From a bacterium (lineage in GTDB: Bacteria > Elusimicrobiota > Elusimicrobia > Elusimicrobiales > UBA9959): a stretch of DNA of 64,000 nt. Each line of letters begins with the position of its first letter. The stretch's first letter is position 1. Made by a program: the position numbers and the translations under genes. Positions 1 through 64,000 of the stretch are shown here, one piece after another. The notes under the pieces were generated by a model. It worked only from the letters and a program-made list of their open reading frames with translations, did not search any database and had not been told where the DNA came from. The DNA is taken from the NCBI GenBank assembly GCA_021847485.1, contig JAJZRA010000002.1, positions 20,078 to 84,077 of the forward strand, in the 5' to 3' direction.

Positions 1-205
1 TCTCCGGGCGCACCCGCGCCTGCACGCGGTCGCCGTCCATGGCCAGGTCCAGCCCGCGGCCGCGCAGGAACACGTCGCCGCCGCCCTCGGTCTCCGAGAG
101 CAGGAAGGCGAAGGTGCCGTGGTGCTGTATGACGCCCTCGACGAAGGCTTCGCGGCCTCCGGCGGCGGGACGCCGTTCGTGCTTTTTCCAATGTGATCTT
201 CTCAT
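1..205 (-). CDS. RNase R-like exoribonuclease, first 68 codons only (gene runs off the window start)
   Basis: Manual translation from ATG 205..203 gives MRRSHWKKHERR...FVEGVIQHHGTFAFLLSETEGGGDVFLRGRGLDLAMDGDRVQARV. This is the cold-shock/OB pattern typical of RNase R N-termini. The ATG overlaps the stop of the upstream gene (ATGA). Confidence 0.5.
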   Translation of the reverse strand, partial: MRRSHWKKHERRPAAGGREAFVEGVIQHHGTFAFLLSETEGGGDVFLRGRGLDLAMDGDRVQARVRPE

Positions 206-711
206 TTAGTTCCTTTTATGCTTAAAAGCGTGAATTCCTCTATCAGGGCGGCGCTGGCCGGGTAGCGGCGCAGCAGCTCCGCCCGGTCCGCCAGCTCGAA
301 GTCGGCGAAGTCGAAGCCCGGCGCCACCGTGCAGCCGGCGAGGGTGAAGCCCGCGCCCGGCTCCGGGCGAGCGCCGAACCAGCTGCCTGCCGGGACTACG
401 AGCTGGAAGACCTGTCCGGCGGAGGCGTCCGGCCCCAGGACGGAGCGGCGGGCGCTCCCGTCCGGCAGGATGGCGGCCACCGCGAGCGGGCCTCCGGCGT
501 GGAAATGCCAGAGTTCGTCGGACTTGATGCGGTGCAGGCGCGAAAGCTCGCCTTCGCGCAGCAGGAAATAGATGGCCGTGGAGGCCGCCCGCTCCCCCTG
601 CGGCGCGTTCACGGCGAGCGGCGAACGGTAGGTCTCGCGGAAGAAGCCGCCTTCCGGGTGCGGCTCCAGGCGCAGCCGGCGGACCAGCTCTTCCGCCGCG
701 GCCGCGCTCAC
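202..711 (-). CDS. cupin-fold protein, DUF985 (YML079w-like) family
   Basis: Last 169 codons of track ORF 202..1299. GTG 711..709 overlaps the stop of 708..1418 (GTGA). Motifs: EGGFFRETYRS, WHFH, GCTVAPGFDFADFEL. The upstream part of the track ORF is R/A/P-rich shadow. Confidence 0.75.
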   Translation of the reverse strand: MSAAAAEELVRRLRLEPHPEGGFFRETYRSPLAVNAPQGERAASTAIYFLLREGELSRLHRIKSDELWHFHAGGPLAVAAILPDGSARRSVLGPDASAGQVFQLVVPAGSWFGARPEPGAGFTLAGCTVAPGFDFADFELADRAELLRRYPASAALIEEFTLLSIKGTK

Positions 712-1418
712 CTGAGCACTTCCCTGCCGTTGATCTTTAGGCTGGTCAGCCGCGCGTAGGCGCCGTCCGTCGGGCCGGCCGCGAAGCCGCCTATGAAGAA
801 CTTCTGGGACGGGATCTGGCCGGGCGGCGCCTCGGCCGTCAGCAGCGGCGTGAACTTCCTGCCGTTGAGGCTGTAGGCGGCCGAGAAGTAGGGGCCGGAG
901 CGGGCGAAGCGCAGGACCTTGGCCTTGAGCGGCACCGCGTAGGGCCTGCCGCCGGGCAGGGAGAACATGATCAGCGCGTCGTCCCCGGGACGCGGCCCGT
1001 TCTGGCGCTGGGCCACTATCTTCATTACCGCGGACGCGTTGCCCAGCGAAGGCCGGGAGGCGTCCCCGCCGGCCCAGATCCCGAAGGAGAAGCGCTTGAC
1101 CTGCCCCGGCGGGATGTCGAAGTCCGCCCGCAGGTCCACCGTCCAGTTGTCGCCCATCAGCTCGCGCGACAGGATCAGGCCCGGCGAGTAGCCGTCCGAG
1201 GGAGTGTCCCGGGTGTCGTCCTGCCGGGGCGTCAGGCGGTAGTAGACGCCGTCGGGCGTGACCTCGTGGGAACCGTAGGCGTCGTTCCAGCTGGTCCACG
1301 TGTCCCAGTCGTCCATCGTGTAGGCGCCTCTCTTGAACATCAGCGGGTTGAGGCAGCCCGAGGCGAGGGCCGCCGCGGCCAGCAGGCCGGTAAGCAGCAG
1401 GTTCTTGCGGATCGTCAT
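708..1418 (-). CDS. lipoprotein of unknown function (beta-rich, lectin/glucanase-like by eye)
   Basis: Signal peptide with lipobox LLAAAALASG-C. The composition looks like a real protein. It lies 25 nt downstream of dtd on the same strand. Confidence 0.7.
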   Translation of the reverse strand: MTIRKNLLLTGLLAAAALASGCLNPLMFKRGAYTMDDWDTWTSWNDAYGSHEVTPDGVYYRLTPRQDDTRDTPSDGYSPGLILSRELMGDNWTVDLRADFDIPPGQVKRFSFGIWAGGDASRPSLGNASAVMKIVAQRQNGPRPGDDALIMFSLPGGRPYAVPLKAKVLRFARSGPYFSAAYSLNGRKFTPLLTAEAPPGQIPSQKFFIGGFAAGPTDGAYARLTSLKINGREVLR

Positions 1419-1443
1419 ATGGTTAGAGGGTATAAGCTCCGTG

Positions 1444-1884
1444 CTATTTCCTGGTATCCAGCCAGATCGTGACCGGGCCGTCGTTGACCAGCTCCACCTG
1501 CATGTCGGCCGCGAAGACCCCGGTCCTGACCGGGACGCCCAGGCCGCGCAGCGCGCCGGTGAAATATTCGTAGAGCCGCCTGGCCTCGGGCGGCCTGGCC
1601 GCGCGGGAGAAGTCCGGCCTGCGCCCGGCGGAAGCGTCGCCGTACAGCGTGAACTGCGAGACCACCAGGGCCTCGCCCTTGACGTCCAGCAGGGACCGGT
1701 CGAACTTGCCCTCGGCGTTGGAGAAGACGCGCAGGTTGGCCGTCTTCCCGGCCAGCAGGTCCGCGTCGGCCTCGGCGTCCCCCTCTCCGACGCCCAGCAG
1801 CACGAGGAGCCCCTGGCCTATAGAGGCCTCCGCCTCGGCGCAGGTCACCGCCGCGCGCCTGACGCGCTGGATAAGGGCTCTCAT
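1444..1884 (-). CDS. dtd: D-aminoacyl-tRNA deacylase
   Basis: 146 aa: MRALIQRV...GLLVLLGV...SQFTLYGD...GRRP.F...A. Full-length Dtd pattern. Confidence 0.9.
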
Positions 1885-1890
1885 GCGTCT

Positions 1891-1896
1891 ATTATA
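1891..1896 (-). promoter_or_regulatory. -10 box TATAAT 6 nt upstream of the dtd ATG (leaderless-type arrangement)
   Basis: Minus strand reads TATAAT-agacgc-ATG (ATG at 1884..1882). No Shine-Dalgarno sequence fits in the 6-nt gap. Confidence 0.45.
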
Positions 1897-1919
1897 ATTT
1901 ATTTATCGGTCCGCGCCTA

Positions 1920-1948
1920 TTGAATAACCGGCGGGCCGGTTGTATAAT
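1920..1948 (+). promoter_or_regulatory. sigma70-like promoter TTGAAT-N17-TATAAT for the AsnC-type gene
   Basis: TTGAAT at 1920..1925, 17-nt spacer, TATAAT at 1943..1948. AAAAAGGA RBS and ATG 1997 lie downstream. Confidence 0.5.
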
Positions 1949-1996
1949 TGGAGGGAAGAAGCGCGCCAAGGCGCGCGGCGGAAAAAGGACGAACCT

Positions 1997-2230
1997 ATGG
2001 TAACCGGACTCGTACTCGTGAAGCTGATGCCCGGCAAGGAGAAGCAGGCGCTGGGCAAGCTGAAGGCGCTCAAGAGCGTCGTGCACATGTCGGCCGTCTT
2101 CGGCCGCTGGGACCTGGTGCTCGACATGGAGACCGACGACCTCCCCACCCTCTCCAACATCGTCGTGCAGGAGATCCGCGGCATCCCCGGCGTGCTCTCC
2201 ACCGAGACGCTGGTCACGACCTCGCTGTAA
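1997..2230 (+). CDS. stand-alone Lrp/AsnC ligand-binding (RAM) domain protein
   Basis: MVTGLVLVKLMPGKEKQALGKLKALKSVVHMSAVFGRWDLVLDMETDD...IRGIPGVLSTETLV. ATG 1997 is preceded by AAAAAGGA. The track ORF start at 1940 is a TTG inside the promoter. Confidence 0.75.
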   Translation: MVTGLVLVKLMPGKEKQALGKLKALKSVVHMSAVFGRWDLVLDMETDDLPTLSNIVVQEIRGIPGVLSTETLVTTSL

Positions 2231-2244
2231 CCGGGGGCTCCCGG

Positions 2245-2775
2245 ATGCGTCCGCTGCTGCTCTGTCTGCTGCTGGCCCCGCTGCCGGCCGCGGCCCAGGT
2301 CTACCTCGGCGCCGAGGTGGGCCCGGACGCCTTCACGCGGCCGGAGGAGGCGAAGATCGATACTACCGGCGAGGACGCCTACGCCTGGGCGCTCAGCGTC
2401 GACGTCAGCAGCGCGGCCCTGTACGCGGTCTTCGGGTCCACCTCGCCTGAGCGCGAGATGCTGAAGTACCTGCGCCAGGGGATCTACCGCCGGGAGCTGG
2501 CGGCGCTGATGCTGCTGTCCGAGCGGACCTCCGTGCCGTTCAAGAAGCTGGCCGCCGAGCTGCCGGCCGCCGGAGGCCTGCGCGGCCTGGCCCGCAGGCA
2601 CAAGGCCGACGCGATGGCCCTCTTCGAGGAGGGCGGGCGCCTGCAGGCCGAGGCGGAGGCGCGCATGCCGCTGTTCCTGATCTCGGTCTCCACTTCCGTG
2701 GAACTGGCCGGGGCCGTAACTCCCTCCACCGCCCCGCCCTCAGGGAAGGACCCTCATGAAGACGCCGAACCTTAG
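2245..2775 (+). CDS. secreted hypothetical protein
   Basis: Internal ATG of track ORF 1948..2775. Signal peptide MRPLLLCLLLAPLPAAAQV. Overlaps the next gene by 20 nt. Confidence 0.55.
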   Translation: MRPLLLCLLLAPLPAAAQVYLGAEVGPDAFTRPEEAKIDTTGEDAYAWALSVDVSSAALYAVFGSTSPEREMLKYLRQGIYRRELAALMLLSERTSVPFKKLAAELPAAGGLRGLARRHKADAMALFEEGGRLQAEAEARMPLFLISVSTSVELAGAVTPSTAPPSGKDPHEDAEP

Positions 2776-3259
2776 CCGCCTGCTGCTGCCCGCGCTGCTG
2801 CTGGCCGGAACGGCCGCGGCCGCGCTGGAGGTTCCCCGCGGGGCGCGCGAGGCCAGGCTGACGCTGCCCGACGGCGCCGTCGTCGAGGCGGAACTGGCCC
2901 TGACCCCGGAGGAACAGGCCAAGGGGCTGATGTTCCGCGAGAGCCTCCCCGCCGGCCGCGGCATGCTGTTCTTGTTCAGGGACGGCGGGGTCAAGTCCTT
3001 CTGGATGAAGAACACGCTGATAGACCTGGACATGGTCTACCTCGACGCGGAGCTGAAGGTGCTGCGGATCTTCCACCGCGTTCCCCGCTCCCGGCGCGGC
3101 GCCCCCGACGAGGAAGTGGCCCGCGTGGCCGCCCCGGCCTCGGCCGTGCTGGAACTGCCAGGCGGCTACGCCCGGGCCCACCGGCTGCGCCCCGGGGCGC
3201 GGCTCAAGGTCTCTTTCCCCTCCCCGCCGGCCCCCAAAAAGAAGAGCGGCGGGCACTGA
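2756..3259 (+). CDS. DUF192 domain protein (secreted)
   Basis: Signal peptide, then GLMFRESLPAGRGMLFLF...FWMKNTLIDLDMVYLD, the typical DUF192 core. Confidence 0.8.
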   Translation: MKTPNLSRLLLPALLLAGTAAAALEVPRGAREARLTLPDGAVVEAELALTPEEQAKGLMFRESLPAGRGMLFLFRDGGVKSFWMKNTLIDLDMVYLDAELKVLRIFHRVPRSRRGAPDEEVARVAAPASAVLELPGGYARAHRLRPGARLKVSFPSPPAPKKKSGGH

Positions 3260-3290
3260 TCCCGCCGCCCCGCTCCAGGCCGCCCGCGGC

Positions 3291-5015
3291 CTATTTCTCG
3301 AAATAATAGTAGCGCTGGATGCGCGTCAGCCCCGGCACCGGGAAGGGCGCGCAGCTCACGCCCGAGACCGGCACGGAGAGCACTTCCTGCCTGCGGGCGA
3401 AGGAGTTGTCGTCGTCCACGGAGGCGGTCACTTTTATCTCCCCTTTCGGGTAGGCCTCCTCCGGGGACTCCATCAGCAGCGGCGGGAACTTCGGCCTGGG
3501 GTCGTGGACCCTGGCGCCGGTGGCGCTGTCGACGGCGTTGTATTGGCCGTAGTAGGGCGTGGAGAACTTCCTGTTGACGGCGGCCGTGGGCGTGAAGACG
3601 ACCGTGACGGTGCAGGACTGGCCGCCGGCCAGGTCGGCGCCGGCGCAGCCGTCGCCGCTCAGCTTGAAAGAGGCCGGCAGGCCCGAGGCGTCCAGCTTGA
3701 CGCCGTGCCAGGTGCCGCCGCCGGTGTTGCTGACGCGCAGGGTCTCGCTCATGCTGTAGCCTTCCGGCACCATCCCGAAATCCGCCTTGTTGCCGCGGCC
3801 GTAGGTGTAGCCGGACCACCGGCTGTGCCACCAGGAGGTGAACGGCGAGTACTTGGAATTGCCCCTGACCTCCATGTAGGCCTGGTAGTAGGCCCCGTCG
3901 TCGTCGCCCGGGACGTAGAAAGCGGTGATGTAGTCCCTGGCGGTGCGCGGCGCGAAGCGGATGACGAAGGTGCAGCTCTTGCCCGGCTGCAGCGTGGCGG
4001 AACTGCATTTGTCCTTCTCCACGAAGAACGGGGTCTCGTCGTCTATGTTCTCCACCTTCCCGAGTTTCAGCGGGGCGTTGCCGATGTTCATCACGATGGC
4101 CTGCCGGGCGGAGGTCTCGTACATGTACATATCCCCGAAGTTGACCGTGTTGGGCCACAGGAACTCTATCGGGGCCGGATTGACGGTCTCGCCGGCCTGC
4201 TGCATCCCCGGCGAGGAAGGCATGGACGCGCCCGAGCCGCCGCCGTGGGAGCCGTATTCGCCGGCGGTCATCCCGGTGCCGCCGCCCTGGCCGCCTCCGG
4301 ACAGGGCCCGGCCGGAGGACATGCCGCCGGAGCTTCCGGAGGCGCGGGCCTCCAGGTCGGCCGCGCGCTGCCGCCTGGCGGCCGCGGGGCCGTGCAGGGC
4401 CGGCTCGGGGGCCCCGGAGCGGCCTGGGCCGAAAGCCGAGATCCTGCCCGCCGGCCCTCCGCCGAGGTCCGCCGCGCCGCCGGAGCGGAGCGCGGGTTTA
4501 TCCGGAGAACTTAGCGCTGACGGCCCCGCCTGGCGCAGGCCGGCGGGATTGTAGGCCCGGGCGCCCGGCGCGGCCGGGCCTTCGTCCTCCTCCCCGCCGG
4601 GCGCGGCCGCGGCGTCGTACTTGACCTGGTGGCGCACCTGGCTCAGGAAGGCCTCCATCTCGGCGCGGCCCCTGGGGTGCGGCGCGCCGGCGGCCGAAGG
4701 CGCGGCGGGCGAGGAACCTTCCCGGTAATAGCCCTTGTTGGCCGCGCGGAACATATCGATAGAGGAACCGCCCTGGCCGGCGGCGGGCCTGTCCAGCGGG
4801 CCGGTCCCGGGCGCGTACCTGGGGCCGGAGTCGAACTTGATATCGGCGGCCGTCGCGGCGGGGCCGGCGTCGCGGGTCCCGCCCCCGCCCGCGAAATACG
4901 CTATGCCCGCGGCGAAAGCCGCGGTCACCGCCGCCAGGGGCAGCGCCGCCGCCTTCCAGGATATGGGGTTCTTGCCGTCCATAAATAAGTCCTCCCGCCC
5001 CCCGCTCGAACTCAT
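3291..5015 (-). CDS. membrane-anchored protein with G/A/P-rich linker and two beta-sandwich (choice-of-anchor-D/ASH-like) domains
   Basis: One N-terminal TM helix (AAALPLAAVTAAFAAGIAYFA). Paired motif KCSSATLQPGKSCTFVIRFAP and GCAGADLAGGQSCTVTVVFTP. ATG 5015 has TATACT 5 nt upstream. Alternative start ATG 4982 has a GGGAGGA RBS. Confidence 0.7.
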   Translation of the reverse strand: MSSSGGREDLFMDGKNPISWKAAALPLAAVTAAFAAGIAYFAGGGGTRDAGPAATAADIKFDSGPRYAPGTGPLDRPAAGQGGSSIDMFRAANKGYYREGSSPAAPSAAGAPHPRGRAEMEAFLSQVRHQVKYDAAAAPGGEEDEGPAAPGARAYNPAGLRQAGPSALSSPDKPALRSGGAADLGGGPAGRISAFGPGRSGAPEPALHGPAAARRQRAADLEARASGSSGGMSSGRALSGGGQGGGTGMTAGEYGSHGGGSGASMPSSPGMQQAGETVNPAPIEFLWPNTVNFGDMYMYETSARQAIVMNIGNAPLKLGKVENIDDETPFFVEKDKCSSATLQPGKSCTFVIRFAPRTARDYITAFYVPGDDDGAYYQAYMEVRGNSKYSPFTSWWHSRWSGYTYGRGNKADFGMVPEGYSMSETLRVSNTGGGTWHGVKLDASGLPASFKLSGDGCAGADLAGGQSCTVTVVFTPTAAVNRKFSTPYYGQYNAVDSATGARVHDPRPKFPPLLMESPEEAYPKGEIKVTASVDDDNSFARRQEVLSVPVSGVSCAPFPVPGLTRIQRYYYFEK

Positions 5016-5100
5016 TCTATAGTATACACTCCGCCCGGCCCGGTTTCAAGGGCGGACGTTAGTGCGGTTCCGTATAATTTTATAGTAGAATAATCAGCGC

Positions 5101-5436
5101 ATGGGAATCTGGGACAACGCTTTCAAGATCCCGGAGCCTCCTGAACCGACGGAAGAGGAGAAGAGGCTGCTGGACGACCTGGCCGCTAAGGTGCGCGCCC
5201 GCGGGCTGGGCGACATGGCGGCCCTGGTGGCCGAAAGCACCAGGCCGGTGCACGGCCTGGGCTCGCAGGGGCTGGTTTTCCTCGAGCCGCTGCTGGCGAT
5301 GGTGTTCAGGAAGGAAGACGTGCGGAAGTACCGCGCCCTGCTGGGCAACAGCAAGGCCGTGACGTACCTGGTAGACCGGCTCAACGCCGATCCAACTGAA
5401 AAGAAGGAAGACAACGATGTCAAAAAAAGACCTTGA
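5101..5436 (+). CDS. small hypothetical protein (111 aa), first gene of the GlmL-type unit
   Basis: Real-protein composition (K/E/D/L-rich). Overlaps the next gene by 20 nt. AATAAT sits 6 nt upstream of the ATG. Confidence 0.6.
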   Translation: MGIWDNAFKIPEPPEPTEEEKRLLDDLAAKVRARGLGDMAALVAESTRPVHGLGSQGLVFLEPLLAMVFRKEDVRKYRALLGNSKAVTYLVDRLNADPTEKKEDNDVKKRP

Positions 5437-7210
5437 AGTCATCATAGCGACCGACTGCGGCAGCACGACGACCAAAGCCATCCTCATCGAGAAGAAGGGC
5501 GACACCTACCGCCAGACCTTCCGCGGCGAAGCCCCGACCACCGTCGAGGCCCCCTTCGAGGACGTCACGAAAGGCGTGCTCAACGCGATCACCGAGGTCG
5601 AGGAACTCTCCGGCCGCAGGATCCTGGACGGCGAGAAGATCCTGACGCCGAACGAGGGCAAGACCGGAGTGGATATCTACGTTTCCACTTCCTCCGCCGG
5701 CGGCGGCCTGCAGATGATGGTCGCGGGCGCCGTGAAGGCGATGACCGGCGAGTCGGCCCAGCGCTGCGCGCTCGGCGCCGGCGCCATCGTGATGGACGTG
5801 CTGGCCTCCAACGACGGCCGCGCCGACCACGAGAAGATCGAGCGCATCCGCCAGCTGCGCCCGGACATGATGCTGCTCTCCGGGGGCACCGACGGCGGCA
5901 CCGTGACGCACGTCGTGGAGCTCGCGCAGTTCCTCAAGGCCGCCGACCCCAAGCCGCGCCTCGGCGCCTCGTACAAGCTGCCGGTCATCTACGCCGGCAA
6001 CAACAAGGCCCACGGCCAGATCAAGGAGATCCTCGGCGACAGGACCGCGCTGATCATCACCGAGAACCTGCGCCCCTCCCTGGAGCGCGAGAACCTGATG
6101 CCGGCGCGCCATAAGATCCACGACATCTTCCTCGAGCACGTCATGCAGCAGGCGCCGGGCTACCCCCGCCTGATGAAGATGGTCGGCGCGCCGATCATGC
6201 CCACGCCGGCGGCGGTGGGCACGATGACCGAGAAGTTCGCCAAGGCCAACAACTTCAACGTGCTGGCCGTGGACATCGGCGGCGCCACGACCGACGTGTT
6301 CAGCGTGTTCGAGGGGGTCTTCAACCGCACCGTCAGCGCCAACCTCGGCATGAGCTACTCGATCTCCAACGTGATGGCCGAGGCCGGCCTGCCGAACATC
6401 CTGCGCTGGCTGCCGTTCGACATAGACGAGCAGGACCTCCGCAACCGCCTGAAGAACAAGATGATCCGCCCGACCACGATCCCGCAGACCGTAGAGGACC
6501 TGCAGGTCGAACACGCCGTCTCCCGCGAGGCGCTGCGCCTGGCCTTCGACCAGCACAAGGCGCTGGCCGTGGGCCTCAAGGGCGTGCAGCAGGAGCGCTC
6601 CATCTCCGACGCGTTCGAACAGACCGCCTCGGGCCAGAGCCTCATCAACGTGATGCGGCTGGACTACGTGATCGGCTCCGGCGGCATCCTGGCGCACTCC
6701 CCCCGCCGCACGCAGTCGATGATGATGATGATCGACGCCTACCAGCCGGAGGGTATCACCCGCATGGCCGTGGACTCCATCTTCATGATGCCGCACCTCG
6801 GCGTGCTCGCGCAGATCAGCGAGAAGGCCGCGCTCGACGTGTTCTACAACGACTGCCTCGTGCGCCTCGGCACCTGCCTCGCGCCGAAGGGCCTCGCGAA
6901 GGAAGGCCAGAAGATCATGGAGTGGGAAGTGACCGGCTCCGACGGCAGCCGCCAGGCCGGCGAGCTGCGCTTCGGCGAGATGGTGCACGTGCCGTTCGGC
7001 GCCCCTAAGGCGAAGCTCGTCGCGAAGCCGGTGAAGGGCTTCGACATGGGCGCCGGCTCCGGCAACCGTGTGGAGGCCGACATCGAGGGCGGCGTCGTGG
7101 GCCTGGTGCTCGACGGCCGCGGCAGGCCCTTCACGCTCGCCAAGGACCCGTCCAAGCGCCGCGACGACCTGAACAAGTGGTACAAGGCCATGGGGATGTA
7201 CCCCGTCTGA
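5417..7210 (+). CDS. GlmL/MutL-family ASKHA-fold ATPase
   Basis: IATDCGSTTTKAILI and VDIGGATTDVFSV phosphate-binding motifs, as in glutamate mutase accessory protein GlmL. AAGGAAG RBS. Confidence 0.8.
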   Translation: MSKKDLEVIIATDCGSTTTKAILIEKKGDTYRQTFRGEAPTTVEAPFEDVTKGVLNAITEVEELSGRRILDGEKILTPNEGKTGVDIYVSTSSAGGGLQMMVAGAVKAMTGESAQRCALGAGAIVMDVLASNDGRADHEKIERIRQLRPDMMLLSGGTDGGTVTHVVELAQFLKAADPKPRLGASYKLPVIYAGNNKAHGQIKEILGDRTALIITENLRPSLERENLMPARHKIHDIFLEHVMQQAPGYPRLMKMVGAPIMPTPAAVGTMTEKFAKANNFNVLAVDIGGATTDVFSVFEGVFNRTVSANLGMSYSISNVMAEAGLPNILRWLPFDIDEQDLRNRLKNKMIRPTTIPQTVEDLQVEHAVSREALRLAFDQHKALAVGLKGVQQERSISDAFEQTASGQSLINVMRLDYVIGSGGILAHSPRRTQSMMMMIDAYQPEGITRMAVDSIFMMPHLGVLAQISEKAALDVFYNDCLVRLGTCLAPKGLAKEGQKIMEWEVTGSDGSRQAGELRFGEMVHVPFGAPKAKLVAKPVKGFDMGAGSGNRVEADIEGGVVGLVLDGRGRPFTLAKDPSKRRDDLNKWYKAMGMYPV

Positions 7211-7234
7211 CGCCCAGGAGGAAAAGGATAGAAT

Positions 7235-8359
7235 ATGGCTCACGCATACACACCCGGACTCAAGGTAATGCCCTGCACCGTGCTCAGGAAGAAGCGCCTG
7301 CTGCCGATCCCCGGCAAGGTGCTGGCCGCGATGGGGCAGCAGGTAGGCGCCATGGACGTGGTCGCGCAGACCGAGCTGCCCGGCAAGGTCTTCTCGGTCA
7401 ACGTGGCCAACCGCCTGGCGGTCGGCCCCGAGGAGATCAAGAACTTCATGGTCAAGAACGAGGGCGACGCGGTCAAGAAAGGCGAGATCATCGCCGAGAA
7501 CAAGCCTTTCCTCAAATGGTTCAAGACCTCGATCGAGTCCCCGGTCGAAGGCACCGTGGAATCCGTCTCCCCGGTCACCGGCCAGGTGCTGCTGCGCGAA
7601 CCCCCGAAGGTGCTGCCTATCAAGTCCTACGTTAAGGGCAGCATCGTCGAGGTGGTCCCGGAGTTCGGCGTCACGGTAGAGGCCGAGGGCACCTTCATCC
7701 AGGGCATCTTCGGCGTGGGCGGCGAGACCAACGGCGAGATCGCCGTGGCGGTCTCCAGCCCCGACGAGGAACTGACGGCCGAGGCCCTCAGCGAGGGGCA
7801 CCGCGGCAAGATCGTCGTCGGCGGCAAGCACGCCGGCCTCGCCACGATCAAGCGCGCCGTCGAGCTGGGCGTCAACGCCATCGTGGTCGGCGGCATCCAC
7901 GACCGCGACCTGCGCCAGCTGCTCGGCTACGACATCGGCGTCGCCGTGACCGGCACCGAGAAGATAGGCCTTACGCTGATCGTGACCGAGGGCTTCGGCA
8001 TGATCCCGATGGCCGAGTACACCTTCAAGCTGCTCTCCTCCCGCAACGGCGAGCACGCCTCGGTCTCCGGCGCCACGCAGATCCGCGCCGGCGTGATGCG
8101 CCCCGAGATCATAGTCCCGGGCTACCCGAAGAACGTCAGCGAGTGCAAGAAGGACCAGGGCCGCGGCTGGATCGAGCCCGGCGACCCTATCCGCATCATC
8201 CGCGAACCGCACTTCGGCGTGATCGGCACCGTGAAGAGCCTGCCGCCGGAGCTGACGGTCATCGGCAGCGAGAGCCACGCCCGCGTCCTCGAGGTCTCCC
8301 TCGAAGGCGGCGAGGTCATAGTGGTCCCCCGCGCCAACATCGAAGTGCTGGAGAAGTAA
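7235..8359 (+). CDS. hypothetical protein with hybrid-barrel-like N-terminus and KOW-like C-terminus
   Basis: VKKGEIIAENKP...SPVEGTVESVSPVTGQV segment, then Gly-rich repeats (KIVVGGKHAG, AIVVGGIHDRD, LIVTEGFG). Lies 24 nt after the ATPase gene. Confidence 0.7.
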   Translation: MAHAYTPGLKVMPCTVLRKKRLLPIPGKVLAAMGQQVGAMDVVAQTELPGKVFSVNVANRLAVGPEEIKNFMVKNEGDAVKKGEIIAENKPFLKWFKTSIESPVEGTVESVSPVTGQVLLREPPKVLPIKSYVKGSIVEVVPEFGVTVEAEGTFIQGIFGVGGETNGEIAVAVSSPDEELTAEALSEGHRGKIVVGGKHAGLATIKRAVELGVNAIVVGGIHDRDLRQLLGYDIGVAVTGTEKIGLTLIVTEGFGMIPMAEYTFKLLSSRNGEHASVSGATQIRAGVMRPEIIVPGYPKNVSECKKDQGRGWIEPGDPIRIIREPHFGVIGTVKSLPPELTVIGSESHARVLEVSLEGGEVIVVPRANIEVLEK

Positions 8360-8416
8360 GCCGCGCCGGAAGCGGCCGGAGCGGCGTCCGCCGCCCGGCC
8401 GCGGCCCGCGTCCCGA

Positions 8417-10588
8417 ATGGCAAAGAAGAACCGCAACCACGCCTCCCCCCGCCCCGCCCTCTCCGTCCCGCCGGAGCGCCCCCGCTACCCGGCCTGGCTG
8501 GCCTGGGGCGCCTTCGCCCTCTGGGGCGGCTGGATCTTCAAGAATTTCCTGACCCGTTTCCCGCCCGACCTCGCCTACCTCGCCGCCGCGCTGGCGCCGG
8601 GACAATACCTGACCTCGGGCCTGCTGAAGGCGCTGCCCGGCCACCTGGCCGCGCTGGCGGCCGGGGCTTTCTTCCTGCTCTCCTGCGCCGGGCTGGGCCG
8701 CCTGCTGCTGGTCTCCGTCCTGAAGGCCGGCCCGCTGGACCGGCTGGAGGAGGCCGTCCTGTCGGCCGCGCTGGGCTTGGGCGTCTTCGCGCAGGCCGTG
8801 CTCGCGCTGGCCGCCGCCGGCCTGCTCGGCCGCTGGCCGGTGCTGGCGCTGCTGGCGGTCTCGGCCGGGCTGGGCGCGTTGTCGCTGCGGCTGCGCCCGC
8901 CGGCCCCGGCCGCGCCCCCGTCGCTGAAGCCGGACTTCCCCGACGTCGTCGCCGGGGCCGTGCTGGCCGCCGCGGTCCTGATAAACCTGGTCGGCGCCCT
9001 GTCGCCCGAGATCTTCTACGATTCGCTGGTCTACCACCTCGCGGTGCCGAACTTCTACGTCATCAAGCGCGGCCTGGCGGACATGCCGTACAACCTCTAT
9101 TCCAACCTCTTCCTGCTGCACGGCATGCTCTACGCCGCGGGGCTGGAACTGCTGAACGAGATGGTGCCCAAGCTGCTGAACTACTCGGCCGGGCTGATCG
9201 CGGCGGCCGCGGTCTTCTCGATAGGCCGCAGGCACCTGTCGGCGCGCGCCGGCCTGTGGGCGGCGCTGGTCAGTTACACCGTCACGCTGGCCATGCTGAC
9301 CTCCTGGTCCTCCGGCACCGAGACGCTGTTGGCCATGTTCTCGGTCTGCTCGCTGGCGGCCGCGCTGCGCCATGAGCCTGGCGGCCGGAAGTTCCTGCTG
9401 CTGTCCGCTTTCCTCGCGGGCTGCGGCATGGCCGTCAAGACCACCGGCCTGTTCCCGGCGATAGGTTCCGGCCTCGTGCTGCTCTACCGGGGCCGCTCCG
9501 ACAGGCGCGACCTGCTGCGGGCCGTCCCGCTGTTCGCGCTGGCCGCGGCCCTGCCGGTGCTGCCGTGGCTGGCCAAGAACTGGGTCTACCGCCATAACCC
9601 CTTCTTCCCGTTCCTCACCTCCGTCTTCGGCCCCGGCGGCGCGCTGCCGCAGAGGCTGGCCGGCTTCATGGCCGAGACGCGCCAGATGGGCGCGGTGCAG
9701 TTCAAGGCCTGGCTGCTGAACCCGTGGGACGTCACGATGGGCGTCCTGCCTAATTCCCAGTACTTCACGCCGCTGTTCCTGGCGCTGCTGCCGCCGCTGT
9801 TCCTGCTGGAGCCGGGCGCGGCCGCCGCGCCTTTCTGGGCCTATTTCCTCTGCTGCTGGCTGCTGTGGTCCGTCACCTCCACGATGGCCCGCTTCCTGAT
9901 GCCGGCCTTCCCGGCCGCGGGCCTGCTGATAGCCGCGGCGCTGGGCGGCCGCGCCCACGCCGCGCTGAAGCGGACGCTCGCCTACGCCGTGCTGTTCTTC
10001 TGCGCGCTGGGGGTCTACTGGGCCGGCCTGATCCTCTATTCCCAGGGCCGCTGGCGCCCGGTCTTCGGGCTGATCTCCAAGGACGACTACCTGTCCGACA
10101 GCCGGCCCACTTACCCTTACAGCCATTACGCGGCGATAAAATTCATTAACGAGCGGTTGCCTCCCGGCGCCAAGACGCTGATCATAGGCGACGGCCGCAG
10201 CTTCTACATGAAGAAGGATTTCATCGTCAGCTCCGTTTTCGACCGCACCCCGATAGTGGAGTACGCGGCCGCCTCGGCGGACGGCGACGCGCTGTACGCC
10301 CGCCTGCGGGCCGAGGGCGTCACGCACCTGCTGATCAACGCCGGCGAGGCGGTCAAGCTCGGCCGGAGCTACGGGATGTTCTACTGGGACGCCGGGGCCC
10401 GCGGCGTCTTCGACGCCTTCTGGGCCCGCCACGTCCGGGAGGTCTATTCCCGCGACGAGCTGCAGGGAGGCCGCTTCTTCAACCGGGTGGCCGTCTACGA
10501 GCTGACGGACGCCCCGGCGCCCGGCGCCAGGCCCCCGTTCAACCTCATGCGCGACGCCGTCATGCGGGGGATAGAGGCCGCCGGTTAG
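8417..10588 (+). CDS. large polytopic membrane protein, GT-C (ArnT/PMT-like) glycosyltransferase candidate with soluble C-terminal domain
   Basis: More than 10 hydrophobic helices over about 500 aa, then a soluble tail of about 200 aa. The family assignment is tentative and by eye. Confidence 0.6.
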   Translation: MAKKNRNHASPRPALSVPPERPRYPAWLAWGAFALWGGWIFKNFLTRFPPDLAYLAAALAPGQYLTSGLLKALPGHLAALAAGAFFLLSCAGLGRLLLVSVLKAGPLDRLEEAVLSAALGLGVFAQAVLALAAAGLLGRWPVLALLAVSAGLGALSLRLRPPAPAAPPSLKPDFPDVVAGAVLAAAVLINLVGALSPEIFYDSLVYHLAVPNFYVIKRGLADMPYNLYSNLFLLHGMLYAAGLELLNEMVPKLLNYSAGLIAAAAVFSIGRRHLSARAGLWAALVSYTVTLAMLTSWSSGTETLLAMFSVCSLAAALRHEPGGRKFLLLSAFLAGCGMAVKTTGLFPAIGSGLVLLYRGRSDRRDLLRAVPLFALAAALPVLPWLAKNWVYRHNPFFPFLTSVFGPGGALPQRLAGFMAETRQMGAVQFKAWLLNPWDVTMGVLPNSQYFTPLFLALLPPLFLLEPGAAAAPFWAYFLCCWLLWSVTSTMARFLMPAFPAAGLLIAAALGGRAHAALKRTLAYAVLFFCALGVYWAGLILYSQGRWRPVFGLISKDDYLSDSRPTYPYSHYAAIKFINERLPPGAKTLIIGDGRSFYMKKDFIVSSVFDRTPIVEYAAASADGDALYARLRAEGVTHLLINAGEAVKLGRSYGMFYWDAGARGVFDAFWARHVREVYSRDELQGGRFFNRVAVYELTDAPAPGARPPFNLMRDAVMRGIEAAG

Positions 10589-10677
10589 CCCCCCGGCCGC
10601 CGTCGGCCGCGGGGCCGCGCGGGGAGCCGGGTTTTTGCTTGCCTGAAAAAGAGGTTAAAAGGTATATTATCAACAGT

Positions 10678-11934
10678 ATGATAAAAAAATCGTCCCTTTG
10701 CCTGATACTCTGCCTGGCGTCGGCGGGAGCCCTGCACGCCGCCGGCAAGAGCGCCAAGGCCGCCCAGGCGGCGGTCCCGGCGATAAACGGCTTCTCGGCG
10801 TCGGACATGCCTTACGACGCCGGCGGCGCCGCGCTGCTGCGCTGGCCCGTCAACGCGGCCGACACCGAGACCACGGTCTACACGGTCTATGCCTCCTCCT
10901 CCGACGGGGCCGGCTGGGTCAGGATAGACGAGTTCCCCTCCTCGGCCAACACCGGCAAGGGCATCGACCTGCCGTTCTGGGCCTGGGACGGTTCCGCCGC
11001 CGAGCACGCCTATAAGGCCGAGCTGGGCAACTTCTTCCCCGGCGCCGCCGAAGGGACCGTGCTGCGCTTCAAGGTGGCCTCCTCCGACAAGGGCCGCGTC
11101 ACCGCGGAATCCCTGCCCGCAGAGGCCGCCGTCTCCGGCAACTGGTTCCGCCTGGACCGCCTGAACAACCTGCTGCTGCTGGTCCTCGTGATGGTCGTCT
11201 TCTTCTGGGCGGTCTCCCACGCCAAGCGCAAGGGCCTCTTCATCCGCCGCATCGCCGGCCTCGACGCCATAGACGAGGCCATCGGCCGCGCCACCGAGAT
11301 GGGCAAGCCCATCTACTACGTGCCCGGCATCGGCAGCATGAGCTCGATCTCCACGATAGCCTCCGCCTTCATCCTGGGCGAGGTGTCCAAGAAGGTCGCG
11401 CAGTACGACAGCTTCATCAAGATCCCCCACTACGACCCGATCGTGATGACCGTGGCCAAGGAAGTGGTCAAGCAGTCCTACATGGAGGCCGGCCGCCCGG
11501 ACTCCTACCGCGAGGACCTGAACTTCTTCGTCAGCCAGGACCAGTTCTCCTACGCCGCCTCGGTGGACGGCATGATCGCCCGCGAGAAGCCGGCCGCCTG
11601 CTTCTTCATGGGCTACTTCATGGCCGAGTCGCTGCTGCTGGCCGAGGTCGGCGCGACGTCCGGCGCCATCCAGATAGCCGGCACCGACGTCGAGCACCAG
11701 CTGCCGTTCTTCTTCACCGCCTGCGACTACACGCTGATCGGCGAGGAGCTCTACGCCGCCGGCGCCTACCTGTCGAAGGAGCCGATGCTGATGAGCGCGC
11801 TGAAGGTACAGGACTTCGGCAAGCTGGTCGTCATGGTCTCGGTGCTCTTAGGCATCGTGCTGCTCGCGCTGGGCACGAAGCTGCACTGGGACAGCTTCAC
11901 GCAGGTGATCCTGAACCTCTTCAAGGCCTATTGA
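10678..11934 (+). CDS. membrane protein of unknown function (signal peptide, Fn3-like ectodomain, TM, conserved-looking domain, C-terminal TM)
   Basis: ATG 10678 gives MIKKSSLCLILCLASAGALHA. The track start 10639 is a TTG. TATATT lies 9 nt upstream. First gene of a 4-gene operon. Confidence 0.7.
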   Translation: MIKKSSLCLILCLASAGALHAAGKSAKAAQAAVPAINGFSASDMPYDAGGAALLRWPVNAADTETTVYTVYASSSDGAGWVRIDEFPSSANTGKGIDLPFWAWDGSAAEHAYKAELGNFFPGAAEGTVLRFKVASSDKGRVTAESLPAEAAVSGNWFRLDRLNNLLLLVLVMVVFFWAVSHAKRKGLFIRRIAGLDAIDEAIGRATEMGKPIYYVPGIGSMSSISTIASAFILGEVSKKVAQYDSFIKIPHYDPIVMTVAKEVVKQSYMEAGRPDSYREDLNFFVSQDQFSYAASVDGMIAREKPAACFFMGYFMAESLLLAEVGATSGAIQIAGTDVEHQLPFFFTACDYTLIGEELYAAGAYLSKEPMLMSALKVQDFGKLVVMVSVLLGIVLLALGTKLHWDSFTQVILNLFKAY

Positions 11935-11935
11935 T

Positions 11936-12604
11936 ATGAAATTCATAAAGAAACACATTCCCCTCCTGATAGTGCTGGTGGTCGGCGTGCTGACGCTGGC
12001 CTCCTACTACGTGCCGAACAAGTACTCGGTCGACTACCTCGAGCTGATGAACAAGTGGGAGAACATAGTTTCCGCCTTCGCGTTCCTGCTCGGCCTCATC
12101 AGCCTGTTCTACTCGCACTATAACAAGATCAAGCGCAAGACCGACGGCTGGGGCTACAGCCTGTTCGTCTACGTCGGCTTCCTCGCGATGGTGGTGCCGG
12201 CGCTGATGAACGGCGGCAGGCAGATGGTGGACGGCCAGGTCACCTCGCTGGGCTGGTCCTTCCGCTACATCTACAACGCGCTGAGCGCCACGATGTTCGC
12301 GGTCCTCGCGTTCTACATCGTGTCGACCGCCTACCGGTCGTTCAGGATCAAGTCCGCGCAGGCCTTCGTGCTGTTCGTGGCGGCCTTCATCCTGATCCTG
12401 GGCAAGGTGCCGCTCGGCCAGATCATCTGGGACTCGGTGCTGGGCTGGACGCATACCGGCATAGACCAGGTCATAGAGTGGATCATGAGCGTGCCCGCCG
12501 TGGCCGGCAAGCGCGGCATCATGATCGGCATCGCGATAGGCGCGGTGGTCACCTCGCTGAAGATCATCTTCGGCATCGAACGCCAGTACATGGGCAGGGA
12601 CTAA
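11936..12604 (+). CDS. polytopic membrane protein of unknown function
   Basis: About 6 hydrophobic helices. 1-nt gap after the previous gene. Confidence 0.75.
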   Translation: MKFIKKHIPLLIVLVVGVLTLASYYVPNKYSVDYLELMNKWENIVSAFAFLLGLISLFYSHYNKIKRKTDGWGYSLFVYVGFLAMVVPALMNGGRQMVDGQVTSLGWSFRYIYNALSATMFAVLAFYIVSTAYRSFRIKSAQAFVLFVAAFILILGKVPLGQIIWDSVLGWTHTGIDQVIEWIMSVPAVAGKRGIMIGIAIGAVVTSLKIIFGIERQYMGRD

Positions 12605-12608
12605 TACG

Positions 12609-13430
12609 ATGAAGGAAAAACTCGAAAAATTCTTCAAGATAGACCGGCGCTGGATCTTCCTGCTGCTGGCGGTGGTGCTGTTCGTGCCGATCCTCAAGCC
12701 GCTCGGCCTGCCGAACAAGACCATCTCCCGCGACACCCAGAACGCCTTCAACTACCTGGACAAGCTGCCCGCGGGCTCGTTCGTGCTGTTCTCGCTGGAC
12801 TACGATCCGTCCACGCGGCCGGAGCTGCAGCCGCAGGCGATAGCCGCCATCCGCCACGCCTTCAAGAAGAACCTGCGCGTGGCCGTGGTGACCTACATCG
12901 CCGGCTCCACCGGCCTGATCCAGCAGATCTTCGAGAAGTTGCCGGCCGAGTACGGCAAGGTCAACGGCACCGACTACGCGATCTTCCCCTACATGGCCAA
13001 CGCCACCGCGGTCATGACGCAGATGGCCTCCGACTTCTACGGCATCTACGACAAGGACCAGGACGGCCGCGACGCGAAGTCGCTGCCGGTCATGAAGGGC
13101 GTCAAGACCTACAAGGACATGGCGATGGTCGTCAACATCACCGGCACCTCGATGCTCGACTTCTGGGTGGCCTACGTCGGCGACAAGTACAAGGTCCCCG
13201 TGGTCGGCGGCGTCACCGCCATCAGCCAGCCCGGCTACGGCCCGTACCTGCAGACCGGCCAGCTCAAGGGCCTCATCGGCGGCATGAAGGGCGCGGCCGA
13301 GTACGAGTCCCTGGTGAAGGAGCCCGGCAAGGGCACCTCCGGCATCGACGCGCTCAACCTGGCCCACCTGCTGGTGCTGGGCCTGATATTGACGTCCAAT
13401 ATCATACTTCTCGTTATCAGGTATCTTTAA
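12609..13430 (+). CDS. bitopic membrane protein of unknown function (N- and C-terminal TM around a soluble domain of about 220 aa)
   Basis: WIFLLLAVVLFVPIL at the N-terminus and LLVLGLILTSNIILLVI at the C-terminus. 4-nt gap after the previous gene. Confidence 0.75.
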   Translation: MKEKLEKFFKIDRRWIFLLLAVVLFVPILKPLGLPNKTISRDTQNAFNYLDKLPAGSFVLFSLDYDPSTRPELQPQAIAAIRHAFKKNLRVAVVTYIAGSTGLIQQIFEKLPAEYGKVNGTDYAIFPYMANATAVMTQMASDFYGIYDKDQDGRDAKSLPVMKGVKTYKDMAMVVNITGTSMLDFWVAYVGDKYKVPVVGGVTAISQPGYGPYLQTGQLKGLIGGMKGAAEYESLVKEPGKGTSGIDALNLAHLLVLGLILTSNIILLVIRYL

Positions 13431-13439
13431 GAGGTGATT

Positions 13440-14168
13440 ATGACAGAACCTTGGATGATTGCGGGCGCGTGGCTGGCCGCGGGCCTTACGATATTCCTCT
13501 TCAGCTTCCTCTACAGGGACAACCCGTTCTTCAAGATCGCGGAGCACCTGTACCTCGGCGCCGGCATGGGCTGGTGGTTCCAGGTGTACATGTTCAACAT
13601 CTGGAAGCCCAAGGTCTGGGAGCCGCTGATGGCGCACCAGTGGGGCGTGATCATACCGGCTGTGCTGGGCCTGTCGCTCGTGACCCAGTTCATCCCGAAG
13701 ATCTCGTGGCTCTCCCGCTACGGCTTCACGTTCCTGATGGGCTACGGCGCGGGCCTCGCGGTCCCCGCCGGCCTCTCCACGGACTTCATGAACCAGATCG
13801 CCGGCACGATCCGGCCGTTCTCGGCCCTGGCCTCGATGACCCCGTTCGCGATCTTCAACTCGCTGCTGATCGCGCTGGGCGTGGTCTGCGTGCTGTTCTA
13901 CTTCTTCTTCTCGGTCGAGCACAAGGGCTCGGTCAAGAAGGTGTCGAACGTCGGCATCTACTTCCTGATGGTCTACTTCGGCGCGGCCTTCGGCAACACC
14001 GTGATGGCCCGCTTCTCGCTGCTGTACGGCCGCTTCGACGACCTGGCGAGCTTCAGCTCCCGCGGCAGCTTCTACGCCACGCAGATCATCCTGGCGGTGA
14101 TGGTGCTCTACTTCCTGGTCACCGGCTTCACGAAGAAGCCGCAGCAGGGCGAGGAAGAGGCGCACTAA
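13440..14168 (+). CDS. polytopic membrane protein of unknown function
   Basis: ATG 13440 is preceded by AAGAGGTG. The track start 13434 is a GTG inside the RBS spacing. About 6-7 helices. Confidence 0.75.
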   Translation: MTEPWMIAGAWLAAGLTIFLFSFLYRDNPFFKIAEHLYLGAGMGWWFQVYMFNIWKPKVWEPLMAHQWGVIIPAVLGLSLVTQFIPKISWLSRYGFTFLMGYGAGLAVPAGLSTDFMNQIAGTIRPFSALASMTPFAIFNSLLIALGVVCVLFYFFFSVEHKGSVKKVSNVGIYFLMVYFGAAFGNTVMARFSLLYGRFDDLASFSSRGSFYATQIILAVMVLYFLVTGFTKKPQQGEEEAH

Positions 14169-14191
14169 GCGCGGGCGCCCTTCCCGGGCGT

Positions 14192-14229
14192 AAAGAAAGG
14201 CGGGCCGGATATCCGGCCCGCCTTTCTTT
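14192..14229. terminator. bidirectional rho-independent terminator
   Basis: AAAGAAAGGCGGGCCGG-atat-CCGGCCCGCCTTTCTTT: perfect 17-bp stem with A/T runs on both sides, between convergent genes. Confidence 0.8.
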
Positions 14230-14244
14230 TATCCCCCCGGAGCC

Positions 14245-15093
14245 TTACTTTATTATCTCGATCTTGGCCTTTCGGCGGAGCTCGGCGGCGAGCTGCGGCA
14301 GGGCCTGCGTGATCCTCTGGTTCAGCAGGGCGGAGCGGATGTCCTCCCTGACGGTGTCGAAGACGGCCGGCTGGCCGGCCCGGAGCTCCTCGACCTTGAA
14401 GATGCTGAACCCGTTGCCGGTGGGTATGGGCTTGGTGATCTGGCCGGGCTTCAGCGAGAAGATCTCCTTCTCGAGGTCCGGCTGCAGCATGCCGCGCGAG
14501 ACGTAGCCCAGCGAGCCGCCGTTCTTGCGCAGGTTCTCGTCGGCCGACTTCAGGGCCGACAGCTTGGCGAAGTCCGCCCCCACCGAGGTCAGCAGTTCGA
14601 AGGCGTCGTCGCCCTCGGCCTTGGTGTTGACGAAGATCTGCGAGAGCTTTACCGAGTCCGGCGAGCCGAGGCGGTCCCTGTTCTTGTCGTAGAACTCTCG
14701 GACGTCCGCGTCGGTGACCTTCAGCTTGCCGTCGGCTATCACGGCCTCGCGGATGGTCAGCTGGCGCTTCAGCAGGTCGCGCAGGTCCCCCGGCGTCCAG
14801 CCCACCGATTTGAGGTTCTTCTCGAAAGAGGCCTTGTCGGAGCCCTCGGAGAGGGCCTTGTAGCGCGCCTCCACCTCTTTAGGGTCGGCCTTCACTCCCA
14901 GGCGCGCCGCTTCCTCGAGCAGCAGCCTCTCGTCTATCAGGTCGGAGAGGCCCTGGGCCCCGTACTGCCACCAGAGCTTCTTGGTCAGTTCGTCGCGGGT
15001 TATCCCTTTCCCGTCCACCACGGCCACGTTCGCCGCGGAGAGCCGCGGCGCCAGCAGGGCGCAGGCCGCGGCGGCCAGTAATATCTTTTTCAT
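14245..15093 (-). CDS. parvulin-type peptidyl-prolyl isomerase (SurA/PrsA-like), secreted
   Basis: ATG 15093 with GGAGGA RBS. Signal peptide MKKILLAAAACALLAPRLSA. PPIC motif GGSLGYVSRGMLQPDLEKEIFSLKPGQIT..GFSIFKV. Confidence 0.85.
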   Translation of the reverse strand: MKKILLAAAACALLAPRLSAANVAVVDGKGITRDELTKKLWWQYGAQGLSDLIDERLLLEEAARLGVKADPKEVEARYKALSEGSDKASFEKNLKSVGWTPGDLRDLLKRQLTIREAVIADGKLKVTDADVREFYDKNRDRLGSPDSVKLSQIFVNTKAEGDDAFELLTSVGADFAKLSALKSADENLRKNGGSLGYVSRGMLQPDLEKEIFSLKPGQITKPIPTGNGFSIFKVEELRAGQPAVFDTVREDIRSALLNQRITQALPQLAAELRRKAKIEIIK

Positions 15094-15104
15094 CGTATCC
15101 TCCG

Positions 15105-16172
15105 TCACTTGTTAACGAAAACGGTCCGCGTCGGGTAGGCGAAGTCTATGCCTTCCTTCGCGAAGGCCTCTATCAGCGACTGCAGTATGCGCTCGTGCGC
15201 GTTCATGAAGAAGTTGTAGTCGGGCGACTCCACGTAGTAGACCGTCTCGAAGTCTATCGAGGAGTCGCCGAGGCCGGACAGGTTGGACCTGTCGAAGGTC
15301 GCCTTCTCCACGCCGCCGATGATGCCTTTTATGAGGCCGGGGATGCGTTTGAGCTTTTCGGGGGCGGTCTGGTAGGTCACGCCCGCCGAGAAGACGACGC
15401 GCCGGCGCTCCATGCGCTTGTAGTTCTTGAGCTCCATCGAGAGCAGCTTGGTGTTGGAGAGCACGAGTTGCTCGCCGGAGAGGCTGCGGATGCGGATGGA
15501 CTTGAGGCCGATGTGCTCCACGGTGCCGGCAACGTCCCCGGCCACGATGAAGTCCCCGACGTGGAAAGGCTTGTCGAGCAGGATCACGAAGAAGTTGAAC
15601 AGGTCGCCGAGGATGGCCTGGGCGGCCAGCGCCACGGCGACGCCGCCGATGCCGAGGCCGGTGAGCACCGCCGAGATGTTGACCCCGAGGTTGTCCAGCA
15701 CGAACAGGACGGCGGCCACCCAGACGAGCGCCCGCAGGATGATCTGCGTGCTGTTGATGACCGAGGCGCGGGCCGCGTCGGAGAGCTGGCGCTGCGCGGC
15801 GATCCTGTCGAGCCAGTAGCCCAGCAGGCCCTGTACCACCGTGATGGCGCGGTAGGTGAAGACCACGAGGATCAGCAGGTGCAGGACCTTGTCGAAGAGC
15901 GGGGTGCGGACCAGGTAGCGGGTGGCGACGTAGAAGGCCACGAGCTGGTACTCGAACCAGCGGACCTTGTCTATCAGCGACACGGCCAGGTCGTCCAGGT
16001 CGGTCTCGGTCTTCTCCGCCATGGCGCGCAGGCGGGCCAGTCCCACGTTCTTGACTATGTAGAGGATGGCCAGCGCGGCCAGGAAGGCCACCAGGGCCAG
16101 GCCGTAGGCCTCCGGCGTGTTGCCGAAGATGCGGCTGTCGTCGAACCAGTTGCGCAGGAAAGCGAAGTTCAT
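15105..16172 (-). CDS. mechanosensitive ion channel, MscS family
   Basis: TM3/beta-domain core LGIGGVAVALAAQAILGDLFNFFVILLDKPFHVGDFI..G..GTVEHIGLKSIRIR. Confidence 0.9.
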   Translation of the reverse strand: MNFAFLRNWFDDSRIFGNTPEAYGLALVAFLAALAILYIVKNVGLARLRAMAEKTETDLDDLAVSLIDKVRWFEYQLVAFYVATRYLVRTPLFDKVLHLLILVVFTYRAITVVQGLLGYWLDRIAAQRQLSDAARASVINSTQIILRALVWVAAVLFVLDNLGVNISAVLTGLGIGGVAVALAAQAILGDLFNFFVILLDKPFHVGDFIVAGDVAGTVEHIGLKSIRIRSLSGEQLVLSNTKLLSMELKNYKRMERRRVVFSAGVTYQTAPEKLKRIPGLIKGIIGGVEKATFDRSNLSGLGDSSIDFETVYYVESPDYNFFMNAHERILQSLIEAFAKEGIDFAYPTRTVFVNK

Positions 16173-16178
16173 AACCTG

Positions 16179-16184
16179 ATTATA
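16179..16184 (-). promoter_or_regulatory. -10 box TATAAT 6 nt upstream of the MscS ATG (leaderless-type)
   Basis: Minus strand reads TATAAT-caggtt-ATG (ATG 16172..16170). Confidence 0.45.
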
Positions 16185-16220
16185 GAAGATTTGCCGCCGG
16201 CTGGGGAACGGCGGCTCCCG

Positions 16221-17489
16221 TCATTTGCCCGTCAGCCAGGCGAGGAAGGCGCCCCACGAGGAGTCCGCCGCCCAGGAGAGCTCGGCGTAGGCCGCCGGCG
16301 GCCGGGTGCCGGGGAGGTAGACGGCCAGGCCCGAGGCCAGGCCGTAGTCCGCGGGTTCGAGCCCGTCGGGGACCTGGGCGTAGTTGGCGGCGGCCCGGAA
16401 AGGGACGAGCGGGCCCCGCAGGTGGGCGGCCAGCGCGGCCGCGGCGCCGCGCAGGCGCTGGTCGCGGGCTTTGGCGGCCACGTAGTCCAGGAAGGAGCCC
16501 AGGTCCTTGTTGTCGTCGTAGGCGTAATGCTGGGCGTAATAGAGGCCGCGCTTCATGACGCCGCGGTCGCCGGCGGCCATCGCCGCCTCCGCGAAGGCGG
16601 CCGTCAGCTCCCGCAGGCGGGGCAGGGCGGAGGCGTCCAGCGCGCTGAGCGTGGCGCCCGTGCCCTGCGCCGCGTAGTAGGCGCCGTAATCCGAGACCAG
16701 CTCCCCCGCCAGGGCGCGCGGCGCCATGCCCGGGGCGGCCGTGAGGGCGGCCAGGACGGCGTCGTACGGGTAGCCGTCGGCCGGCTCGGTCTCCTCGGAA
16801 CCGACGATATAGGAGGCGAGGTCCCTGAGCTCCCAGGCCACCTCCGGCATCTGCATCAGGCAGGCGTCCGAGGCGTAAACGTCGGCTCCGCCCGCCGCGC
16901 GCAGGGCCTGCGCCAGCTGCCGCACCGTTATGTGGGAGCCGCTCTCGTCGTCGTAGGAGATGCCGCGCGGGCCGGCGGCGGACTTGGTCCAGCCGGAGCC
17001 GTGGTTCCAGACCACGAGCAGGTACTTCCGGGCCGGGTAGGAGGCCTTGGCCCAGCGGATGAAAGCCGCCAGTTCCCGGTAGTCGCCCATGTCGGCGGGG
17101 CCCAGGTCGGCCAGGACCGGCGAGGTCACGGCGCCGCGGTCCAGGTCCCGCGTCACGTAATAGCGGCGCACGCCGGTCCAGTCCCCGTCGCCGGCGTAAT
17201 AGCCCTTCATCCTGCCCAGCTCGGCGACGATGCTGACCCGGTCCGTGGACCCGGCGGCCTCCAGCTCGTTGAGGTCCTTCAGGCCGAACTCCTCCAGGTT
17301 GTTCTTGGCGTTCAGGTAGACCATCACGGTCCAGTCGGCGGGCGCGGGGCGCCGCGGCCGCTCCGGCGCGGGCGGCGCCGGGACGCGCGCCGCGTCCGCC
17401 GCGGTGAGGCCCGGCAGCCCCAGGGCGCCGGCCGTCCCGGCCAGGGACAGCCAGAGCGCGGCGGCGGATAAGGCCCGGGCTTTGGTCAT
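16221..17489 (-). CDS. clostripain-family (C11) cysteine peptidase, secreted
   Basis: Signal peptide. WTVMVYLNAKNNLE, catalytic His context VVWNHGSGW and Cys context YASDACLM. Confidence 0.85.
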   Translation of the reverse strand: MTKARALSAAALWLSLAGTAGALGLPGLTAADAARVPAPPAPERPRRPAPADWTVMVYLNAKNNLEEFGLKDLNELEAAGSTDRVSIVAELGRMKGYYAGDGDWTGVRRYYVTRDLDRGAVTSPVLADLGPADMGDYRELAAFIRWAKASYPARKYLLVVWNHGSGWTKSAAGPRGISYDDESGSHITVRQLAQALRAAGGADVYASDACLMQMPEVAWELRDLASYIVGSEETEPADGYPYDAVLAALTAAPGMAPRALAGELVSDYGAYYAAQGTGATLSALDASALPRLRELTAAFAEAAMAAGDRGVMKRGLYYAQHYAYDDNKDLGSFLDYVAAKARDQRLRGAAAALAAHLRGPLVPFRAAANYAQVPDGLEPADYGLASGLAVYLPGTRPPAAYAELSWAADSSWGAFLAWLTGK

Positions 17490-17495
17490 TGGTAT

Positions 17496-17501
17496 ATTAT
17501 A
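17496..17501 (-). promoter_or_regulatory. -10 box TATAAT 6 nt upstream of the C11 peptidase ATG (leaderless-type)
   Basis: Minus strand reads TATAAT-atacca-ATG (ATG 17489..17487). Confidence 0.45.
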
Positions 17502-17542
17502 GCCGATAAGGCCGCCGCGGTTCCCGACGGCCCCTGAAAAGA

Positions 17543-17567
17543 AGAAGCCGGCGCGGGGCCGGCTTCT
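17543..17567 (-). terminator. rho-independent terminator of the hydrogenase operon
   Basis: Minus strand reads AGAAGCCGGC-cccgc-GCCGGCTTCT followed by TCTTTTC, 19 nt after the stop at 17586. Confidence 0.65.
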
Positions 17568-17585
17568 CCGTCGGGGGCTGTGCCC

Positions 17586-17990
17586 TTACTTGCCGTAATG
17601 GCGGCGCAGCTCCTTGCGGTCCACGTGGGCCAGCTCGAAGTCCTGCGTCATGATCAGCGCCTTCTTGGGGCAGGTCTCCACGCACTGCGCGCAGAACACG
17701 CAGTGGTCGAGCTTCATGATGCAGTCGAACAGCTTCTTGGCCGGGGCGGCGGGCTGCCCTTCCACGGGCGCCGGGGCCGGCGGCTGGTCCTTCGAGAGCA
17801 CGATCTCGATGGCCTTGGAGGGGCACACGCGCACGCACATCTGGCAGCCTATGCACTTGTCCTGCTCGAAGGCGATGCGGCCGCGGAAGTGCGGCATGAT
17901 CCGCGCCGGCTCGAACGGGTAGGCGCAGGTGGCCGGCTTCTTGAAGAGGTGCTTTATGACTTCGCTGAAGACTCTTGCGGGTTTTTTCAT
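17586..17990 (-). CDS. 2x[4Fe-4S] ferredoxin subunit (NuoI/MbhN/HycF-like)
   Basis: CIGCQMCVRVCP and CVFCAQCVETCP motifs. Last gene of the operon. Confidence 0.85.
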   Translation of the reverse strand: MKKPARVFSEVIKHLFKKPATCAYPFEPARIMPHFRGRIAFEQDKCIGCQMCVRVCPSKAIEIVLSKDQPPAPAPVEGQPAAPAKKLFDCIMKLDHCVFCAQCVETCPKKALIMTQDFELAHVDRKELRRHYGK

Positions 17991-17994
17991 GGAG

Positions 17995-18939
17995 TTATCC
18001 TAGTTTGGACTTGAGGAAGATGTCGAAAGCCACCTGGGCCATCGCCACCGGGGCCAGGTACTTCCAGCAGAAGTTGATCATCTGCTCGATGCGGATGCGG
18101 GCCATCAGCACCTTCAGCAGCGCCAGCAGGAAGGTGATGAAGAGGGTCTTGACCAGGAACACGCCGACGCCGGCCAGCCCGGCCAGGCCCAGCGTGCCGC
18201 CCAGGAAGACCGCGTTGACCAGCGCCGCGCCGACGACGAGCTCCATGTCCACGGCCAGCAGGAAGAAGTCCAGCAGGCGGCCGGAGTACTCGGTGAACTG
18301 GCCGCCGACGATCTCGTTCTTGGCGTGCGGGATGTCGAACGGCAGGCGCTCGAGCTTGCCCTGCAGCGCGATCAGCGCCGCGCCGAAGCCCAGCAGCTGG
18401 GCCGGGATCAGCGACGGGTGCGCCGCGAAGAAGGCGGAGATCTCGGAGACGCTCCAGGAGCCGGCGAGGATGGCCGGGCCGATCAGCGCGAGCATCAGCG
18501 GCACCTCGTAGGCGAACAGCTGGGTCAGCACGCGCATCGAGCCGACGGTCGAGTAGGGGCTCGTGGAGCTCCAGCCGGCCAGGAAGAACGTCACGGTCGG
18601 GATCGTCAGCAGGTAGATCACGGCGATCAGGTCGCCCTGGAACGAGAACAGCGCTCCGGGGGTCCAGACCGGGATCGAGACCAGCGCGGTCATCACGGCG
18701 GCCATCGCGAAGAACGGCAGCGCGCGGAACATGCGGGACTCGGCGTAGTCCGGTACGATGACCTCCTTGGCCAGCAGCTTGATGAAGTCGGCGTAGGGCT
18801 GGAACCACGGAGGGCCCATGCGGTTCTGCATCACCGCGCAGAGCTTGCGGTCCACCCACTGCAGGAGCAGCCCGTAGACGGCCAGGAACAGGAAGCCCGG
18901 GAAGACGATTATGTACGCGAGGGGAAGTATGGATTCCAT
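17995..18939 (-). CDS. membrane subunit NuoH/MbhM/HycD-like
   Basis: WVDRKLCAVMQNRMGP...ADFIKLLAKE...PFDIPHAKNEIVGGQFTEYSG, the NuoH-family signature. Confidence 0.9.
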   Translation of the reverse strand: MESILPLAYIIVFPGFLFLAVYGLLLQWVDRKLCAVMQNRMGPPWFQPYADFIKLLAKEVIVPDYAESRMFRALPFFAMAAVMTALVSIPVWTPGALFSFQGDLIAVIYLLTIPTVTFFLAGWSSTSPYSTVGSMRVLTQLFAYEVPLMLALIGPAILAGSWSVSEISAFFAAHPSLIPAQLLGFGAALIALQGKLERLPFDIPHAKNEIVGGQFTEYSGRLLDFFLLAVDMELVVGAALVNAVFLGGTLGLAGLAGVGVFLVKTLFITFLLALLKVLMARIRIEQMINFCWKYLAPVAMAQVAFDIFLKSKLG

Positions 18940-18954
18940 TTAGTTGTCCTTATA

Positions 18955-20148
18955 TCACAGCCTGGTGAAGTCCACGCCGCGGCGCCTGTACTGCTCGATG
19001 CTCATCTTGCGCAGCTCCTCCCAGCCGTAGACCTGGGTCTTGCCCTTCTTGGGGTCCCAGACGGCGGCGCGGTCGGTGCAGGACATGCACGGGTCTATCG
19101 CCGCGATCACGAGCGGCACGTCGGCCAGCCAGCCGCCCTCGAGCATGTACGCCACGCTCTGCAGGTTGGCCAGGGTGGGGGCGCGCACCTTCAGGCGCTC
19201 GGGCTTGTCGGTGCCGTTGGACTTCAGGTAGTGGATGTCCTCGCCGCGCGGGGCCTCGTAGTGGTTGACGGCCTCGCCGGGGGCGATGCGCATGGGCACC
19301 TTCACGGCTATCGGGCCCTCGGGCAGGTTGTTGAGGATCTGCTCGATCATCTTGTACGACTCCACGAGCTCCAGCGCGCGCACGACCAGGCGGCCGAAGA
19401 CGTCGCAGGAGTCGTGCGTGATCACCTTAAAGTCGAGCTCGTTGTAGATCAGGTAGGGCTCGTCCTTGCGGACGTCGCGGGCCAGGCCCGAGGCGCGGGC
19501 CGTGGGGCCCACCGCGCCGCGCTCTATGGCCACGTCGAGCGGGAGCTTGCCCACGTTCTGCGTGCGGGCGAGCACGGTCGGCTCCTCGGTGGCGAGCTTG
19601 ATGTAGTAGTTGGTCCTCTCCTTGAGGTACTGGATGCGCTTCAAGACCTCGGCCTTCTGCTCGGCCGTGATGTCGCGGCGCACGCCGCCGAGGGTGTTGA
19701 TGGAATAGTGCACGCGGTTGCCGGAGAGGAGCTCGAGGCAGTCGAGCACCTGCTCGCGGTCGCGCCAGGTGTACATGAACAGCGTCTCGAAGCCCATCTC
19801 GTAGCCGGCGACGCCCAGCCACAGCAGGTGGCTGTGCACGCGCTCGAGCTCGCCGAACAGCGCGCGGATAGCGAGCGCCCGCTTGGGGGTCTCGGCCTTG
19901 GCGAGCTCCTCGACGTTGGTGATGTAGCAGGTCGTGTGCGAGTGGGAGCAGATGCCGCAGACGCGCTCGATCAGGTAGAGGTCCTGGATATAGGTGCGTT
20001 CCTCGGCGGCCTTCTCCATGCCGCGGTGATTATAGCCCAGGTTGACGGTCGCGCCGGAGATCTGCTCGCCTTCCAGGACGAGCATGAAGTTCTCCGGCTC
20101 CTTGAGGGCGGGATGCTGGGGGCCCAGCGGGATGGTGATCTTGGACAT
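18955..20148 (-). CDS. group 4 [NiFe]-hydrogenase large subunit (NuoD homologue with both Ni-binding Cys pairs)
   Basis: RVCGICSHSH (Cys64/Cys67) and DPCMSCTDR near the C-terminus, followed by a 37-aa tail. Confidence 0.9.
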   Translation of the reverse strand: MSKITIPLGPQHPALKEPENFMLVLEGEQISGATVNLGYNHRGMEKAAEERTYIQDLYLIERVCGICSHSHTTCYITNVEELAKAETPKRALAIRALFGELERVHSHLLWLGVAGYEMGFETLFMYTWRDREQVLDCLELLSGNRVHYSINTLGGVRRDITAEQKAEVLKRIQYLKERTNYYIKLATEEPTVLARTQNVGKLPLDVAIERGAVGPTARASGLARDVRKDEPYLIYNELDFKVITHDSCDVFGRLVVRALELVESYKMIEQILNNLPEGPIAVKVPMRIAPGEAVNHYEAPRGEDIHYLKSNGTDKPERLKVRAPTLANLQSVAYMLEGGWLADVPLVIAAIDPCMSCTDRAAVWDPKKGKTQVYGWEELRKMSIEQYRRRGVDFTRL

Positions 20149-20624
20149 TATTTGGCCTCCGTTTCGTTGGCGGGCGGGACGAACTTCCAGTCCTTGCGCA
20201 GCGGGTACTGGTCGGTCGGGAAATCCTCGGGCAGCGGGTAGCGGCGGCCGGGCGGCAGGCCGGCGATCTTGATGCCGAGCATGTCCTCGAGCTCGCGCTC
20301 GTAGGACAGCGCGCCCGGGAACGACGCCAGCACGGACGGGAGGGACGGGTTGGCGCGCGGCGTGCGGACCTTCACGTTGACGATCATCTTGGTGTCGGTC
20401 GCGTGGTAGTAGGCGCCCAGGTTCTCCCCCTCGTCGAAGCCGGTCACGGTGGCGAGGTGGTCGAAGCCTTCGGCCTTCAGCCAGGCCATCAGCTCCGGGA
20501 GCTTCTCCGGGGCCACCTCGAGCCAGACGCGGTTCCTGCGCTGGACCAGGGCGTTGGAGACCGCGCCTGCGAAGCGGGCCTCGATGTCGGACTTTACCTT
20601 TTCTTCTCTGGCGAGATCGGTCAT
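20148..20624 (-). CDS. NuoC/MbhK-like subunit
   Basis: 158 aa, with the ...SYERELEDMLGIKIAG.P... motif typical of NuoC-type 30-kDa subunits. Confidence 0.85.
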   Translation of the reverse strand: MTDLAREEKVKSDIEARFAGAVSNALVQRRNRVWLEVAPEKLPELMAWLKAEGFDHLATVTGFDEGENLGAYYHATDTKMIVNVKVRTPRANPSLPSVLASFPGALSYERELEDMLGIKIAGLPPGRRYPLPEDFPTDQYPLRKDWKFVPPANETEAK

Positions 20625-20634
20625 TATGGGTTCC

Positions 20635-21072
20635 TCACTTCTTGCCTTCGACGCTCTGGATCAGCTTGACGACGCCGTCGATGATGGCCTCGGGGCGCAC
20701 GGGGCAGCCCGGGATGTAGACCGAGACCGGCAGCGTCTTGTCGACGCCGGGGATGACGCCGTAGCAGCCGTTGAAGACGCCGCCCGAGCAGCCGCAGGCG
20801 CCGACGGCCATCACGAACTTGGGCTCCGGCATCTGGTCGTAGATCGTCTTCAGGCGCTTGGCCTGCTGGCGGGTCACTGGGCCGCTGACCACGAGGATGT
20901 CGGCGTGGCGCGGCGTGGCCTTCAGGACCATGCCGAAGCGCTCCACGTCGTACTTCGGGGTCAGCGCGTCCACTATCTCGATGTCGCAGCCGTTGCAGGC
21001 GCCGGAATTGAAATGCAGGATCCACGGCGATTTCAGCAGCGACCAGGTTATCAGTTTGTCGAATGTTTTCAT
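20635..21072 (-). CDS. hydrogenase small subunit / NuoB-like (one [4Fe-4S])
   Basis: ATG 21072 (track start 21084 is a TTG). Motifs GACNGCD, VGACGCSGG, IPGCPVRP. Confidence 0.85.
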   Translation of the reverse strand: MKTFDKLITWSLLKSPWILHFNSGACNGCDIEIVDALTPKYDVERFGMVLKATPRHADILVVSGPVTRQQAKRLKTIYDQMPEPKFVMAVGACGCSGGVFNGCYGVIPGVDKTLPVSVYIPGCPVRPEAIIDGVVKLIQSVEGKK

Positions 21073-21076
21073 GTTC

Positions 21077-21418
21077 TTATCCAACGAAGAGGATCGCGAG
21101 GATGACGACTACGGCCGCTATATAGCCTCCCACCAGCTCGATGCCGGCGGACAGCGGGTTGAAGCTCCAGGTGGCGAGCATCAGGCCCGCCACGTGCAGC
21201 AGCGTAAAGAAGATCGCGAACGGGAAGAAGACCTGATAGTCGGGGACGGCCCGGGCCTGCTCCTCGGGGACTTCCTCGCCGCAGCCGTAGGCCTTGTGCT
21301 TGGCGGAGCCGGGCACGCGGGCCGGCTTGGCGGCCAGCGGGCTCAGCAGCGCGGACAGGCCCATCACGAACAGCAGCGAGATGACGAACACGACCGGAGG
21401 GAAGAGGAGTATTTCCAT
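21077..21418 (-). CDS. small membrane subunit, NuoA/MbhI-like
   Basis: 3 TM helices. AYGCGEE...FFPFAIFFTLLHVAG resembles the NuoA YECGF...F.IFD core. Confidence 0.7.
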   Translation of the reverse strand: MEILLFPPVVFVISLLFVMGLSALLSPLAAKPARVPGSAKHKAYGCGEEVPEEQARAVPDYQVFFPFAIFFTLLHVAGLMLATWSFNPLSAGIELVGGYIAAVVVILAILFVG

Positions 21419-21422
21419 GGGG

Positions 21423-21728
21423 TTATCCTTTGAGGCTGTCGAGCTTCCAGATGTCGGCCGAGCCCTTCACGCGGAAGTTCTTGACCAGCAGCGCCAGGCC
21501 CGCGGCCACCACGACGACCTCGATCACGATCATCGTGATCAGCAGCGCCTGCGCGAAGACGAGGTTGGCCGTCAGCGCGCCGGCGGAGATCACCGTCAGC
21601 ATCGCGGCCTTGGAGACGATCTCCAGCCCGATGAGCTGGCGGACGATGCTGCGGGAGGCCAGCATGCAGTAGAAGCCGGCGAACAGCAGCAGGGCTATCA
21701 TGTACCAGTCGAAAGCGAAGACGCTCAT
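21423..21728 (-). CDS. small membrane subunit, NuoK/MnhC/MbhG-like
   Basis: Internal ATG of track ORF 21423..22163 (ATGA overlap with the upstream stop). 101 aa, 3 TM helices, LIGLEIVSKA motif. Confidence 0.75.
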   Translation of the reverse strand: MSVFAFDWYMIALLLFAGFYCMLASRSIVRQLIGLEIVSKAAMLTVISAGALTANLVFAQALLITMIVIEVVVVAAGLALLVKNFRVKGSADIWKLDSLKG

Positions 21729-22210
21729 TTCTCGGTCCTCCTCGGGAACACCGACTTGATGACGAACACGCCGGCCGCCAGCATCAGCACCTGGCCGAGC
21801 AGGTCCGGGCGGCGCAGGTCCCACAGGGCCAGGCCGATCGTGCCGCCGCCGGAGGCCATGCGCCTCCAGCCGGCCAGCGCGTCGAAGAACTCCGGCAGGT
21901 AGAACCAGGCCGCTATCGCGAAGGCCGCGAGGGCCAGCGGCAGCGCGTAGAAGCGCGCGCGGCTCTCGGGGTGCTTCTCGTCCTCGTGGCGGATCAGGCT
22001 GACCGCGCCCACGAAGAGGACCGTGATCAGGCCGGCGCAGACCGACAGCTCGAACACGCCGGCCCACGGGGCGCCGAGGTTGAAGAAGATCAGCGAGACG
22101 GTCACGCTGACCAGCGCGAGCATGATCGCGCTCGTCAGCAGCCTGCGGGCCATGACGGCCCACATCGCGAAGACGACCGCGGCCGCGAACAGCAGGGCGT
22201 GGTAGATCAT
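21725..22210 (-). CDS. membrane subunit, NuoJ/MbhD-E-like
   Basis: 161 aa. LTSAIMLALVSVTVSLIFFNLGAPWAGVFELSVCAGLITVLFVGAVSL resembles the NuoJ core. Confidence 0.7.
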   Translation of the reverse strand: MIYHALLFAAAVVFAMWAVMARRLLTSAIMLALVSVTVSLIFFNLGAPWAGVFELSVCAGLITVLFVGAVSLIRHEDEKHPESRARFYALPLALAAFAIAAWFYLPEFFDALAGWRRMASGGGTIGLALWDLRRPDLLGQVLMLAAGVFVIKSVFPRRTEK

Positions 22211-23637
22211 AGTATTATCCTTTCAGCCACCATCTTGACGTAGGTGTAGAAGTACGGGAACAGCAGGCCGAGGGCCACGATGACGGCGCTCATCAGCACC
22301 GCCGGCGCCAGCAGCGGCGCGGAGACCTCGGGCGAGCTCTCGGCGGCCTGGCTCTTGCGGCCGAAGAAGACCTTCTTCTGCATCATCATGAAGTAGGCCA
22401 GCGTCACGATGCTGAACAGCAGCGCGAGCACGGCGTAGGTCTTCAGGCCGGCCTCCCAGAGGGCCAGGATGATCAGCAGCTTGCTCCAGAAGCCGGACAG
22501 CGGCGGCACGCCGGCGGTGGACAGCAGCGCGACGACCGAGGTCCAGGAGGTCCAGGGCATCGAGTGCTCCATCCCCCCCAGCTTCTCCATGTCGGTGGTG
22601 CCGGCGGACTTCTCGAGGCTCGCGCTGTTGAGGAACAGCACGGTCTTGAAGGTGGCGTGGTTGAACAGGTGGAAGATCGCGCCCATGACGGCGAGCGGCG
22701 TGCCGAGGCCGGCCGCGAGCACGATGTAGCCGACCTGGCTGATGCTGGAGAAGGCCAGCATGCGCTTGAAGTCGGTCTGCTTGAGCGCGGCCAGCGCGCC
22801 CACGGCTATCGACAGCATGCCGAGGAACATCAGGATCCCGGACAGGGCCTGCGCCCGGCCGTCGAAGAAGCGCAGCAGCGTCGCCAGCTTGATGATCGCG
22901 TAGACGCCGGAGATCTTCGTCACGATGCCGGCCAGGTGGGCCGAGACCGGGGCGTAGGCGCCCTGGTAGGCGTCGGGCGTCCACGTGTGGAACGGCACGA
23001 CGCCGGCCTTGATGATGAAGCCCAGCATGATCAGCGCCGCTCCGAACGTCACCGGGCCGGACGGGATGTCCGAGGCCATGAAGACGCGCAGCGCGTCGAA
23101 GGACAGGCTGCCCAGCGACAGCATCAGGACCGAGATGCCGGCGATGATCAGCGCGGAGGCCGGGAAGGTCAGGAAGAAGTACTTCAGCGCGCCCTCGAGG
23201 CCGGCGCCGGAGTCGTCGGTCGTGATCAGCGCGAACGACGTCACCGCGAGCACCTCGATGAAGACGTAAAGCGTGAAGAAGTCGGTGGTCGTGACCACGC
23301 CGGTCATCGCCGCCACCGAGACGAGGATCAGCGAGTAGTAGGCCTGCCGGTTAGGGAGCTTCTCGTCCAGGAACCACGCGGAGAAGAAGGTCACGCAGAG
23401 GCCGACCAGGTAGACCGCCGAGACCAGCAGCAGCGAGAACCCGTCGCCCGGGATGTCGGCGAAGCCGCCGGCGATCACGGAGGGCCGCAGCGCCAGCCAC
23501 AGCAGGTTGACGAGCCCGGCCAGCAGCGTGACGTTGGCCAGCAGGTCGGCCAGCTTCGGCCGGTTGCGCGCGGCGAACGGTATGACGACCGCGCTCAGCA
23601 GCGGGATCAGGAGGTAAGCCAGAAGTCCCTTATCCAT
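22207..23637 (-). CDS. antiporter-like subunit (NuoN/M, MrpD, MbhH family)
   Basis: ATG 23637 with GGAGGA RBS (track start 23655 is a TTG). Proton_antipo_M-type core ...PFHTWTPDAYQGA... Confidence 0.85.
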   Translation of the reverse strand: MDKGLLAYLLIPLLSAVVIPFAARNRPKLADLLANVTLLAGLVNLLWLALRPSVIAGGFADIPGDGFSLLLVSAVYLVGLCVTFFSAWFLDEKLPNRQAYYSLILVSVAAMTGVVTTTDFFTLYVFIEVLAVTSFALITTDDSGAGLEGALKYFFLTFPASALIIAGISVLMLSLGSLSFDALRVFMASDIPSGPVTFGAALIMLGFIIKAGVVPFHTWTPDAYQGAYAPVSAHLAGIVTKISGVYAIIKLATLLRFFDGRAQALSGILMFLGMLSIAVGALAALKQTDFKRMLAFSSISQVGYIVLAAGLGTPLAVMGAIFHLFNHATFKTVLFLNSASLEKSAGTTDMEKLGGMEHSMPWTSWTSVVALLSTAGVPPLSGFWSKLLIILALWEAGLKTYAVLALLFSIVTLAYFMMMQKKVFFGRKSQAAESSPEVSAPLLAPAVLMSAVIVALGLLFPYFYTYVKMVAERIIL

Positions 23638-23638
23638 G

Positions 23639-25489
23639 TTATTTAAGTCCTCCAACCAGCAGGATGTAAACGACGGCGCCCAGCAGGGTCAGGGCCAGGT
23701 AGAGCGGGTAGGAGCCGTTGTGGAAGCCGCGCGAGACGCGGCTGAAGAAGCCCGCGGTGGAACTGGGCGCGGTGTCGATGACCCAGTCGAAGAAGCGGTC
23801 CGCCCGGTAGAGCGTCCTGGAGAAGAGCGGGACCGCGCGGTCCATGCCCTGCTCGTAGATGTCGAACGCGCGCTTTTCGGCCAGCGCGTAGGCTTCCTTC
23901 AGCACCGGGGCGTAGTGGATGTGGTCGGAGGCCTTGTCCGCCTTCCCCCCGCCGTAGGCCAGGCCCAGCATGTGGTTGACCACCGCCGCCAGGATCACTA
24001 TCACGGAGAGGAAGTAGAGCTTGTCCGGGTGGAAGCCGGCCAGGTAAGGATGCGGGATGTTCAGCCCGGCGAGCGCCGGAGAGATGAACAGGTTTATCGG
24101 CAGGCTGGCTCCGAAGCCGAAGGCCACGCAGACGGCGGCGAGGGCCAGCATCGGCAGCAGCATCGAGAACGGCGCTTCCTTGACGTCGCGCAGTTCCTCG
24201 GGGCGCCTGCCGAAGAAGACCGAGTGGCCCAGCTTCAGGAACGAGGCCAGCGTAAGGAAGGAGCCGAGCTCGGCCGCCAGGAAGAACACGGTGTAGCCTG
24301 TCTCGAGGGAGCCCTTGTAGACGAGCTCCTTCGAGAAGAAGCCGTTCAGCGGGGCTATGCCCGAGATGGCCGCGGCCGCTATGACGAAGCAGAGGACGGT
24401 CACCGGCATCGCGCGCCAGAGGCCGCCGAGTTTCGTCAGGTCGGTCGTGCCGGCCTGGCGCTCCACGGAGCCCGAGGTCATGAACAGGCAGGACTTGTAG
24501 GTCGCGTGGTTGATCATGTGGAACAGGCCGCCCGCTATACCTATGGGGTTCAGCGTGCCGATGCCCAGGATCATGTAGCCGGTCTGGCTGACCGCGTGGT
24601 ACGAGAGCAGGCGCTTGTAGTCCTTCTGCACGAAGGCCATCATCACGGCGACGAGGATCGTCACCGCGCCGAGGGTCATCAGGACCAGCGACATCGCGTT
24701 GTTGAGCTGGAACAGGTAGACGCTGGCGCGGGCCAGGAAATAGATGCCGAGCAGCTTGTCGATCGCGGCCGGGACGTAGGCCATGAACGGCGCGGAGGAG
24801 TCGGTGGCGGCGTCCGGGATCCAGGTGTGGAACGGGAACGCGCCGGCCTTGGCCACGGCGCCTATCAGCAGCAGCACGTAGGCGAACACGCTCCAGCCGT
24901 AGTCGAGCGTCAGCTTGTTGTGCGAGATCTCGCTCATGCTCATCGTGCCGGCGATGTAGCCGGTGATCGTGATGCCCACGAGCAGGCAGACGTCGGTAGC
25001 GCCGTTGATGAGGAAGGCCTTCATCGCGGTGCGCTTGGCCTCGCGGGTATCCTGCGAGAGCGCTATGAAGGTATAGAGGAAGATCAGCAGGCCTTCCCAG
25101 AAGAACAGCATCGCTATCAGGTTGTCGGCCAGCGCCGCGCCGGCCGCGAAGGCCTGCGTCATCAGCAGGTTGAAGAAGAACCACTTGGACGGACCTTTCT
25201 TCGGCAGGCTGAACGAGTACAGCGCGATCGCCGCGGAGAACAGCGAGACCGCCAGCAGCAGGAACGCGCTGAGCTGGTCGGCGCGCAGCGTGAAGACCGC
25301 CGCCGTCCCGAACCAGCGCCAGCTCAGCATGTCGGGCGGCTGCAGGAAGACGTTGGCCGCCGCCAGCAGCGAGACGAGCGCGGCGCCGGACGCCAGGAGC
25401 TCCTTGAGGTACTTGGTCCTCTCGCTGATGAGCAGCAGCGCCAGGGCCGTGACGACCGGGAGGACTATCGGGATGAGTATCAGGTTCAT
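23639..25489 (-). CDS. antiporter-like subunit, long form (NuoL/MrpA-like)
   Basis: Internal ATG 25489 of track ORF 23639..25816 (ATGA overlap with the upstream stop). 616 aa. FPFHTWIPDAATDSSAPFMAY core. Confidence 0.85.
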   Translation of the reverse strand: MNLILIPIVLPVVTALALLLISERTKYLKELLASGAALVSLLAAANVFLQPPDMLSWRWFGTAAVFTLRADQLSAFLLLAVSLFSAAIALYSFSLPKKGPSKWFFFNLLMTQAFAAGAALADNLIAMLFFWEGLLIFLYTFIALSQDTREAKRTAMKAFLINGATDVCLLVGITITGYIAGTMSMSEISHNKLTLDYGWSVFAYVLLLIGAVAKAGAFPFHTWIPDAATDSSAPFMAYVPAAIDKLLGIYFLARASVYLFQLNNAMSLVLMTLGAVTILVAVMMAFVQKDYKRLLSYHAVSQTGYMILGIGTLNPIGIAGGLFHMINHATYKSCLFMTSGSVERQAGTTDLTKLGGLWRAMPVTVLCFVIAAAAISGIAPLNGFFSKELVYKGSLETGYTVFFLAAELGSFLTLASFLKLGHSVFFGRRPEELRDVKEAPFSMLLPMLALAAVCVAFGFGASLPINLFISPALAGLNIPHPYLAGFHPDKLYFLSVIVILAAVVNHMLGLAYGGGKADKASDHIHYAPVLKEAYALAEKRAFDIYEQGMDRAVPLFSRTLYRADRFFDWVIDTAPSSTAGFFSRVSRGFHNGSYPLYLALTLLGAVVYILLVGGLK

Positions 25490-26925
25490 TGCAGGTTCAC
25501 TCCTAAAGAGCCGGTGAGGAGCTCGGTGTAGACGGCCGGGTAGTGGATCAGGAGGCCGAGGGCCAGGCCTATCAGGGCCAGCGCCATCACGCTGGCTACC
25601 ATCGTATAGGAACCCTCGCGGGGGTTGCCGTGGCCGGCGGGCTCGCCGAGGAAGACCTTGTAGAACAGGCGGACCAGGTACAGCAGGGTCATGATCGCGC
25701 CGACGAAGAACATCAGCAGCACCGGCAGGCTGCCGTTCTGCGCGGCGCCGGCGAAGACCAGGTACTTGCTGAAGAAGCCGCCGAACGGCGGGATGCCCAT
25801 GACCGACAGCGAGCACAGCGCGAAGGCCGCCCCGGTGACCGGCATCGAGGAGAACAGGCCGCCCATCTTGGTGATGTCCTTGGTGTGGGTGTTCTGCTCG
25901 ATGATGCCGGCGCAGAGGAACAGCCCGCCCTTGGCGACGCTGTGCATCAGGATGTAGAGCAGGCCGCCGACGAAGGCCGTCTTGTTGCCGCTCGCGAGGC
26001 CGAGGAAGATGAACGCGATCTGGCTGACGGTAGAGTAGGCGATGATCCTCTTGATGTCGGTCTCGATCAGCGCGGCGCCCGCCGAGACCAGCGCGGAGGC
26101 GCCGGCCAGGTACAGCACGGTGTTCGAGAAGGCGTCGGGCGCGGCGAACGTCACGCCGAAGATGCGGGCGTAGGCGTAGACGCCGATCTTGACCAGCACG
26201 GCCGCGTGCAGCAGCGAGGTCACGGTGGAGGGCGCGACGCCGGCGTCCGGCAGCCAGGTCGAGAACGGCAGCGTGGCCGACTTGGAGAGGATGCCGGCCA
26301 GGATGAAGGCGGCCGCGGCGTAGGAGATCGCCTGGCCGTGCAGCGCGCGCAGGTCGAGCGTGCCGTGGTCGAAGTAGACCATGATGATGCCGACCAGCAT
26401 GCAGAGCGCGCCGAAGACCGTCACGAGGATGGTCTTATTGGCCTTGGCCACGTCGCGGTCGGAGCGGAAGAAGCCCACCAGCCTCCAGCTCGCGAAGCCG
26501 GTCATCTCCCAGAACACGTACATCCACAGCAGGTTCGCGGAGAAGACCAGGCCCATCATCGAGCCGAGGAACAGGACCACCATCGTGTAGTACTCGGTCT
26601 GGTTCTCGTAGTGGGAGATGTAGTCCAGCGAGTAGATCAGGATCACCGCGCTGACGAAGGCCGAGATCGAGGCCATGAAGACCGACAGCAGGTCGGCGTG
26701 CAGGATGAAGTCGAAACCGCGCGGGAAAGAGAGCGAGAAGCTGGCGGTCTGCCCCCCCAGCACGGTAGGGGCGAGCGCGGCGGCCGCCGTGAAGGTTGCC
26801 AGGCCCAGGAGCACGGCGTAGGTGTTCCTGGCGGCGACCGAGAGCCGGCCGGCGAGCGGGATCAGGAACGCGCCGAAGACCGGTACTGCGACTGCGAGGG
26901 TAAGGAGTTTGATCGGTAGGTCCAT
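25486..26925 (-). CDS. antiporter-like subunit (NuoM/N, MrpD family); first gene of the operon
   Basis: 479 aa polytopic protein. LPFSTWLPDAGVAPSTVTSLLHAA core. Confidence 0.85.
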   Translation of the reverse strand: MDLPIKLLTLAVAVPVFGAFLIPLAGRLSVAARNTYAVLLGLATFTAAAALAPTVLGGQTASFSLSFPRGFDFILHADLLSVFMASISAFVSAVILIYSLDYISHYENQTEYYTMVVLFLGSMMGLVFSANLLWMYVFWEMTGFASWRLVGFFRSDRDVAKANKTILVTVFGALCMLVGIIMVYFDHGTLDLRALHGQAISYAAAAFILAGILSKSATLPFSTWLPDAGVAPSTVTSLLHAAVLVKIGVYAYARIFGVTFAAPDAFSNTVLYLAGASALVSAGAALIETDIKRIIAYSTVSQIAFIFLGLASGNKTAFVGGLLYILMHSVAKGGLFLCAGIIEQNTHTKDITKMGGLFSSMPVTGAAFALCSLSVMGIPPFGGFFSKYLVFAGAAQNGSLPVLLMFFVGAIMTLLYLVRLFYKVFLGEPAGHGNPREGSYTMVASVMALALIGLALGLLIHYPAVYTELLTGSLGVNLQ

Positions 26926-26932
26926 GCCTTCT

Positions 26933-26938
26933 ATTATA
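26933..26938 (-). promoter_or_regulatory. -10 box TATAAT 7 nt upstream of the first hydrogenase-operon ATG (leaderless-type)
   Basis: Minus strand reads TTGTATAAT-agaaggc-ATG (ATG 26925..26923), inside the only AT-rich stretch between two operons. Confidence 0.45.
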
Positions 26939-27018
26939 CAAAATAGAAAAAGTACCTCTTTACAAAAAACACTAATGGGAGTATTAGCGCGGCTAATAGC
27001 GCGCCGACGGGAAAGGCG

Positions 27019-27047
27019 AAAAAAAGGGCCGGCCCGGAGGCCGGCCC
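27019..27047 (-). terminator. rho-independent terminator after the carboxyltransferase gene
   Basis: Minus strand reads GGGCCGGCC-tccg-GGCCGGCCC followed by TTTTTTT. Confidence 0.7.
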
Positions 27048-27067
27048 TTCCTTAGCGTAACGTCAGG

Positions 27068-28705
27068 TTACAGCGGGATGTTGCCGGTGCGCGGCTGCTC
27101 CCCCGGGCGGCGCTTGTCCGCCAGCAGGCGGAAGGCCGCGATCAGGCGGCTGCGGGCCTCGGTGGGCTCTATGACCTCGTCCACCGAACCCATCGAGGCG
27201 GTCTGGTAAGGCGAGGCGAACTTGTCGGAGTATTCCTTGGCGAGCTTCACGCGCAGGGCCTCACGCTCCTCCTCCTTGGCCTCCTTGATCTGGCGCGAGT
27301 AGAGGATCTCCACCGCGCCGCGCGGGCCCATCACGGCGATCTCGGCCGAAGGCAGCGAGAAATTGATGTCGCCGCCCATCAGCTTGGAGCTCATCGCGAT
27401 GTAGGCGCCGCCGTAGGCCTTCCTGAGCACCAGCGTGATCTTCGGCACGGTGGCCTCGGCGTAGGCGTACAGCAGCTTCGCGCCGTGGCGGATGATGCCG
27501 CCGTGCTCCTGCGCCACGCCGGGCCAGTAGCCGGGAACGTCCACGAGCGTCAGGATCGGGATGTTGAAGCTGTTGAGGAACCTGATGAAGCGCGCGGCCT
27601 TGTCCGAGGCGTTGATGTCCAGCGCGCCGGCCATGTGGGCCGGGTTGTTCGCTATCACGCCGACGACCTGCCCGCCCAGGCGGATGAAGCCTATCACGAT
27701 GTTCTTGGCGTAGTCGTGGTGCACCTCGAGGAACTTGTGGTCGTCGGAGAGCCACCAGACTATGTGGTTGACGCGGTAAGGCTTGCGCGGGTCCACCTCG
27801 CAGAGCTTCTCCATCAGCGCGACCTTGCGGGCGGCGGGGTCCTTGGTCTCCAGGGCCGGCGCGGCCTCGAAGCGGCTCTGCGGCAGGAAGCTCAGCAGCT
27901 CCTTGACCTGCCGGTAGCAGTCCGGCTCGGAGTTGGCCACGAAGTGGCAGACGCCCGACTTGGAGGCGTGCGTCGTGGCGCCGCCGAGCGTCTCGAAGTC
28001 CACCTCTTCGCCGGTGGCGGCCTTCACCACCTCGGGGCCGGTCACGAACATGTTGCTCATGCCCCTGACCATGAAGACGAAGTCCGTCAGCGCCGGGGAA
28101 TAGACGGCGCCGCCGGCGCACGGGCCGACGATGACCGAGATCTGCGGCACCACGCCCGAGTACTTGGTGTTGCGGTAGAAGATCTCGCCGTAACCGTCGA
28201 GGGAGTCGACGCCCTCCTGGATGCGGGCGCCGCCCGAGTCCAGGATGCCGATGACGGGGCAGCGCGCGTCGGCCGCCATGTCCATCAGCTTGGCGATCTT
28301 GTCTGCGTGCGTGCGGCCCAGCGAGCCGCCCAGCTGCGTGAAATCCTCGGAGAAGATCGCCGCGGGCCGGCCGCCGATCCTGCCGAAGCCGGTGATGACG
28401 CCGTCGCCCTTGATGTGCTTGTCCTTGATGCCGAAGTCGGTGCAGCGGCTTTCCATCAGCAGGCCGAGTTCCATGAAGGAGCCCTCGTCCACCAGGTAGG
28501 CGATGCGCTCGCGGGCGGTCAGCTTGCCCTTCTTGCGCTGGGCCTCCACCTTGTCCGGCGGCCCGCCGGCCTCGGCCGCGGCGTGGACCTCGCGGAACTT
28601 CCTGAGGGATTCCGGGACCACGCGCACCTTCTTGGGGTGGGACTTCTTCCCCGAGGGCTGCGGCTCTTCCTTGGTTCCGGTTATGGGATCTATGATATCG
28701 GCCAT
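27068..28705 (-). CDS. acyl-CoA carboxylase carboxyltransferase subunit (PccB/AccD5/MmdA family)
   Basis: 545 aa. GKLTARERI..L.D.GSF.E, GGRP..IFSEDFT..GGS.G, GPCAGGAVYSPALTDF, AYGGAY motifs. Confidence 0.9.
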   Translation of the reverse strand: MADIIDPITGTKEEPQPSGKKSHPKKVRVVPESLRKFREVHAAAEAGGPPDKVEAQRKKGKLTARERIAYLVDEGSFMELGLLMESRCTDFGIKDKHIKGDGVITGFGRIGGRPAAIFSEDFTQLGGSLGRTHADKIAKLMDMAADARCPVIGILDSGGARIQEGVDSLDGYGEIFYRNTKYSGVVPQISVIVGPCAGGAVYSPALTDFVFMVRGMSNMFVTGPEVVKAATGEEVDFETLGGATTHASKSGVCHFVANSEPDCYRQVKELLSFLPQSRFEAAPALETKDPAARKVALMEKLCEVDPRKPYRVNHIVWWLSDDHKFLEVHHDYAKNIVIGFIRLGGQVVGVIANNPAHMAGALDINASDKAARFIRFLNSFNIPILTLVDVPGYWPGVAQEHGGIIRHGAKLLYAYAEATVPKITLVLRKAYGGAYIAMSSKLMGGDINFSLPSAEIAVMGPRGAVEILYSRQIKEAKEEEREALRVKLAKEYSDKFASPYQTASMGSVDEVIEPTEARSRLIAAFRLLADKRRPGEQPRTGNIPL

Positions 28706-28841
28706 TATGTGTGTGCCTCCAGATCTGTCGGGCCTCGCGGCCCTCGCTCCGCTGAACCCCTCCTAAGAGGAGTTCCCTTTATCGCACCCCGCGCCTTGCT
28801 CGGGGCCGATTAGCGGCCCGGCCTTCGCCGGGCATCTGCTG

Positions 28842-29510
28842 CTATTCTACCTTTTTATCGCCGCCGGTTCGGCCGGCTATGACGGCCGTCCAGAAGCCCT
28901 CGGGCTCGCGGCGGGTCTCCAGGACGAAAGCCGGGCTGCCCAGTTCCCTGTAGCGCTCCAGCGTCTTGCCGAGGAAGGAGACCTTCTCCCCCGCCACCCG
29001 GATGTCTATCGGGTCGGCCATCAGGCCGAGGCCCAGGGCCTTCATCGCCGCTTCCTTCACGGCCCACAGGCGCGTCCCCTCGGACGCGTCCGGCTCCGGC
29101 AGCTCGGCGGGGTGGAAGTAATCCGAGTACCAGGCGGGATGCCTGTCCTCTATCTTCTCCAGGTCCAGCCCCAGGAACGAGGAGCCGGGCTTGAAGGCCG
29201 CGGCGGCCCAGCCCCCGGAGTGGGAGATGGACAGCAGCGCGCCGCCGCACGACGGGCGGCCGAGCAGGTCCGACTCTATCTCCAGCTCGGCCGGCGGCTT
29301 GCCGGTGTACTCGGCCAGCAGCGCTTTGGCGGCCAGCCGGCCGGCCAGCCACTCCGCGCGCCGCTTCTCTATCCGGAAGGAGGACAGGACCTTCACTTCC
29401 TTGTGCGAGAGGTCCTGGCCCGGGAGCAGGCCTTCCACCTTTATCGTCCTTACCCTGGTCTCCGTCGCGGGCCAGAGCGCGGAGGTCTCATGTTGTCTTA
29501 CGGTGTTCAT
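28842..29510 (-). CDS. 4'-phosphopantetheinyl transferase, Sfp type
   Basis: SISHSGGW, GLDLEKI and WAVKEAAMKA motifs. Starts 13 nt after the synthase stop. Confidence 0.85.
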   Translation of the reverse strand: MNTVRQHETSALWPATETRVRTIKVEGLLPGQDLSHKEVKVLSSFRIEKRRAEWLAGRLAAKALLAEYTGKPPAELEIESDLLGRPSCGGALLSISHSGGWAAAAFKPGSSFLGLDLEKIEDRHPAWYSDYFHPAELPEPDASEGTRLWAVKEAAMKALGLGLMADPIDIRVAGEKVSFLGKTLERYRELGSPAFVLETRREPEGFWTAVIAGRTGGDKKVE

Positions 29511-29523
29511 CTCTAGTGTCCTG

Positions 29524-38631
<9,108 letters not shown>

Positions 38632-38810
38632 AATCTGTATGCCTCTCTCCGCAGGTCCCCGGGGTTGGCGGACAGCCTGCGTTATGTTTTTAAATTGTAT
38701 GGATAAAACGGGTCAGATGATGCCGTTTAAGGATGTCATATATATATTTTAGGAAATATAAGAGAAGCTAGGCAACCGCGGGAGCTGGCCCGGACGGGTC
38801 CTTGTCTTGT

Positions 38811-38837
38811 AAACGCTTGTAAAATAAGCGTTTTTTT
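38811..38837. terminator. hairpin with T-run just downstream of the 38843..40468 gene
   Basis: AAACGCTT-gtaaaat-AAGCGTTT followed by TTTT on the + strand. It lies 6 nt from the minus-strand stop, with the A-run on the minus-strand side. Confidence 0.4.
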
Positions 38838-38842
38838 GGGGT

Positions 38843-40468
38843 TCAGCGCTTCAGCGCCAGCAGGTAGAGGACGCCTTTCCGGTTCGACAGCGGGGTAGAG
38901 TATTCCTGGCGGTCTACCACGGTCAGCCGGGGGTCCGGGGTGAAGGAAACTATGGCCTTATAGCGGTTGAGGCTCTTCCATTCCCATTCGCCTATCATGC
39001 TAAGGGGCTTCATGGCCTTCAGGTAGGCCATATTGCGCTCGTAGCTCAGCCAGGCCTCGTAGTCGAAACCGTTGGCTATCTCGTCCGGGGGCAGCTTGGC
39101 GTGGGGGCGGGCCGCCAGCTCCCACTTGGCCTCGTTCCAGGCCAGGTAGTCCTTCATCCCGGCCCAGCCCAGCAGGGCGCAGACGGCCAGCGCGCCGGCC
39201 GCCGCCGGCCGGTAGAACTTTATCCCCCTGGCCGCGTAGGCCGCCGCTATGGCGAACCAGGGCAGGAAGGTGGGCAGGAGGTAGCGGTCGAAATACTTGG
39301 CCCCCAGCAGCGACAGCGCCAGCTGGGCGGCGAAGGCCGTGAACAGGAAGCGCAGCGCCGGTCCCCCGGCCCTCAGCGAGAAGGCCGAGCTGCAGACCAG
39401 CAGGGCCGCCGAGAAGACGCCTGCCGCCGTGGCCGCGGGCCAGAAGAGGCGGCTGCCGAAAAGGCCGGCCGGCTTGAGGGCCGCGCCGCCCACCGTCAGC
39501 ACGCCTATTCCGTAGCGGTTCAGGGTGTTCTCCAGGTAGGGCAGCGGCCCGGCGAACAGCGCGAACCCGCCCAGCGCGGCCAGCAGCAGCCACGGGGCCG
39601 CGGCCGACAGGCGGCCTTCGCGCGGGCAGCTCTTGGACGAGAAACGGCGGAAGCTGAGGGCGAAGCCGGCGGCGAGCGGCAGCAGCAGCAGGCCGGCCTC
39701 TATGGCCGAGGCCAGCAGCCGGTAGAGGGCGTCGCCTAGGAAAGAGAGCGGGGCGGCCAGGTGCGCCAGCGTGGCGCCGGACACGTAGTTCTCGGAGGCC
39801 CAGGTCCGCCCCTGCGTCAGCCTGAACCAGAAGTAATAGCCGGCTATCGCCGCCGCGGGCAGGACCCAGACCAGCGCCAGCTCGCGGGCTTTCGGGCGGC
39901 CTCGCCGCAGCAGTTCCAGCGTGAAGGCCAGCGGCAGGGCCGCGCCCAGCTGGCGCGTCAGGTAGGCGGCGGCCGCGCAGGCCCCGGCGGCCAGCAGCGG
40001 CGCCGCCGCGAGGCCGCTCTTCAGCGCGCGCACGTAGAAATAGAGGGCCGCGCTCATCCACAGGAAGTACGGCGCGTCGGTCATGTAGGAGTTGGCCGCG
40101 GCCAGGTACAGCGGGCTCAGGCCCAGGGCCAGCGCCGCCGCGGTCCGCTCGAAGGGGCCCGCGTCCAGCTCCGCGAGCAGCCGCGAGAAAAAGAAGACGC
40201 CGCCCGCGGCCGCCAGCACGTCCAGCACGCGCAGCGCGCCGAAGCTGAAGCCGAAGATCTTCGAGACCAGCGCCCCGGCCAGGACGTGCATGACCTGCGT
40301 GGAGGCTCCCCAGTCGGAAAGGGCCAGCCTGCCGGTCGCGGCCAGGCCGCGAGCGGCCAGCGCGTAGGCCCAGTCGTCGTTGAGCGGGAAATTGTAGGCC
40401 CAAGGCGCCAGCGCGGCGCAGAAAAGCAGGAAGATCCCCGCCGCGGCGAATTTTTCCAGCCTGTTCAC
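38843..40468 (-). CDS. polytopic membrane protein, GT-C (ArnT/PMT, GT39/83-like) glycosyltransferase candidate
   Basis: About 12 helices. The first loop has NFPLNDDWAY (acidic DD motif). Soluble C-terminal domain of about 100 aa. Confidence 0.65.
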   Translation of the reverse strand: MNRLEKFAAAGIFLLFCAALAPWAYNFPLNDDWAYALAARGLAATGRLALSDWGASTQVMHVLAGALVSKIFGFSFGALRVLDVLAAAGGVFFFSRLLAELDAGPFERTAAALALGLSPLYLAAANSYMTDAPYFLWMSAALYFYVRALKSGLAAAPLLAAGACAAAAYLTRQLGAALPLAFTLELLRRGRPKARELALVWVLPAAAIAGYYFWFRLTQGRTWASENYVSGATLAHLAAPLSFLGDALYRLLASAIEAGLLLLPLAAGFALSFRRFSSKSCPREGRLSAAAPWLLLAALGGFALFAGPLPYLENTLNRYGIGVLTVGGAALKPAGLFGSRLFWPAATAAGVFSAALLVCSSAFSLRAGGPALRFLFTAFAAQLALSLLGAKYFDRYLLPTFLPWFAIAAAYAARGIKFYRPAAAGALAVCALLGWAGMKDYLAWNEAKWELAARPHAKLPPDEIANGFDYEAWLSYERNMAYLKAMKPLSMIGEWEWKSLNRYKAIVSFTPDPRLTVVDRQEYSTPLSNRKGVLYLLALKR

Positions 40469-40527
40469 AAGTAAGCTCCCTAACCTGGTAAAAGTCTATC
40501 AAAAGCGCCGCCGCCCGCGCAACTTTC

Positions 40528-40553
40528 CGGTTTTTGCGGTTTTTCCGGTTTTG
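40528..40553 (+). repeat. three tandem T-tract 9-mers upstream of and overlapping the cyd -35 box
   Basis: CGGTTTTTG CGGTTTTTC CGGTTTTG. Confidence 0.8.
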
Positions 40554-40579
40554 TCCCCGCGGCCCATAATTATTATAAT
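40551..40579 (+). promoter_or_regulatory. sigma70-like promoter TTGTCC-N17-TATAAT for cydAB
   Basis: TTGTCC at 40551..40556 and TATAAT at 40574..40579. GGAGG RBS and ATG 40623 lie about 36 nt downstream of the predicted start site. Confidence 0.5.
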
Positions 40580-40622
40580 TTCGTCACCTTAAAATACGGA
40601 CGGGTCGGGTCGGAGGCAAGGC

Positions 40623-41957
40623 ATGGATGCGCTCACGCTCAGCAGGCTGCAGTTCGCCGTTACGGCGATGTTCCACTTCATTTTCGTCCCCCTTACGCTG
40701 GGGCTGGGCTGGCTGACGGCCTGGTTCGAGACGCGCTACGCGCTCTCCGGCGACGCGAAGTATCTCTCCATGACGCGCTTCTGGGGCAAGCTGTTCCTGA
40801 TCAACTTCGCGCTGGGCGTGGTGACCGGCCTCACGATGGAGTTCCAGTTCGGCATGAACTGGGCCGAGTACGCCAAATACGTCGGGGACATCTTCGGCGC
40901 GCCGCTGGCCATAGAGGCCACGGTCGCGTTCTTCCTGGAGTCCACCTTCATCGGCGTCTGGGTGTTCGGCTGGGGCCGCCTGTCCAGGAAGGCCCACGCG
41001 GCGGCGATGTGGATAGTGGCTTTCGCCACCAACATGTCGGCGCTGTGGATCCTGCTGGCCAACGGCTGGATGCAGCACCCCGTCGGCTACGCGCTGCGCA
41101 ACGGCCGCGCCGAGATGACGGACTTCCCCGCCCTGCTGGCCAACGCCTACGGCTGGATAGAATTCTTCCATACGGTGCTCGCGGGCTGGGTCATCGCGGG
41201 CTTCTTCGTGATGGGCGTCTCGGCCTGGCACCTGCTCCGCAAGAACCAGGCGGAGGCTTTCCGCCGCTCTTTCGGCGCCGGCGCGGTCTTCGCGCTGGTC
41301 AGCGCCGTGCTGCTGGCCGTGGTCGGGGACAGGAGCGGCGTGAACGTGGCCAGGAACCAGCCCGCCAAGTTCGCCGCGATGGAGTCGGTCTGGGAGACGC
41401 GCGCCGACGCGCCCTACACGCTGCTGACGGTCCCGCGCCTCTCCGGCGAGGGCAACGCGGTGGAGGCGCTCCGGATCCCTTACGGCCTGTCGCTGCTGGC
41501 CTTCCACGACCCGCACGCCGTGGTCAAGGGCCTCAACGATATCCCCCGGCAGGACCGGCCGCCGGTGCTGCCGGTGTTCCTCGGCTTCAGGACGATGGTG
41601 GCGCTGGGAGGGCTCTTCATCCTGCTGTCGGCGGCCGGAGTCTGGCTGTGGCGCAAGGAACGGCTGCAGGACTACCCGCTCTACCTCAAGCTGATGGTCT
41701 TCGCCATCCCGCTGCCCTATATCGCCATCCAGATCGGCTGGCTGGTCACCGAGCTGGGCCGCCAGCCGTGGGCGGTCTACGGCCTGCTGCGCACCGCCGA
41801 CGGGGTCTCGAAGTCGGTGACGGCGGGGCAGGTCTGGCTCTCGCTGGCGGGCTTCACGCTGTTCTATTCCGCGCTCGGCGTCGTCGATATCTGGCTGCTG
41901 GCGAAGTACGCCCGCAAGGGCATGGAAGAGCCGGTTCCCGCCGAGGCCAAGCCTTGA
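40623..41957 (+). CDS. cydA: cytochrome bd-type quinol oxidase subunit I
   Basis: LSRLQFAVTAMFHFIFVPLTLGL...GVVTGLTMEFQFGMNW...EATVAFFLESTFIG. Confidence 0.95.
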   Translation: MDALTLSRLQFAVTAMFHFIFVPLTLGLGWLTAWFETRYALSGDAKYLSMTRFWGKLFLINFALGVVTGLTMEFQFGMNWAEYAKYVGDIFGAPLAIEATVAFFLESTFIGVWVFGWGRLSRKAHAAAMWIVAFATNMSALWILLANGWMQHPVGYALRNGRAEMTDFPALLANAYGWIEFFHTVLAGWVIAGFFVMGVSAWHLLRKNQAEAFRRSFGAGAVFALVSAVLLAVVGDRSGVNVARNQPAKFAAMESVWETRADAPYTLLTVPRLSGEGNAVEALRIPYGLSLLAFHDPHAVVKGLNDIPRQDRPPVLPVFLGFRTMVALGGLFILLSAAGVWLWRKERLQDYPLYLKLMVFAIPLPYIAIQIGWLVTELGRQPWAVYGLLRTADGVSKSVTAGQVWLSLAGFTLFYSALGVVDIWLLAKYARKGMEEPVPAEAKP

Positions 41958-42002
41958 CGCGGGGGCGTGACCGGGAACTGACTTTTCAGGAGAGTTAATA
42001 AT

Positions 42003-43031
42003 ATGGATTACGCAAAGATCTGGTTCGTGTTCTGGGCGGTGCTGTGGACGGGCTACTTCGCGCTGGACGGCTTCGACCTCGGCGCGGTCTTCTCCGCCGG
42101 GCTGACCGCCCGCGGCGAAGAGGAGCGGCGCGCGGTGTTCGCCTCGGTCGGCCCGTTCTGGGACGGCAACGAGGTCTGGCTGGTCACCGCCGGCGGCGCC
42201 ACTTTCGCCGCCTTCCCCGCCGTCTATGCCGGGCTCTTCAGCTGGCTGTACCCGGCGCTGGCGCTGATCCTGTTCTCGCTGATCGCGCGCGGCGTCGCGC
42301 TCGAGTTCCGCGGCAAGGTCGCGGCCCCCGCCTGGAAGGCCTTCTGGGAGAGGACGGCTTCCGTCGCCAGCTTCCTCGCGGCCCTGCTCTTCGGCGTGGC
42401 CTTCGGCAACCTGTTCCGCGGCCTCGAGATCGGTCCCGGCGGCGGCTATTACGGCACCTTCTTCGGGCTGCTCAACCCCTACGCGCTGCTGACCGGCCTG
42501 CTGTTCTGCGCCTTCTTCCTGTTCCACGGGCTGCTGTGGGTGTCGCGCAAGACCGTCGGGGAACAGGCCGAGCGGGCCGCCCGCCTGGCCGGCGGGGCGT
42601 GGTACCTGCTCGCGGCGCTGGCCGCGGCCTTCCTGGTCTACAGCTGGGCCGCCACCGCGCTGTTCAACAATTTCCTCGCCCGCAAATGGCTGCTGCTGCT
42701 GCCGGCCGGCTTCGCCGTTTCCCTCGCCGCGGCCAGACTCCTGCTGGGCATGGGCCGGCGCGGCGCCGCTTTCCTGGCCTCCTTCGCGGCGATAGCGCTC
42801 TTCTCCCTGTCGGGCTTCGCCGGCCTCTACCCCGACCTGCTCGCGTCGCGCGTCGACCCCGCCTACAGCCTGACCGTCTACAACGCCTCTTCCAGCGCTT
42901 ACACGCTGAAGCTGATGACCGGCGTGGTGCTGGTCTTCCTGCCGGTCGTCATCGCCTACCAGGCCTGGGTCTACCGGCTTTTCCGGGCCCCGCTCGGCAG
43001 GGAGGAACTGGAGCGGAGCGGGATGTACTGA
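42003..43031 (+). CDS. cydB: cytochrome bd-type quinol oxidase subunit II
   Basis: IWFVFWAVLWTGYFALDGFDLG...GPFWDGNEVWLVTAGGATFAAFP. Confidence 0.95.
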   Translation: MDYAKIWFVFWAVLWTGYFALDGFDLGAVFSAGLTARGEEERRAVFASVGPFWDGNEVWLVTAGGATFAAFPAVYAGLFSWLYPALALILFSLIARGVALEFRGKVAAPAWKAFWERTASVASFLAALLFGVAFGNLFRGLEIGPGGGYYGTFFGLLNPYALLTGLLFCAFFLFHGLLWVSRKTVGEQAERAARLAGGAWYLLAALAAAFLVYSWAATALFNNFLARKWLLLLPAGFAVSLAAARLLLGMGRRGAAFLASFAAIALFSLSGFAGLYPDLLASRVDPAYSLTVYNASSSAYTLKLMTGVVLVFLPVVIAYQAWVYRLFRAPLGREELERSGMY

Positions 43032-43074
43032 AGGTTAAGCCCAAAGAGCGCGGGTTTTTGCTAATATTAGACCT

Positions 43075-43914
43075 ATGAAAATAAAGTTCTGGGGAGCCCG
43101 GGGGTCCATCCCCGTCTCCGGCCGGCAGTACATAAAGTACGGCGGCAGCACCACCTGCGTAGAGGTGCGCTCCCGGAAGGGCGAGCTCGTCATCGTGGAC
43201 GCGGGCTCCGGCATCCGCCTGCTCGGCAAGGAGCTGCTCAAGAACTCCCACAACGATTTCAACATGCTGTTCACGCACTCCCACTGGGACCACGTGCTGG
43301 GCTTCCCGTTCTTCGCCCCTATCTACAACCGCAAGACCCGCATCCGGATGATGGGCTGCTCGTTCACTTCGGACCCGGTCCGCGAGATCATCGCCAAGAC
43401 GATGCAGCCCCCCGGCTTCCCGGTCAAGTTCGAGGAGATAGCGGCGCGCTTCGACTTCGCGTCGCTCTGCTCCACGGGCTGCGAGATGGGCGGCATGCAG
43501 GTGCTGCCTATCGAGCTCAGCCATCCCAACAACGGCATGGGCTACAAGTTCAGCGAGGCCGGCAAGACCTTCGTTTTCCTGACCGACAACGAGCTGGGCT
43601 TCGTGCATCCCGGCGGCAGGCCCGCGGCCGATTACGCCGCGTTCTCCCGCGGGGCCGACCTGCTCGTGCACGACGCCGACTATACCGACGCCGAGTACCC
43701 GCGGCGCCGGACCTGGGGCCACTCGACGTGGCGGCAGGCGCTGGACCTGGCGCTGAAGGCCGAGGTCCGCGCGCTGGGCCTCTTCCACCACAACCAGGAC
43801 CGGGGCGACGCCGAGCTGGACCGCATAGTCGCGGAGTGTTCCCGCCGGGCCCGCAAGGCCGGCTCCAGGCTCAGGTGCTTCGCGGTCAGGGAGGGCCAGG
43901 AGGTCAAGTTTTAA
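43075..43914 (+). CDS. MBL-fold metallo-hydrolase
   Basis: KFWGARGS...LFTHSHWDHVLGFPFF (HxHxDH). TAATAT sits 7 nt upstream of the ATG. Confidence 0.85.
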   Translation: MKIKFWGARGSIPVSGRQYIKYGGSTTCVEVRSRKGELVIVDAGSGIRLLGKELLKNSHNDFNMLFTHSHWDHVLGFPFFAPIYNRKTRIRMMGCSFTSDPVREIIAKTMQPPGFPVKFEEIAARFDFASLCSTGCEMGGMQVLPIELSHPNNGMGYKFSEAGKTFVFLTDNELGFVHPGGRPAADYAAFSRGADLLVHDADYTDAEYPRRRTWGHSTWRQALDLALKAEVRALGLFHHNQDRGDAELDRIVAECSRRARKAGSRLRCFAVREGQEVKF

Positions 43915-43935
43915 AGCTCAGCGGAGACTACTACT

Positions 43936-44469
43936 ATGCCTACTTTCAACTTCTATTCCGTCTGGATGGACCCGGTGTTCTACCTGTGGGGGCTGGCCGC
44001 CGCGGCCGCCCTCTTCGGGCTGGTCTATTCCATCCGCCGCTACGTGGAGCTCAAGAACGAGTCCCCGTTCGGCGAGGAGCCCGGCGCCTCCGACGTGGCA
44101 GACCTGCCCTCCGTCGCCGAGGACCCCGCCCTGCCCGTAGCGGACGCGGCCCCCGCGCAGCCGGAGCTCCCTATCTCCGAACCTCCCCGCCGCGAGGCCC
44201 CCGCCCCGGCCCCGGAGCCGGCGCCGGCCCCCGCCGCGCATCCAGCCGCGGGCATAAGCCCGGCGGAGAACTTCGTGCGCGGCATCTACGAGGGGATCAG
44301 CGGTCTCGACTCCCGCCTGAAGGCCATCGAGTCCCACATCTCCAAGTCCAAGGTCAACAGCGATTTCACGGTGACCTTCCTCGAGGACATCGTGCAGGAC
44401 TTCGACAGCCTCGACAAGCAGAAGATCAAGGCCAGGCTGGAGTACCTCATTTCCGACCTCAAGAAGTAG
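43936..44469 (+). CDS. membrane-anchored hypothetical protein with P/A-rich linker and coiled C-terminus
   Basis: N-terminal TM helix (VFYLWGLAAAAALFGLVYSI). GGAGA RBS. Real-looking C-terminal 70 aa. Confidence 0.6.
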   Translation: MPTFNFYSVWMDPVFYLWGLAAAAALFGLVYSIRRYVELKNESPFGEEPGASDVADLPSVAEDPALPVADAAPAQPELPISEPPRREAPAPAPEPAPAPAAHPAAGISPAENFVRGIYEGISGLDSRLKAIESHISKSKVNSDFTVTFLEDIVQDFDSLDKQKIKARLEYLISDLKK

Positions 44470-44473
44470 CGCC

Positions 44474-45859
44474 GTGAGACGCACCGCCGCCGCCTCGCTG
44501 CTGCTGCTCGGCCTCGCCGCGGGCCCGGCCGGGGCGGGGCTCTTCCCGGACAACGCCTTCTCCGACGACGCCCGCGGTCTCGCGGGCGCGCAGTTCCTCA
44601 AGGCTCCCCCTTCCGCCCGCTTCGCCGCGCTGGCCGGCGCCGGGCTCACCCTCGGCTGTCCCGACGCCTTCTTCCTGAACCCGGCAGGCGCCGCCGGGCT
44701 CTCCGGCCGCGCCGTCTCGGCCTCCTACGAGGCGCTGCTGGAAGGCTCTTCCCGCACCGGCCTCGTGCTCTCCAACGCCGCGGCCTCGGGCGTCTTCTCC
44801 GCCGGGCTGCTCTACCGCGGCTCCGACGCGGGGCCGCGCCTCGACGGGGCCGGCACCGCCTTCGGCTCCGCGATTACCGCCTACGACGCCGCCGCCGGCG
44901 CGGGCTGGGCCCGCAGGTTCGGCCTGACCGACTTCGGTTTCGGCGTGAAGTACGTCCGCTCCGCGCTCGATTCCGAGCGGGGCGCGACCGCGGCCGTGGA
45001 CGCGGGCTTCGTTTTCCGCGGGAGCGGCGGCCAGGCCACCGACCTGGCGCTGGCGCTGCGCAACTTCGGCCCCCCGCTCAAGCTCGGCTCCGGCAAGGCC
45101 CCGCTGCCGTCGGAGCTCGCCGGCGGGCTGCGCTGGCGCTATTCGCCGGAGTTCAACGTCTTCGCCGAGGGGCGGCTCCCTTCCGACCACGCGCCCTACC
45201 TGGTCTTCGCCGGGGAATGGCTGCTGCCCGTCTCCGCCGGGACGGGCTTCGCGCTGCGCGGCGGCCTCAACTTCAGGAACTTCGGCGACCACGGCTTCAT
45301 GGGGGCTTTCGCCGGCGGCTTCGGGCTGCGCTTCGGCGGCCTCTCGCTGGATTACGCCTTCGTGCCTTACGGCGAGCTGGGCTCGACGCACCGGATGACG
45401 GCGGGCTGGGCCTGGGGCGCTCCCAGGCGTGCCGCCCCGCGCGCCGTTCCGCGGCGGCGCCTTTCCGGCGCCGTGGCCGTCGCCCCGTTCGAGGCGGCCG
45501 GCGGCGTGACCGCGGCGGAGGCCGCGGTGGTGCGCAACCTCGTGGAGTCGGAGCTGGCCAAGACCGGCCGCTTCAGGGTGGTGGAGCGCTCCAGGCTGGA
45601 TTTCATCCTCGCCGAGAAGAAGCTGGCCTACGCCGGCCTCTCCGGCGAGGCCGCCGCCGCCGAACTGGCCCGCCTCTCCTCGGCGAAACTGGCCGTCTTC
45701 GGCGCGGTGTCGAGGGACGCGCGCGGCTACACCGTGACCGCGCGGCTGGTCGACGCCGCCACCGGCGAGGTGCAGCTCTCGGACTCCGTCTCCGTGGCGG
45801 AGGATTATCTTTTCAGGGACGCCGCGCGCCGGCTGGCCGCGGCCCTTTCCGGCGACTAA
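44474..45859 (+). CDS. outer-membrane beta-barrel-like protein fused to a CsgG/LpoB/FlgO-like C-terminal domain
   Basis: GTG start and signal peptide. Alternating G/A/F/Y beta-strand pattern ending ...LDYAFVPYGELGSTHRMT. Then VAVAPFEA...RNLVESELAKTGRFRVVERSRLDFILAE. Confidence 0.65.
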   Translation: MRRTAAASLLLLGLAAGPAGAGLFPDNAFSDDARGLAGAQFLKAPPSARFAALAGAGLTLGCPDAFFLNPAGAAGLSGRAVSASYEALLEGSSRTGLVLSNAAASGVFSAGLLYRGSDAGPRLDGAGTAFGSAITAYDAAAGAGWARRFGLTDFGFGVKYVRSALDSERGATAAVDAGFVFRGSGGQATDLALALRNFGPPLKLGSGKAPLPSELAGGLRWRYSPEFNVFAEGRLPSDHAPYLVFAGEWLLPVSAGTGFALRGGLNFRNFGDHGFMGAFAGGFGLRFGGLSLDYAFVPYGELGSTHRMTAGWAWGAPRRAAPRAVPRRRLSGAVAVAPFEAAGGVTAAEAAVVRNLVESELAKTGRFRVVERSRLDFILAEKKLAYAGLSGEAAAAELARLSSAKLAVFGAVSRDARGYTVTARLVDAATGEVQLSDSVSVAEDYLFRDAARRLAAALSGD

Positions 45860-46350
45860 CGGCCTTCTTCCAGGTGCTTCACGCGCCAGGCGTTCCTGAC
45901 CGTGGGCTCGAGCTTCGCGGCCAGGCGGGCCGTCTCCAGCGCCCGTTCCTTCTCGCCCAGCTTCTCGTATACCTCGCTCAGCCGCTCGTACCAGGCCGCG
46001 TTCGACGGGTCCTTTGAAATATGGTGCTCCAGCAGCCGCACCTCCGCCTTCTGCCGGCGGCGGACCAGCGCCGCCGCGGCCCTGTAGCGGGTCTCGCGGT
46101 AGAGGCCGAAGCCGGCCAGGCCGGTAACGAGCGCGACGTCGTAGAGCAGCGCCGCCCGGGGCCAGCGCACCAGCACGGCGATGTTGGAGATGTAGACGAA
46201 CACCAGGAAGAAGGCCCCGGCCAGGAAGGCGTCGGTGAAGGAATGGTTCCCCTGGCGGTACTTCTTCTCCCGGCGCTCCAGCACCCAGACCAGCCCCCAG
46301 GTCCAGAGCAGCGCGAAGAGCGTGCAGTAGATAAGGATGCCGAGCAGCAA
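45856..46350 (-). CDS. membrane protein with TPR-like C-terminal helix pair
   Basis: 3-4 TM helices, then AWYERLSEVYEKLGEKERALETARLAAKLEP. Confidence 0.65.
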   Translation of the reverse strand: MLLGILIYCTLFALLWTWGLVWVLERREKKYRQGNHSFTDAFLAGAFFLVFVYISNIAVLVRWPRAALLYDVALVTGLAGFGLYRETRYRAAAALVRRRQKAEVRLLEHHISKDPSNAAWYERLSEVYEKLGEKERALETARLAAKLEPTVRNAWRVKHLEEGR

Positions 46351-46351
46351 G

Positions 46352-47140
46352 CTAGGGCCTCCGCAGGAGGCGGCGCAGCATCTTCAGCATCGGCGCGTGC
46401 AGGCGGCCGTTGGTGGCCAGCGTTTCGGAGCCGGTGCCGGGGCCGAGCCGCCACTGGCGGCCCGCGAAGTCGGTGGTCCTGCCGCCGGCCTCGCGCAGGA
46501 TGAGCCCCCCCGCCGCGACGTCCCAGGGCTTCAGCCCGAACTCCCAGTAGCCGTCGGTGCGGCCCGCCGCCAGCCAGCAGAGGTCCAGCGACGCCGCGCC
46601 CATGCGGCGCACGTCGTGCGAGATCTTCATGAACTCGGCGAAGAAGCGGCAGTAGAAGGCCGCGCGTTCGGCCCTGTCGTAGGGGAAGCCGGTCACGAGC
46701 AGCGCGTTCTCCAGCGCCGCCGTGCGCGTGACGGCGAGCCTGCGCCCGTTCACCGAGGCGCCGCGGCCCTCGGCGGCGAGGAAAAGCTCGTCCTTGAACG
46801 GGTCGTAGACGCCGCCGGCCCTTACGCGGCCTTTTTCCGCGAAGGCCACCGACACCGCCGCGGCCGGGAAGCCGTGCGCGTAGTTGGTGGTGCCGTCGAG
46901 CGGGTCTATGATCCAGAGGCGGCCGTTCGGGGTCTCCTCCAGCGGGCTCTCTTCGGCCATGAAGCCGTCCCCGGGGAAAGCCCGGCGGATCGCGGCCTTC
47001 ACGGCCTTCTCCGAGGCGAGGTCTGCCTCGGTCAGCAGGTTGGCGCGGCCCTTGAGGCGGTAGCCCACCTTGCCGAACTTGGCCTTCAGCACGCGGCCGC
47101 CGGCCAGCGCGGCTTTCTTCAGTATCTCCAGCTCTTTCAT
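46352..47140 (-). CDS. inositol monophosphatase family protein (SuhB-like)
   Basis: FMAEE...WIIDPLDGTTNY...WDVAAG motifs. Confidence 0.9.
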   Translation of the reverse strand: MKELEILKKAALAGGRVLKAKFGKVGYRLKGRANLLTEADLASEKAVKAAIRRAFPGDGFMAEESPLEETPNGRLWIIDPLDGTTNYAHGFPAAAVSVAFAEKGRVRAGGVYDPFKDELFLAAEGRGASVNGRRLAVTRTAALENALLVTGFPYDRAERAAFYCRFFAEFMKISHDVRRMGAASLDLCWLAAGRTDGYWEFGLKPWDVAAGGLILREAGGRTTDFAGRQWRLGPGTGSETLATNGRLHAPMLKMLRRLLRRP

Positions 47141-47946
47141 GATGTCCTTTTGCGCAGCGCCAGGCGGGCCGCGGCCTCTTCGGCCGGCAGCGCCGCCTCG
47201 ACGAACGAGACCCTGCGGCCGGCCAGCGCGGCCCGGGCCGCCCTGGCGAAGCCCGCCTTGAAATGGAAATTCTTTATCAGGCCGCCGGCCAGGGCGACCT
47301 TGACCGGCCCGCGCCCCTTCCCGGCGGCTTCCTTCAGCAGGCCGGCCAGCTCCAGCTGCGCCGCCGCCACCAGCTTAACCGCGCGGCTGTGGCCGTCCAG
47401 GGCCAGCAGCAGCAGCCTCTTCGCGTAGGCGGCCGAGCGGCCGTGCCCCAGGCGGCCGGCCTCCCTCAGGCGGCCGCGCATCTTGAGGTACTGCCGCCCG
47501 AGCCAGCGCCCGGAGCCCGGGTCGCCCGAGGGCGGGTTGTGGCCGCCGGTCTTCCTGAAGGCGCCGGGGCGCCCGCTGAAGACCACGGAGCCGGTCCCGG
47601 CTATCAGCAGCATCCCCTCCCCGCCCCGGAAAGCGGCGTAATGGGCGGCTTCGGCGTCGGAGATCACTTCGGCCAGGTTCAGCCTGCCGGCCAGGGCTTT
47701 GACCAGGAAAGGCTTCTTCCAGGGGCGGCTGAAGGCTCCGCGGGTGGCTATGACCAGCGGCGCAGCGGCGCCGCCGGGCCAGGCCGAGACCAGCGGGACC
47801 AGGCGTTTCGGCAGGCCGCGCAGCGGCACCGTGCGCAGGCGGGCGCCGCGGACCCTGCGCAGGCGGGCGTCCAGGGCGCAGACCCTGGTCCATGTACCTC
47901 CGCGGTCCACCCCGATAGCGGCGATCTTTCCGGTCTTCGCTCTCAT
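47137..47946 (-). CDS. BadF/BadG/BcrA/BcrD-type ATPase (N-acetylglucosamine kinase-like)
   Basis: AAIGVDRGGTWTR and LIAGTGSV ASKHA motifs. ATG 47946 is preferred over the TTG at 47976. ATGA overlap with the suhB-like gene. Confidence 0.7.
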   Translation of the reverse strand: MRAKTGKIAAIGVDRGGTWTRVCALDARLRRVRGARLRTVPLRGLPKRLVPLVSAWPGGAAAPLVIATRGAFSRPWKKPFLVKALAGRLNLAEVISDAEAAHYAAFRGGEGMLLIAGTGSVVFSGRPGAFRKTGGHNPPSGDPGSGRWLGRQYLKMRGRLREAGRLGHGRSAAYAKRLLLLALDGHSRAVKLVAAAQLELAGLLKEAAGKGRGPVKVALAGGLIKNFHFKAGFARAARAALAGRRVSFVEAALPAEEAAARLALRKRTS

Positions 47947-48010
47947 GGCGTGTTCGTTGACGTCGGGAACTTCCAAATGATATCATATATGCGTAACCGC
48001 AGTCCTAGCT

Positions 48011-48481
48011 ATGATCAGACAGTCAGACGGCGTAAGCCTCTCAGCACTCATCACCCCCGGGAACGTAGTTTTCATCGAAGGCAAGCCTTCCAAGGAGGAG
48101 GCCGTGCGCCTGCTCGCCGAGAAGGTCCTCGGCCAGCTCGGCGGCGCCATCCCCCGCAAGGCCCTGTTCGACCGCATAGCCGAGGTCGAGAAGCTCAACC
48201 AGGTTCTCGAGAGCGGCTTCTACATCCCTCACGCCAAGTTCCCGGAACTGGACGGCTTCCACGCCGTGCTCGGCATAGTGCCTGAGGGCTTCCAGGACCC
48301 GGCCACCGGCCTCACCGTCAAGGCCCTGATCCTGCTGCTCTCGCCCCACAAGCCGGCCTTCTTCCAGCGCCACTTGAACATGCTGTCGCTGCTCAGCCAG
48401 ACCTTCCAGCCGGAGCTGATCGAAAGGCTCGCCGCGCTGAAGGACCCGGCCGCAGCAGCAGGCCTCCTCAAGGGTAAATAG
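48011..48481 (+). CDS. PTS EIIA type-2 (PtsN-like) domain protein
   Basis: 156 aa. ...GFYIPHAKF... His-containing active-site context. Fold-consistent length. Confidence 0.7.
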   Translation: MIRQSDGVSLSALITPGNVVFIEGKPSKEEAVRLLAEKVLGQLGGAIPRKALFDRIAEVEKLNQVLESGFYIPHAKFPELDGFHAVLGIVPEGFQDPATGLTVKALILLLSPHKPAFFQRHLNMLSLLSQTFQPELIERLAALKDPAAAAGLLKGK

Positions 48482-48537
48482 CCCTTTCGCCGCCCCCCGC
48501 CCCGCTCCCGCGCTTCAGTCCCGGGCCGGGAAATATA

Positions 48538-48543
48538 TATAAT
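48538..48543 (+). promoter_or_regulatory. -10 box TATAAT 6 nt upstream of the permease ATG (leaderless-type)
   Basis: TATAAT-ttatat-ATG (ATG 48550). Confidence 0.45.
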
Positions 48544-48549
48544 TTATAT

Positions 48550-50553
48550 ATGGTCCCTAATCCGAAGTTCAAGCAGGTCTTCGTCCTGAGCACGGCCATG
48601 CTCAGCTTCATCTCTTTCTGGAAGGCCGCCTCGGTGGTGCTGTGCGACTTCGGGTCCAGCGCCTATTACGCCGGCGGCATCGCGATGCGGGCTTTCGGCC
48701 CGGCCTTCCCGTGGTTCATCCTGGGCGTCATGCTGTTCTCCGGCCTGATGCTGGGCGTCTATACCGAATCCTGCACCCTGTTCGTGCGCGGCGGCGTCTA
48801 CGTCGTGGTGCGCGAGGCGATGGGCAAGGTGATGGCGAAGCTGTCGGTCTCGGCGCTGGTCTTCGATTACGCGCTGACCGGCCCCATCAGCGCCGTGACC
48901 GCCGGCCTCTACCTGGGCGGCCTGCTGTCCAACCTGCTGCCTCTGCTGCACGTGAACTGGCACGTCCCGGACCGCGCCTTCGCGGTGGTCTTCGCGCTGC
49001 TGGTCACCGGCTACTTCTGGCGCGAGAACATCCGCGGCATAGAGGAGTCGGCGGACAACAATTTCAAGATCATCGTGTTCGTGTCCGGGGTGGCCGTGCT
49101 GCTGCTGGGCTGGTCCGGCCTGACGCTGTGGCACCGCGGCTTCACGCTGCCGCCGCTGAAGCCGGTCTTCACGCCCGAGGCGCTCGGCTGGACCGTCCAT
49201 TTCCCGTGGCTCAAGGCCGTAGGCCTGGTGGGCGTCGTCATGGCCTTCGGGCACTCCATCCTCGCGCTCTCCGGCCTGGAGACCCTGGCCCAGGTCTACC
49301 GCGAGATCGAGGACCCGAAGGTCCAGAACCTCAAGAAGGCGGTGGTCTCCATCTTCGTCTTCAGCGTGCTGTTCACCGGCCTGCTCACGTTCATAGCCGC
49401 GCTGATCATCCCGCCCGACCTGGTGGCCGGCAAGTACGCCGAGAACCTGCTCAGCGGCCTGGCGCTGGAGCTGGACGGCCCCTACCTGGGGCGCCTGGCC
49501 ATGCAGGTGCTCGTCGTCATCTCCGGCGCGCTGATGCTGGTCGGCGCGGTCAACACCTCCTTCGTCGGCGCCAACGGCGTGCTGAACCGCGTCGCCGAGG
49601 ACGGCATCCTGCACGACTGGTTCCGCCACCTGCACCGCAAGTACGGCACCACCTACAGGATAGTGAACCTGATAGCCGTCATCCAGGTCCTCATCATCCT
49701 GGCTTCCGGCGGCGACATCTTCCTGCTGGGCGAGGCCTACGCCTTCGGCGTGCTGGCCAGCATGAGCTTCAATACCTTCTCGATGATCATCCTGCGCTTC
49801 AAGCGCCGCGAGGAGGAGCGCGAGTGGAAGTTCCCGCTCAACTTCCGGGCCGGCGGGGTGGAGGTGCCGGTGGGCCTTTCGCTGGTGCTGCTGATCCTGC
49901 TTTCGGCCACCGGCATGAACCTGCTGACCAAGAAGATCGCCACCATCGGCGGCCTGGTCTTCACCGCGGTCTTCTACACCGTCTTCTACGTCTCGGAGCG
50001 CCTCAACGAGAAGAAGGCCCAGCTCTACAAGCCCGACGAGGACAACGACGAGAAGCTGAACCTGCGCAGCGAAGCGGATATCCATAAGGTCGTGCCGGAA
50101 CTGACCGGCGCGCGCCGCATCCTGGTGCCGGTGCGCAACCCCAACAACCTGGTGCACCTGGCCTCGGTGCTGGAGACCGTCGACGACGAGACCACCGACA
50201 TCATCGTCCTCTCCGCCAAGATCGCCAAGGGCATCCAGTCCGGCGCGGAGACGATGAGCGACGAGGACAAGGAGGTCTTCAGCGCGGTGGTGCTGCTGGC
50301 CGAGAAGTACGGCAAGACCGTCAAGCCGATCTTCGTCTTCTCCAACGACCCTTTCTACTCGATGGCGCAGGTGGCCCAGGCCGCCGGCGCCGACGAGATC
50401 GTGATGGGCGTGTCCGGCTCCACCGGGGCCGAGGTGCAGCTGGAGCGGCTGGCGATGGCGTGGGGCATGCTGAAGAAACCCGGCGAGACCGGCAAGCCGG
50501 TGCTGGCGAAAGTGGTCTGGGAAGGCCGTCAGATGACCTTCCAACTGTCGTGA
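48550..50553 (+). CDS. APC-superfamily amino acid/polyamine permease fused to a C-terminal universal-stress (Usp) domain
   Basis: About 12 TM helices over 480 aa, then RILVPVRNPNN...IIVLS...VMGVSGS, a Usp-like domain. Confidence 0.8.
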   Translation: MVPNPKFKQVFVLSTAMLSFISFWKAASVVLCDFGSSAYYAGGIAMRAFGPAFPWFILGVMLFSGLMLGVYTESCTLFVRGGVYVVVREAMGKVMAKLSVSALVFDYALTGPISAVTAGLYLGGLLSNLLPLLHVNWHVPDRAFAVVFALLVTGYFWRENIRGIEESADNNFKIIVFVSGVAVLLLGWSGLTLWHRGFTLPPLKPVFTPEALGWTVHFPWLKAVGLVGVVMAFGHSILALSGLETLAQVYREIEDPKVQNLKKAVVSIFVFSVLFTGLLTFIAALIIPPDLVAGKYAENLLSGLALELDGPYLGRLAMQVLVVISGALMLVGAVNTSFVGANGVLNRVAEDGILHDWFRHLHRKYGTTYRIVNLIAVIQVLIILASGGDIFLLGEAYAFGVLASMSFNTFSMIILRFKRREEEREWKFPLNFRAGGVEVPVGLSLVLLILLSATGMNLLTKKIATIGGLVFTAVFYTVFYVSERLNEKKAQLYKPDEDNDEKLNLRSEADIHKVVPELTGARRILVPVRNPNNLVHLASVLETVDDETTDIIVLSAKIAKGIQSGAETMSDEDKEVFSAVVLLAEKYGKTVKPIFVFSNDPFYSMAQVAQAAGADEIVMGVSGSTGAEVQLERLAMAWGMLKKPGETGKPVLAKVVWEGRQMTFQLS

Positions 50554-50564
50554 TTTCGAATTAT

Positions 50565-50609
50565 GGTGACACACAACTTAATTCCCGGGGAATTAAGTTG
50601 TGTGTCACC
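50565..50609. repeat. 45-nt perfect palindrome (22-bp arms, 1-nt centre)
   Basis: GGTGACACACAACTTAATTCCC-g-GGGAATTAAGTTGTGTGTCACC, located 12 nt after the permease stop and 20 nt before the def ATG. Confidence 0.95.
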
Positions 50610-50628
50610 AGAATAGGAAGAGGGAGAT

Positions 50629-51180
50629 ATGGCTATAAGAAGGATCTGCAAGTACGGCGAGAAGATACTGGAGAAGAAGTGCCGGAAGGTCGACTTCGCG
50701 GCGCTTAAGAAGGAACTGCCGGCGCTGCTGGCCGACATGTTCGAGACGATGGACGCCGTCGGCGGGGCCGGCCTCGCCGCCAACCAGATCGGCCTCGACC
50801 TGCGCCTGGCGGTCATCAAGATCGCGCGCGACAACGAGGAACCGCTCAGCATCGTCATCATCAACCCCGAGATGGCCGAGAAGTCCGGCAGCATGTACGA
50901 GGACGAGGGCTGCCTGTCCTTCCCCGGCCTGTTCGCCAAGGTGCGCCGCGCGGCCAAGGTCAAGGTGCGCGCCCTCAACGAGAAGGGCCTGCCGATCGAG
51001 ATCAACGCCGAGGGCCTCTTCGCCAAGGCGCTGCAGCACGAGATGGACCACCTGGACGGCGTGGTCTTCATCGACCGCCTGCCGCTGATGAGCCGCCTGA
51101 AGCTCAAGCCGGCGCTGATGAAGCTGAAGGCGCAGTGGAAGAAGCTCGACGAGAGCAAGATGCGCCCGGAGAAGCTCTGA
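50629..51180 (+). CDS. def: peptide deformylase
   Basis: GLAANQIG, EGCLSFPG, QHEMDHLDG motifs. Confidence 0.95.
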   Translation: MAIRRICKYGEKILEKKCRKVDFAALKKELPALLADMFETMDAVGGAGLAANQIGLDLRLAVIKIARDNEEPLSIVIINPEMAEKSGSMYEDEGCLSFPGLFAKVRRAAKVKVRALNEKGLPIEINAEGLFAKALQHEMDHLDGVVFIDRLPLMSRLKLKPALMKLKAQWKKLDESKMRPEKL

Positions 51181-51187
51181 CGGGACC

Positions 51188-52138
51188 ATGGCCGGCCTGA
51201 AGATCGCGTTCCTCGGTACCCCCGACATAGCGTGCGGCTTCCTGACCCGCGTCGCCGGGTCCGGGCACGAGGTCGCCGGCGTGATCTCCCAGCCGGACCG
51301 GCCCGTCGGGCGCGGCCTCAAGCTCTGCTGCTCGCCTGTGGACGGCCTGGCCGCGCGGCTCTGCCTCAAGGCCTTCAAGCCCGCCTCCCGCGCCGAGCTG
51401 CACGCCGTGCTGGCGGACCTGAAACCGGACCTCGGCGTCGTGGTGGCCTACGGCCGCCTGATCCCCGAGGAGACGCTGGCGCTGGCGCGCCTGGGCTTCC
51501 TGAACGTACATTTTTCCCTGCTGCCGAAGTACCGCGGCGCCGCTCCAGTGCAGCGGGCTCTGATGGAGCGCGAGGCTGTCACCGGCGTGACGCTGTTCTG
51601 GCTGGACAAGGGCATGGACACCGGGCCGGTCTTCCTGCGGCGGGAGGAGCCGGTGCTCCCCTCCGACGACGCCGCCTCGCTGTTCGCGCGCCTGTCGGCC
51701 GCGGGCGCCGACCTGCTGGAGGAAGGCCTCCGCAGGATAGCCGCCGGGGACCTCGTCCGCGAGCCCCAGGCAGGGGAGCCGTCCTACGCCCCGAAGGTGA
51801 CGAAGGAGGACGCCGTGCTGGACTTCTCCCGCCCCGCCGAGGAACTGCTGGGCCGCGTGCGCGGTCTTTCGTGCGGGCCGCGAGCCCGCTTCCACCTGCC
51901 GCTGGCGGGCCGCGAACTGGCCGTGCAGGTGGCCGCCGCCGACCTGGCCGAAGCCTCCCGGCCCGGCGCGCCGGGCACCGTCCTCTCCGTTGAGGGCGGA
52001 GGCGGGTTTGTTGTAAAATGTGGCGTCGGAGCGCTCCTCGTGCGGACGGTCAAGCCGGAGGGCAAGCGCGAGATGTCGGGGGCCGATTTCCTCAACGGCC
52101 AGCGCCTGAAGGCCGGGGACCCGCTGCGGCGGGGCTGA
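51188..52138 (+). CDS. fmt: methionyl-tRNA formyltransferase
   Basis: IAFLGTP...PDRP.GRG...NVHFSLLPKYRGAAPVQ. Confidence 0.9.
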   Translation: MAGLKIAFLGTPDIACGFLTRVAGSGHEVAGVISQPDRPVGRGLKLCCSPVDGLAARLCLKAFKPASRAELHAVLADLKPDLGVVVAYGRLIPEETLALARLGFLNVHFSLLPKYRGAAPVQRALMEREAVTGVTLFWLDKGMDTGPVFLRREEPVLPSDDAASLFARLSAAGADLLEEGLRRIAAGDLVREPQAGEPSYAPKVTKEDAVLDFSRPAEELLGRVRGLSCGPRARFHLPLAGRELAVQVAAADLAEASRPGAPGTVLSVEGGGGFVVKCGVGALLVRTVKPEGKREMSGADFLNGQRLKAGDPLRRG

Positions 52139-52154
52139 TCAAAGGAGAACGATC

Positions 52155-53159
52155 GTGGGTATCAAAGAATTCTACCAGCGCCATTTTTCCTCCTCCGACG
52201 AGAGGATCGTCAGCCCCGGCTTCGTCGCGCGCGTCGGCGGCGTCGGCGTGGCCCTGTTCCTGCTGACCTATTTCCTGTTCTCGTGGACGATGGAGACCGT
52301 CATCCACAGCCGCAAGGAGGTGCTGGTGCCCGACATCGCCGGCAAGTCCTCCGTCTCGGCGCTGCAGGCCCTGTCCGAGAACAACCTCGCGATGAAGATA
52401 GAGGGCTACGAGTTCAACGAGACCGTGCCGATAGGGACCGTGCTCAGGCAGGTGCCGGAGGCCGGCTCCACCGTGCGCGAGGGCAAGATCGTGCGGGTCG
52501 TGTTCAGCCAGGGCGGCGAATCGGTCTTCACGCCCAACCTGATCGGCCTGCCGCTGCGCAACGCCGAGCTGCTGCTGCGCCAGCGCCAGCTCGTGCTCGG
52601 CGAGGTCAGCGAGTCCTATTCGCTGAAGGCCGAGAAGGGCACGGTGCTCTCGCAGGACCCCAAGCCGGAGCTCAGCGTCTCCAAGAACACGATGGTGCAG
52701 GTGGTCGTGTCCGCCGGGCAGCCGCCGGCCGGCATCGTGATGATGCCCGATTTCCGCCAGAAGAAGAGCGACGAGGCCCAGCAGTGGGCCTCCCAGAACA
52801 ACCTGAGCCTCGCCATCACCGAGGACCCGTCGTCGCTGTTCCCCGGAGGCACGGTCATAGACCAGGCCCCCGCGCCGGACACCGTGGTCTCGCCGGACGC
52901 CAAGATCTCGCTGACCGTCAGCTCGCGCAAGGGCGCGGGTTCCGCGGACAAGGAGTTCCGCGTGCACTACGAGGTCTCGCAGAGCGGCGCGCAGCGCCAC
53001 ATCCGCGTCGTCGCGCTGGGCAAGCAGGGCGAGCGCGAGATCTTCAACGGCCTGCGCGACCCCGGCTCCAAGATAGACCTGTCGGTCCCGTACGGCGGCG
53101 CCGAGAAGGTGCGCATCTTCGTCAACGGCATCCTCGTCGAGGAAAGGCCGGTGAAATGA
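52155..53159 (+). CDS. membrane-anchored PASTA-repeat protein with no kinase or PBP domain
   Basis: GTG start. One TM helix (VALFLLTYFLF). Three repeats of about 65 aa of the type VPD..GKS...A...L.......G.V..Q.P..G..V..G..V. Confidence 0.75.
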   Translation: MGIKEFYQRHFSSSDERIVSPGFVARVGGVGVALFLLTYFLFSWTMETVIHSRKEVLVPDIAGKSSVSALQALSENNLAMKIEGYEFNETVPIGTVLRQVPEAGSTVREGKIVRVVFSQGGESVFTPNLIGLPLRNAELLLRQRQLVLGEVSESYSLKAEKGTVLSQDPKPELSVSKNTMVQVVVSAGQPPAGIVMMPDFRQKKSDEAQQWASQNNLSLAITEDPSSLFPGGTVIDQAPAPDTVVSPDAKISLTVSSRKGAGSADKEFRVHYEVSQSGAQRHIRVVALGKQGEREIFNGLRDPGSKIDLSVPYGGAEKVRIFVNGILVEERPVK

Positions 53160-53833
53160 GCCGCCTCCCTATCCCCCTCCCCTCCGGCGCCCCGGCGCTA
53201 GTCCCGTCGGTGCTGTCGGCCGACTTCACCCGCCTGAAGGCCAGCCTGGCGCCGGTGCGCCGTCTGGCCGACTGGGTGCAGGTGGACGTGATGGACGGGC
53301 GGTTCGTGCCCAATCTCAGCTTCGGCCCGTATATCGCCGGCGCCGTCGCCGCGGCCTCCGGCCTGCCTGTGGACGCCCACCTGATGGTGGAGGAACCCCT
53401 CAAGTTCGTCGACGCTTTCGCCGCGGCCGGCGCCGGCCTGATAACGGTCCATGCCGAGGCCCGCGGCGCCGCCCGGGCCGTCGAGCGCGTCAAGAAGCTC
53501 GGCCTGCGGGCCGGCCTCGCGCTGCGGCCCCGCACGCCGGCCTCGCGCCTCGCCCCCTTCATGGGCCTGCTCGACGTGGCCCTCGTGATGACCGTCGAGC
53601 CCGGCTTCGGGGGCCAGGCCTTCCTGCCGGAGATGATGCCCAAGGTCTTCAAGGTCCGCGAGCTGATCGCCCGCTCCGGCCGCAAGGTCTGGCTGCAGGT
53701 GGACGGCGGGATAAACGCGGAGACCGCCGTGACCGCCGTGGCGGCCGGCGCGGATTCGCTGGTGATAGGCAGCGCGCTGTTCAAGGCCGCGGACCCCGCG
53801 GTCTTCCTGCGGACGCTGCGCAAGAGGCTCTGA
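53156..53833 (+). CDS. rpe: ribulose-phosphate 3-epimerase
   Basis: Internal ATG of track ORF 52283..53833 (ATGA overlap). PSVLSADF...VDVMDGRFVPNLSFG...MTVEPGFGGQ.F...VDGGI. Confidence 0.9.
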   Translation: MSRLPIPLPSGAPALVPSVLSADFTRLKASLAPVRRLADWVQVDVMDGRFVPNLSFGPYIAGAVAAASGLPVDAHLMVEEPLKFVDAFAAAGAGLITVHAEARGAARAVERVKKLGLRAGLALRPRTPASRLAPFMGLLDVALVMTVEPGFGGQAFLPEMMPKVFKVRELIARSGRKVWLQVDGGINAETAVTAVAAGADSLVIGSALFKAADPAVFLRTLRKRL

Positions 53834-53854
53834 GCCCGGTTCACGGGGAACACT

Positions 53855-54220
53855 ATGGGGAAGAAGATACTGATCGTGGAGGACGAGGACCTGATAGCGA
53901 AGGTCCTTTCGATACGCCTGGAGGGCCTCGGCTACAAGGTCGTCACGGCCTCGGACGGGGAGGAGGGCCTGGACGCCGCCCGCAAGGAGCGCCCGGACCT
54001 CGTCATTCTCGACATCGGCCTGCCGCGGCTGGACGGCAACACCCTCTGCGAAGTGCTCAAGACCGACCCGGCCACCAAGGGCGCGCGCATCATCATGCTG
54101 ACCGGCAAGCGCCTCGTGGGCGACATGGAGAGCGCCTTCTCCGCCGGGGCGGACCTCTACGTCAACAAGCCTTACGAGTGGCCCCGCCTGCTGGAACACA
54201 TTAAAAAGCTGATAGGGTAG
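53855..54220 (+). CDS. single-domain response regulator (CheY-like receiver)
   Basis: KILIVEDE...PDLVILDIGLPRLDG...IIMLTG...KP. Confidence 0.85.
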   Translation: MGKKILIVEDEDLIAKVLSIRLEGLGYKVVTASDGEEGLDAARKERPDLVILDIGLPRLDGNTLCEVLKTDPATKGARIIMLTGKRLVGDMESAFSAGADLYVNKPYEWPRLLEHIKKLIG

Positions 54221-54250
54221 TTCCCAAACCCCACCGGAATATAATATAAT
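54221..54250 (+). promoter_or_regulatory. candidate promoter TTCCCA-N18-TATAAT upstream of the rpsP leader
   Basis: Two overlapping TATAAT hexamers (54240..54245 and 54245..54250). TTCCCA at 54221..54226. Confidence 0.4.
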
Positions 54251-54257
54251 AATCGTT

Positions 54258-54298
54258 CACGCGGCCCCGGGAAATCGGGCGCGTGGCCGGATTTTTTT
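54258..54298 (+). terminator. GC hairpin plus T7 run (terminator of the rpe/RR unit or attenuator in the rpsP leader)
   Basis: CACGCG(g)CCC-loop-GGGCGCGTG, then GCCGGA and TTTTTTT (54292..54298). Confidence 0.4.
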
Positions 54299-54365
54299 GC
54301 CGTCTGACGCGCATAGCGCCATCTACGGCACATGCAAGGAAAGACGGCGATCCAAGGAGGATACC

Positions 54366-54641
54366 ATGGCAGTTGTTCTTAGGCTTCAGAGGATAGGCAA
54401 GCGCACCCAGCCGCATTACCGGATAGTGGCCATCGAGAAATCGAGCGGCCCGCACGGCGAACCGCTCGAGGTCATCGGGCACTACGATCCCAAGGCCGGC
54501 AAAGAGAAGCAGAAGGTCGCTCTCGACACCGCCAAGCTCGACCGCTGGGTCAAGAACGGCGCGAAGCCGTCCGAGACCGTCGGCAGCCTGATAGCGCGCG
54601 TCCGCAAGGCCGAGAAGGCCGCCGCGGCGCAGCCCAAGTAA
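54366..54641 (+). CDS. rpsP: 30S ribosomal protein S16
   Basis: ATG 54366 after AAGGAGG. MAVVLRLQRIGKRTQPHYRIVA... Confidence 0.95.
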   Translation: MAVVLRLQRIGKRTQPHYRIVAIEKSSGPHGEPLEVIGHYDPKAGKEKQKVALDTAKLDRWVKNGAKPSETVGSLIARVRKAEKAAAAQPK

Positions 54642-54653
54642 CGGGGAACGGCC

Positions 54654-54881
54654 ATGAAGGACGTTCTCATGTACATCATCGGCTCGCTGGTCGAGAACCC
54701 GCAGGCCGTCAAGATAGGCGTCAACGAGGACGGCGACGTGCTGCGCTTCAAGCTCGAGGTCGCCTCGTCCGACCGCGGCAAGGTCATCGGCAAGGAAGGC
54801 CGGGTGGTCAAGTCCATCCGCACCGTGCTGCAGGCCGCCGCCGCCAGGCAGAACAAGAAAGTCTACCTGGACATCGACTAA
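54654..54881 (+). CDS. KH-domain RNA-binding protein (YlqC/UPF0109-like)
   Basis: 75 aa with a GKVIGKEGRVVKSIRTV GXXG loop. Confidence 0.85.
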   Translation: MKDVLMYIIGSLVENPQAVKIGVNEDGDVLRFKLEVASSDRGKVIGKEGRVVKSIRTVLQAAAARQNKKVYLDID

Positions 54882-54895
54882 AGCGGTTCTTTGAT

Positions 54896-55636
54896 ATGCG
54901 CGTGGACGCGGTCACGCTCTTCCCCGGCATGATAGACGCGCCGCTCTCGGAGAGCATCGTGGGCCGCGCGCGCGCCGAGGGGTTCCTGGAGCTGGGCTTC
55001 GTGAACCCGCGCGACTTCACCGAGGACCGCCACCGCACGGTGGACGACAAGCCGTACGGCGGCGGGACCGGCATGGTCATGATGGCCGAGCCGGTGTACC
55101 GCGCGCTTAAGAAGGTCAGGAAGAGGGGCTCGTGCGTGGTCCTCCTGACCCCGAAAGGCAGGAAGTTCGACCAGGCGGCCGCCGTCGAGCTTTCGAAGAA
55201 GAAGCACCTGGTCTTTATCTGCGGCCACTACGAGGGCATAGACGAGCGGGTCACGCCGCTGGCCGATATGCAGCTCTCGATAGGCGACTACGTGCTGACC
55301 GGCGGCGAGCCCGCCGCGGTGGCCGTGATCGACGCGGTCACGCGCCTGATCCCGGGCGTGCTGCGCAAGGGCGACGCCACCGTCAACGAGACCTTCGAGG
55401 GCGGGCTGCTGGAGGCGCCGCACTACACGCGGCCGGCCGTCTGGCGCGGTAAAAAGGTCCCAGAGGCGCTGCTCTCCGGCAACCACAGGCTGATAGCGGA
55501 GTGGCGCCGGGCGCAGGCCGAGGCGCTGACCTCGCGGGCCAGGCCGGACCTGGCGGCCCCGAAGAAGCGGCCTTCGCCGGCGAAGGCCGGGCGCAAACCA
55601 TCTCCCCGCAAGCGCGGGCGTTTTTCAGGCAAGTGA
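54896..55636 (+). CDS. trmD: tRNA (guanine37-N1)-methyltransferase
   Basis: TLFPGM...DDKPYGGGTGMVM...ICGHYEGIDERV...SIGDYVLTGGE. Confidence 0.95.
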   Translation: MRVDAVTLFPGMIDAPLSESIVGRARAEGFLELGFVNPRDFTEDRHRTVDDKPYGGGTGMVMMAEPVYRALKKVRKRGSCVVLLTPKGRKFDQAAAVELSKKKHLVFICGHYEGIDERVTPLADMQLSIGDYVLTGGEPAAVAVIDAVTRLIPGVLRKGDATVNETFEGGLLEAPHYTRPAVWRGKKVPEALLSGNHRLIAEWRRAQAEALTSRARPDLAAPKKRPSPAKAGRKPSPRKRGRFSGK

Positions 55637-55651
55637 AACTTAGGAGGCAGT

Positions 55652-56047
55652 ATGAATAACATCGCTAACCATCTGGGCATCAAGAACGAGAAGTTCGATT
55701 TCCAGTCCGGCGACACCGTGAAAGTGCACACCAAAGTGGTGGAAGGCGACAGCGAGCGCATCCAGATCTTCGACGGCGTGGTCATCTCGCGCCGCGGCAG
55801 CGGGATCTCCGAGAGCTTCACCGTCCGCAAGATCTCCTACGGCGTGGGCGTCGAGAGGGTCTTCCCGCTCCACTCCCCCCGCATCGAGAAGATCGAGGTC
55901 GTGAAGACCGGCAAGGTCCGCCGCTCCAAGATCTATTACCTCCGCGAGCTGGCCGGCAAGGCCGCCAGGCTCGAGGAAGTCGAGAAGGCGGCGCCCGAGG
56001 CCGCCCCGCAGGCCGAGCCGGCCAAGACCGAGACCGCCGGCAAGTAA
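55652..56047 (+). CDS. rplS: 50S ribosomal protein L19
   Basis: [34 protein letters not shown]...[20 protein letters not shown]. Confidence 0.95.
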
Positions 56048-56059
56048 AGCCCGCCGCCG

Positions 56060-56083
56060 CCCGCGCGCCCCAGGGCGCGCGGG
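56060..56083 (+). terminator. GC-only hairpin after rplS (no U-tract)
   Basis: CCCGCGCGCC-cc/ag-GGCGCGCGGG, a 9-10 bp stem. It may attenuate or stabilise the transcript rather than terminate it. Confidence 0.3.
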
Positions 56084-56099
56084 AGGCCGGAAGGTAAAC

Positions 56100-56750
56100 G
56101 TGCCCCTCCGCGGATTCGACCTGGCGGTCCTAGAGAACAGAAAACCGGCTTTATTGGTGGGCGTGGACGAAGCCGGGCGCGGCCCTTTGGCCGGCCCCGT
56201 CGCCGCCTGCGCCGCGTGGGTCCCCCCGGGCTCCGCGGAACTTATCTCCCCACTCGTCAACGACAGCAAGAAGCTCACCGCCGCGCGCCGCGAAGGCGCG
56301 CTGCGGCTGATGCTGTCCTCCGGCGTGCGCTTCGGCTTCGGCTACGCCCTCCCGGAGGAGATCGACCGGGTCAACATCCTCGAAGCAACTTTCAACGCCA
56401 TGGGGGCCGCCGTCAGGCGGCTCCTCGCTTATACGGGCGCCGACCCGGCGGGGACGCTGCTGCTCGTGGACGGGCCGCACCGCATCAAGCGCCTCGAGGG
56501 CCCGGCCCAGGAGCCGGTGGTGGACGGGGACGCCCGTTCGCTCTCTATAGCCGCCGCCAGCATCTTCGCCAAGGTCGTCCGCGACCGCTGGATGGGCGTG
56601 CTGGACGCCAGGCACCCGGGCTACGGCCTGGCGGGCCACAAAGGCTACGGCACGGCCTCCCACCTGGAGGCGCTGCGCCGCCTGGGCCCCAGCCCCGAGC
56701 ACCGGCTCAGCTTCGCCCCGGTGCGCGCCGCCGCGGCGGTTCCGCGGTGA
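56100..56750 (+). CDS. rnhB: ribonuclease HII
   Basis: GTG start. VGVDEAGRGPLAGPV...DSKKL...GYGT.SH. Confidence 0.9.
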   Translation: MPLRGFDLAVLENRKPALLVGVDEAGRGPLAGPVAACAAWVPPGSAELISPLVNDSKKLTAARREGALRLMLSSGVRFGFGYALPEEIDRVNILEATFNAMGAAVRRLLAYTGADPAGTLLLVDGPHRIKRLEGPAQEPVVDGDARSLSIAAASIFAKVVRDRWMGVLDARHPGYGLAGHKGYGTASHLEALRRLGPSPEHRLSFAPVRAAAAVPR

Positions 56751-57100
56751 ACCTCAAGGGCGCGAAGTACGAGGAGCAGGCCGCCCTCTTCCTTAAGGGG
56801 GCGGGCTACAGGATAACGGACCGCAACTGGGCCTGCCCGCTGGGCGAGCTGGATATCGTGGCGGAGAAGGACGGGACGCTCGTCTTCGTCGAGGTCAGGG
56901 CCCGGTCCAACCCGGGCTACGGGAGCCCGGCCGAGAGCGTGACCCGCTCCAAACAGGTCAAGATAGTCAGGGCTGCGCAGGCTTACCTGAAGGCCCGGCG
57001 CCCGCAAGCGGAAAGCTTCAGGTTCGACGTGATAGCGATAACCCCCGGCGGGCTGGAGCATATCGAAGGGGCTTTCGACGCGGGCGGCGCCGGCTTCTGA
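56747..57100 (+). CDS. YraN-family (UPF0102) endonuclease-like protein
   Basis: GTG 56747 (GTGA overlap with rnhB). GAKYEEQAALFLKGAGYRI..RNW.C..GELDIVA......VFVEVR.R. Confidence 0.8.
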   Translation: MNLKGAKYEEQAALFLKGAGYRITDRNWACPLGELDIVAEKDGTLVFVEVRARSNPGYGSPAESVTRSKQVKIVRAAQAYLKARRPQAESFRFDVIAITPGGLEHIEGAFDAGGAGF

Positions 57101-57124
57101 GCCGCCCCCTATTAAGGAGACAAC

Positions 57125-57976
57125 ATGGAATCTTCCGAGATACTCATCGCCGTGGACAGGACGGCCGCCTGGCTCAAGAAGTTCGCGGCCGGCTTCAAGC
57201 CCGAGACCGCCATCATCGCCGGCTCCGGCCTGGGCGGCGCGCTGCCGCGCCTGGAGGACAGGGTGGCCGTGTCCTACAAGGACATCCCCGGCTTTCCCGT
57301 CACCACCGTGAAGGGCCACTCCGGCGAGCTGATCTTCGGCCGCATGGGCGGGCGCGACGTCGTGATGATGAAGGGCCGCTTCCACTACTACGAGGGCCGG
57401 CCCCTCTCCTTCATCGCCTTCCCGATCCGCGTGCTCGGCGCGCTCGGCGTGAAGAACCTCATCCTCACCGCCGCGGTCGGGTCGCTCAAGCCCGGCATCA
57501 AGCCGGGGCAGCTGGTGGTCCTGAAGGACCACCTGAACCTGATGGGCGGCAACCCGCTGATGGGCAACCACCATCCCGCTTTCGGCGAGATGTTCCCCGA
57601 CATGAACGAGCCCTACGACAAGGCCCTGCGCAAGGAGGCCCTGAAGCTGGCCCGGAAGGCCCGCGTGCGCGCCGTGGAGGGCGTCTATACCGCCGTCACC
57701 GGCCCTTCCTACGAGACCCCCGCCGAGGTGAAGTATTACCGCATGATCGGCGGCGACATCGCCGGCATGAGCGTGGTTCCCGAGACCATCGCCGCCCGCC
57801 AGCTGAAGCTGCGCGTGGCCGGCATCTGCTGGATCTCCAACTTCTGCAGCGGCATCTCCAAACAGGTGCTGAGCCACGAGGAAGTGCTGGAGCTCGGCGA
57901 GAAGGTCTCCGCCAAGATGCAGAACGTGCTGGAAGGGCTGCTGAAGTCCAAGGCGCTGGCCGTTAAGGAGAAATAA
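57125..57976 (+). CDS. punA: purine nucleoside phosphorylase (trimeric PNP/MTAP family)
   Basis: IIAGSGLG...VKGHSGELIFG...GRFHYYEG...TGPSYETPAE...GGD.AGMS.VPE. Confidence 0.9.
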   Translation: MESSEILIAVDRTAAWLKKFAAGFKPETAIIAGSGLGGALPRLEDRVAVSYKDIPGFPVTTVKGHSGELIFGRMGGRDVVMMKGRFHYYEGRPLSFIAFPIRVLGALGVKNLILTAAVGSLKPGIKPGQLVVLKDHLNLMGGNPLMGNHHPAFGEMFPDMNEPYDKALRKEALKLARKARVRAVEGVYTAVTGPSYETPAEVKYYRMIGGDIAGMSVVPETIAARQLKLRVAGICWISNFCSGISKQVLSHEEVLELGEKVSAKMQNVLEGLLKSKALAVKEK

Positions 57977-57977
57977 A

Positions 57978-59288
57978 ATGAGAATGCTCGACCTGCTGCT
58001 GAAGAAACGCTCCAAGCAGGAGCTTACCCCCGCCGAGATAGAGTTCATAGCGATGGGCGCCGCCGACGGCTCCATCCCCGACTACCAGCTTTCCGCCTGG
58101 CTGATGGCCTCGTTCCTCAACGGCCTCACCCCCGCCGAGACCGCCGCCCTTACCAGGGCGATGGCGCGCTCCGGCGACAGGCTGGACCTCTCTTCGATCA
58201 AAGGCATGAAGGTGGACAAGCACTCCACCGGCGGCGTGGGCGACGGCATCTCTATCGCTCTCGCCCCTATCGCCGCCGCCTGCGGCGTCGTCGTTCCGAT
58301 GATGAGCGGCCGCGGCCTCGGCCATACCGGCGGCACGCTGGACAAGCTCGAGGCGATGAAGGGCTTCAACGTGCGCCTCAAGCCCGAGTACGTCGTCAAG
58401 CAGCTCAAGGCCACCGGCCTCAGCATGTTCGGCCAGACCGAGCGCCTCGCCCCCAGCGACAAGAAGCTCTACGCGCTGCGCGACGCCAGCTGCACCGTCG
58501 AGGCGCTGCCGCTGATCGTGGCCAGCATCCTCTCCAAGAAGTACGCCGAGGACATCTCCGGCCTGGTGATGGACGTCAAGTACGGCTCCGGCGCGTTCCT
58601 GAAGGATTTCAAGCCCAGCCGCGAGCTCGCGGTGGCGCTGATGAAGACCGCCAAGCTCCTCGGCATCCGCTGCGTCGCCGTGATGACCGCGATGAACGAG
58701 CCTCTCGGCGTCGCGATAGGCAACGGCATCGAGACCTCCGCCTGCATAAAGATCCTGCAGGGCGAGAAAGGCCCTGAGGACTTCATGCGCGTGCTCGAGA
58801 CCCTCTCCGGCTGGATGATCCACCTCGGCGGCAAGGCCCGCACGGCCGCCGAAGGCGAGGACAAGGCCCGCGCCGCCATCGCCGACGGCAGCGCCCTCGA
58901 GAAGTACCGCCTGATGGCCAAGTGGCAGGGCGCCGACCCCAAAGTGGCCGACGACCCGGACCGCCACATGCCGAAAGCCGGGCTTTCGAAGAAGATCCTC
59001 GCGAAGAAGGCCGGGTACCTGACGGCGATGGAAGCCCGCACCGTCGGTTTCGCCGCGGTCGCGCTGGGCGCCGGCCGCGCCAAGGCCGAGGACGCCGTGG
59101 ACTTCGGCGCCGGCTTCATCCTGGAGCGCAAGCCCGGCGACAAGGTCAGGCCCGGCGACGTTATCGCCACCGCCTACGCCTCGTCGGCCCCGAAGCTGGC
59201 CGACGGCGTGAAGATGTTCGAGTCGTCGCTCGCGTACGGCCCCAGGGCTCCGCGCAAGGAGCCGCTGATCCGCGAGATAATAAAGTGA
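57978..59288 (+). CDS. pdp: pyrimidine-nucleoside (thymidine) phosphorylase
   Basis: VDKHSTGGVGD...SGRGLGHTGGTLDKLE... Confidence 0.9.
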   Translation: MRMLDLLLKKRSKQELTPAEIEFIAMGAADGSIPDYQLSAWLMASFLNGLTPAETAALTRAMARSGDRLDLSSIKGMKVDKHSTGGVGDGISIALAPIAAACGVVVPMMSGRGLGHTGGTLDKLEAMKGFNVRLKPEYVVKQLKATGLSMFGQTERLAPSDKKLYALRDASCTVEALPLIVASILSKKYAEDISGLVMDVKYGSGAFLKDFKPSRELAVALMKTAKLLGIRCVAVMTAMNEPLGVAIGNGIETSACIKILQGEKGPEDFMRVLETLSGWMIHLGGKARTAAEGEDKARAAIADGSALEKYRLMAKWQGADPKVADDPDRHMPKAGLSKKILAKKAGYLTAMEARTVGFAAVALGAGRAKAEDAVDFGAGFILERKPGDKVRPGDVIATAYASSAPKLADGVKMFESSLAYGPRAPRKEPLIREIIK

Positions 59289-59307
59289 GGACCGGGAGGT
59301 CACGCGA

Positions 59308-59934
59308 ATGAAGAACGTTCACGTCTCCAAGCATCCGCTCGTGCTGGACAGGATCGCCCGCCTGCGCGACAGGCGGACCAACGTCGCCGACTTCCGGCGC
59401 CTGATGGGCGAGCTGGCCATGTTCCTGGCCGGCGACGCGCTGGCCCACGCCCGCGTCAAGAAGGCCAGGGTGCGCACGCCGGTAGGCGTGGCCGACGCCA
59501 TGCGCCTGGCGCACGACCTGGTCTTCGTGGCCATCCTGCGCGCGGGCCTGGGCATGGTGGACGGCCTGGTGAAGCTCTGCCCCGAGGCGAAGCTGGCCCA
59601 TATCGGCATCTACCGCGACGAGGAGACCCTGAAGCCGGTCAAGTACTACGTGCGCCTGCCGGAGAACGTCGCCGACAGCCTCGTGGTGATAGCCGACCCG
59701 ATGCTCGCCACCGGCGGCTCGGCCGTGGAGGCCGTGGAGATCATGAAGAGCCGCGGCGCCAAACATATCTGCTTCCTGTGCATGATAGCCTCCCGCGAGG
59801 GCATAAAGCGCCTCGCCGCCGCCCATCCCGAGATGCCCATCTACGTCGGCACCATCGACGAGCGGCTCAACCACGACGGCTACATCGTGCCCGGCCTCGG
59901 CGACGCCGGCGACAGGATGTTCGGCACCGACTGA
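59308..59934 (+). CDS. upp: uracil phosphoribosyltransferase
   Basis: HPL....LR......FR...VIADPMLATGGSA...YIVPGLGDAGDR.FGT. Confidence 0.95.
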   Translation: MKNVHVSKHPLVLDRIARLRDRRTNVADFRRLMGELAMFLAGDALAHARVKKARVRTPVGVADAMRLAHDLVFVAILRAGLGMVDGLVKLCPEAKLAHIGIYRDEETLKPVKYYVRLPENVADSLVVIADPMLATGGSAVEAVEIMKSRGAKHICFLCMIASREGIKRLAAAHPEMPIYVGTIDERLNHDGYIVPGLGDAGDRMFGTD

Positions 59935-59952
59935 GTCTTACGCCTAAAGAAT

Positions 59953-59995
59953 AAAGAAGAAGGGGCGGCCCGTAAAAGGCCGTCCCTTCTTCTTT
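59953..59995. terminator. bidirectional rho-independent terminator
   Basis: AAAGAAGAAGGGGCGGCC-cgtaaaa-GGCCGTCCCTTCTTCTTT (one mismatch), between the convergent upp and fnr-like genes. Confidence 0.7.
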
Positions 59996-60010
59996 TGCCG
60001 CGCGCCGCGC

Positions 60011-60730
60011 CTAGGAGCGGGCGTGCGGGTCGGAGACGCGCTGCAGCGTCGGGTAGTCCAGGATCTTGATGGACTTGGCCTCGCGCTTGATGATATTGCG
60101 CTTCTCCAGGTCGGCGAGGGTCCTGACCACGGTCTCGAGCGCCAGGCCGGTGATCTCGGCGATCTCGGTGCGCTTGAGCCCGTAGATGGCGGGGTTCTTG
60201 GTGTCGCGGCTCTTGTAGGAGACGGCGTTCATCAGGGCCTTGGCCACCTTGGCGCGGGCCGGCTTGTAGGCGGTGTCCTTGAGCTTGAGCTGCAGCGTGC
60301 GCAGCTCGGTGGCCACCTTGTGCAGGAACAGCTTGTAGGTCTTCGGATTGTCGTCGAGGAACTTCTCCAGGGTCTTCCTGTCCACGAAGGACAGGATGGT
60401 CTCGCCCATCGCGCGGCTGTTGCAGAAATAGTCGTTCTCGGAGAAGAGCGCGATATGGCCGAAGGTCTCGCCGGGGTGGCGGATCCAGGTGATCATCTGC
60501 TGGCCCTTGGCGTCGGTGGAGAACACCTTGGCGCGGCCCTTGCAGACGGTATAGACGCCCTGCGGCTGCTGGAACTCGTTGTAGATGCACTCGTCGTCGG
60601 AGAACTTGCGGCCCATCTTGACGGCGTTCCACGCCTTCTGCGCCGCGGCGTCCAGCCTGCTGTAGAAGCAGCTGGTCTTGAAGCGGCATACGGCGCAATC
60701 GGGCGCCTGGTTCTTGGTGAATCTGTCCAT
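60011..60730 (-). CDS. Crp/Fnr-family transcription regulator with an FNR-type N-terminal Cys cluster
   Basis: ATG 60730, preceded by TATAAT (60764..60769) and a G-rich RBS. C12-x2-C15-x5-C21. cNMP-like barrel. C-terminal HTH RTEIAEITGLALETVVRTLADLEK. Confidence 0.8.
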   Translation of the reverse strand: MDRFTKNQAPDCAVCRFKTSCFYSRLDAAAQKAWNAVKMGRKFSDDECIYNEFQQPQGVYTVCKGRAKVFSTDAKGQQMITWIRHPGETFGHIALFSENDYFCNSRAMGETILSFVDRKTLEKFLDDNPKTYKLFLHKVATELRTLQLKLKDTAYKPARAKVAKALMNAVSYKSRDTKNPAIYGLKRTEIAEITGLALETVVRTLADLEKRNIIKREAKSIKILDYPTLQRVSDPHARS

Positions 60731-60847
60731 TATTTCTCTACCCCCACCGGCTATCTTGACCATATTATATCTTATTTCAGCCCGGCCCGTCATTTGCTAG
60801 ACTATGAGCGTGCGGCCCGGCCCGTCGTGGCGCGGCCCGCCCGGAAC

Positions 60848-62305
60848 ATGTTCAAGGACCTTAAAGCGCTCGGCAGGGAATCCCTCGTGTACGGCCTCTC
60901 CACCGTGGCCGCCCGCCTGCTCAACTTCCTGCTGCTGCCTTTCTACACGCACTACCTCGCGCCGGCCGATTACGGCGTGGCGGCGGCGCTGTTCTCCTAC
61001 ATCGCCTTCTTCAACATCCTCTTCCAGCACGGCATGGACCAGGCCTATATGCGCCATTACGGCGAGCGGGACGGCTCCCTCGCCGCGGCGTTCTACGGCG
61101 TGGCCGGCGTCTCCGTGCTGCTGGCGGCGCTGATCTGCGCGGCCCCGGCCGCGCTGTCGGCGGCCGGCGGCATCGGCCCCGGCAACGGGCGGCTGGTGGT
61201 CTACTCCGCGCTGATCATGCTCTTCGACGCGGCCAGCGCGCCGCTCTTCGCGGACCTGCGGATGGCCCACCGCGCGCTGCGCTACGCCCTGCTGCGCGTG
61301 ATCACGGTGGTCCTCAACGTCGGCCTGAACCTGCTGCTGATCGTCAAGCTCTCGCGCGGCGTCTCCGGCATCTTCGAGGCCAACGTCGCCTCCTCGGCGC
61401 TGGCGCTGCTGCTGGTCCTGCTGCCGGCGCTCCCCCGCCTGCGGGCCCGCTTCACCGCGGACCTCTACCGCCGGATGCTGGCCTTCGCGCTGCCGCTGGT
61501 GCCGGCCGGCCTCGGCTCGATGGCGGTGCAGGTCATCGACCGCCCCATCCTGCTGCACCTCACCGACGAGGCCGTCGTCGGCGTCTACCAGGCCAACTAC
61601 CGCCTCGGGATCTTCATGATGCTGATCGTCAGCATGTTCGACCAGGCCTGGCGCCCGTTCTTCATCGAGCGGTCCTCCCGCCCGGAAGCCCCCGCCCTCT
61701 TCGCCCGGGCGCTGACCTTCTTCGTGATAGGCTCGTCGTGGCTGACGCTCGGCCTCTGCTACTTCATCCCGGACCTCGTCCGGTTCCCGGTGTTCGGCCG
61801 GCCCCTGATCCACCCGGCCTACTGGGGCGGGCTGGGCCTGGTGCCGGTGGTGCTGTGGTCCTACGTCTTCAACGGCCTCTACATCAATTTCCTCGCGCCG
61901 GTCATCATAGCCAAGCGGACCGGGCGCGTGATGGGCGCCACGCTGCTGGGCGCCGCCGTCAACGTGGCCGCCAACTTCCTGCTGATCCCGGCTTACGGCA
62001 TGCTGGGCGCGGCGTGGGCCACCTTCGCCGCCTATTCCTCGATGGCGTTCTTCATGTACTACGCCGGGCGCTCGCTCTACCGCGTGCCTTACGAATGGGG
62101 CCGCGTGTGGGCCGCCGTCGGCGCCGGCGGGCTGCTCACCTGCGGCCTGCTGGTCTCGGACCGCCTCTCCCCGGGCGCCTGGCTGGCGGCGCGCCTGGCC
62201 GCCCTGCTGGTAGTCTTCCCGGCGCTCGCCTGGGCGCTCTTCGACCGGGCGGAAAAAGACGGCCTGCTCTCGCTGCTGCGGCGCGCGGCGGCGAGAGTCG
62301 GCTGA
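60848..62305 (+). CDS. MOP-superfamily polysaccharide/oligosaccharide flippase (Wzx-like)
   Basis: Internal ATG of track ORF 60023..62305. 485 aa, about 12-14 TM helices. N-terminal LVYGLSTVAARLLNFLLLPFYTHYL is typical of this family. Confidence 0.75.
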   Translation: MFKDLKALGRESLVYGLSTVAARLLNFLLLPFYTHYLAPADYGVAAALFSYIAFFNILFQHGMDQAYMRHYGERDGSLAAAFYGVAGVSVLLAALICAAPAALSAAGGIGPGNGRLVVYSALIMLFDAASAPLFADLRMAHRALRYALLRVITVVLNVGLNLLLIVKLSRGVSGIFEANVASSALALLLVLLPALPRLRARFTADLYRRMLAFALPLVPAGLGSMAVQVIDRPILLHLTDEAVVGVYQANYRLGIFMMLIVSMFDQAWRPFFIERSSRPEAPALFARALTFFVIGSSWLTLGLCYFIPDLVRFPVFGRPLIHPAYWGGLGLVPVVLWSYVFNGLYINFLAPVIIAKRTGRVMGATLLGAAVNVAANFLLIPAYGMLGAAWATFAAYSSMAFFMYYAGRSLYRVPYEWGRVWAAVGAGGLLTCGLLVSDRLSPGAWLAARLAALLVVFPALAWALFDRAEKDGLLSLLRRAAARVG

Positions 62306-62322
62306 GATAACCGGTTTTTCCC

Positions 62323-63078
62323 TTATTTTTCCTGCTGGAGCTTCCCGAAGGCGGCCACGCCCAGGGCGGTGGTGGCCAGGCTGAACAGCGCTATCGCGCC
62401 GAGGTCGGTCCAGACGGAGAAGTGTCCCCGCCCGAGCATGATGACGCGCAGCAGGTCCACGGCGTACGTCACGGGGTCTATTAGGCTTACGGCCTTGATG
62501 TAAGGCGCGGCGTTGCCCAGGTCGAACAGCGCCCCGCTGAAGAAGAACAGCGGCCAGGTGAGGAAGCTCATCACCAGGCCGAAGCCCTCCATCGATTTCA
62601 TCTTGGCGCCTATCGTCAGCCCCATGTTGGTGATCATGTAGGACACCGGGAACGCCGCCAGCAGGCACAGCAGCACCTGCAGCGGGCTCTGCGGCAGTAT
62701 GAAGAACGCCCCTATGATGAGCAGCAGCAGCGTCTCGATGAGCGCGCCGAGCATCCCGCCCAGCGACTTGCCGAAGAACAGCGTGGCGCGCGAGATCGGC
62801 GCCGCCAGCACTTCCTTCAGGAAGTCCAGGCGCTTGTCCCAGATGATGTAGAGGCCGTACGTGATCGACGTGAACAGGATCACCATCGCCATGATGCCGG
62901 GGAAGATGAACTGCTGATAGCTGAAACCCTCCACCGGGCTGTGGCCCTGCGCCATGCCGCGCCCCATCACGAACAGGAACAGCAGCGGCGAGATCAGGAT
63001 GGAGACTATCCTTTCCTTCTCGCGCAGGAAGATCTTGGCCTCGCGCAGCAGCAGGGCCCAGACGGCGTTGGGGTTCAT
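62323..63078 (-). CDS. ABC-2 type transporter permease
   Basis: 251 aa, 6 TM helices. 4-nt overlap with the ATPase gene. Confidence 0.85.
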   Translation of the reverse strand: MNPNAVWALLLREAKIFLREKERIVSILISPLLFLFVMGRGMAQGHSPVEGFSYQQFIFPGIMAMVILFTSITYGLYIIWDKRLDFLKEVLAAPISRATLFFGKSLGGMLGALIETLLLLIIGAFFILPQSPLQVLLCLLAAFPVSYMITNMGLTIGAKMKSMEGFGLVMSFLTWPLFFFSGALFDLGNAAPYIKAVSLIDPVTYAVDLLRVIMLGRGHFSVWTDLGAIALFSLATTALGVAAFGKLQQEK

Positions 63079-64000
63079 CGGCGCACCGCCTTGTTGACGG
63101 CTATCCGCTCGAAGATGCTCTCCGACTTCTCGTCGGCGTCCTCCGAGATCTGCTGCCCCGCGAACTTCAGGAACACGTCGTCGAGCGTGACGCGCCGCAC
63201 CTCCACTTCCTCGATGCGGCCGGCCGCGTTCAGCAGGGCCTGCAGGTTGGCCCCGGAATCCTCTATGCTGATCTCGCAGCGCGCGCCGCTCTTGCGGCAG
63301 TCCCGCACGAAGGGCAGCGCCTTCACGGCGGCCTCGTTGACCTCGCCGGTGATGTAGACCAGGTCCCGGCCCACCTTGCGCTTGAGGGCGTCGGGCGTGT
63401 CCAGCTCTATCACGCGGCCCCGGTTGATGATGCCGATGCGGTCGGCCAGGCTGTCGGCCTCCTCCATGTAGTGCGTGGTGAGGATGATGGTGGTGTTGTG
63501 CGTCTCTTTGAGCGCGCGGATATGCGTCCAGACGGCCTTGCGGCTGGCCGGGTCCAGGCCGAGCGTGGGCTCGTCGAGGAAGAGGATCTTGGGGCCGTGG
63601 ATCAGGCCGCGGGCTATCTCGAGGCGCCGCCGCATGCCGCCGGAGAAGGTCTTGACCAGGCTGTCGCCGCGGTCGGTCAGGTTGACCATCTTCAGCATCC
63701 GCTCTATCGCCGGGCCTATCTCGCGGCGCGGCATGCCGTAGAGCATCGAGTGCAGGTAGAGGTTCTCGCGGGCGCTGAGCAGGTCGTCCACGCTCGGCTC
63801 CTGGAAAACTATGCCGATATTGCGGCGCACGGCCAGCGGGTCGCGGGTGATGTCGTGGCCGGCCACGAGCGCGGTGCCCGAGGTGGGGTGCACCAGCGTG
63901 GACAGCATGCTGATCGTCGTGGTCTTGCCGGCGCCGTTGGGGCCCAGCAGGCCGAAGACCTCCCCCTCCTTGATCTCGAGGGAGACGCCGTCCACGGCGG
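63075..64000 (-). CDS. ABC transporter ATP-binding protein (DrrA/ABC-2 type); N-terminus probably beyond the window end
   Basis: GPNGAGKTT (Walker A), FSGGMRRR (signature), ILFLDEP (Walker B). Confidence 0.9.
   Translation of the reverse strand, partial: AVDGVSLEIKEGEVFGLLGPNGAGKTTTISMLSTLVHPTSGTALVAGHDITRDPLAVRRNIGIVFQEPSVDDLLSARENLYLHSMLYGMPRREIGPAIERMLKMVNLTDRGDSLVKTFSGGMRRRLEIARGLIHGPKILFLDEPTLGLDPASRKAVWTHIRALKETHNTTIILTTHYMEEADSLADRIGIINRGRVIELDTPDALKRKVGRDLVYITGEVNEAAVKALPFVRDCRKSGARCEISIEDSGANLQALLNAAGRIEEVEVRRVTLDDVFLKFAGQQISEDADEKSESIFERIAVNKAVRR

Follow-up and report, generated by a model that had tools for sequence, protein, structure and literature searches.

Architecture of the locus

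The window, by which we mean the whole 64,000-nucleotide stretch of Elusimicrobiota DNA analysed here, carries a tight run of four plus-strand genes, P1 to P4, at 10678–14168, with intergenic gaps of 1, 4 and 9 nt (Table 1). The first-pass annotation had described an operon that encodes only membrane proteins, preceded by a promoter-like site and closed by a bidirectional terminator, and this layout was recovered on reanalysis. The TTGCCT-N18-TATATT site is one among three overlapping promoter-like matches in the AT-rich spacer; such matches occur at 4 per 7.5 kb, compared with 0.8 ± 1.0 in shuffled sequences, and in this lineage the membrane half of the locus has a putative promoter of its own. 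The palindrome downstream of P4 folds with −42.7 kcal/mol (z = −7.2 against shuffles) and is predicted to be a very strong bidirectional terminator, overlooked by a simple terminator scan because its T-run belongs to the stem. All four products are indeed membrane proteins; what the earlier description missed is a trio of soluble-protein genes at 5101–8359, the conserved other half of the locus.

Table 1. Coordinates of the genes and putative signals discussed in the text (positions in the window).
Feature	Position	Strand	Description
Small soluble helical protein	5101–5436	+	111 aa; first gene of the soluble trio
GlmL/MutL-type ASKHA (actin/Hsp70-fold) ATPase	5417–7210	+	597 aa; PF13941, E = 2e-127
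Partner protein	7235–8359	+	374 aa; barrel-sandwich-hybrid N-domain, glycine-rich alpha/beta-looking centre, KOW-like C-terminus
GT-C (PMT_2-like) membrane glycosyltransferase	8417–10588	+	PF13231, E = 4.5e-8
Promoter-like site TTGCCT-N18-TATATT	10639–10668	+	Consensus match in the 89-nt AT-rich spacer before P1
P1	10678–11934	+	418 aa ORF
P2	11936–12604	+	222 aa ORF
P3	12609–13430	+	273 aa ORF
P4	13440 (ATG) or 13434 (GTG) to 14168	+	242 or 244 aa
Predicted bidirectional intrinsic terminator	14192–14229	.	Perfect palindrome between convergent genes

The membrane proteins

AlphaFold2 and hydropathy give P1 the architecture first read from its sequence: a signal peptide, an Fn3-like beta-sandwich ectodomain (residues 40–151, with Foldseek matches to Fn3 domains), a TM helix (159–184), an alpha/beta domain (212–365) and a C-terminal TM helix (369–401). 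The protein is not, however, without a family. Residues 154–401 match Pfam DUF6754 (PF20539) with 371.7 bits (gathering score 27 bits; E = 1.9e-111; profile positions 3–251 of 257), and the match was also recovered in a whole-genome search. As in P1, members of PF20539 end in a TM helix, a Rossmann-like domain and a second TM helix; this C-terminal domain is common to 2160 clusters at 50% identity, and the N-termini in front of it are hypervariable. DUF6754 exists as a Pfam catalogue entry only, with function, structure and partners not described, and our literature search for DUF6754 found no paper that names PF20539. Residues 317–356 of P1 are its most conserved stretch, yet have the lowest confidence in the monomer model, as is expected of an interface.

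P3 has the two-anchor layout previously proposed for it: in the AlphaFold2 model (pLDDT 93) a six-stranded Rossmann-like domain (residues 58–236), in which an invariant DYDPS..PEL loop follows strand 1, lies between TM helices at 13–29 and 241–272. Foldseek returned only generic Rossmannoid matches for P3, with TM-scores of at most 0.45. The suggestion that P1 and P3 are a paralogous pair with similar soluble modules holds only at the level of the broad alpha/beta (Rossmann-like) fold class common to both. Homology has no profile support, as a 62-sequence P3 profile compared with a 57-sequence P1 profile gives an hhalign probability of 0.2%, and BLASTP between the two proteins found no homology (best E = 0.27 over 20 residues of a TM region). 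By the positive-inside rule, the P1 domain is predicted to be cytoplasmic and that of P3 extracytoplasmic, which would place them on opposite sides of the membrane.

Six hydropathy peaks bear out the expected six or so TM helices of P2. The protein, for which more than 5000 homologues were found, has the conserved cytoplasmic-face motifs KIxRxxxGWxYS, SAAYRAFRAR and LGIERSYLGG, and in Planctomycetaceae its periplasmic loop is enlarged by insertions some 400 aa long. In P4, for which six to seven helices had been counted, there are four strong hydropathy peaks and weaker ones; the alignment of the family supports six TM helices, the seventh, C-terminal one being an extra of this lineage. Neither the 34 P2 nor the 33 P4 homologues belong to a Pfam family, and homology between P2 and P4 was not found (hhalign probability 0.9%, with half-by-half comparisons negative too). 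Internal repeats were not detected in the membrane proteins, and no conserved buried charge network was identified. Searches of Pfam, NCBIfam and PADLOC upheld the observation that the cassette lacks Walker, ABC, MFS, RND and Sec families, and profile searches put none of P1–P4 in a known transporter or assembly system.

The soluble trio

The small protein that opens the trio has neither a Pfam match nor a TM peak in hydropathy, but its homologues, with the conserved core FLES..P..FLGSQ, stand directly 5' of the ATPase gene in 24 metagenomic loci and in Ca. Loosdrechtia and Kuenenia. The ATPase itself is 59–69% identical across phyla, and conservation of its phosphate-1 (ATDCGSTTTKAILI), phosphate-2 (VDIGGATTDVFSV) and GSGG motifs reaches 95% or more in a set of 29 homologues. 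The presence of phosphate-1, phosphate-2 and adenosine motifs assigns it, as a sequence-based prediction, to the PF13941 branch of the ASKHA superfamily. The partner protein has 98 invariant columns across 16 diverse homologues, sub-threshold RnfC_N and NqrA_N matches at residues 58–115, and weak KOW matches to Spt5, NusG and L24 at residues 288–355. In other phyla the distance between its stop codon and the start of P1 is mostly −7 to +5 nt, and the partner gene is translationally coupled to P1 in many phyla.

GlmL/MutL (PF13941; NCBIfam NF040745 and TIGR01319) is the accessory protein of the coenzyme-B12-dependent glutamate (methylaspartate) mutase. The ATPase resembles it in its ASKHA fold family, a full-length PF13941 match and intact nucleotide-binding motifs, but falls below the cut-offs of both the GlmL equivalog NF040745 (235.2 bits against 475) and the TIGR01319 subfamily (163.3 bits against 204). 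It also differs in a C-terminal extension of about 120 aa, and in being paired with a barrel-sandwich/KOW protein and a DUF6754 cassette instead of a mutase. Glutamate mutase GlmE (PF06368) is absent from all 31 genomes of the family, that of the window included, and the ATPase is therefore no B12-mutase helper here.

Across the seven proteins, Pfam and NCBIfam searches found no ABC_tran domain, Walker A-B ATPase or ABC permease, and ABC permease families had no consistent match in the P2 or P4 homologues. PADLOC gave no anti-phage defence match for any of the seven up to E = 0.1. No component matched a described transporter, secretion or redox system, and P2, P3, P4, the small protein and the partner received no family assignment. 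The seven-protein system itself is undescribed and has never been studied.

Gene order and co-occurrence

The order P1-P2-P3-P4 is kept in 17 of 17 Elusimicrobia loci with enough DNA and, among metagenomic P1 genes followed by 2.8 kb of sequence or more, in 52 of 53. P1–P4 are a fixed set and very probably form one hetero-oligomeric inner-membrane complex, as the first-pass annotation had hinted. The whole cassette is found in tandem copies at loci L067, L071, L076, L077, L084, L092 and L094.

Of 151 Elusimicrobiota genomes, 8 carry PF20539, and PF13941 is found in those 8 and no others (Fisher p = 2e-13). Among 201 Planctomycetota, both occur in 51 genomes and neither in 142, which leaves 2 genomes with DUF6754 but no ATPase and 6 with the reverse (p = 3e-38). 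The 2 + 6 singletons are mostly fragmented MAGs. DUF6754 is present in 23 of the 24 high-quality genomes of this Elusimicrobia family and in roughly one in four of the Planctomycetota sampled, anammox bacteria included.

Physical linkage is looser. The ATPase and partner genes lie directly 5' of P1 in 18 of the 40 P1 genes with enough upstream DNA, and in complete genomes the DUF6754 and ATPase genes can be 280 kb (G307), 500 kb (G318) or 526 kb (G407, Kuenenia) apart. In the split systems of Caulifigura (L107) and Thalassoglobus (L108) the partner stays fused to P1, with P2-P3-P4 2 Mb off. Some genomes have two or three ATPase copies, so that an arrangement of many cassettes served by one ATPase is not general. 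The four genes are thus an almost invariant cassette, which co-occurs with the ATPase genome by genome even when the two are unlinked. Conservation decreases from the ATPase (67%) through the partner (55%), the P1 domain (46%), P4 (42%) and P2 (39%) to P3 (35%).

The gene between the trio and P1 was correctly recognized as a GT-C glycosyltransferase, its PMT_2 match being above the cut-off of that family, but the proposed functional link with the cassette is not supported. The gene is missing from the same position in the related loci L004, L005, L008, L012 and L018 and from every locus outside the Elusimicrobia clade, all 80 metagenomic ones among them; in relatives that lack it and in other phyla, the soluble trio is found immediately upstream of P1. 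Where it is present, it is 31–51% identical, compared with 75–90% for its neighbours. The GT-C gene is a lineage-specific insert between the soluble and membrane halves, outside the conserved system.

A candidate ATPase-coupled membrane machine

P1–P4 are the membrane half, and the soluble trio the other half, of a seven-protein system that is conserved in many, mostly uncultured, bacterial phyla, and it is probable that their products work as one ATPase-coupled membrane machine. The fuller proposal, which takes in the workings and output of the machine as set out below, is nearly balanced in our view, if a shade on the doubtful side. P2 and P4, with six TM helices each, would assemble with P1 and P3, which contribute two helices apiece, into one inner-membrane complex. 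On its cytoplasmic face the complex would display the highly conserved DUF6754 Rossmann-like domain of P1 and conserved basic loops that belong to P2 and P4, and it is at this face that the partner/ATPase pair would dock. As the actin-fold ATPase binds and hydrolyses ATP, conformational changes would pass through the core of the membrane complex and reach the Rossmann-like domain of P3, in the periplasm, and the variable P1 ectodomain. The likeliest output would be translocation of a substrate across the inner membrane, which would make the machine a primary transporter with an ASKHA ATPase, in place of a P-loop one, as its power source.

That the machine is a translocator we regard as tentative and somewhat doubtful; the long coiled-coil and Fn3 types seen among P1 ectodomains would be unusual for a solute transporter, and speak against one. 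To our knowledge, the ATPases behind ATP-driven membrane transport and envelope machines are without exception of the P-loop (ABC, AAA+, secretion ATPases), P-type or rotary kind, and we know of no ASKHA ATPase that powers a transporter. A more speculative reading, which we consider rather unlikely, takes the four genes for the membrane module of a primary membrane machine of a new class: an ASKHA ATPase would power translocation or mechanical work across the bacterial inner membrane, the DUF6754 domain of P1 would provide the coupling and interchangeable cassettes would set specificity.

In general logic only, a cytoplasmic ATPase acting on a membrane module with large periplasmic domains recalls FtsEX, MacB/LolCDE and ECF- or MsiK-type sharing. 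Several membrane modules per genome are also found with ECF/MsiK-type and type VII ABC systems, and several cassettes with differing ectodomains resemble importers with a common energising module. The likeness ends there. The present system lacks a P-loop or ABC ATPase as well as FtsX and MacB domains, it differs in combining two polytopic with two doubly anchored bitopic proteins, and it has no sequence or fold relationship to type VII ABC mechanotransmitters or shared-ATPase importers.

Alternative explanations

The ATPase cycle might instead be relayed via the membrane module to a P1 ectodomain that acts on the envelope, with nothing crossing the membrane, much as FtsEX acts via EnvC. Hydrolase activation, outer-membrane tethering or spacing are conceivable outputs. 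The hypervariability of the P1 ectodomains (280–1276 aa in total, with Fn3 modules and long coiled coils), the large insertions in the periplasmic loop of P2, the fastest evolution being in periplasmic parts, and the label "septal ring factor EnvC" given to one P1 ectodomain by one source all favour such mechanotransmission. We nevertheless judge it unlikely, as the P1 family includes proteins that all but lack an ectodomain (P0384, 282 aa; L072, 275 aa), so that the core function is independent of it, the surrounding genes include neither a conserved hydrolase nor a conserved outer-membrane partner, and Pfam searches that included the P2 and P4 homologues gave neither an FtsX nor a MacB domain.

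The characterised relatives on this branch of the ASKHA ATPases, namely GlmL/MutL, EutA and diol dehydratase reactivase, are regarded as ATP-dependent chaperones with a reactivating role. By analogy with GlmL, EutA and DdrA, the ATPase pair could be an assembly or repair chaperone for a complex that itself works without ATP, as a PMF-driven or passive carrier or a membrane enzyme. About half of the cassettes do not adjoin the ATPase, and the copy numbers of cassette and ATPase are uncoupled, both of which favour this reading. However, that the ATPase is so highly conserved and its partner translationally coupled to P1 argues for a stoichiometric subunit and against a transient factor, and P1–P4 have no recognised cofactor-binding motif, which leaves this explanation with little probability.

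Very improbable is the original suggestion of a self-contained four-protein complex for envelope assembly or export, built around a P1/P3 pair and tied to the GT-C enzyme: the GT-C gene does lie 89 nt upstream in the same orientation, and is kept there in several Elusimicrobia genera, and both P1 and P3 have Rossmann-like domains, but the conserved partners are the ATPase trio. Paralogy of P1 and P3 and a general GT-C link are contradicted by the profile comparison and the GT-C distribution, respectively. Slighter still is the chance of a distant Rnf/Na+-NQR relative (the partner as RnfC/NqrA, P2 and P4 as RnfA/E or NqrD/E, P3 as RnfG/NqrC), since the sub-threshold partner matches (RnfC_N 19.8 bits, cut-off 25.6; NqrA_N 17.4, cut-off 25) and the comparable subunit sizes and topologies, with two 6-TM proteins of about 200–240 aa and an anchored soluble-domain subunit, are set against P2 and P4 homologues without an Rnf-Nqr family match even at E = 1, a P2 and P4 that are not mutually homologous as RnfA/E are, a system without any Fe-S, flavin or NADH domain (no Complex1_51K, SLBB or Fer4), and an ASKHA ATPase, for which Rnf and Nqr have no place, instead of an NADH or ferredoxin module.

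Significance

With 2160 DUF6754 clusters, the system is not rare, and since six of its seven proteins are without family annotation, conserved "hypothetical" genes take up about 8 kb in each carrier genome. For one of them the annotation is wrong, naming a B12-enzyme helper or even the DNA-repair protein MutL. The anammox bacteria among the carriers find use in wastewater treatment. As there are carriers in culture (Gimesia aquarii, Thalassoglobus polymorphus, Caulifigura coniformis and Lacunimicrobium album) and in enrichment (Kuenenia), the question is open to direct testing. If the proposed ATPase-coupled machine is real, an actin-fold ATPase coupled to a dedicated four-protein membrane module would represent a new energy-coupling principle.

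Gene order and the seven-gene unit

P1–P4 constitute a fixed four-gene membrane cassette whose occurrence goes hand in hand with that of an ASKHA ATPase and the ATPase's partner protein, and the conserved unit at this locus comprises seven genes, not four. The closely spaced + strand genes, promoter-like site and terminator palindrome described in the first-pass annotation are all borne out by the ORFs, their gaps, shuffling and folding (see table). Successive genes lie 1, 4 and 9 (or 3) nt apart, and the 89-nt AT-rich spacer 5' of P1 contains three overlapping sigma-70-like matches, including TTGCCT-N18-TATATT; four such matches occur in 7.5 kb, versus 0.8 +/- 1.0 in shuffles. The palindrome (-42.7 kcal/mol, z = -7.2) separates P4 from a convergent PpiC/SurA-like gene. 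The window's assembly, an Elusimicrobiota MAG to judge by the names of its homologues, comprises 122 contigs and 2.2 Mb. An open frame antisense to the ATPase, partner and GT-C genes is of low complexity, rich in Arg, Gly, Ala, Asp and Gln, a composition typical of spurious ORFs in high-GC DNA.

Features of the window and of the compared loci (L), genomes (G) and contigs (C)
Feature	Position	Strand	Description
Small protein	5101-5436		
ATPase	5417-7210		PF13941, GlmL/MutL-type ASKHA
Antisense frame	5420-10432	-	1670 aa
Partner	7235-8359		Barrel-sandwich/KOW
GT-C gene	8417-10588	+	PMT_2-like membrane glycosyltransferase
Promoter-like site	10639-10668		TTGCCT-N18-TATATT
P1	10678-11934	+	ORF, 418 aa
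P2	11936-12604	+	ORF, 222 aa
P3	12609-13430	+	ORF, 273 aa
P4	13434/13440-14168	+	ORF, 244/242 aa
Palindrome	14192-14229		
C11 peptidase gene	16221-17489		
Memo-like gene	L053:11679-12926 and 12 other loci (L028-L062), 13 total	same as P4	PF01875
Long P2 homologues	L111:7473-9314, L122:4579-6402, L123:8511-10337		607-613 aa
Four tandem C11 genes	L019:331-5463		
Extra P3 paralogue	L018:9831-10688		
Kuenenia locus	L117:8032-12057 (G407:C1 1.054-1.058 Mb)		
Broken genes	G378:C20:254535-262435		DUF6754 and GlmL-like

When 19 related genome loci were examined by tblastn, the order P1-P2-P3-P4 was found in all 17 with enough DNA. Scanning of metagenome contigs with a diverse alignment of DUF6754 (PF20539, the C-terminal Pfam domain of P1) yielded 80 further loci, most of them without a taxonomic label, which were annotated by iterative profiles. 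Here, where at least 2.8 kb of downstream sequence is available, P2, P3 and P4 follow P1 in 52 of 53 cases; the small protein, ATPase and partner precede P1 in 18 of the 40 cases with enough upstream DNA, the distance from partner to P1 being mostly -7 to +5 nt. The whole cassette is present in two or three tandem copies at seven metagenomic loci, and the same seven genes are found in the complete Ca. Loosdrechtia genome (Planctomycetota).

Some loci carry additional material. One Elusimicrobiaceae MAG (L018) has a lone P3 paralogue, 32% identical to the P3 of the window, 1.8 kb 3' of its cassette, and a single extra P3 follows the second cassette of the metagenomic locus L076. In the anammox bacteria Brocadia and Kuenenia (L109, L110), approximately 1.1-1.2 kb separates P1 from P2, a gap that is not seen in Ca. 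Loosdrechtia.

A general functional link to the GT-C gene, as drawn in the first-pass annotation, is not supported. Wherever this gene is missing (L004, L005, L008, L012, L018), the ATPase and partner genes are located directly 5' of P1, which identifies it as an insertion specific to the lineage. Its copies in relatives share 31-51% identity, against 75-90% for the flanking genes. It sits exactly between both halves of the unit and is kept there by several Elusimicrobia genera; it could provide a lineage-specific link, such as glycosylation of the P1 ectodomain, or be a tolerated insertion.

Co-occurrence and split loci

Among 151 evenly drawn Elusimicrobiota genomes, the eight with DUF6754 are also the eight with PF13941, all of the window's family (Fisher p = 2e-13), and in three of the eight the cassette and ATPase halves are on separate contigs. 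DUF6754 is present in 28 of the 31 genomes of this family, and in 23 of the 24 of high quality. The association extends to Planctomycetota (n = 201), where 51 genomes have both, two DUF6754 only, six the ATPase only and 142 neither (p = 3e-38). In three complete genomes (G307, G318, G407) the halves are 280-526 kb apart.

The expectation that the four genes always co-occur in synteny is upheld by the counts of gene order, but not by two cultured planctomycetes. Caulifigura coniformis carries P2-P3-P4 at 5.87 Mb, apart from ATPase-partner-P1 at 3.91 Mb, while Thalassoglobus polymorphus has partner-P1, the ATPase and P2 at three separate places; four-gene synteny is thus not absolute. That P1 stays with the partner when the unit is split, and that the components persist together, suggests that docking takes place at the cytoplasmic DUF6754 domain.

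In the planctomycetotal genome G378, the DUF6754 gene is broken by two TGA codons and the GlmL-like gene by TAA and TGA stops, and a second GlmL copy, on contig C18, is in two pieces. The pattern resembles joint decay of the cassette and ATPase halves, although it could be an artefact of assembly or recoding.

Distribution and neighbourhoods

The DUF6754 domain comprises 2160 clusters at 50% identity. It is always C-terminal, preceded by regions of 0 to ~1000 aa in which Fn3 modules and coiled coils occur. In addition to Elusimicrobiota, the carriers identified by name are Gemmatimonadota, WOR-3, Zixibacteria, Nitrospiria, Latescibacteria, Edwardsbacteria and, in Planctomycetota, Brocadia, Jettenia, Kuenenia, Loosdrechtia, Gimesia aquarii, Thalassoglobus polymorphus, Caulifigura coniformis and Lacunimicrobium album. 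It was not found in any of 14 well-known control genomes.

The cassette neighbourhoods are variable and consist of housekeeping genes. Additional conserved neighbours, sought around the loci, were clade-specific only (Memo-like, PlsY, PlsX, MazG and others), and none was universal. In one clade, a Memo-like gene with an N-terminal extension of ~120 aa directly follows P4. Peptidase genes of several types lie near cassettes: C11 in the window, four C11 in L019, C25 in L115 and M23 in L103; L116 has none. Across the window and these loci together with L010, an excess over chance could not be shown. The four clostripain-type (C11) genes of L019, another Elusimicrobiota MAG, are in tandem directly 5' of the P1 homologue, and a single C11 gene is found 2 kb 3' of the cassette in both the window and L010.

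At the Kuenenia stuttgartiensis locus, one product, wrongly named after its Pfam family, is by its position very probably the GlmL-like ATPase. By position, we infer that these genes correspond to locus tags KSMBR1_1056-1058, which show similar, moderate expression (94/74, 42/53, 35/49) and display no response to nutrient limitation.

The membrane proteins

P1 residues 154-401 match DUF6754 (E = 2e-111). In the AlphaFold2 model (pLDDT 72.8), an Fn3-like sandwich (40-151) is followed by a TM helix (159-184), a five-stranded, Rossmann-like alpha/beta domain (212-365) and a second TM helix (369-401). P3 is modelled with higher confidence (pLDDT 93) as a six-stranded Rossmann-like domain (58-236) between TM helices 13-29 and 241-272. 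Foldseek searches with these models confirmed only the Fn3 part of P1, as ectodomain matches dominate and mask the DUF6754 domain; for P3 they retrieved generic Rossmannoids only (GT-B half-domain, eIF2B, RCK, USP, LOG), with TM-scores of at most 0.45. The paralogous soluble module that P1 and P3 had been suggested to share can be set aside, as profile comparison finds no similarity between them (probability 0.2%).

Topology was predicted from hydropathy and charge rules only. The basic HAKRKGLFIRR stretch after the first TM helix of P1 would, by the positive-inside rule, place its alpha/beta domain in the cytoplasm, while KIDRR, an invariant motif that precedes the first TM helix of P3, suggests that the P3 domain is outside it. 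P2 has six hydropathy peaks, and its conservation is centred on the face predicted to be cytoplasmic (KIxRxxxGWxYS, SAAYRAFRAR, LGIERSYLGG). Conserved motifs of P4 are FSFLYKDNPFYKFAEH, YFFFSxEHKG and TVMARxSLLIGR. Tests for homology between P2 and P4, and for internal repeats in either, were negative.

Lineage-specific elaborations are seen in both multi-spanning proteins. Planctomycetaceae P2 homologues (Lacunimicrobium, Thalassoglobus, Caulifigura) contain a ~400-aa insertion in the variable TM3-TM4 loop, predicted to be periplasmic. P4 of Elusimicrobia and a few relatives has an extra C-terminal TM helix and charged tail (residues ~205-244 in the window's P4), while most homologues end ~35 residues earlier without either.

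The first reading of the operon as belonging to no known transporter or assembly system stands: P2, P3 and P4 match no Pfam, NCBIfam or PADLOC model, the PADLOC defence models included, and scanning 34 P2 and 33 P4 homologues individually against Pfam at E = 1 gave no consistent family. PDB sequence searches with P1, P3, the ATPase and the partner profile returned nothing significant, only weak KOW matches.

The soluble half

The ASKHA motifs (phosphate-1, phosphate-2, adenosine) are intact in the ATPase, which, at 59-69% identity to homologues from other phyla, is the slowest-evolving component of the system. It is not a true GlmL, as its score is half the NCBIfam GlmL equivalog cut-off and the glutamate mutase E subunit is absent from all 31 genomes of the window's family. 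The N-domain of the partner is a barrel-sandwich that matches RnfC_N and NqrA_N below threshold; a strongly conserved central region (QGIFGIGGE, VVGGIHDKDLR..LLGYDLGVAITGTE, TEGFG, SGATQIRAGVIRPE) follows, and the C-terminus is KOW-like. FLES..P..FLGSQ is the conserved core of the small protein, which is helical and soluble. For these three proteins, the PDB holds no solved relative.

A proposed membrane machine and its possible output

Catalogued families cover only P1, as a DUF, and the ATPase, mislabelled as GlmL/MutL. In the library searched, no relevant paper turned up for DUF6754, PF20539, PF13941, GlmL with ASKHA or the locus tags of Kuenenia, and we regard the system as an undescribed machine. 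P1-P4 would form a single complex of approximately 16 TM helices. Its cytoplasmic face, to which P1 contributes the DUF6754 domain and P2 and P4 their basic loops, would be where the ATPase and partner dock as a pair. P1 residues 317-356 are the most conserved stretch of the protein, yet the worst modelled in the monomer, a combination typical of interfaces that makes them an interface candidate. ATP turnover may then drive a conformational change that reaches the P3 domain and P1 ectodomain on the periplasmic side.

What such a change would accomplish can be read in several ways. An FtsEX-like mechanotransmitter is a serious rival to translocation, as is a chaperone role for the ATPase. An Rnf/Nqr-like redox pump is poorly supported, and so is the GT-C-linked assembly complex of the first-pass annotation. 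The presence of two non-identical 6-TM subunits, of several cassettes with differing outward parts, and of housekeeping or catabolic contexts leads us to favour substrate translocation as the output of the machine.

Follow-up and report, generated by a model that had tools for sequence, protein, structure and literature searches.

The window, i.e., the whole 64,000-nucleotide stretch of DNA analysed here, which derives from an Elusimicrobiales MAG, carries eleven closely packed genes on the minus strand, running from 26925 to 17586. Along this operon, homologues of Nuo subunits follow one another in the order L1, L2, L3, J, K, A, B, C, D, H, I, and the ten junctions measure, in order, -4, +1, -4, -4, +4, +4, +10, -1, +15, and +4 nt. 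The coordinates and the co-directional, tight packing given by a first-pass annotation were confirmed. Each internal gene has a GGAG/AGGA-type ribosome-binding site, and the packing leaves no space for extra open reading frames between the genes. The features are as follows.

27019..27049, minus strand: terminator-like hairpin and T-run, read in the sequence (RNAfold, -31.6 kcal/mol)
26933..26938, minus strand: -10-like hexamer TATAAT, read directly in the sequence, 7 nt before the first ATG
25486..26925, minus strand: L1, antiporter-like, 479 aa (Pfam PF00361 and PF00662)
23639..25489, minus strand: L2, antiporter-like, 616 aa (Pfam PF00361)
22207..23637, minus strand: L3, antiporter-like, MrpD/MbhH/MbsH type, 476 aa (Pfam PF00361)
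21725..22210, minus strand: NuoJ-like, 161 aa, equivalent to MbhD plus MbhE (Pfam Oxidored_q3, 44.6 bits; MbhD, 27.3 bits)
21423..21728, minus strand: NuoK/MrpC-like, 101 aa (Pfam Oxidored_q2, 62.5 bits)
21077..21418, minus strand: NuoA/ND3-like, 113 aa, three TM helices, YGCGEE loop (Pfam Oxidored_q4, 28.6 bits; cut-off 23.3)
20635..21072, minus strand: hydrogenase small subunit, NuoB-like, 145 aa (Pfam Oxidored_q6)
20148..20624, minus strand: NuoC-like, 158 aa (Pfam Complex1_30kDa, 92.5 bits)
18955..20148, minus strand: [NiFe] large subunit, NuoD-like, 397 aa (Pfam PF00346, Complex1_49kDa; PF00374, NiFeSe_Hases)
17995..18939, minus strand: NuoH-like membrane anchor, 314 aa (Pfam NADHdh, 255.7 bits)
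17586..17990, minus strand: NuoI/MbhN/HycF-like 2x[4Fe-4S] subunit, 134 aa (two CxxCxxCxxxCP motifs; Fer4 families)
17543..17567, minus strand: terminator-like GC-rich hairpin followed by TTCTTTT, read in the sequence, 19 nt past the stop codon of the last gene

The Pfam assignments of the ten subunits from L1 to the NuoH-like protein all exceed the curated cut-offs. Together with the ferredoxin motifs of the last subunit, they bear out the proposed content of three antiporter-like proteins plus J, K, A, B, C, D, H, and I homologues.

The operon had been described as bounded by a -10 box and a terminator. Both can indeed be read in the sequence, and the downstream hairpin folds stably (-33.9 kcal/mol over a 61-nt stretch by RNAfold) and is followed by a T-run; however, a generic promoter/terminator scanner listed neither of them, nor a -35 element for the hexamer. 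Therefore, we rate this promoter and terminator as plausible only. The TATAAT may drive a transcript with no leader or almost none, and the same TATAAT-7 nt-ATG geometry occurs in two relatives (loci L015 and L016). The hairpin at 27019..27049 belongs to the upstream carboxyltransferase gene and sets that gene apart from the operon. Inside the operon, the scanner found no excess of promoter- or terminator-like sites over shuffled sequence. The eleven genes probably form a single transcription unit, as had been proposed.

Catalytic subunits and their maturation

The large subunit is Cys-complete, in agreement with the first-pass annotation, and would be competent as a hydrogenase. Its L1 motif (RVCGICSHSH) holds C64 and C67 and its L2 motif (DPCMSCTDR) holds C354 and C357; all four of these Ni-binding cysteines are invariant across relatives. 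Among solved structures, Pyrococcus furiosus MbhL is the best match (E 5e-97), followed by Escherichia coli HycE, both ahead of any NuoD. Corresponding identities are 48% to MbhL, about 41% to HycE/HyfG, 50 to 54% to other ferredoxin-type relatives, and 30% to E. coli NuoD. The protein carries a C-terminal extension of 37 aa, through which the HycE alignment continues, and this tail is predicted to be cleavable in the manner of HycE. The small subunit has CxxC-type ligands for the proximal [4Fe-4S] cluster, with CNGC as in HycG, HyfI, and Hfo-B in contrast to the tandem CC of NuoB. In BLAST, the NuoI-like subunit matches Hfo-I, HycF, and NuoI, and it is the probable entry point of electrons from ferredoxin.

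Could these motifs be mere relics in an 11-subunit complex I that passes electrons from ferredoxin to quinone? All eleven core homologues are present, including those of NuoA, NuoJ, and NuoK and a NuoL-like lateral helix, and the top NCBIfam matches for the operon are Nuo models, although mostly under the model cut-offs. Nevertheless, we give this reading hardly any credence, considering the invariant Ni ligands, the CxxC of the small subunit in place of the CC pair of complex I, the low identity to E. coli NuoD, and the putatively cleavable extension with a linked hycI gene in most relatives.

Specifically, hycI lies directly 3' of the operon in Elusimicrobium minutum, and it follows the operon in 47 of the 59 related loci with sufficient downstream sequence. 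In contrast, neither the 64-kb window nor the flanks of the seven closest relatives that extend far enough downstream contain it; hycI is thus unlinked to the operon in this clade. Queries with Hyp, HycI, and HycB proteins (phmmer against all open reading frames of the window) returned no hyp, hycI, or HycB-type connector gene, the sole match of HycB being a weak one to the NuoI-like subunit. Since hycI and hypA-F are missing from the window and hycI from the flanks of these closest relatives, the maturation capacity of the host organism is assumed here.

In the Pfam-annotated neighbourhood (1.4 to 17.5 kb and 27 to 44.5 kb), genes for formate or CO dehydrogenase are likewise missing, as are those for NuoE/F/G and MrpE/F/G, and hyp and hycI, whereas the identities of genes past about 45 kb come from translations alone. 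Within the part of the window covered in this way, the reported lack of an N-module, of MrpE/F/G, and of a linked formate or CO dehydrogenase therefore stands.

Antiporter-like subunits and the membrane arm

Pfam assigns Proton_antipo_M to all three large membrane proteins above the curated cut-off. The core of L1 is of NuoL/MrpA/HyfD type and includes the Proton_antipo_N domain, and the protein has no lateral helix; its best solved structures are E. coli NuoL and MrpA, and its BLAST bit scores are 197 to NuoL, 195 to HyfD, and 192 to Hfo-L. L2 and L3 are MrpD/MbhH-like and each other's nearest, and only L1 among the three is NuoL-like. Thus, L1, L2, and L3 have no one-to-one orthology to NuoL, NuoM, and NuoN. 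L3, for which MrpD, MbhH, and MbsH are the best solved structures, is probably the antiporter-like subunit adjoining J/K.

In L2, the MrpD/MbhH-like core is followed by TM15, a lateral helix, and TM16, a C-terminal arrangement of NuoL type. The NCBIfam NuoL profile spans its full length (residues 2-611), and its C-terminus, with the motif HNGSYPLY and a TM helix, is similar to those of HyfB and NuoL. The AlphaFold2 model (pLDDT 84) places a long helix at 544-588 and a terminal TM helix at 594-611, and a Foldseek search with it gave full-length matches to NuoL, Nqo12, ND5, and NdhF at TM-scores of 0.79 to 0.84. On this model, L2 adopts a NuoL-type fold that includes the lateral helix.

A check of the channel residues, suggested earlier, showed that TM5 Glu, TM7 Lys, TM11 His, and TM12 Lys are kept in all three antiporter-like subunits. 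By alignment, L1 also retains the TM8 Lys/His; in L2 and L3 its equivalent is likely a nearby Lys, spotted by eye in the translations. The NuoJ-like subunit aligns with NuoJ and Hfo-J and has the conserved Glu. The NuoK-like subunit has the TM2 Glu (GLEIV) and one TM3 Glu, and the NuoA-like subunit aligns with Hfo-A (YACGER) and E. coli NuoA.

A Na+-translocating enzyme like P. furiosus MBH might be envisioned, in which one antiporter-like subunit exchanges the proton gradient for a Na+ gradient: MrpD and MbhH are the best matches of L2 and L3, MbhL is the nearest large subunit of solved structure, and the family goes by 'Mbh-Mrp type' in the literature (10.1101/765248). We consider this improbable. 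The operon lacks MbhA/B/C/F (MrpE/F/G/B), the proposed Na+ path of MBH, MBS, and Mrp; its genes are too tightly packed to accommodate them, and no MrpE/F/G/B-type subunits recur in the flanks of 80 related loci.

The number of antiporter-like subunits equals that of E. coli Hyf; furthermore, L1 and HyfD, with the bit score given above, are identical in length, and L2 ends like HyfB. The operon might accordingly encode the hydrogenase half of a formate- or CO-hydrogenlyase, with the dehydrogenase elsewhere in the genome. This appears very improbable. The large subunit is closer to MbhL and the other ferredoxin-type relatives than to HycE/HyfG. No HyfA/HycB-type connector ferredoxin was found in the window, the C and D subunits are separate and not fused as in HycE/HyfG, and formate dehydrogenase, CO dehydrogenase, and NuoEFG do not recur beside the operon in the 80 related loci.

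Proposed mechanism and its direction

Taken together, the operon quite likely specifies an 11-subunit group 4 [NiFe]-hydrogenase, membrane-bound and energy-converting, that would be ferredoxin-coupled, reversible, and ion-translocating, without the Mrp sodium module. Gene linkage, in the window and in the 80 loci, gives no indication of the electron donor. A ferredoxin-coupled role has been published for the Elusimicrobia enzymes (10.1101/765248) and for group 4g/4d enzymes generally, and we infer the same partner here. Electrons from reduced ferredoxin would enter at the NuoI-like subunit with its two [4Fe-4S] clusters, from which they would pass through the NuoB-like proximal cluster to the Ni-Fe site of the NuoD-like subunit; there protons would be reduced to H2, and the reverse could also occur. 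The complex-I-like arm would couple this redox reaction to ion translocation via the NuoH/A/J/K-like interface. The three antiporter-like subunits would form the membrane arm, clamped by the lateral helix of L2, probably in the order H/A/J/K, then L3, L1, L2. Because the operon has no counterpart of the MrpE/F/G/B-type sodium module found in Pyrococcus MBH, H+ is the most likely coupling ion.

On standard redox values, moving 2 e- from ferredoxin to H2 releases no more than about 40 kJ, even when H2 is very low. This would cover about two H+, whereas a complex-I-like arm suggests four. Therefore, the coupling scheme cannot simply copy that of complex I.

The same machine may instead run in reverse, with H2 oxidised and proton-motive force driving ferredoxin reduction for biosynthesis, a direction we regard as possible but clearly the less probable one. 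Ferredoxin reduction with H2 is the established role of Eha/Ehb in methanogens. Many ion paths would suit an energy-consuming direction better than weakly exergonic H2 evolution. With three or four proton paths running inward per 2 e-, ferredoxin could be reduced even at trace H2. A respiratory chain could supply the proton-motive force: cydAB, for cytochrome bd oxidase, lies in the window at 40623-43031, and for lineage V Elusimicrobia a respiratory metabolism with complex I and bd oxidase has been described. A reverse role has also been proposed for archaeal Hfo, which has the same subunit set (Loh et al. 2021, PMC7886697). However, strict fermenters also carry this operon, among them E. minutum and numerous MAGs of Bacillota, Omnitrophota, and Planctomycetota, H2 production has been inferred for the Elusimicrobia enzymes (Méheust et al. 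2020, 10.1101/765248), and nothing in the sequence fixes the direction.

Comparison with known systems

The operon is a further member of a known but biochemically uncharacterised hydrogenase family, already present in cultured E. minutum and in many bacterial phyla. Among the best 80 related loci, from about 15 bacterial phyla, the full 11-gene order is present in 47, and a further 21 show a part of it that is cut off by the end of the contig; the family is bacterial except for one archaeal locus, L090. In Méheust et al. [quoted passage not shown] The operon structure is already described. Three points add to the published descriptions: L2 is modelled as NuoL-type and bearing a lateral helix, L1-L3 lack one-to-one orthology to NuoL/M/N, and hycI is unlinked in this clade.

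The claim that all known comparators differ does not hold. E. minutum Pei191 (CP001055.1, about 1.22-1.24 Mb), of the same phylum, cultured, and with a complete genome, has the identical 11-gene order, similar subunit sizes, and a 67% identical large subunit with the same motifs and C-terminal extension. It differs in having hycI as a 12th gene right after subunit I, which is missing in the window and in the seven closest relatives with sufficient downstream sequence.

The Fpo-like Hfo from Bathyarchaeia (HydDB subgroup 4g; PMC7886697) has the same subunit inventory and intact Ni motifs, without a Na+ module or N-module. Loss of the Ni ligands in 11-subunit complexes is therefore not general, in contrast to what had been stated, because Hfo is both 11-subunit and Cys-complete. 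A locus matching Hfo was examined as L092. Identities of Hfo to the operon are 50% for the large, 69% for the small, and 41% for the H subunit. Hfo is archaeal, unlike the operon family with its single archaeal locus, and differs in its nuo/fpo order (A-B-CD-H-I-J-K-L-M-N) with fused C and D subunits. Furthermore, its L, M, and N are reciprocal best hits of NuoL/M/N, whereas in the operon only L1 is NuoL-like.

P. furiosus MBH (PDB 6CFW; HydDB group 4d) shares the order of the peripheral arm, MbhI-J-K-L-M-N corresponding to A-B-C-D-H-I, and a ferredoxin-coupled, H2-evolving role is expected of both. The first-pass annotation assigned an Mbh/Mbx gene order on this pattern; the stretch matches nuo equally well, and the antiporter genes precede J-K, whereas close outgroups with an Mbh-like layout have them between K and A. 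Of the 14 subunits of MBH, one is antiporter-like and MbhA/B/C/F make up the Na+ module; the operon has three antiporter-like subunits, no Na+ module, a single-protein J, and its antiporter genes upstream of J-K.

E. coli Hyf (hydrogenase 4, formate hydrogenlyase-2, group 4a) likewise has three antiporter-like subunits. HyfB, with its NuoL-type C-terminal helix, matches L2, and HyfD, a 479-aa NuoL-core protein, matches L1; the large subunit is processed by HycI in Hyf and presumably in the operon enzyme. Hyf differs in its HyfA connector, formate dehydrogenase H partner, fused C-D large subunit, lack of a NuoA-like subunit, and gene order. Finally, 11-subunit complex I, NDH-1, and Fpo-like enzymes without an N-module have the same eleven core homologues and a NuoL-type lateral helix. 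They have lost the four Ni cysteines, their NuoB carries the tandem CC, and their electron acceptor is quinone or methanophenazine, whereas the operon keeps all the hydrogenase features.

Operon structure and genomic setting

Eleven open reading frames lie on the minus strand of the window between positions 26925 and 17586. The first-pass annotation had described an eleven-gene operon with homologues of the core subunits of complex I, and this description is accurate, as the reading frames, their sizes and the Pfam identities all agree with it.

Genes of the operon in gene order (minus strand), with Pfam families
L1, L2 and L3 (antiporter-like subunits), minus: 479, 616 and 476 aa; Proton_antipo_M in all three
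J subunit gene, minus: Oxidored_q3 (NuoJ), with a match to MbhD too
K subunit gene, minus: Oxidored_q2 (NuoK)
A subunit gene, minus: Oxidored_q4 (NuoA)
B subunit gene, minus: Oxidored_q6 (NuoB)
C subunit gene, minus: Complex1_30kDa (NuoC)
D subunit gene, minus: Complex1_49kDa and NiFeSe_Hases (NuoD / hydrogenase large subunit)
H subunit gene, minus: NADHdh (NuoH)
I subunit gene (last), minus: ferredoxin-like protein with two clusters (2x[4Fe-4S]); Fer4 families

NCBIfam agrees with the Pfam homologies, and its scores lie mostly below the equivalog cut-offs; therefore, no subunit is an ordinary Nuo or Mrp orthologue. Of the group 4 hallmarks, the window has a NuoH-like anchor, at least one antiporter-like subunit (here three) and a NuoI-like 2x[4Fe-4S] subunit. 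The junctions between consecutive genes measure -4, +1, -4, -4, +4, +4, +10, -1, +15 and +4 nt, and a GGAG/AGGA-type ribosome-binding site precedes each internal gene.

Signals bordering the operon
26938-26933, minus: TATAAT hexamer, 7 nt 5′ of the first ATG (sequence reading)
17567-17543, minus: GC-rich hairpin with a T-run, putative terminator (sequence reading and folding)
~27049-27019, minus: terminator-like hairpin of the upstream gene (sequence reading and folding)

The -10 box and terminator proposed earlier as the operon's borders are thus visible by sequence reading and folding, but a generic promoter/terminator scan listed neither, and both remain predictions. Inside the operon, the same scan gave promoter- and terminator-like sites in numbers no higher than expected from shuffles. 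With Rfam, not one RNA family was recovered over the entire window, and so there is no riboswitch or leader element 5′ of the operon. Unlike the internal genes, with their ordinary Shine-Dalgarno sites, the first gene has the TATAAT box 7 nt before its ATG (26925-26940). The same geometry occurs 5′ of L1 in two close relatives (loci L015 and L016), and in the next downstream transcription unit of the window (peptidase C11; 17489-17503, minus) a TATAAT ends 6 nt 5′ of the ATG. Read from the sequence, this spacing suggests that mRNAs may be leaderless in the window's Elusimicrobiales clade.

The operon is flanked by genes unrelated to hydrogen metabolism; a peptidase C11, an MscS channel and a rotamase lie downstream.

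Neighbouring genes
29524-38712, minus: polyketide/PUFA-synthase-like reading frame of 3062 aa with KS, AT, several ACP, KR and DH domains, upstream of the operon
28842-29510, minus: 4′-phosphopantetheinyl transferase, after the 3062-aa reading frame
27068-28705, minus: carboxyltransferase, upstream flank of the operon
40623-43031, plus: cytochrome bd oxidase subunits I and II (CydAB)

The presence of CydAB indicates that the host is probably microaerotolerant or respiratory, which bears on the direction of the hydrogenase. A large-subunit protein identical to that of the window is found in the MAG GCA_021836445.1 and in several metagenome assemblies, and the closest relatives (85-95% identity) come from groundwater Elusimicrobia / Elusimicrobiales MAGs. 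A gene for a DUF6754 protein and, after it, genes for three conserved membrane proteins that match no Pfam family occupy 10639-14168 on the plus strand; this four-gene set recurs, on the strand opposite the operon, in L001 and L003, two loci with the identical large subunit.

Nickel site, maturation and energetics

The large subunit was read against the two group 4 motifs of PMC7886697, the L1 motif C[GS][ILV]C[AGNS]xxH and the L2 motif [DE][PL]Cx[AGST]Cx[DE][RL]. It contains CGICSHSH (C64-H71, within RVCGICSHSH) and DPCMSCTDR (D352-R360), and hence all four Ni ligands. This CCCC pattern is present in 175 of 209 aligned large-subunit relatives, every reference among them. In the small subunit, CNGC...GACG...GCP aligns with HycG, HyfI and the B subunit of Hfo, the Fpo-like 11-subunit archaeal [NiFe] hydrogenase; its four Cys ligands for the proximal [4Fe-4S] cluster are non-consecutive, with CxxC (CNGC) where E. 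coli NuoB has CC.

The 37 C-terminal residues of the large subunit can be aligned to the tail that is cleaved off E. coli HycE. No hyp or hycI gene, and no HycI match, was found within the 64-kb window, where the gene after subunit I encodes the peptidase C11. In most of the family to which the operon belongs, hycI is the 12th operon gene, as in locus L007; it lies 3′ of subunit I in 47 of the 59 related loci with enough downstream sequence, and is therefore common without being universal. In Elusimicrobium minutum, hycI directly follows the 11-gene operon, in contrast to the window. Among close Elusimicrobiales relatives, hycI was absent within ~10 kb in all seven loci with enough sequence (L012, L014-L019). 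Linkage of hycI thus appears to have been lost in the window's clade, and this loss appears under-described. A word-indexed protein search with the E. minutum HycI for an unlinked hycI in this clade returned five matches and was uninformative. The cleavable C-terminal extension is kept in the clade despite the lack of a linked hycI.

The first-pass annotation had read the operon as encoding a complex competent for hydrogenase activity, with a complex-I-like arm and lacking a partner enzyme, and judged from sequence this reading is sound. No gene for NuoEFG, MrpEFG, formate dehydrogenase or CO dehydrogenase turned up in the window. The intact Ni site, the CNGC small subunit, the HycI-type processing signal and the absence of a linked dehydrogenase point to a ferredoxin-coupled, reversible, ion-translocating hydrogenase. 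Since a module of the MbhA/B/C/F type is absent, the coupling ion would probably be H+.

With ferredoxin taken at ~ -500 mV and the H+/H2 couple at ~ -300 mV (H2 near 10 Pa), standard redox values indicate that electron transfer from ferredoxin to H2 would yield roughly 39 kJ per 2 e-, equivalent to ~two protons against 150-180 mV. The complex-I-like stoichiometry of 4 H+ per 2 e- is therefore unavailable in the H2-evolving direction, and the family must have an ion-to-electron ratio other than that of complex I, the energy released by the ferredoxin/H2 couple being too small. Two ways out can be envisaged. Either not every module would pump in each turnover, or the enzyme would run in the opposite direction, the proton-motive force being spent on reducing ferredoxin with H2. 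Such a reverse mode has been proposed for Hfo (Loh et al. 2021, PMC7886697), and it would fit an organism with a bd oxidase.

Distribution of the family

In the cultured Elusimicrobium minutum Pei191, for which the genome is complete, the eleven genes recur in identical order, and the large subunit is 67% identical. A GTDB scan (one genome per species) with two peptide patterns from the large subunit gave at least 594 relatives among the 600 stretches listed. The best 80 of these at least 594 loci show 55-91% large-subunit identity. They come from Elusimicrobiota, Bacillota, Planctomycetota, Omnitrophota, Spirochaetota, Fibrobacterota, Bipolaricaulota, Actinomycetota, Margulisiibacteriota, Kiritimatiellae and Verrucomicrobiota, Myxococcota and several candidate phyla. 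When the reading frames of these 80 loci were searched with the window's eleven proteins, the complete order L1-L2-L3-J-K-A-B-C-D-H-I was recovered in 47, and a contiguous, contig-truncated part of it in another 21. Most of the remaining 12 differ only by missed small reading frames or C-D fusions; the archaeal locus L090 is clearly different (J-K-L-L-A-B-C-D-H-I). The window's large subunit is 55-95% identical to those of family members; for the representatives of the remaining 50%-identity clusters, the figure is at most 54%.

The flanks of the best 80 loci were searched for a recurrent electron-input or sodium module. Neither formate dehydrogenase and CO dehydrogenase genes nor Mrp E/F/G-like ones are repeated there; the recurring neighbours are limited to hycI, hyp genes and a membrane pyrophosphatase-like gene. 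The last, a gene of ~770 aa with a pyrophosphatase-like N-terminus (membrane-bound; by eye), adjoins the operon in 15 of the 80 loci (e.g., L025, 13153-15573), which hints at a shared role in ion-gradient building. In an Actinomycetota MAG (L050), the 11-gene operon is followed on the same strand by hycI and then by a second, shorter group 4 hydrogenase set, B-C-D-H-I, whose large subunit has 375 aa.

Comparable enzymes have been reported under several names. Those of Elusimicrobia were called 'Mbh-Mrp type' and considered likely H2-producing and ion-translocating (Méheust et al. 2020, 10.1101/765248). An enzyme of Saganbacteria, related to those of Pelobacter and Clostridia, was described as having 'Mrp antiporter-like subunits but no oxidoreductase module' (Matheus Carnevali et al. 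2019), and a 'group 4g Mbh linked to Mrp' was noted in Omnitrophota, Cloacimonadota and Auribacterota (Williams et al.). In HydDB, 4d stands for ferredoxin-coupled, Mrp-linked enzymes and 4g for a loosely defined class whose function is unknown; none of the group 4g enzymes is characterised according to Loh et al. 2021 (PMC7886697), and in a 2026 survey 4g came out as polyphyletic and 4d as paraphyletic. A structural review of complex-I-like enzymes counts one antiporter-like subunit in MBH (the Pyrococcus furiosus membrane-bound hydrogenase), two in MBS and three in NDH and complex I, and does not mention a hydrogenase with three. Our literature search found neither a bacterial counterpart of Hfo nor a named family of the exact L1-L2-L3-J-K-A-B-C-D-H-I layout.

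The novelty claimed in the first-pass annotation was thus overstated: the same operon stands in the E. minutum type-strain genome of 2009, and MAG surveys have recorded it as 'Mbh-Mrp type'. The E. minutum genome paper is reportedly that of Herlemann et al. 2009. Likewise, the concept of a Cys-complete 11-subunit complex-I-like hydrogenase was already published for archaea with Hfo. The window operon is one more member of a widespread, conserved and already known family, and its own value is limited to that addition. The breadth and strict conservation of the bacterial 11-gene layout nevertheless appear under-described.

The membrane arm and related complexes

Respiratory complex I is regarded as descended from group 4 hydrogenases. 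The solved structures contain one antiporter-like subunit (MBH, FHL-1), two (MBS) or three (complex I), and we know of no hydrogenase with a three-subunit arm that has been solved or measured. The window operon's family has precisely this layout. It is widespread in anaerobic bacteria, with a relative in more than 590 species-level genomes, including cultivable Elusimicrobia. It offers a tractable system to ask how a low-energy ferredoxin-to-H2 reaction drives, or is driven through, a complex-I-like arm, and whether such an arm evolved once or repeatedly.

The Lys/Glu channel residues, whose conservation the first-pass annotation had proposed to check, are kept in all three antiporter-like subunits. 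In L1, L2 and L3, the charged residues of the complex I / Mrp proton path align in TM5 (Glu), TM7 (Lys), TM11 (His) and TM12 (Lys); TM8 Lys aligns only in L1, and in L2 and L3 a Lys stands a few residues off (by eye, from the translations). Both the J-like and the K-like subunit retain their membrane glutamates; a YGCGEE loop resembling that of ND3/NuoA is present in the A-like one.

By bit score, L1 is a core of the NuoL/MrpA/HyfD type with no C-terminal extension, and the best matches of L2 and L3 are MrpD, MbhH and MbsH. L2 and L3 resemble each other more than either resembles NuoM, NuoN or Hfo M/N. One-to-one orthology of L1/L2/L3 with NuoL/M/N therefore appears to be lacking, a feature that appears under-described. 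The C-terminal region of L2 is conserved in the family, its end (HNGSYPLY and a TM helix) resembling those of HyfB and NuoL. In an AlphaFold2 model of L2 (44 homologues; pLDDT 84, pTM 0.83), TM15 and short helices are followed by a 45-residue helix (544-588) and a terminal TM helix. In Foldseek, the whole model aligned with NuoL, Nqo12, ND5 and NdhF over ~640-660 columns (TM-score 0.79-0.84), and with MrpD and MbhH only over the 490-residue core. The model would thus place a NuoL-type lateral helix, its direction and span judged solely from secondary structure and Foldseek alignment lengths, on an MrpD-like subunit, which also appears under-described. In Margulisiibacteriota, L1 and L2 are fused into a protein of ~1000 aa (L075; P0438, P0440, P0441), and so L1 and L2 would be adjacent in the assembled complex. 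We infer that a plausible order of the arm is Q-module/H, A/J/K, L3, L1, L2, in which the L2 helix would reach back across L1 and L3.

Whether the bacterial family took its own, non-archaeal route from Mrp-type modules to a complex-I-like arm on an active hydrogenase is a further question, and we regard such an independent origin as rather unlikely. In that case, three pumps clamped by a lateral helix would have been assembled from an MrpA/NuoL-like core plus a pair of MrpD-like paralogues, with the NuoL-type lateral helix gained by one of the pair, and would not have been inherited together with NuoL/M/N. If true, the three-pump architecture arose at least twice, and a widespread enzyme would be a living model of the hydrogenase-to-complex I step.

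Among solved structures, the large subunit matches P. furiosus MbhL best, followed by E. coli HycE and then the NuoD homologues.

Identity of the window's large subunit over aligned columns
MbhL: 48%
HycE / HyfG: ~41%
E. coli NuoCD: 30%
Nearest clusters outside its own family: 50-54%

The nearest outside clusters (50%-identity representatives) are those of Methanoregula, Anaerolineales, Pelolinea, Bathyarchaeota and Asgard archaea. Their loci differ in layout from one another. The Methanoregula locus reads J-J-K-(double antiporter fusion)-antiporter-A-B-C-D-H-I-HycI, that of Anaerolineales J-K-L-L-A-B-C-D-H-I-HycI, and the Bathyarchaeota-type locus A-B-CD-H-I-J-K-L-M-N, which is the Hfo layout; the Asgard (Promethearchaeota) locus has A-B-CD-H-I only, J, K and antiporter genes being absent within the fetched flanks. 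On a Methanoregula-type contig (L093), the double antiporter-like fusion has 1094 aa, and an Ech-like B-C-D-I set lies upstream. These layouts place the window family among Mbh-like hydrogenases that have no Na+ module, two or three antiporter-like modules and a varying gene order. In a neighbour-joining tree of 209 large subunits, the family falls outside the MbhL and HycE/HyfG clades. A sister relationship with the Hfo-type archaeal group, seen in that tree, was not upheld (5% for the Hfo trio in a bootstrap on a reduced set); the window family alone reached 13%, and the family with the Methanoregula cluster 50%. Given this weak bootstrap, we claim no sister group and assign no HydDB subgroup (4d or 4g). 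Similar bacterial enzymes have been reported as 4g (PMC8542988).

The MBH of Thermococcales (HydDB 4d) has one antiporter-like subunit (MbhH) and the Na+ module MbhA/B/C/F (homologues of MrpE/F/G/B), whereas the window has three such subunits and no Na+ module: all eleven genes belong to other families, they are packed too tightly to leave room for a further reading frame, and the flanks are the carboxyltransferase and the peptidase C11. The formate hydrogenlyases Hyc/Hyf (HydDB 4a) have a HycB/HyfA connector, a formate dehydrogenase partner and fused C-D; the window has none of the three, its C and D being separate genes, and the only HycB-like protein is a weak match to subunit I. Hfo of Bathyarchaeia, presented as closing the gap between hydrogenases and complex I, is Cys-complete, with eleven complex I core subunits in fpo/nuo order and no Na+ module (Loh et al. 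2021, PMC7886697). It shares the eleven core subunits and the intact Ni motifs with the window enzyme. In contrast, the gene order of the window differs from the nuo/fpo order of the Hfo-type locus L092, and where L/M/N of Hfo are reciprocal best matches of NuoL/M/N, L2 and L3 are not so for NuoM/N or Hfo-M/N. Finally, 11-subunit complex I (NDH-1 / Fpo-like) has lost the Ni cysteines and carries the tandem CC in NuoB and a quinone or phenazine site, whereas the window enzyme keeps these cysteines and has CxxC.
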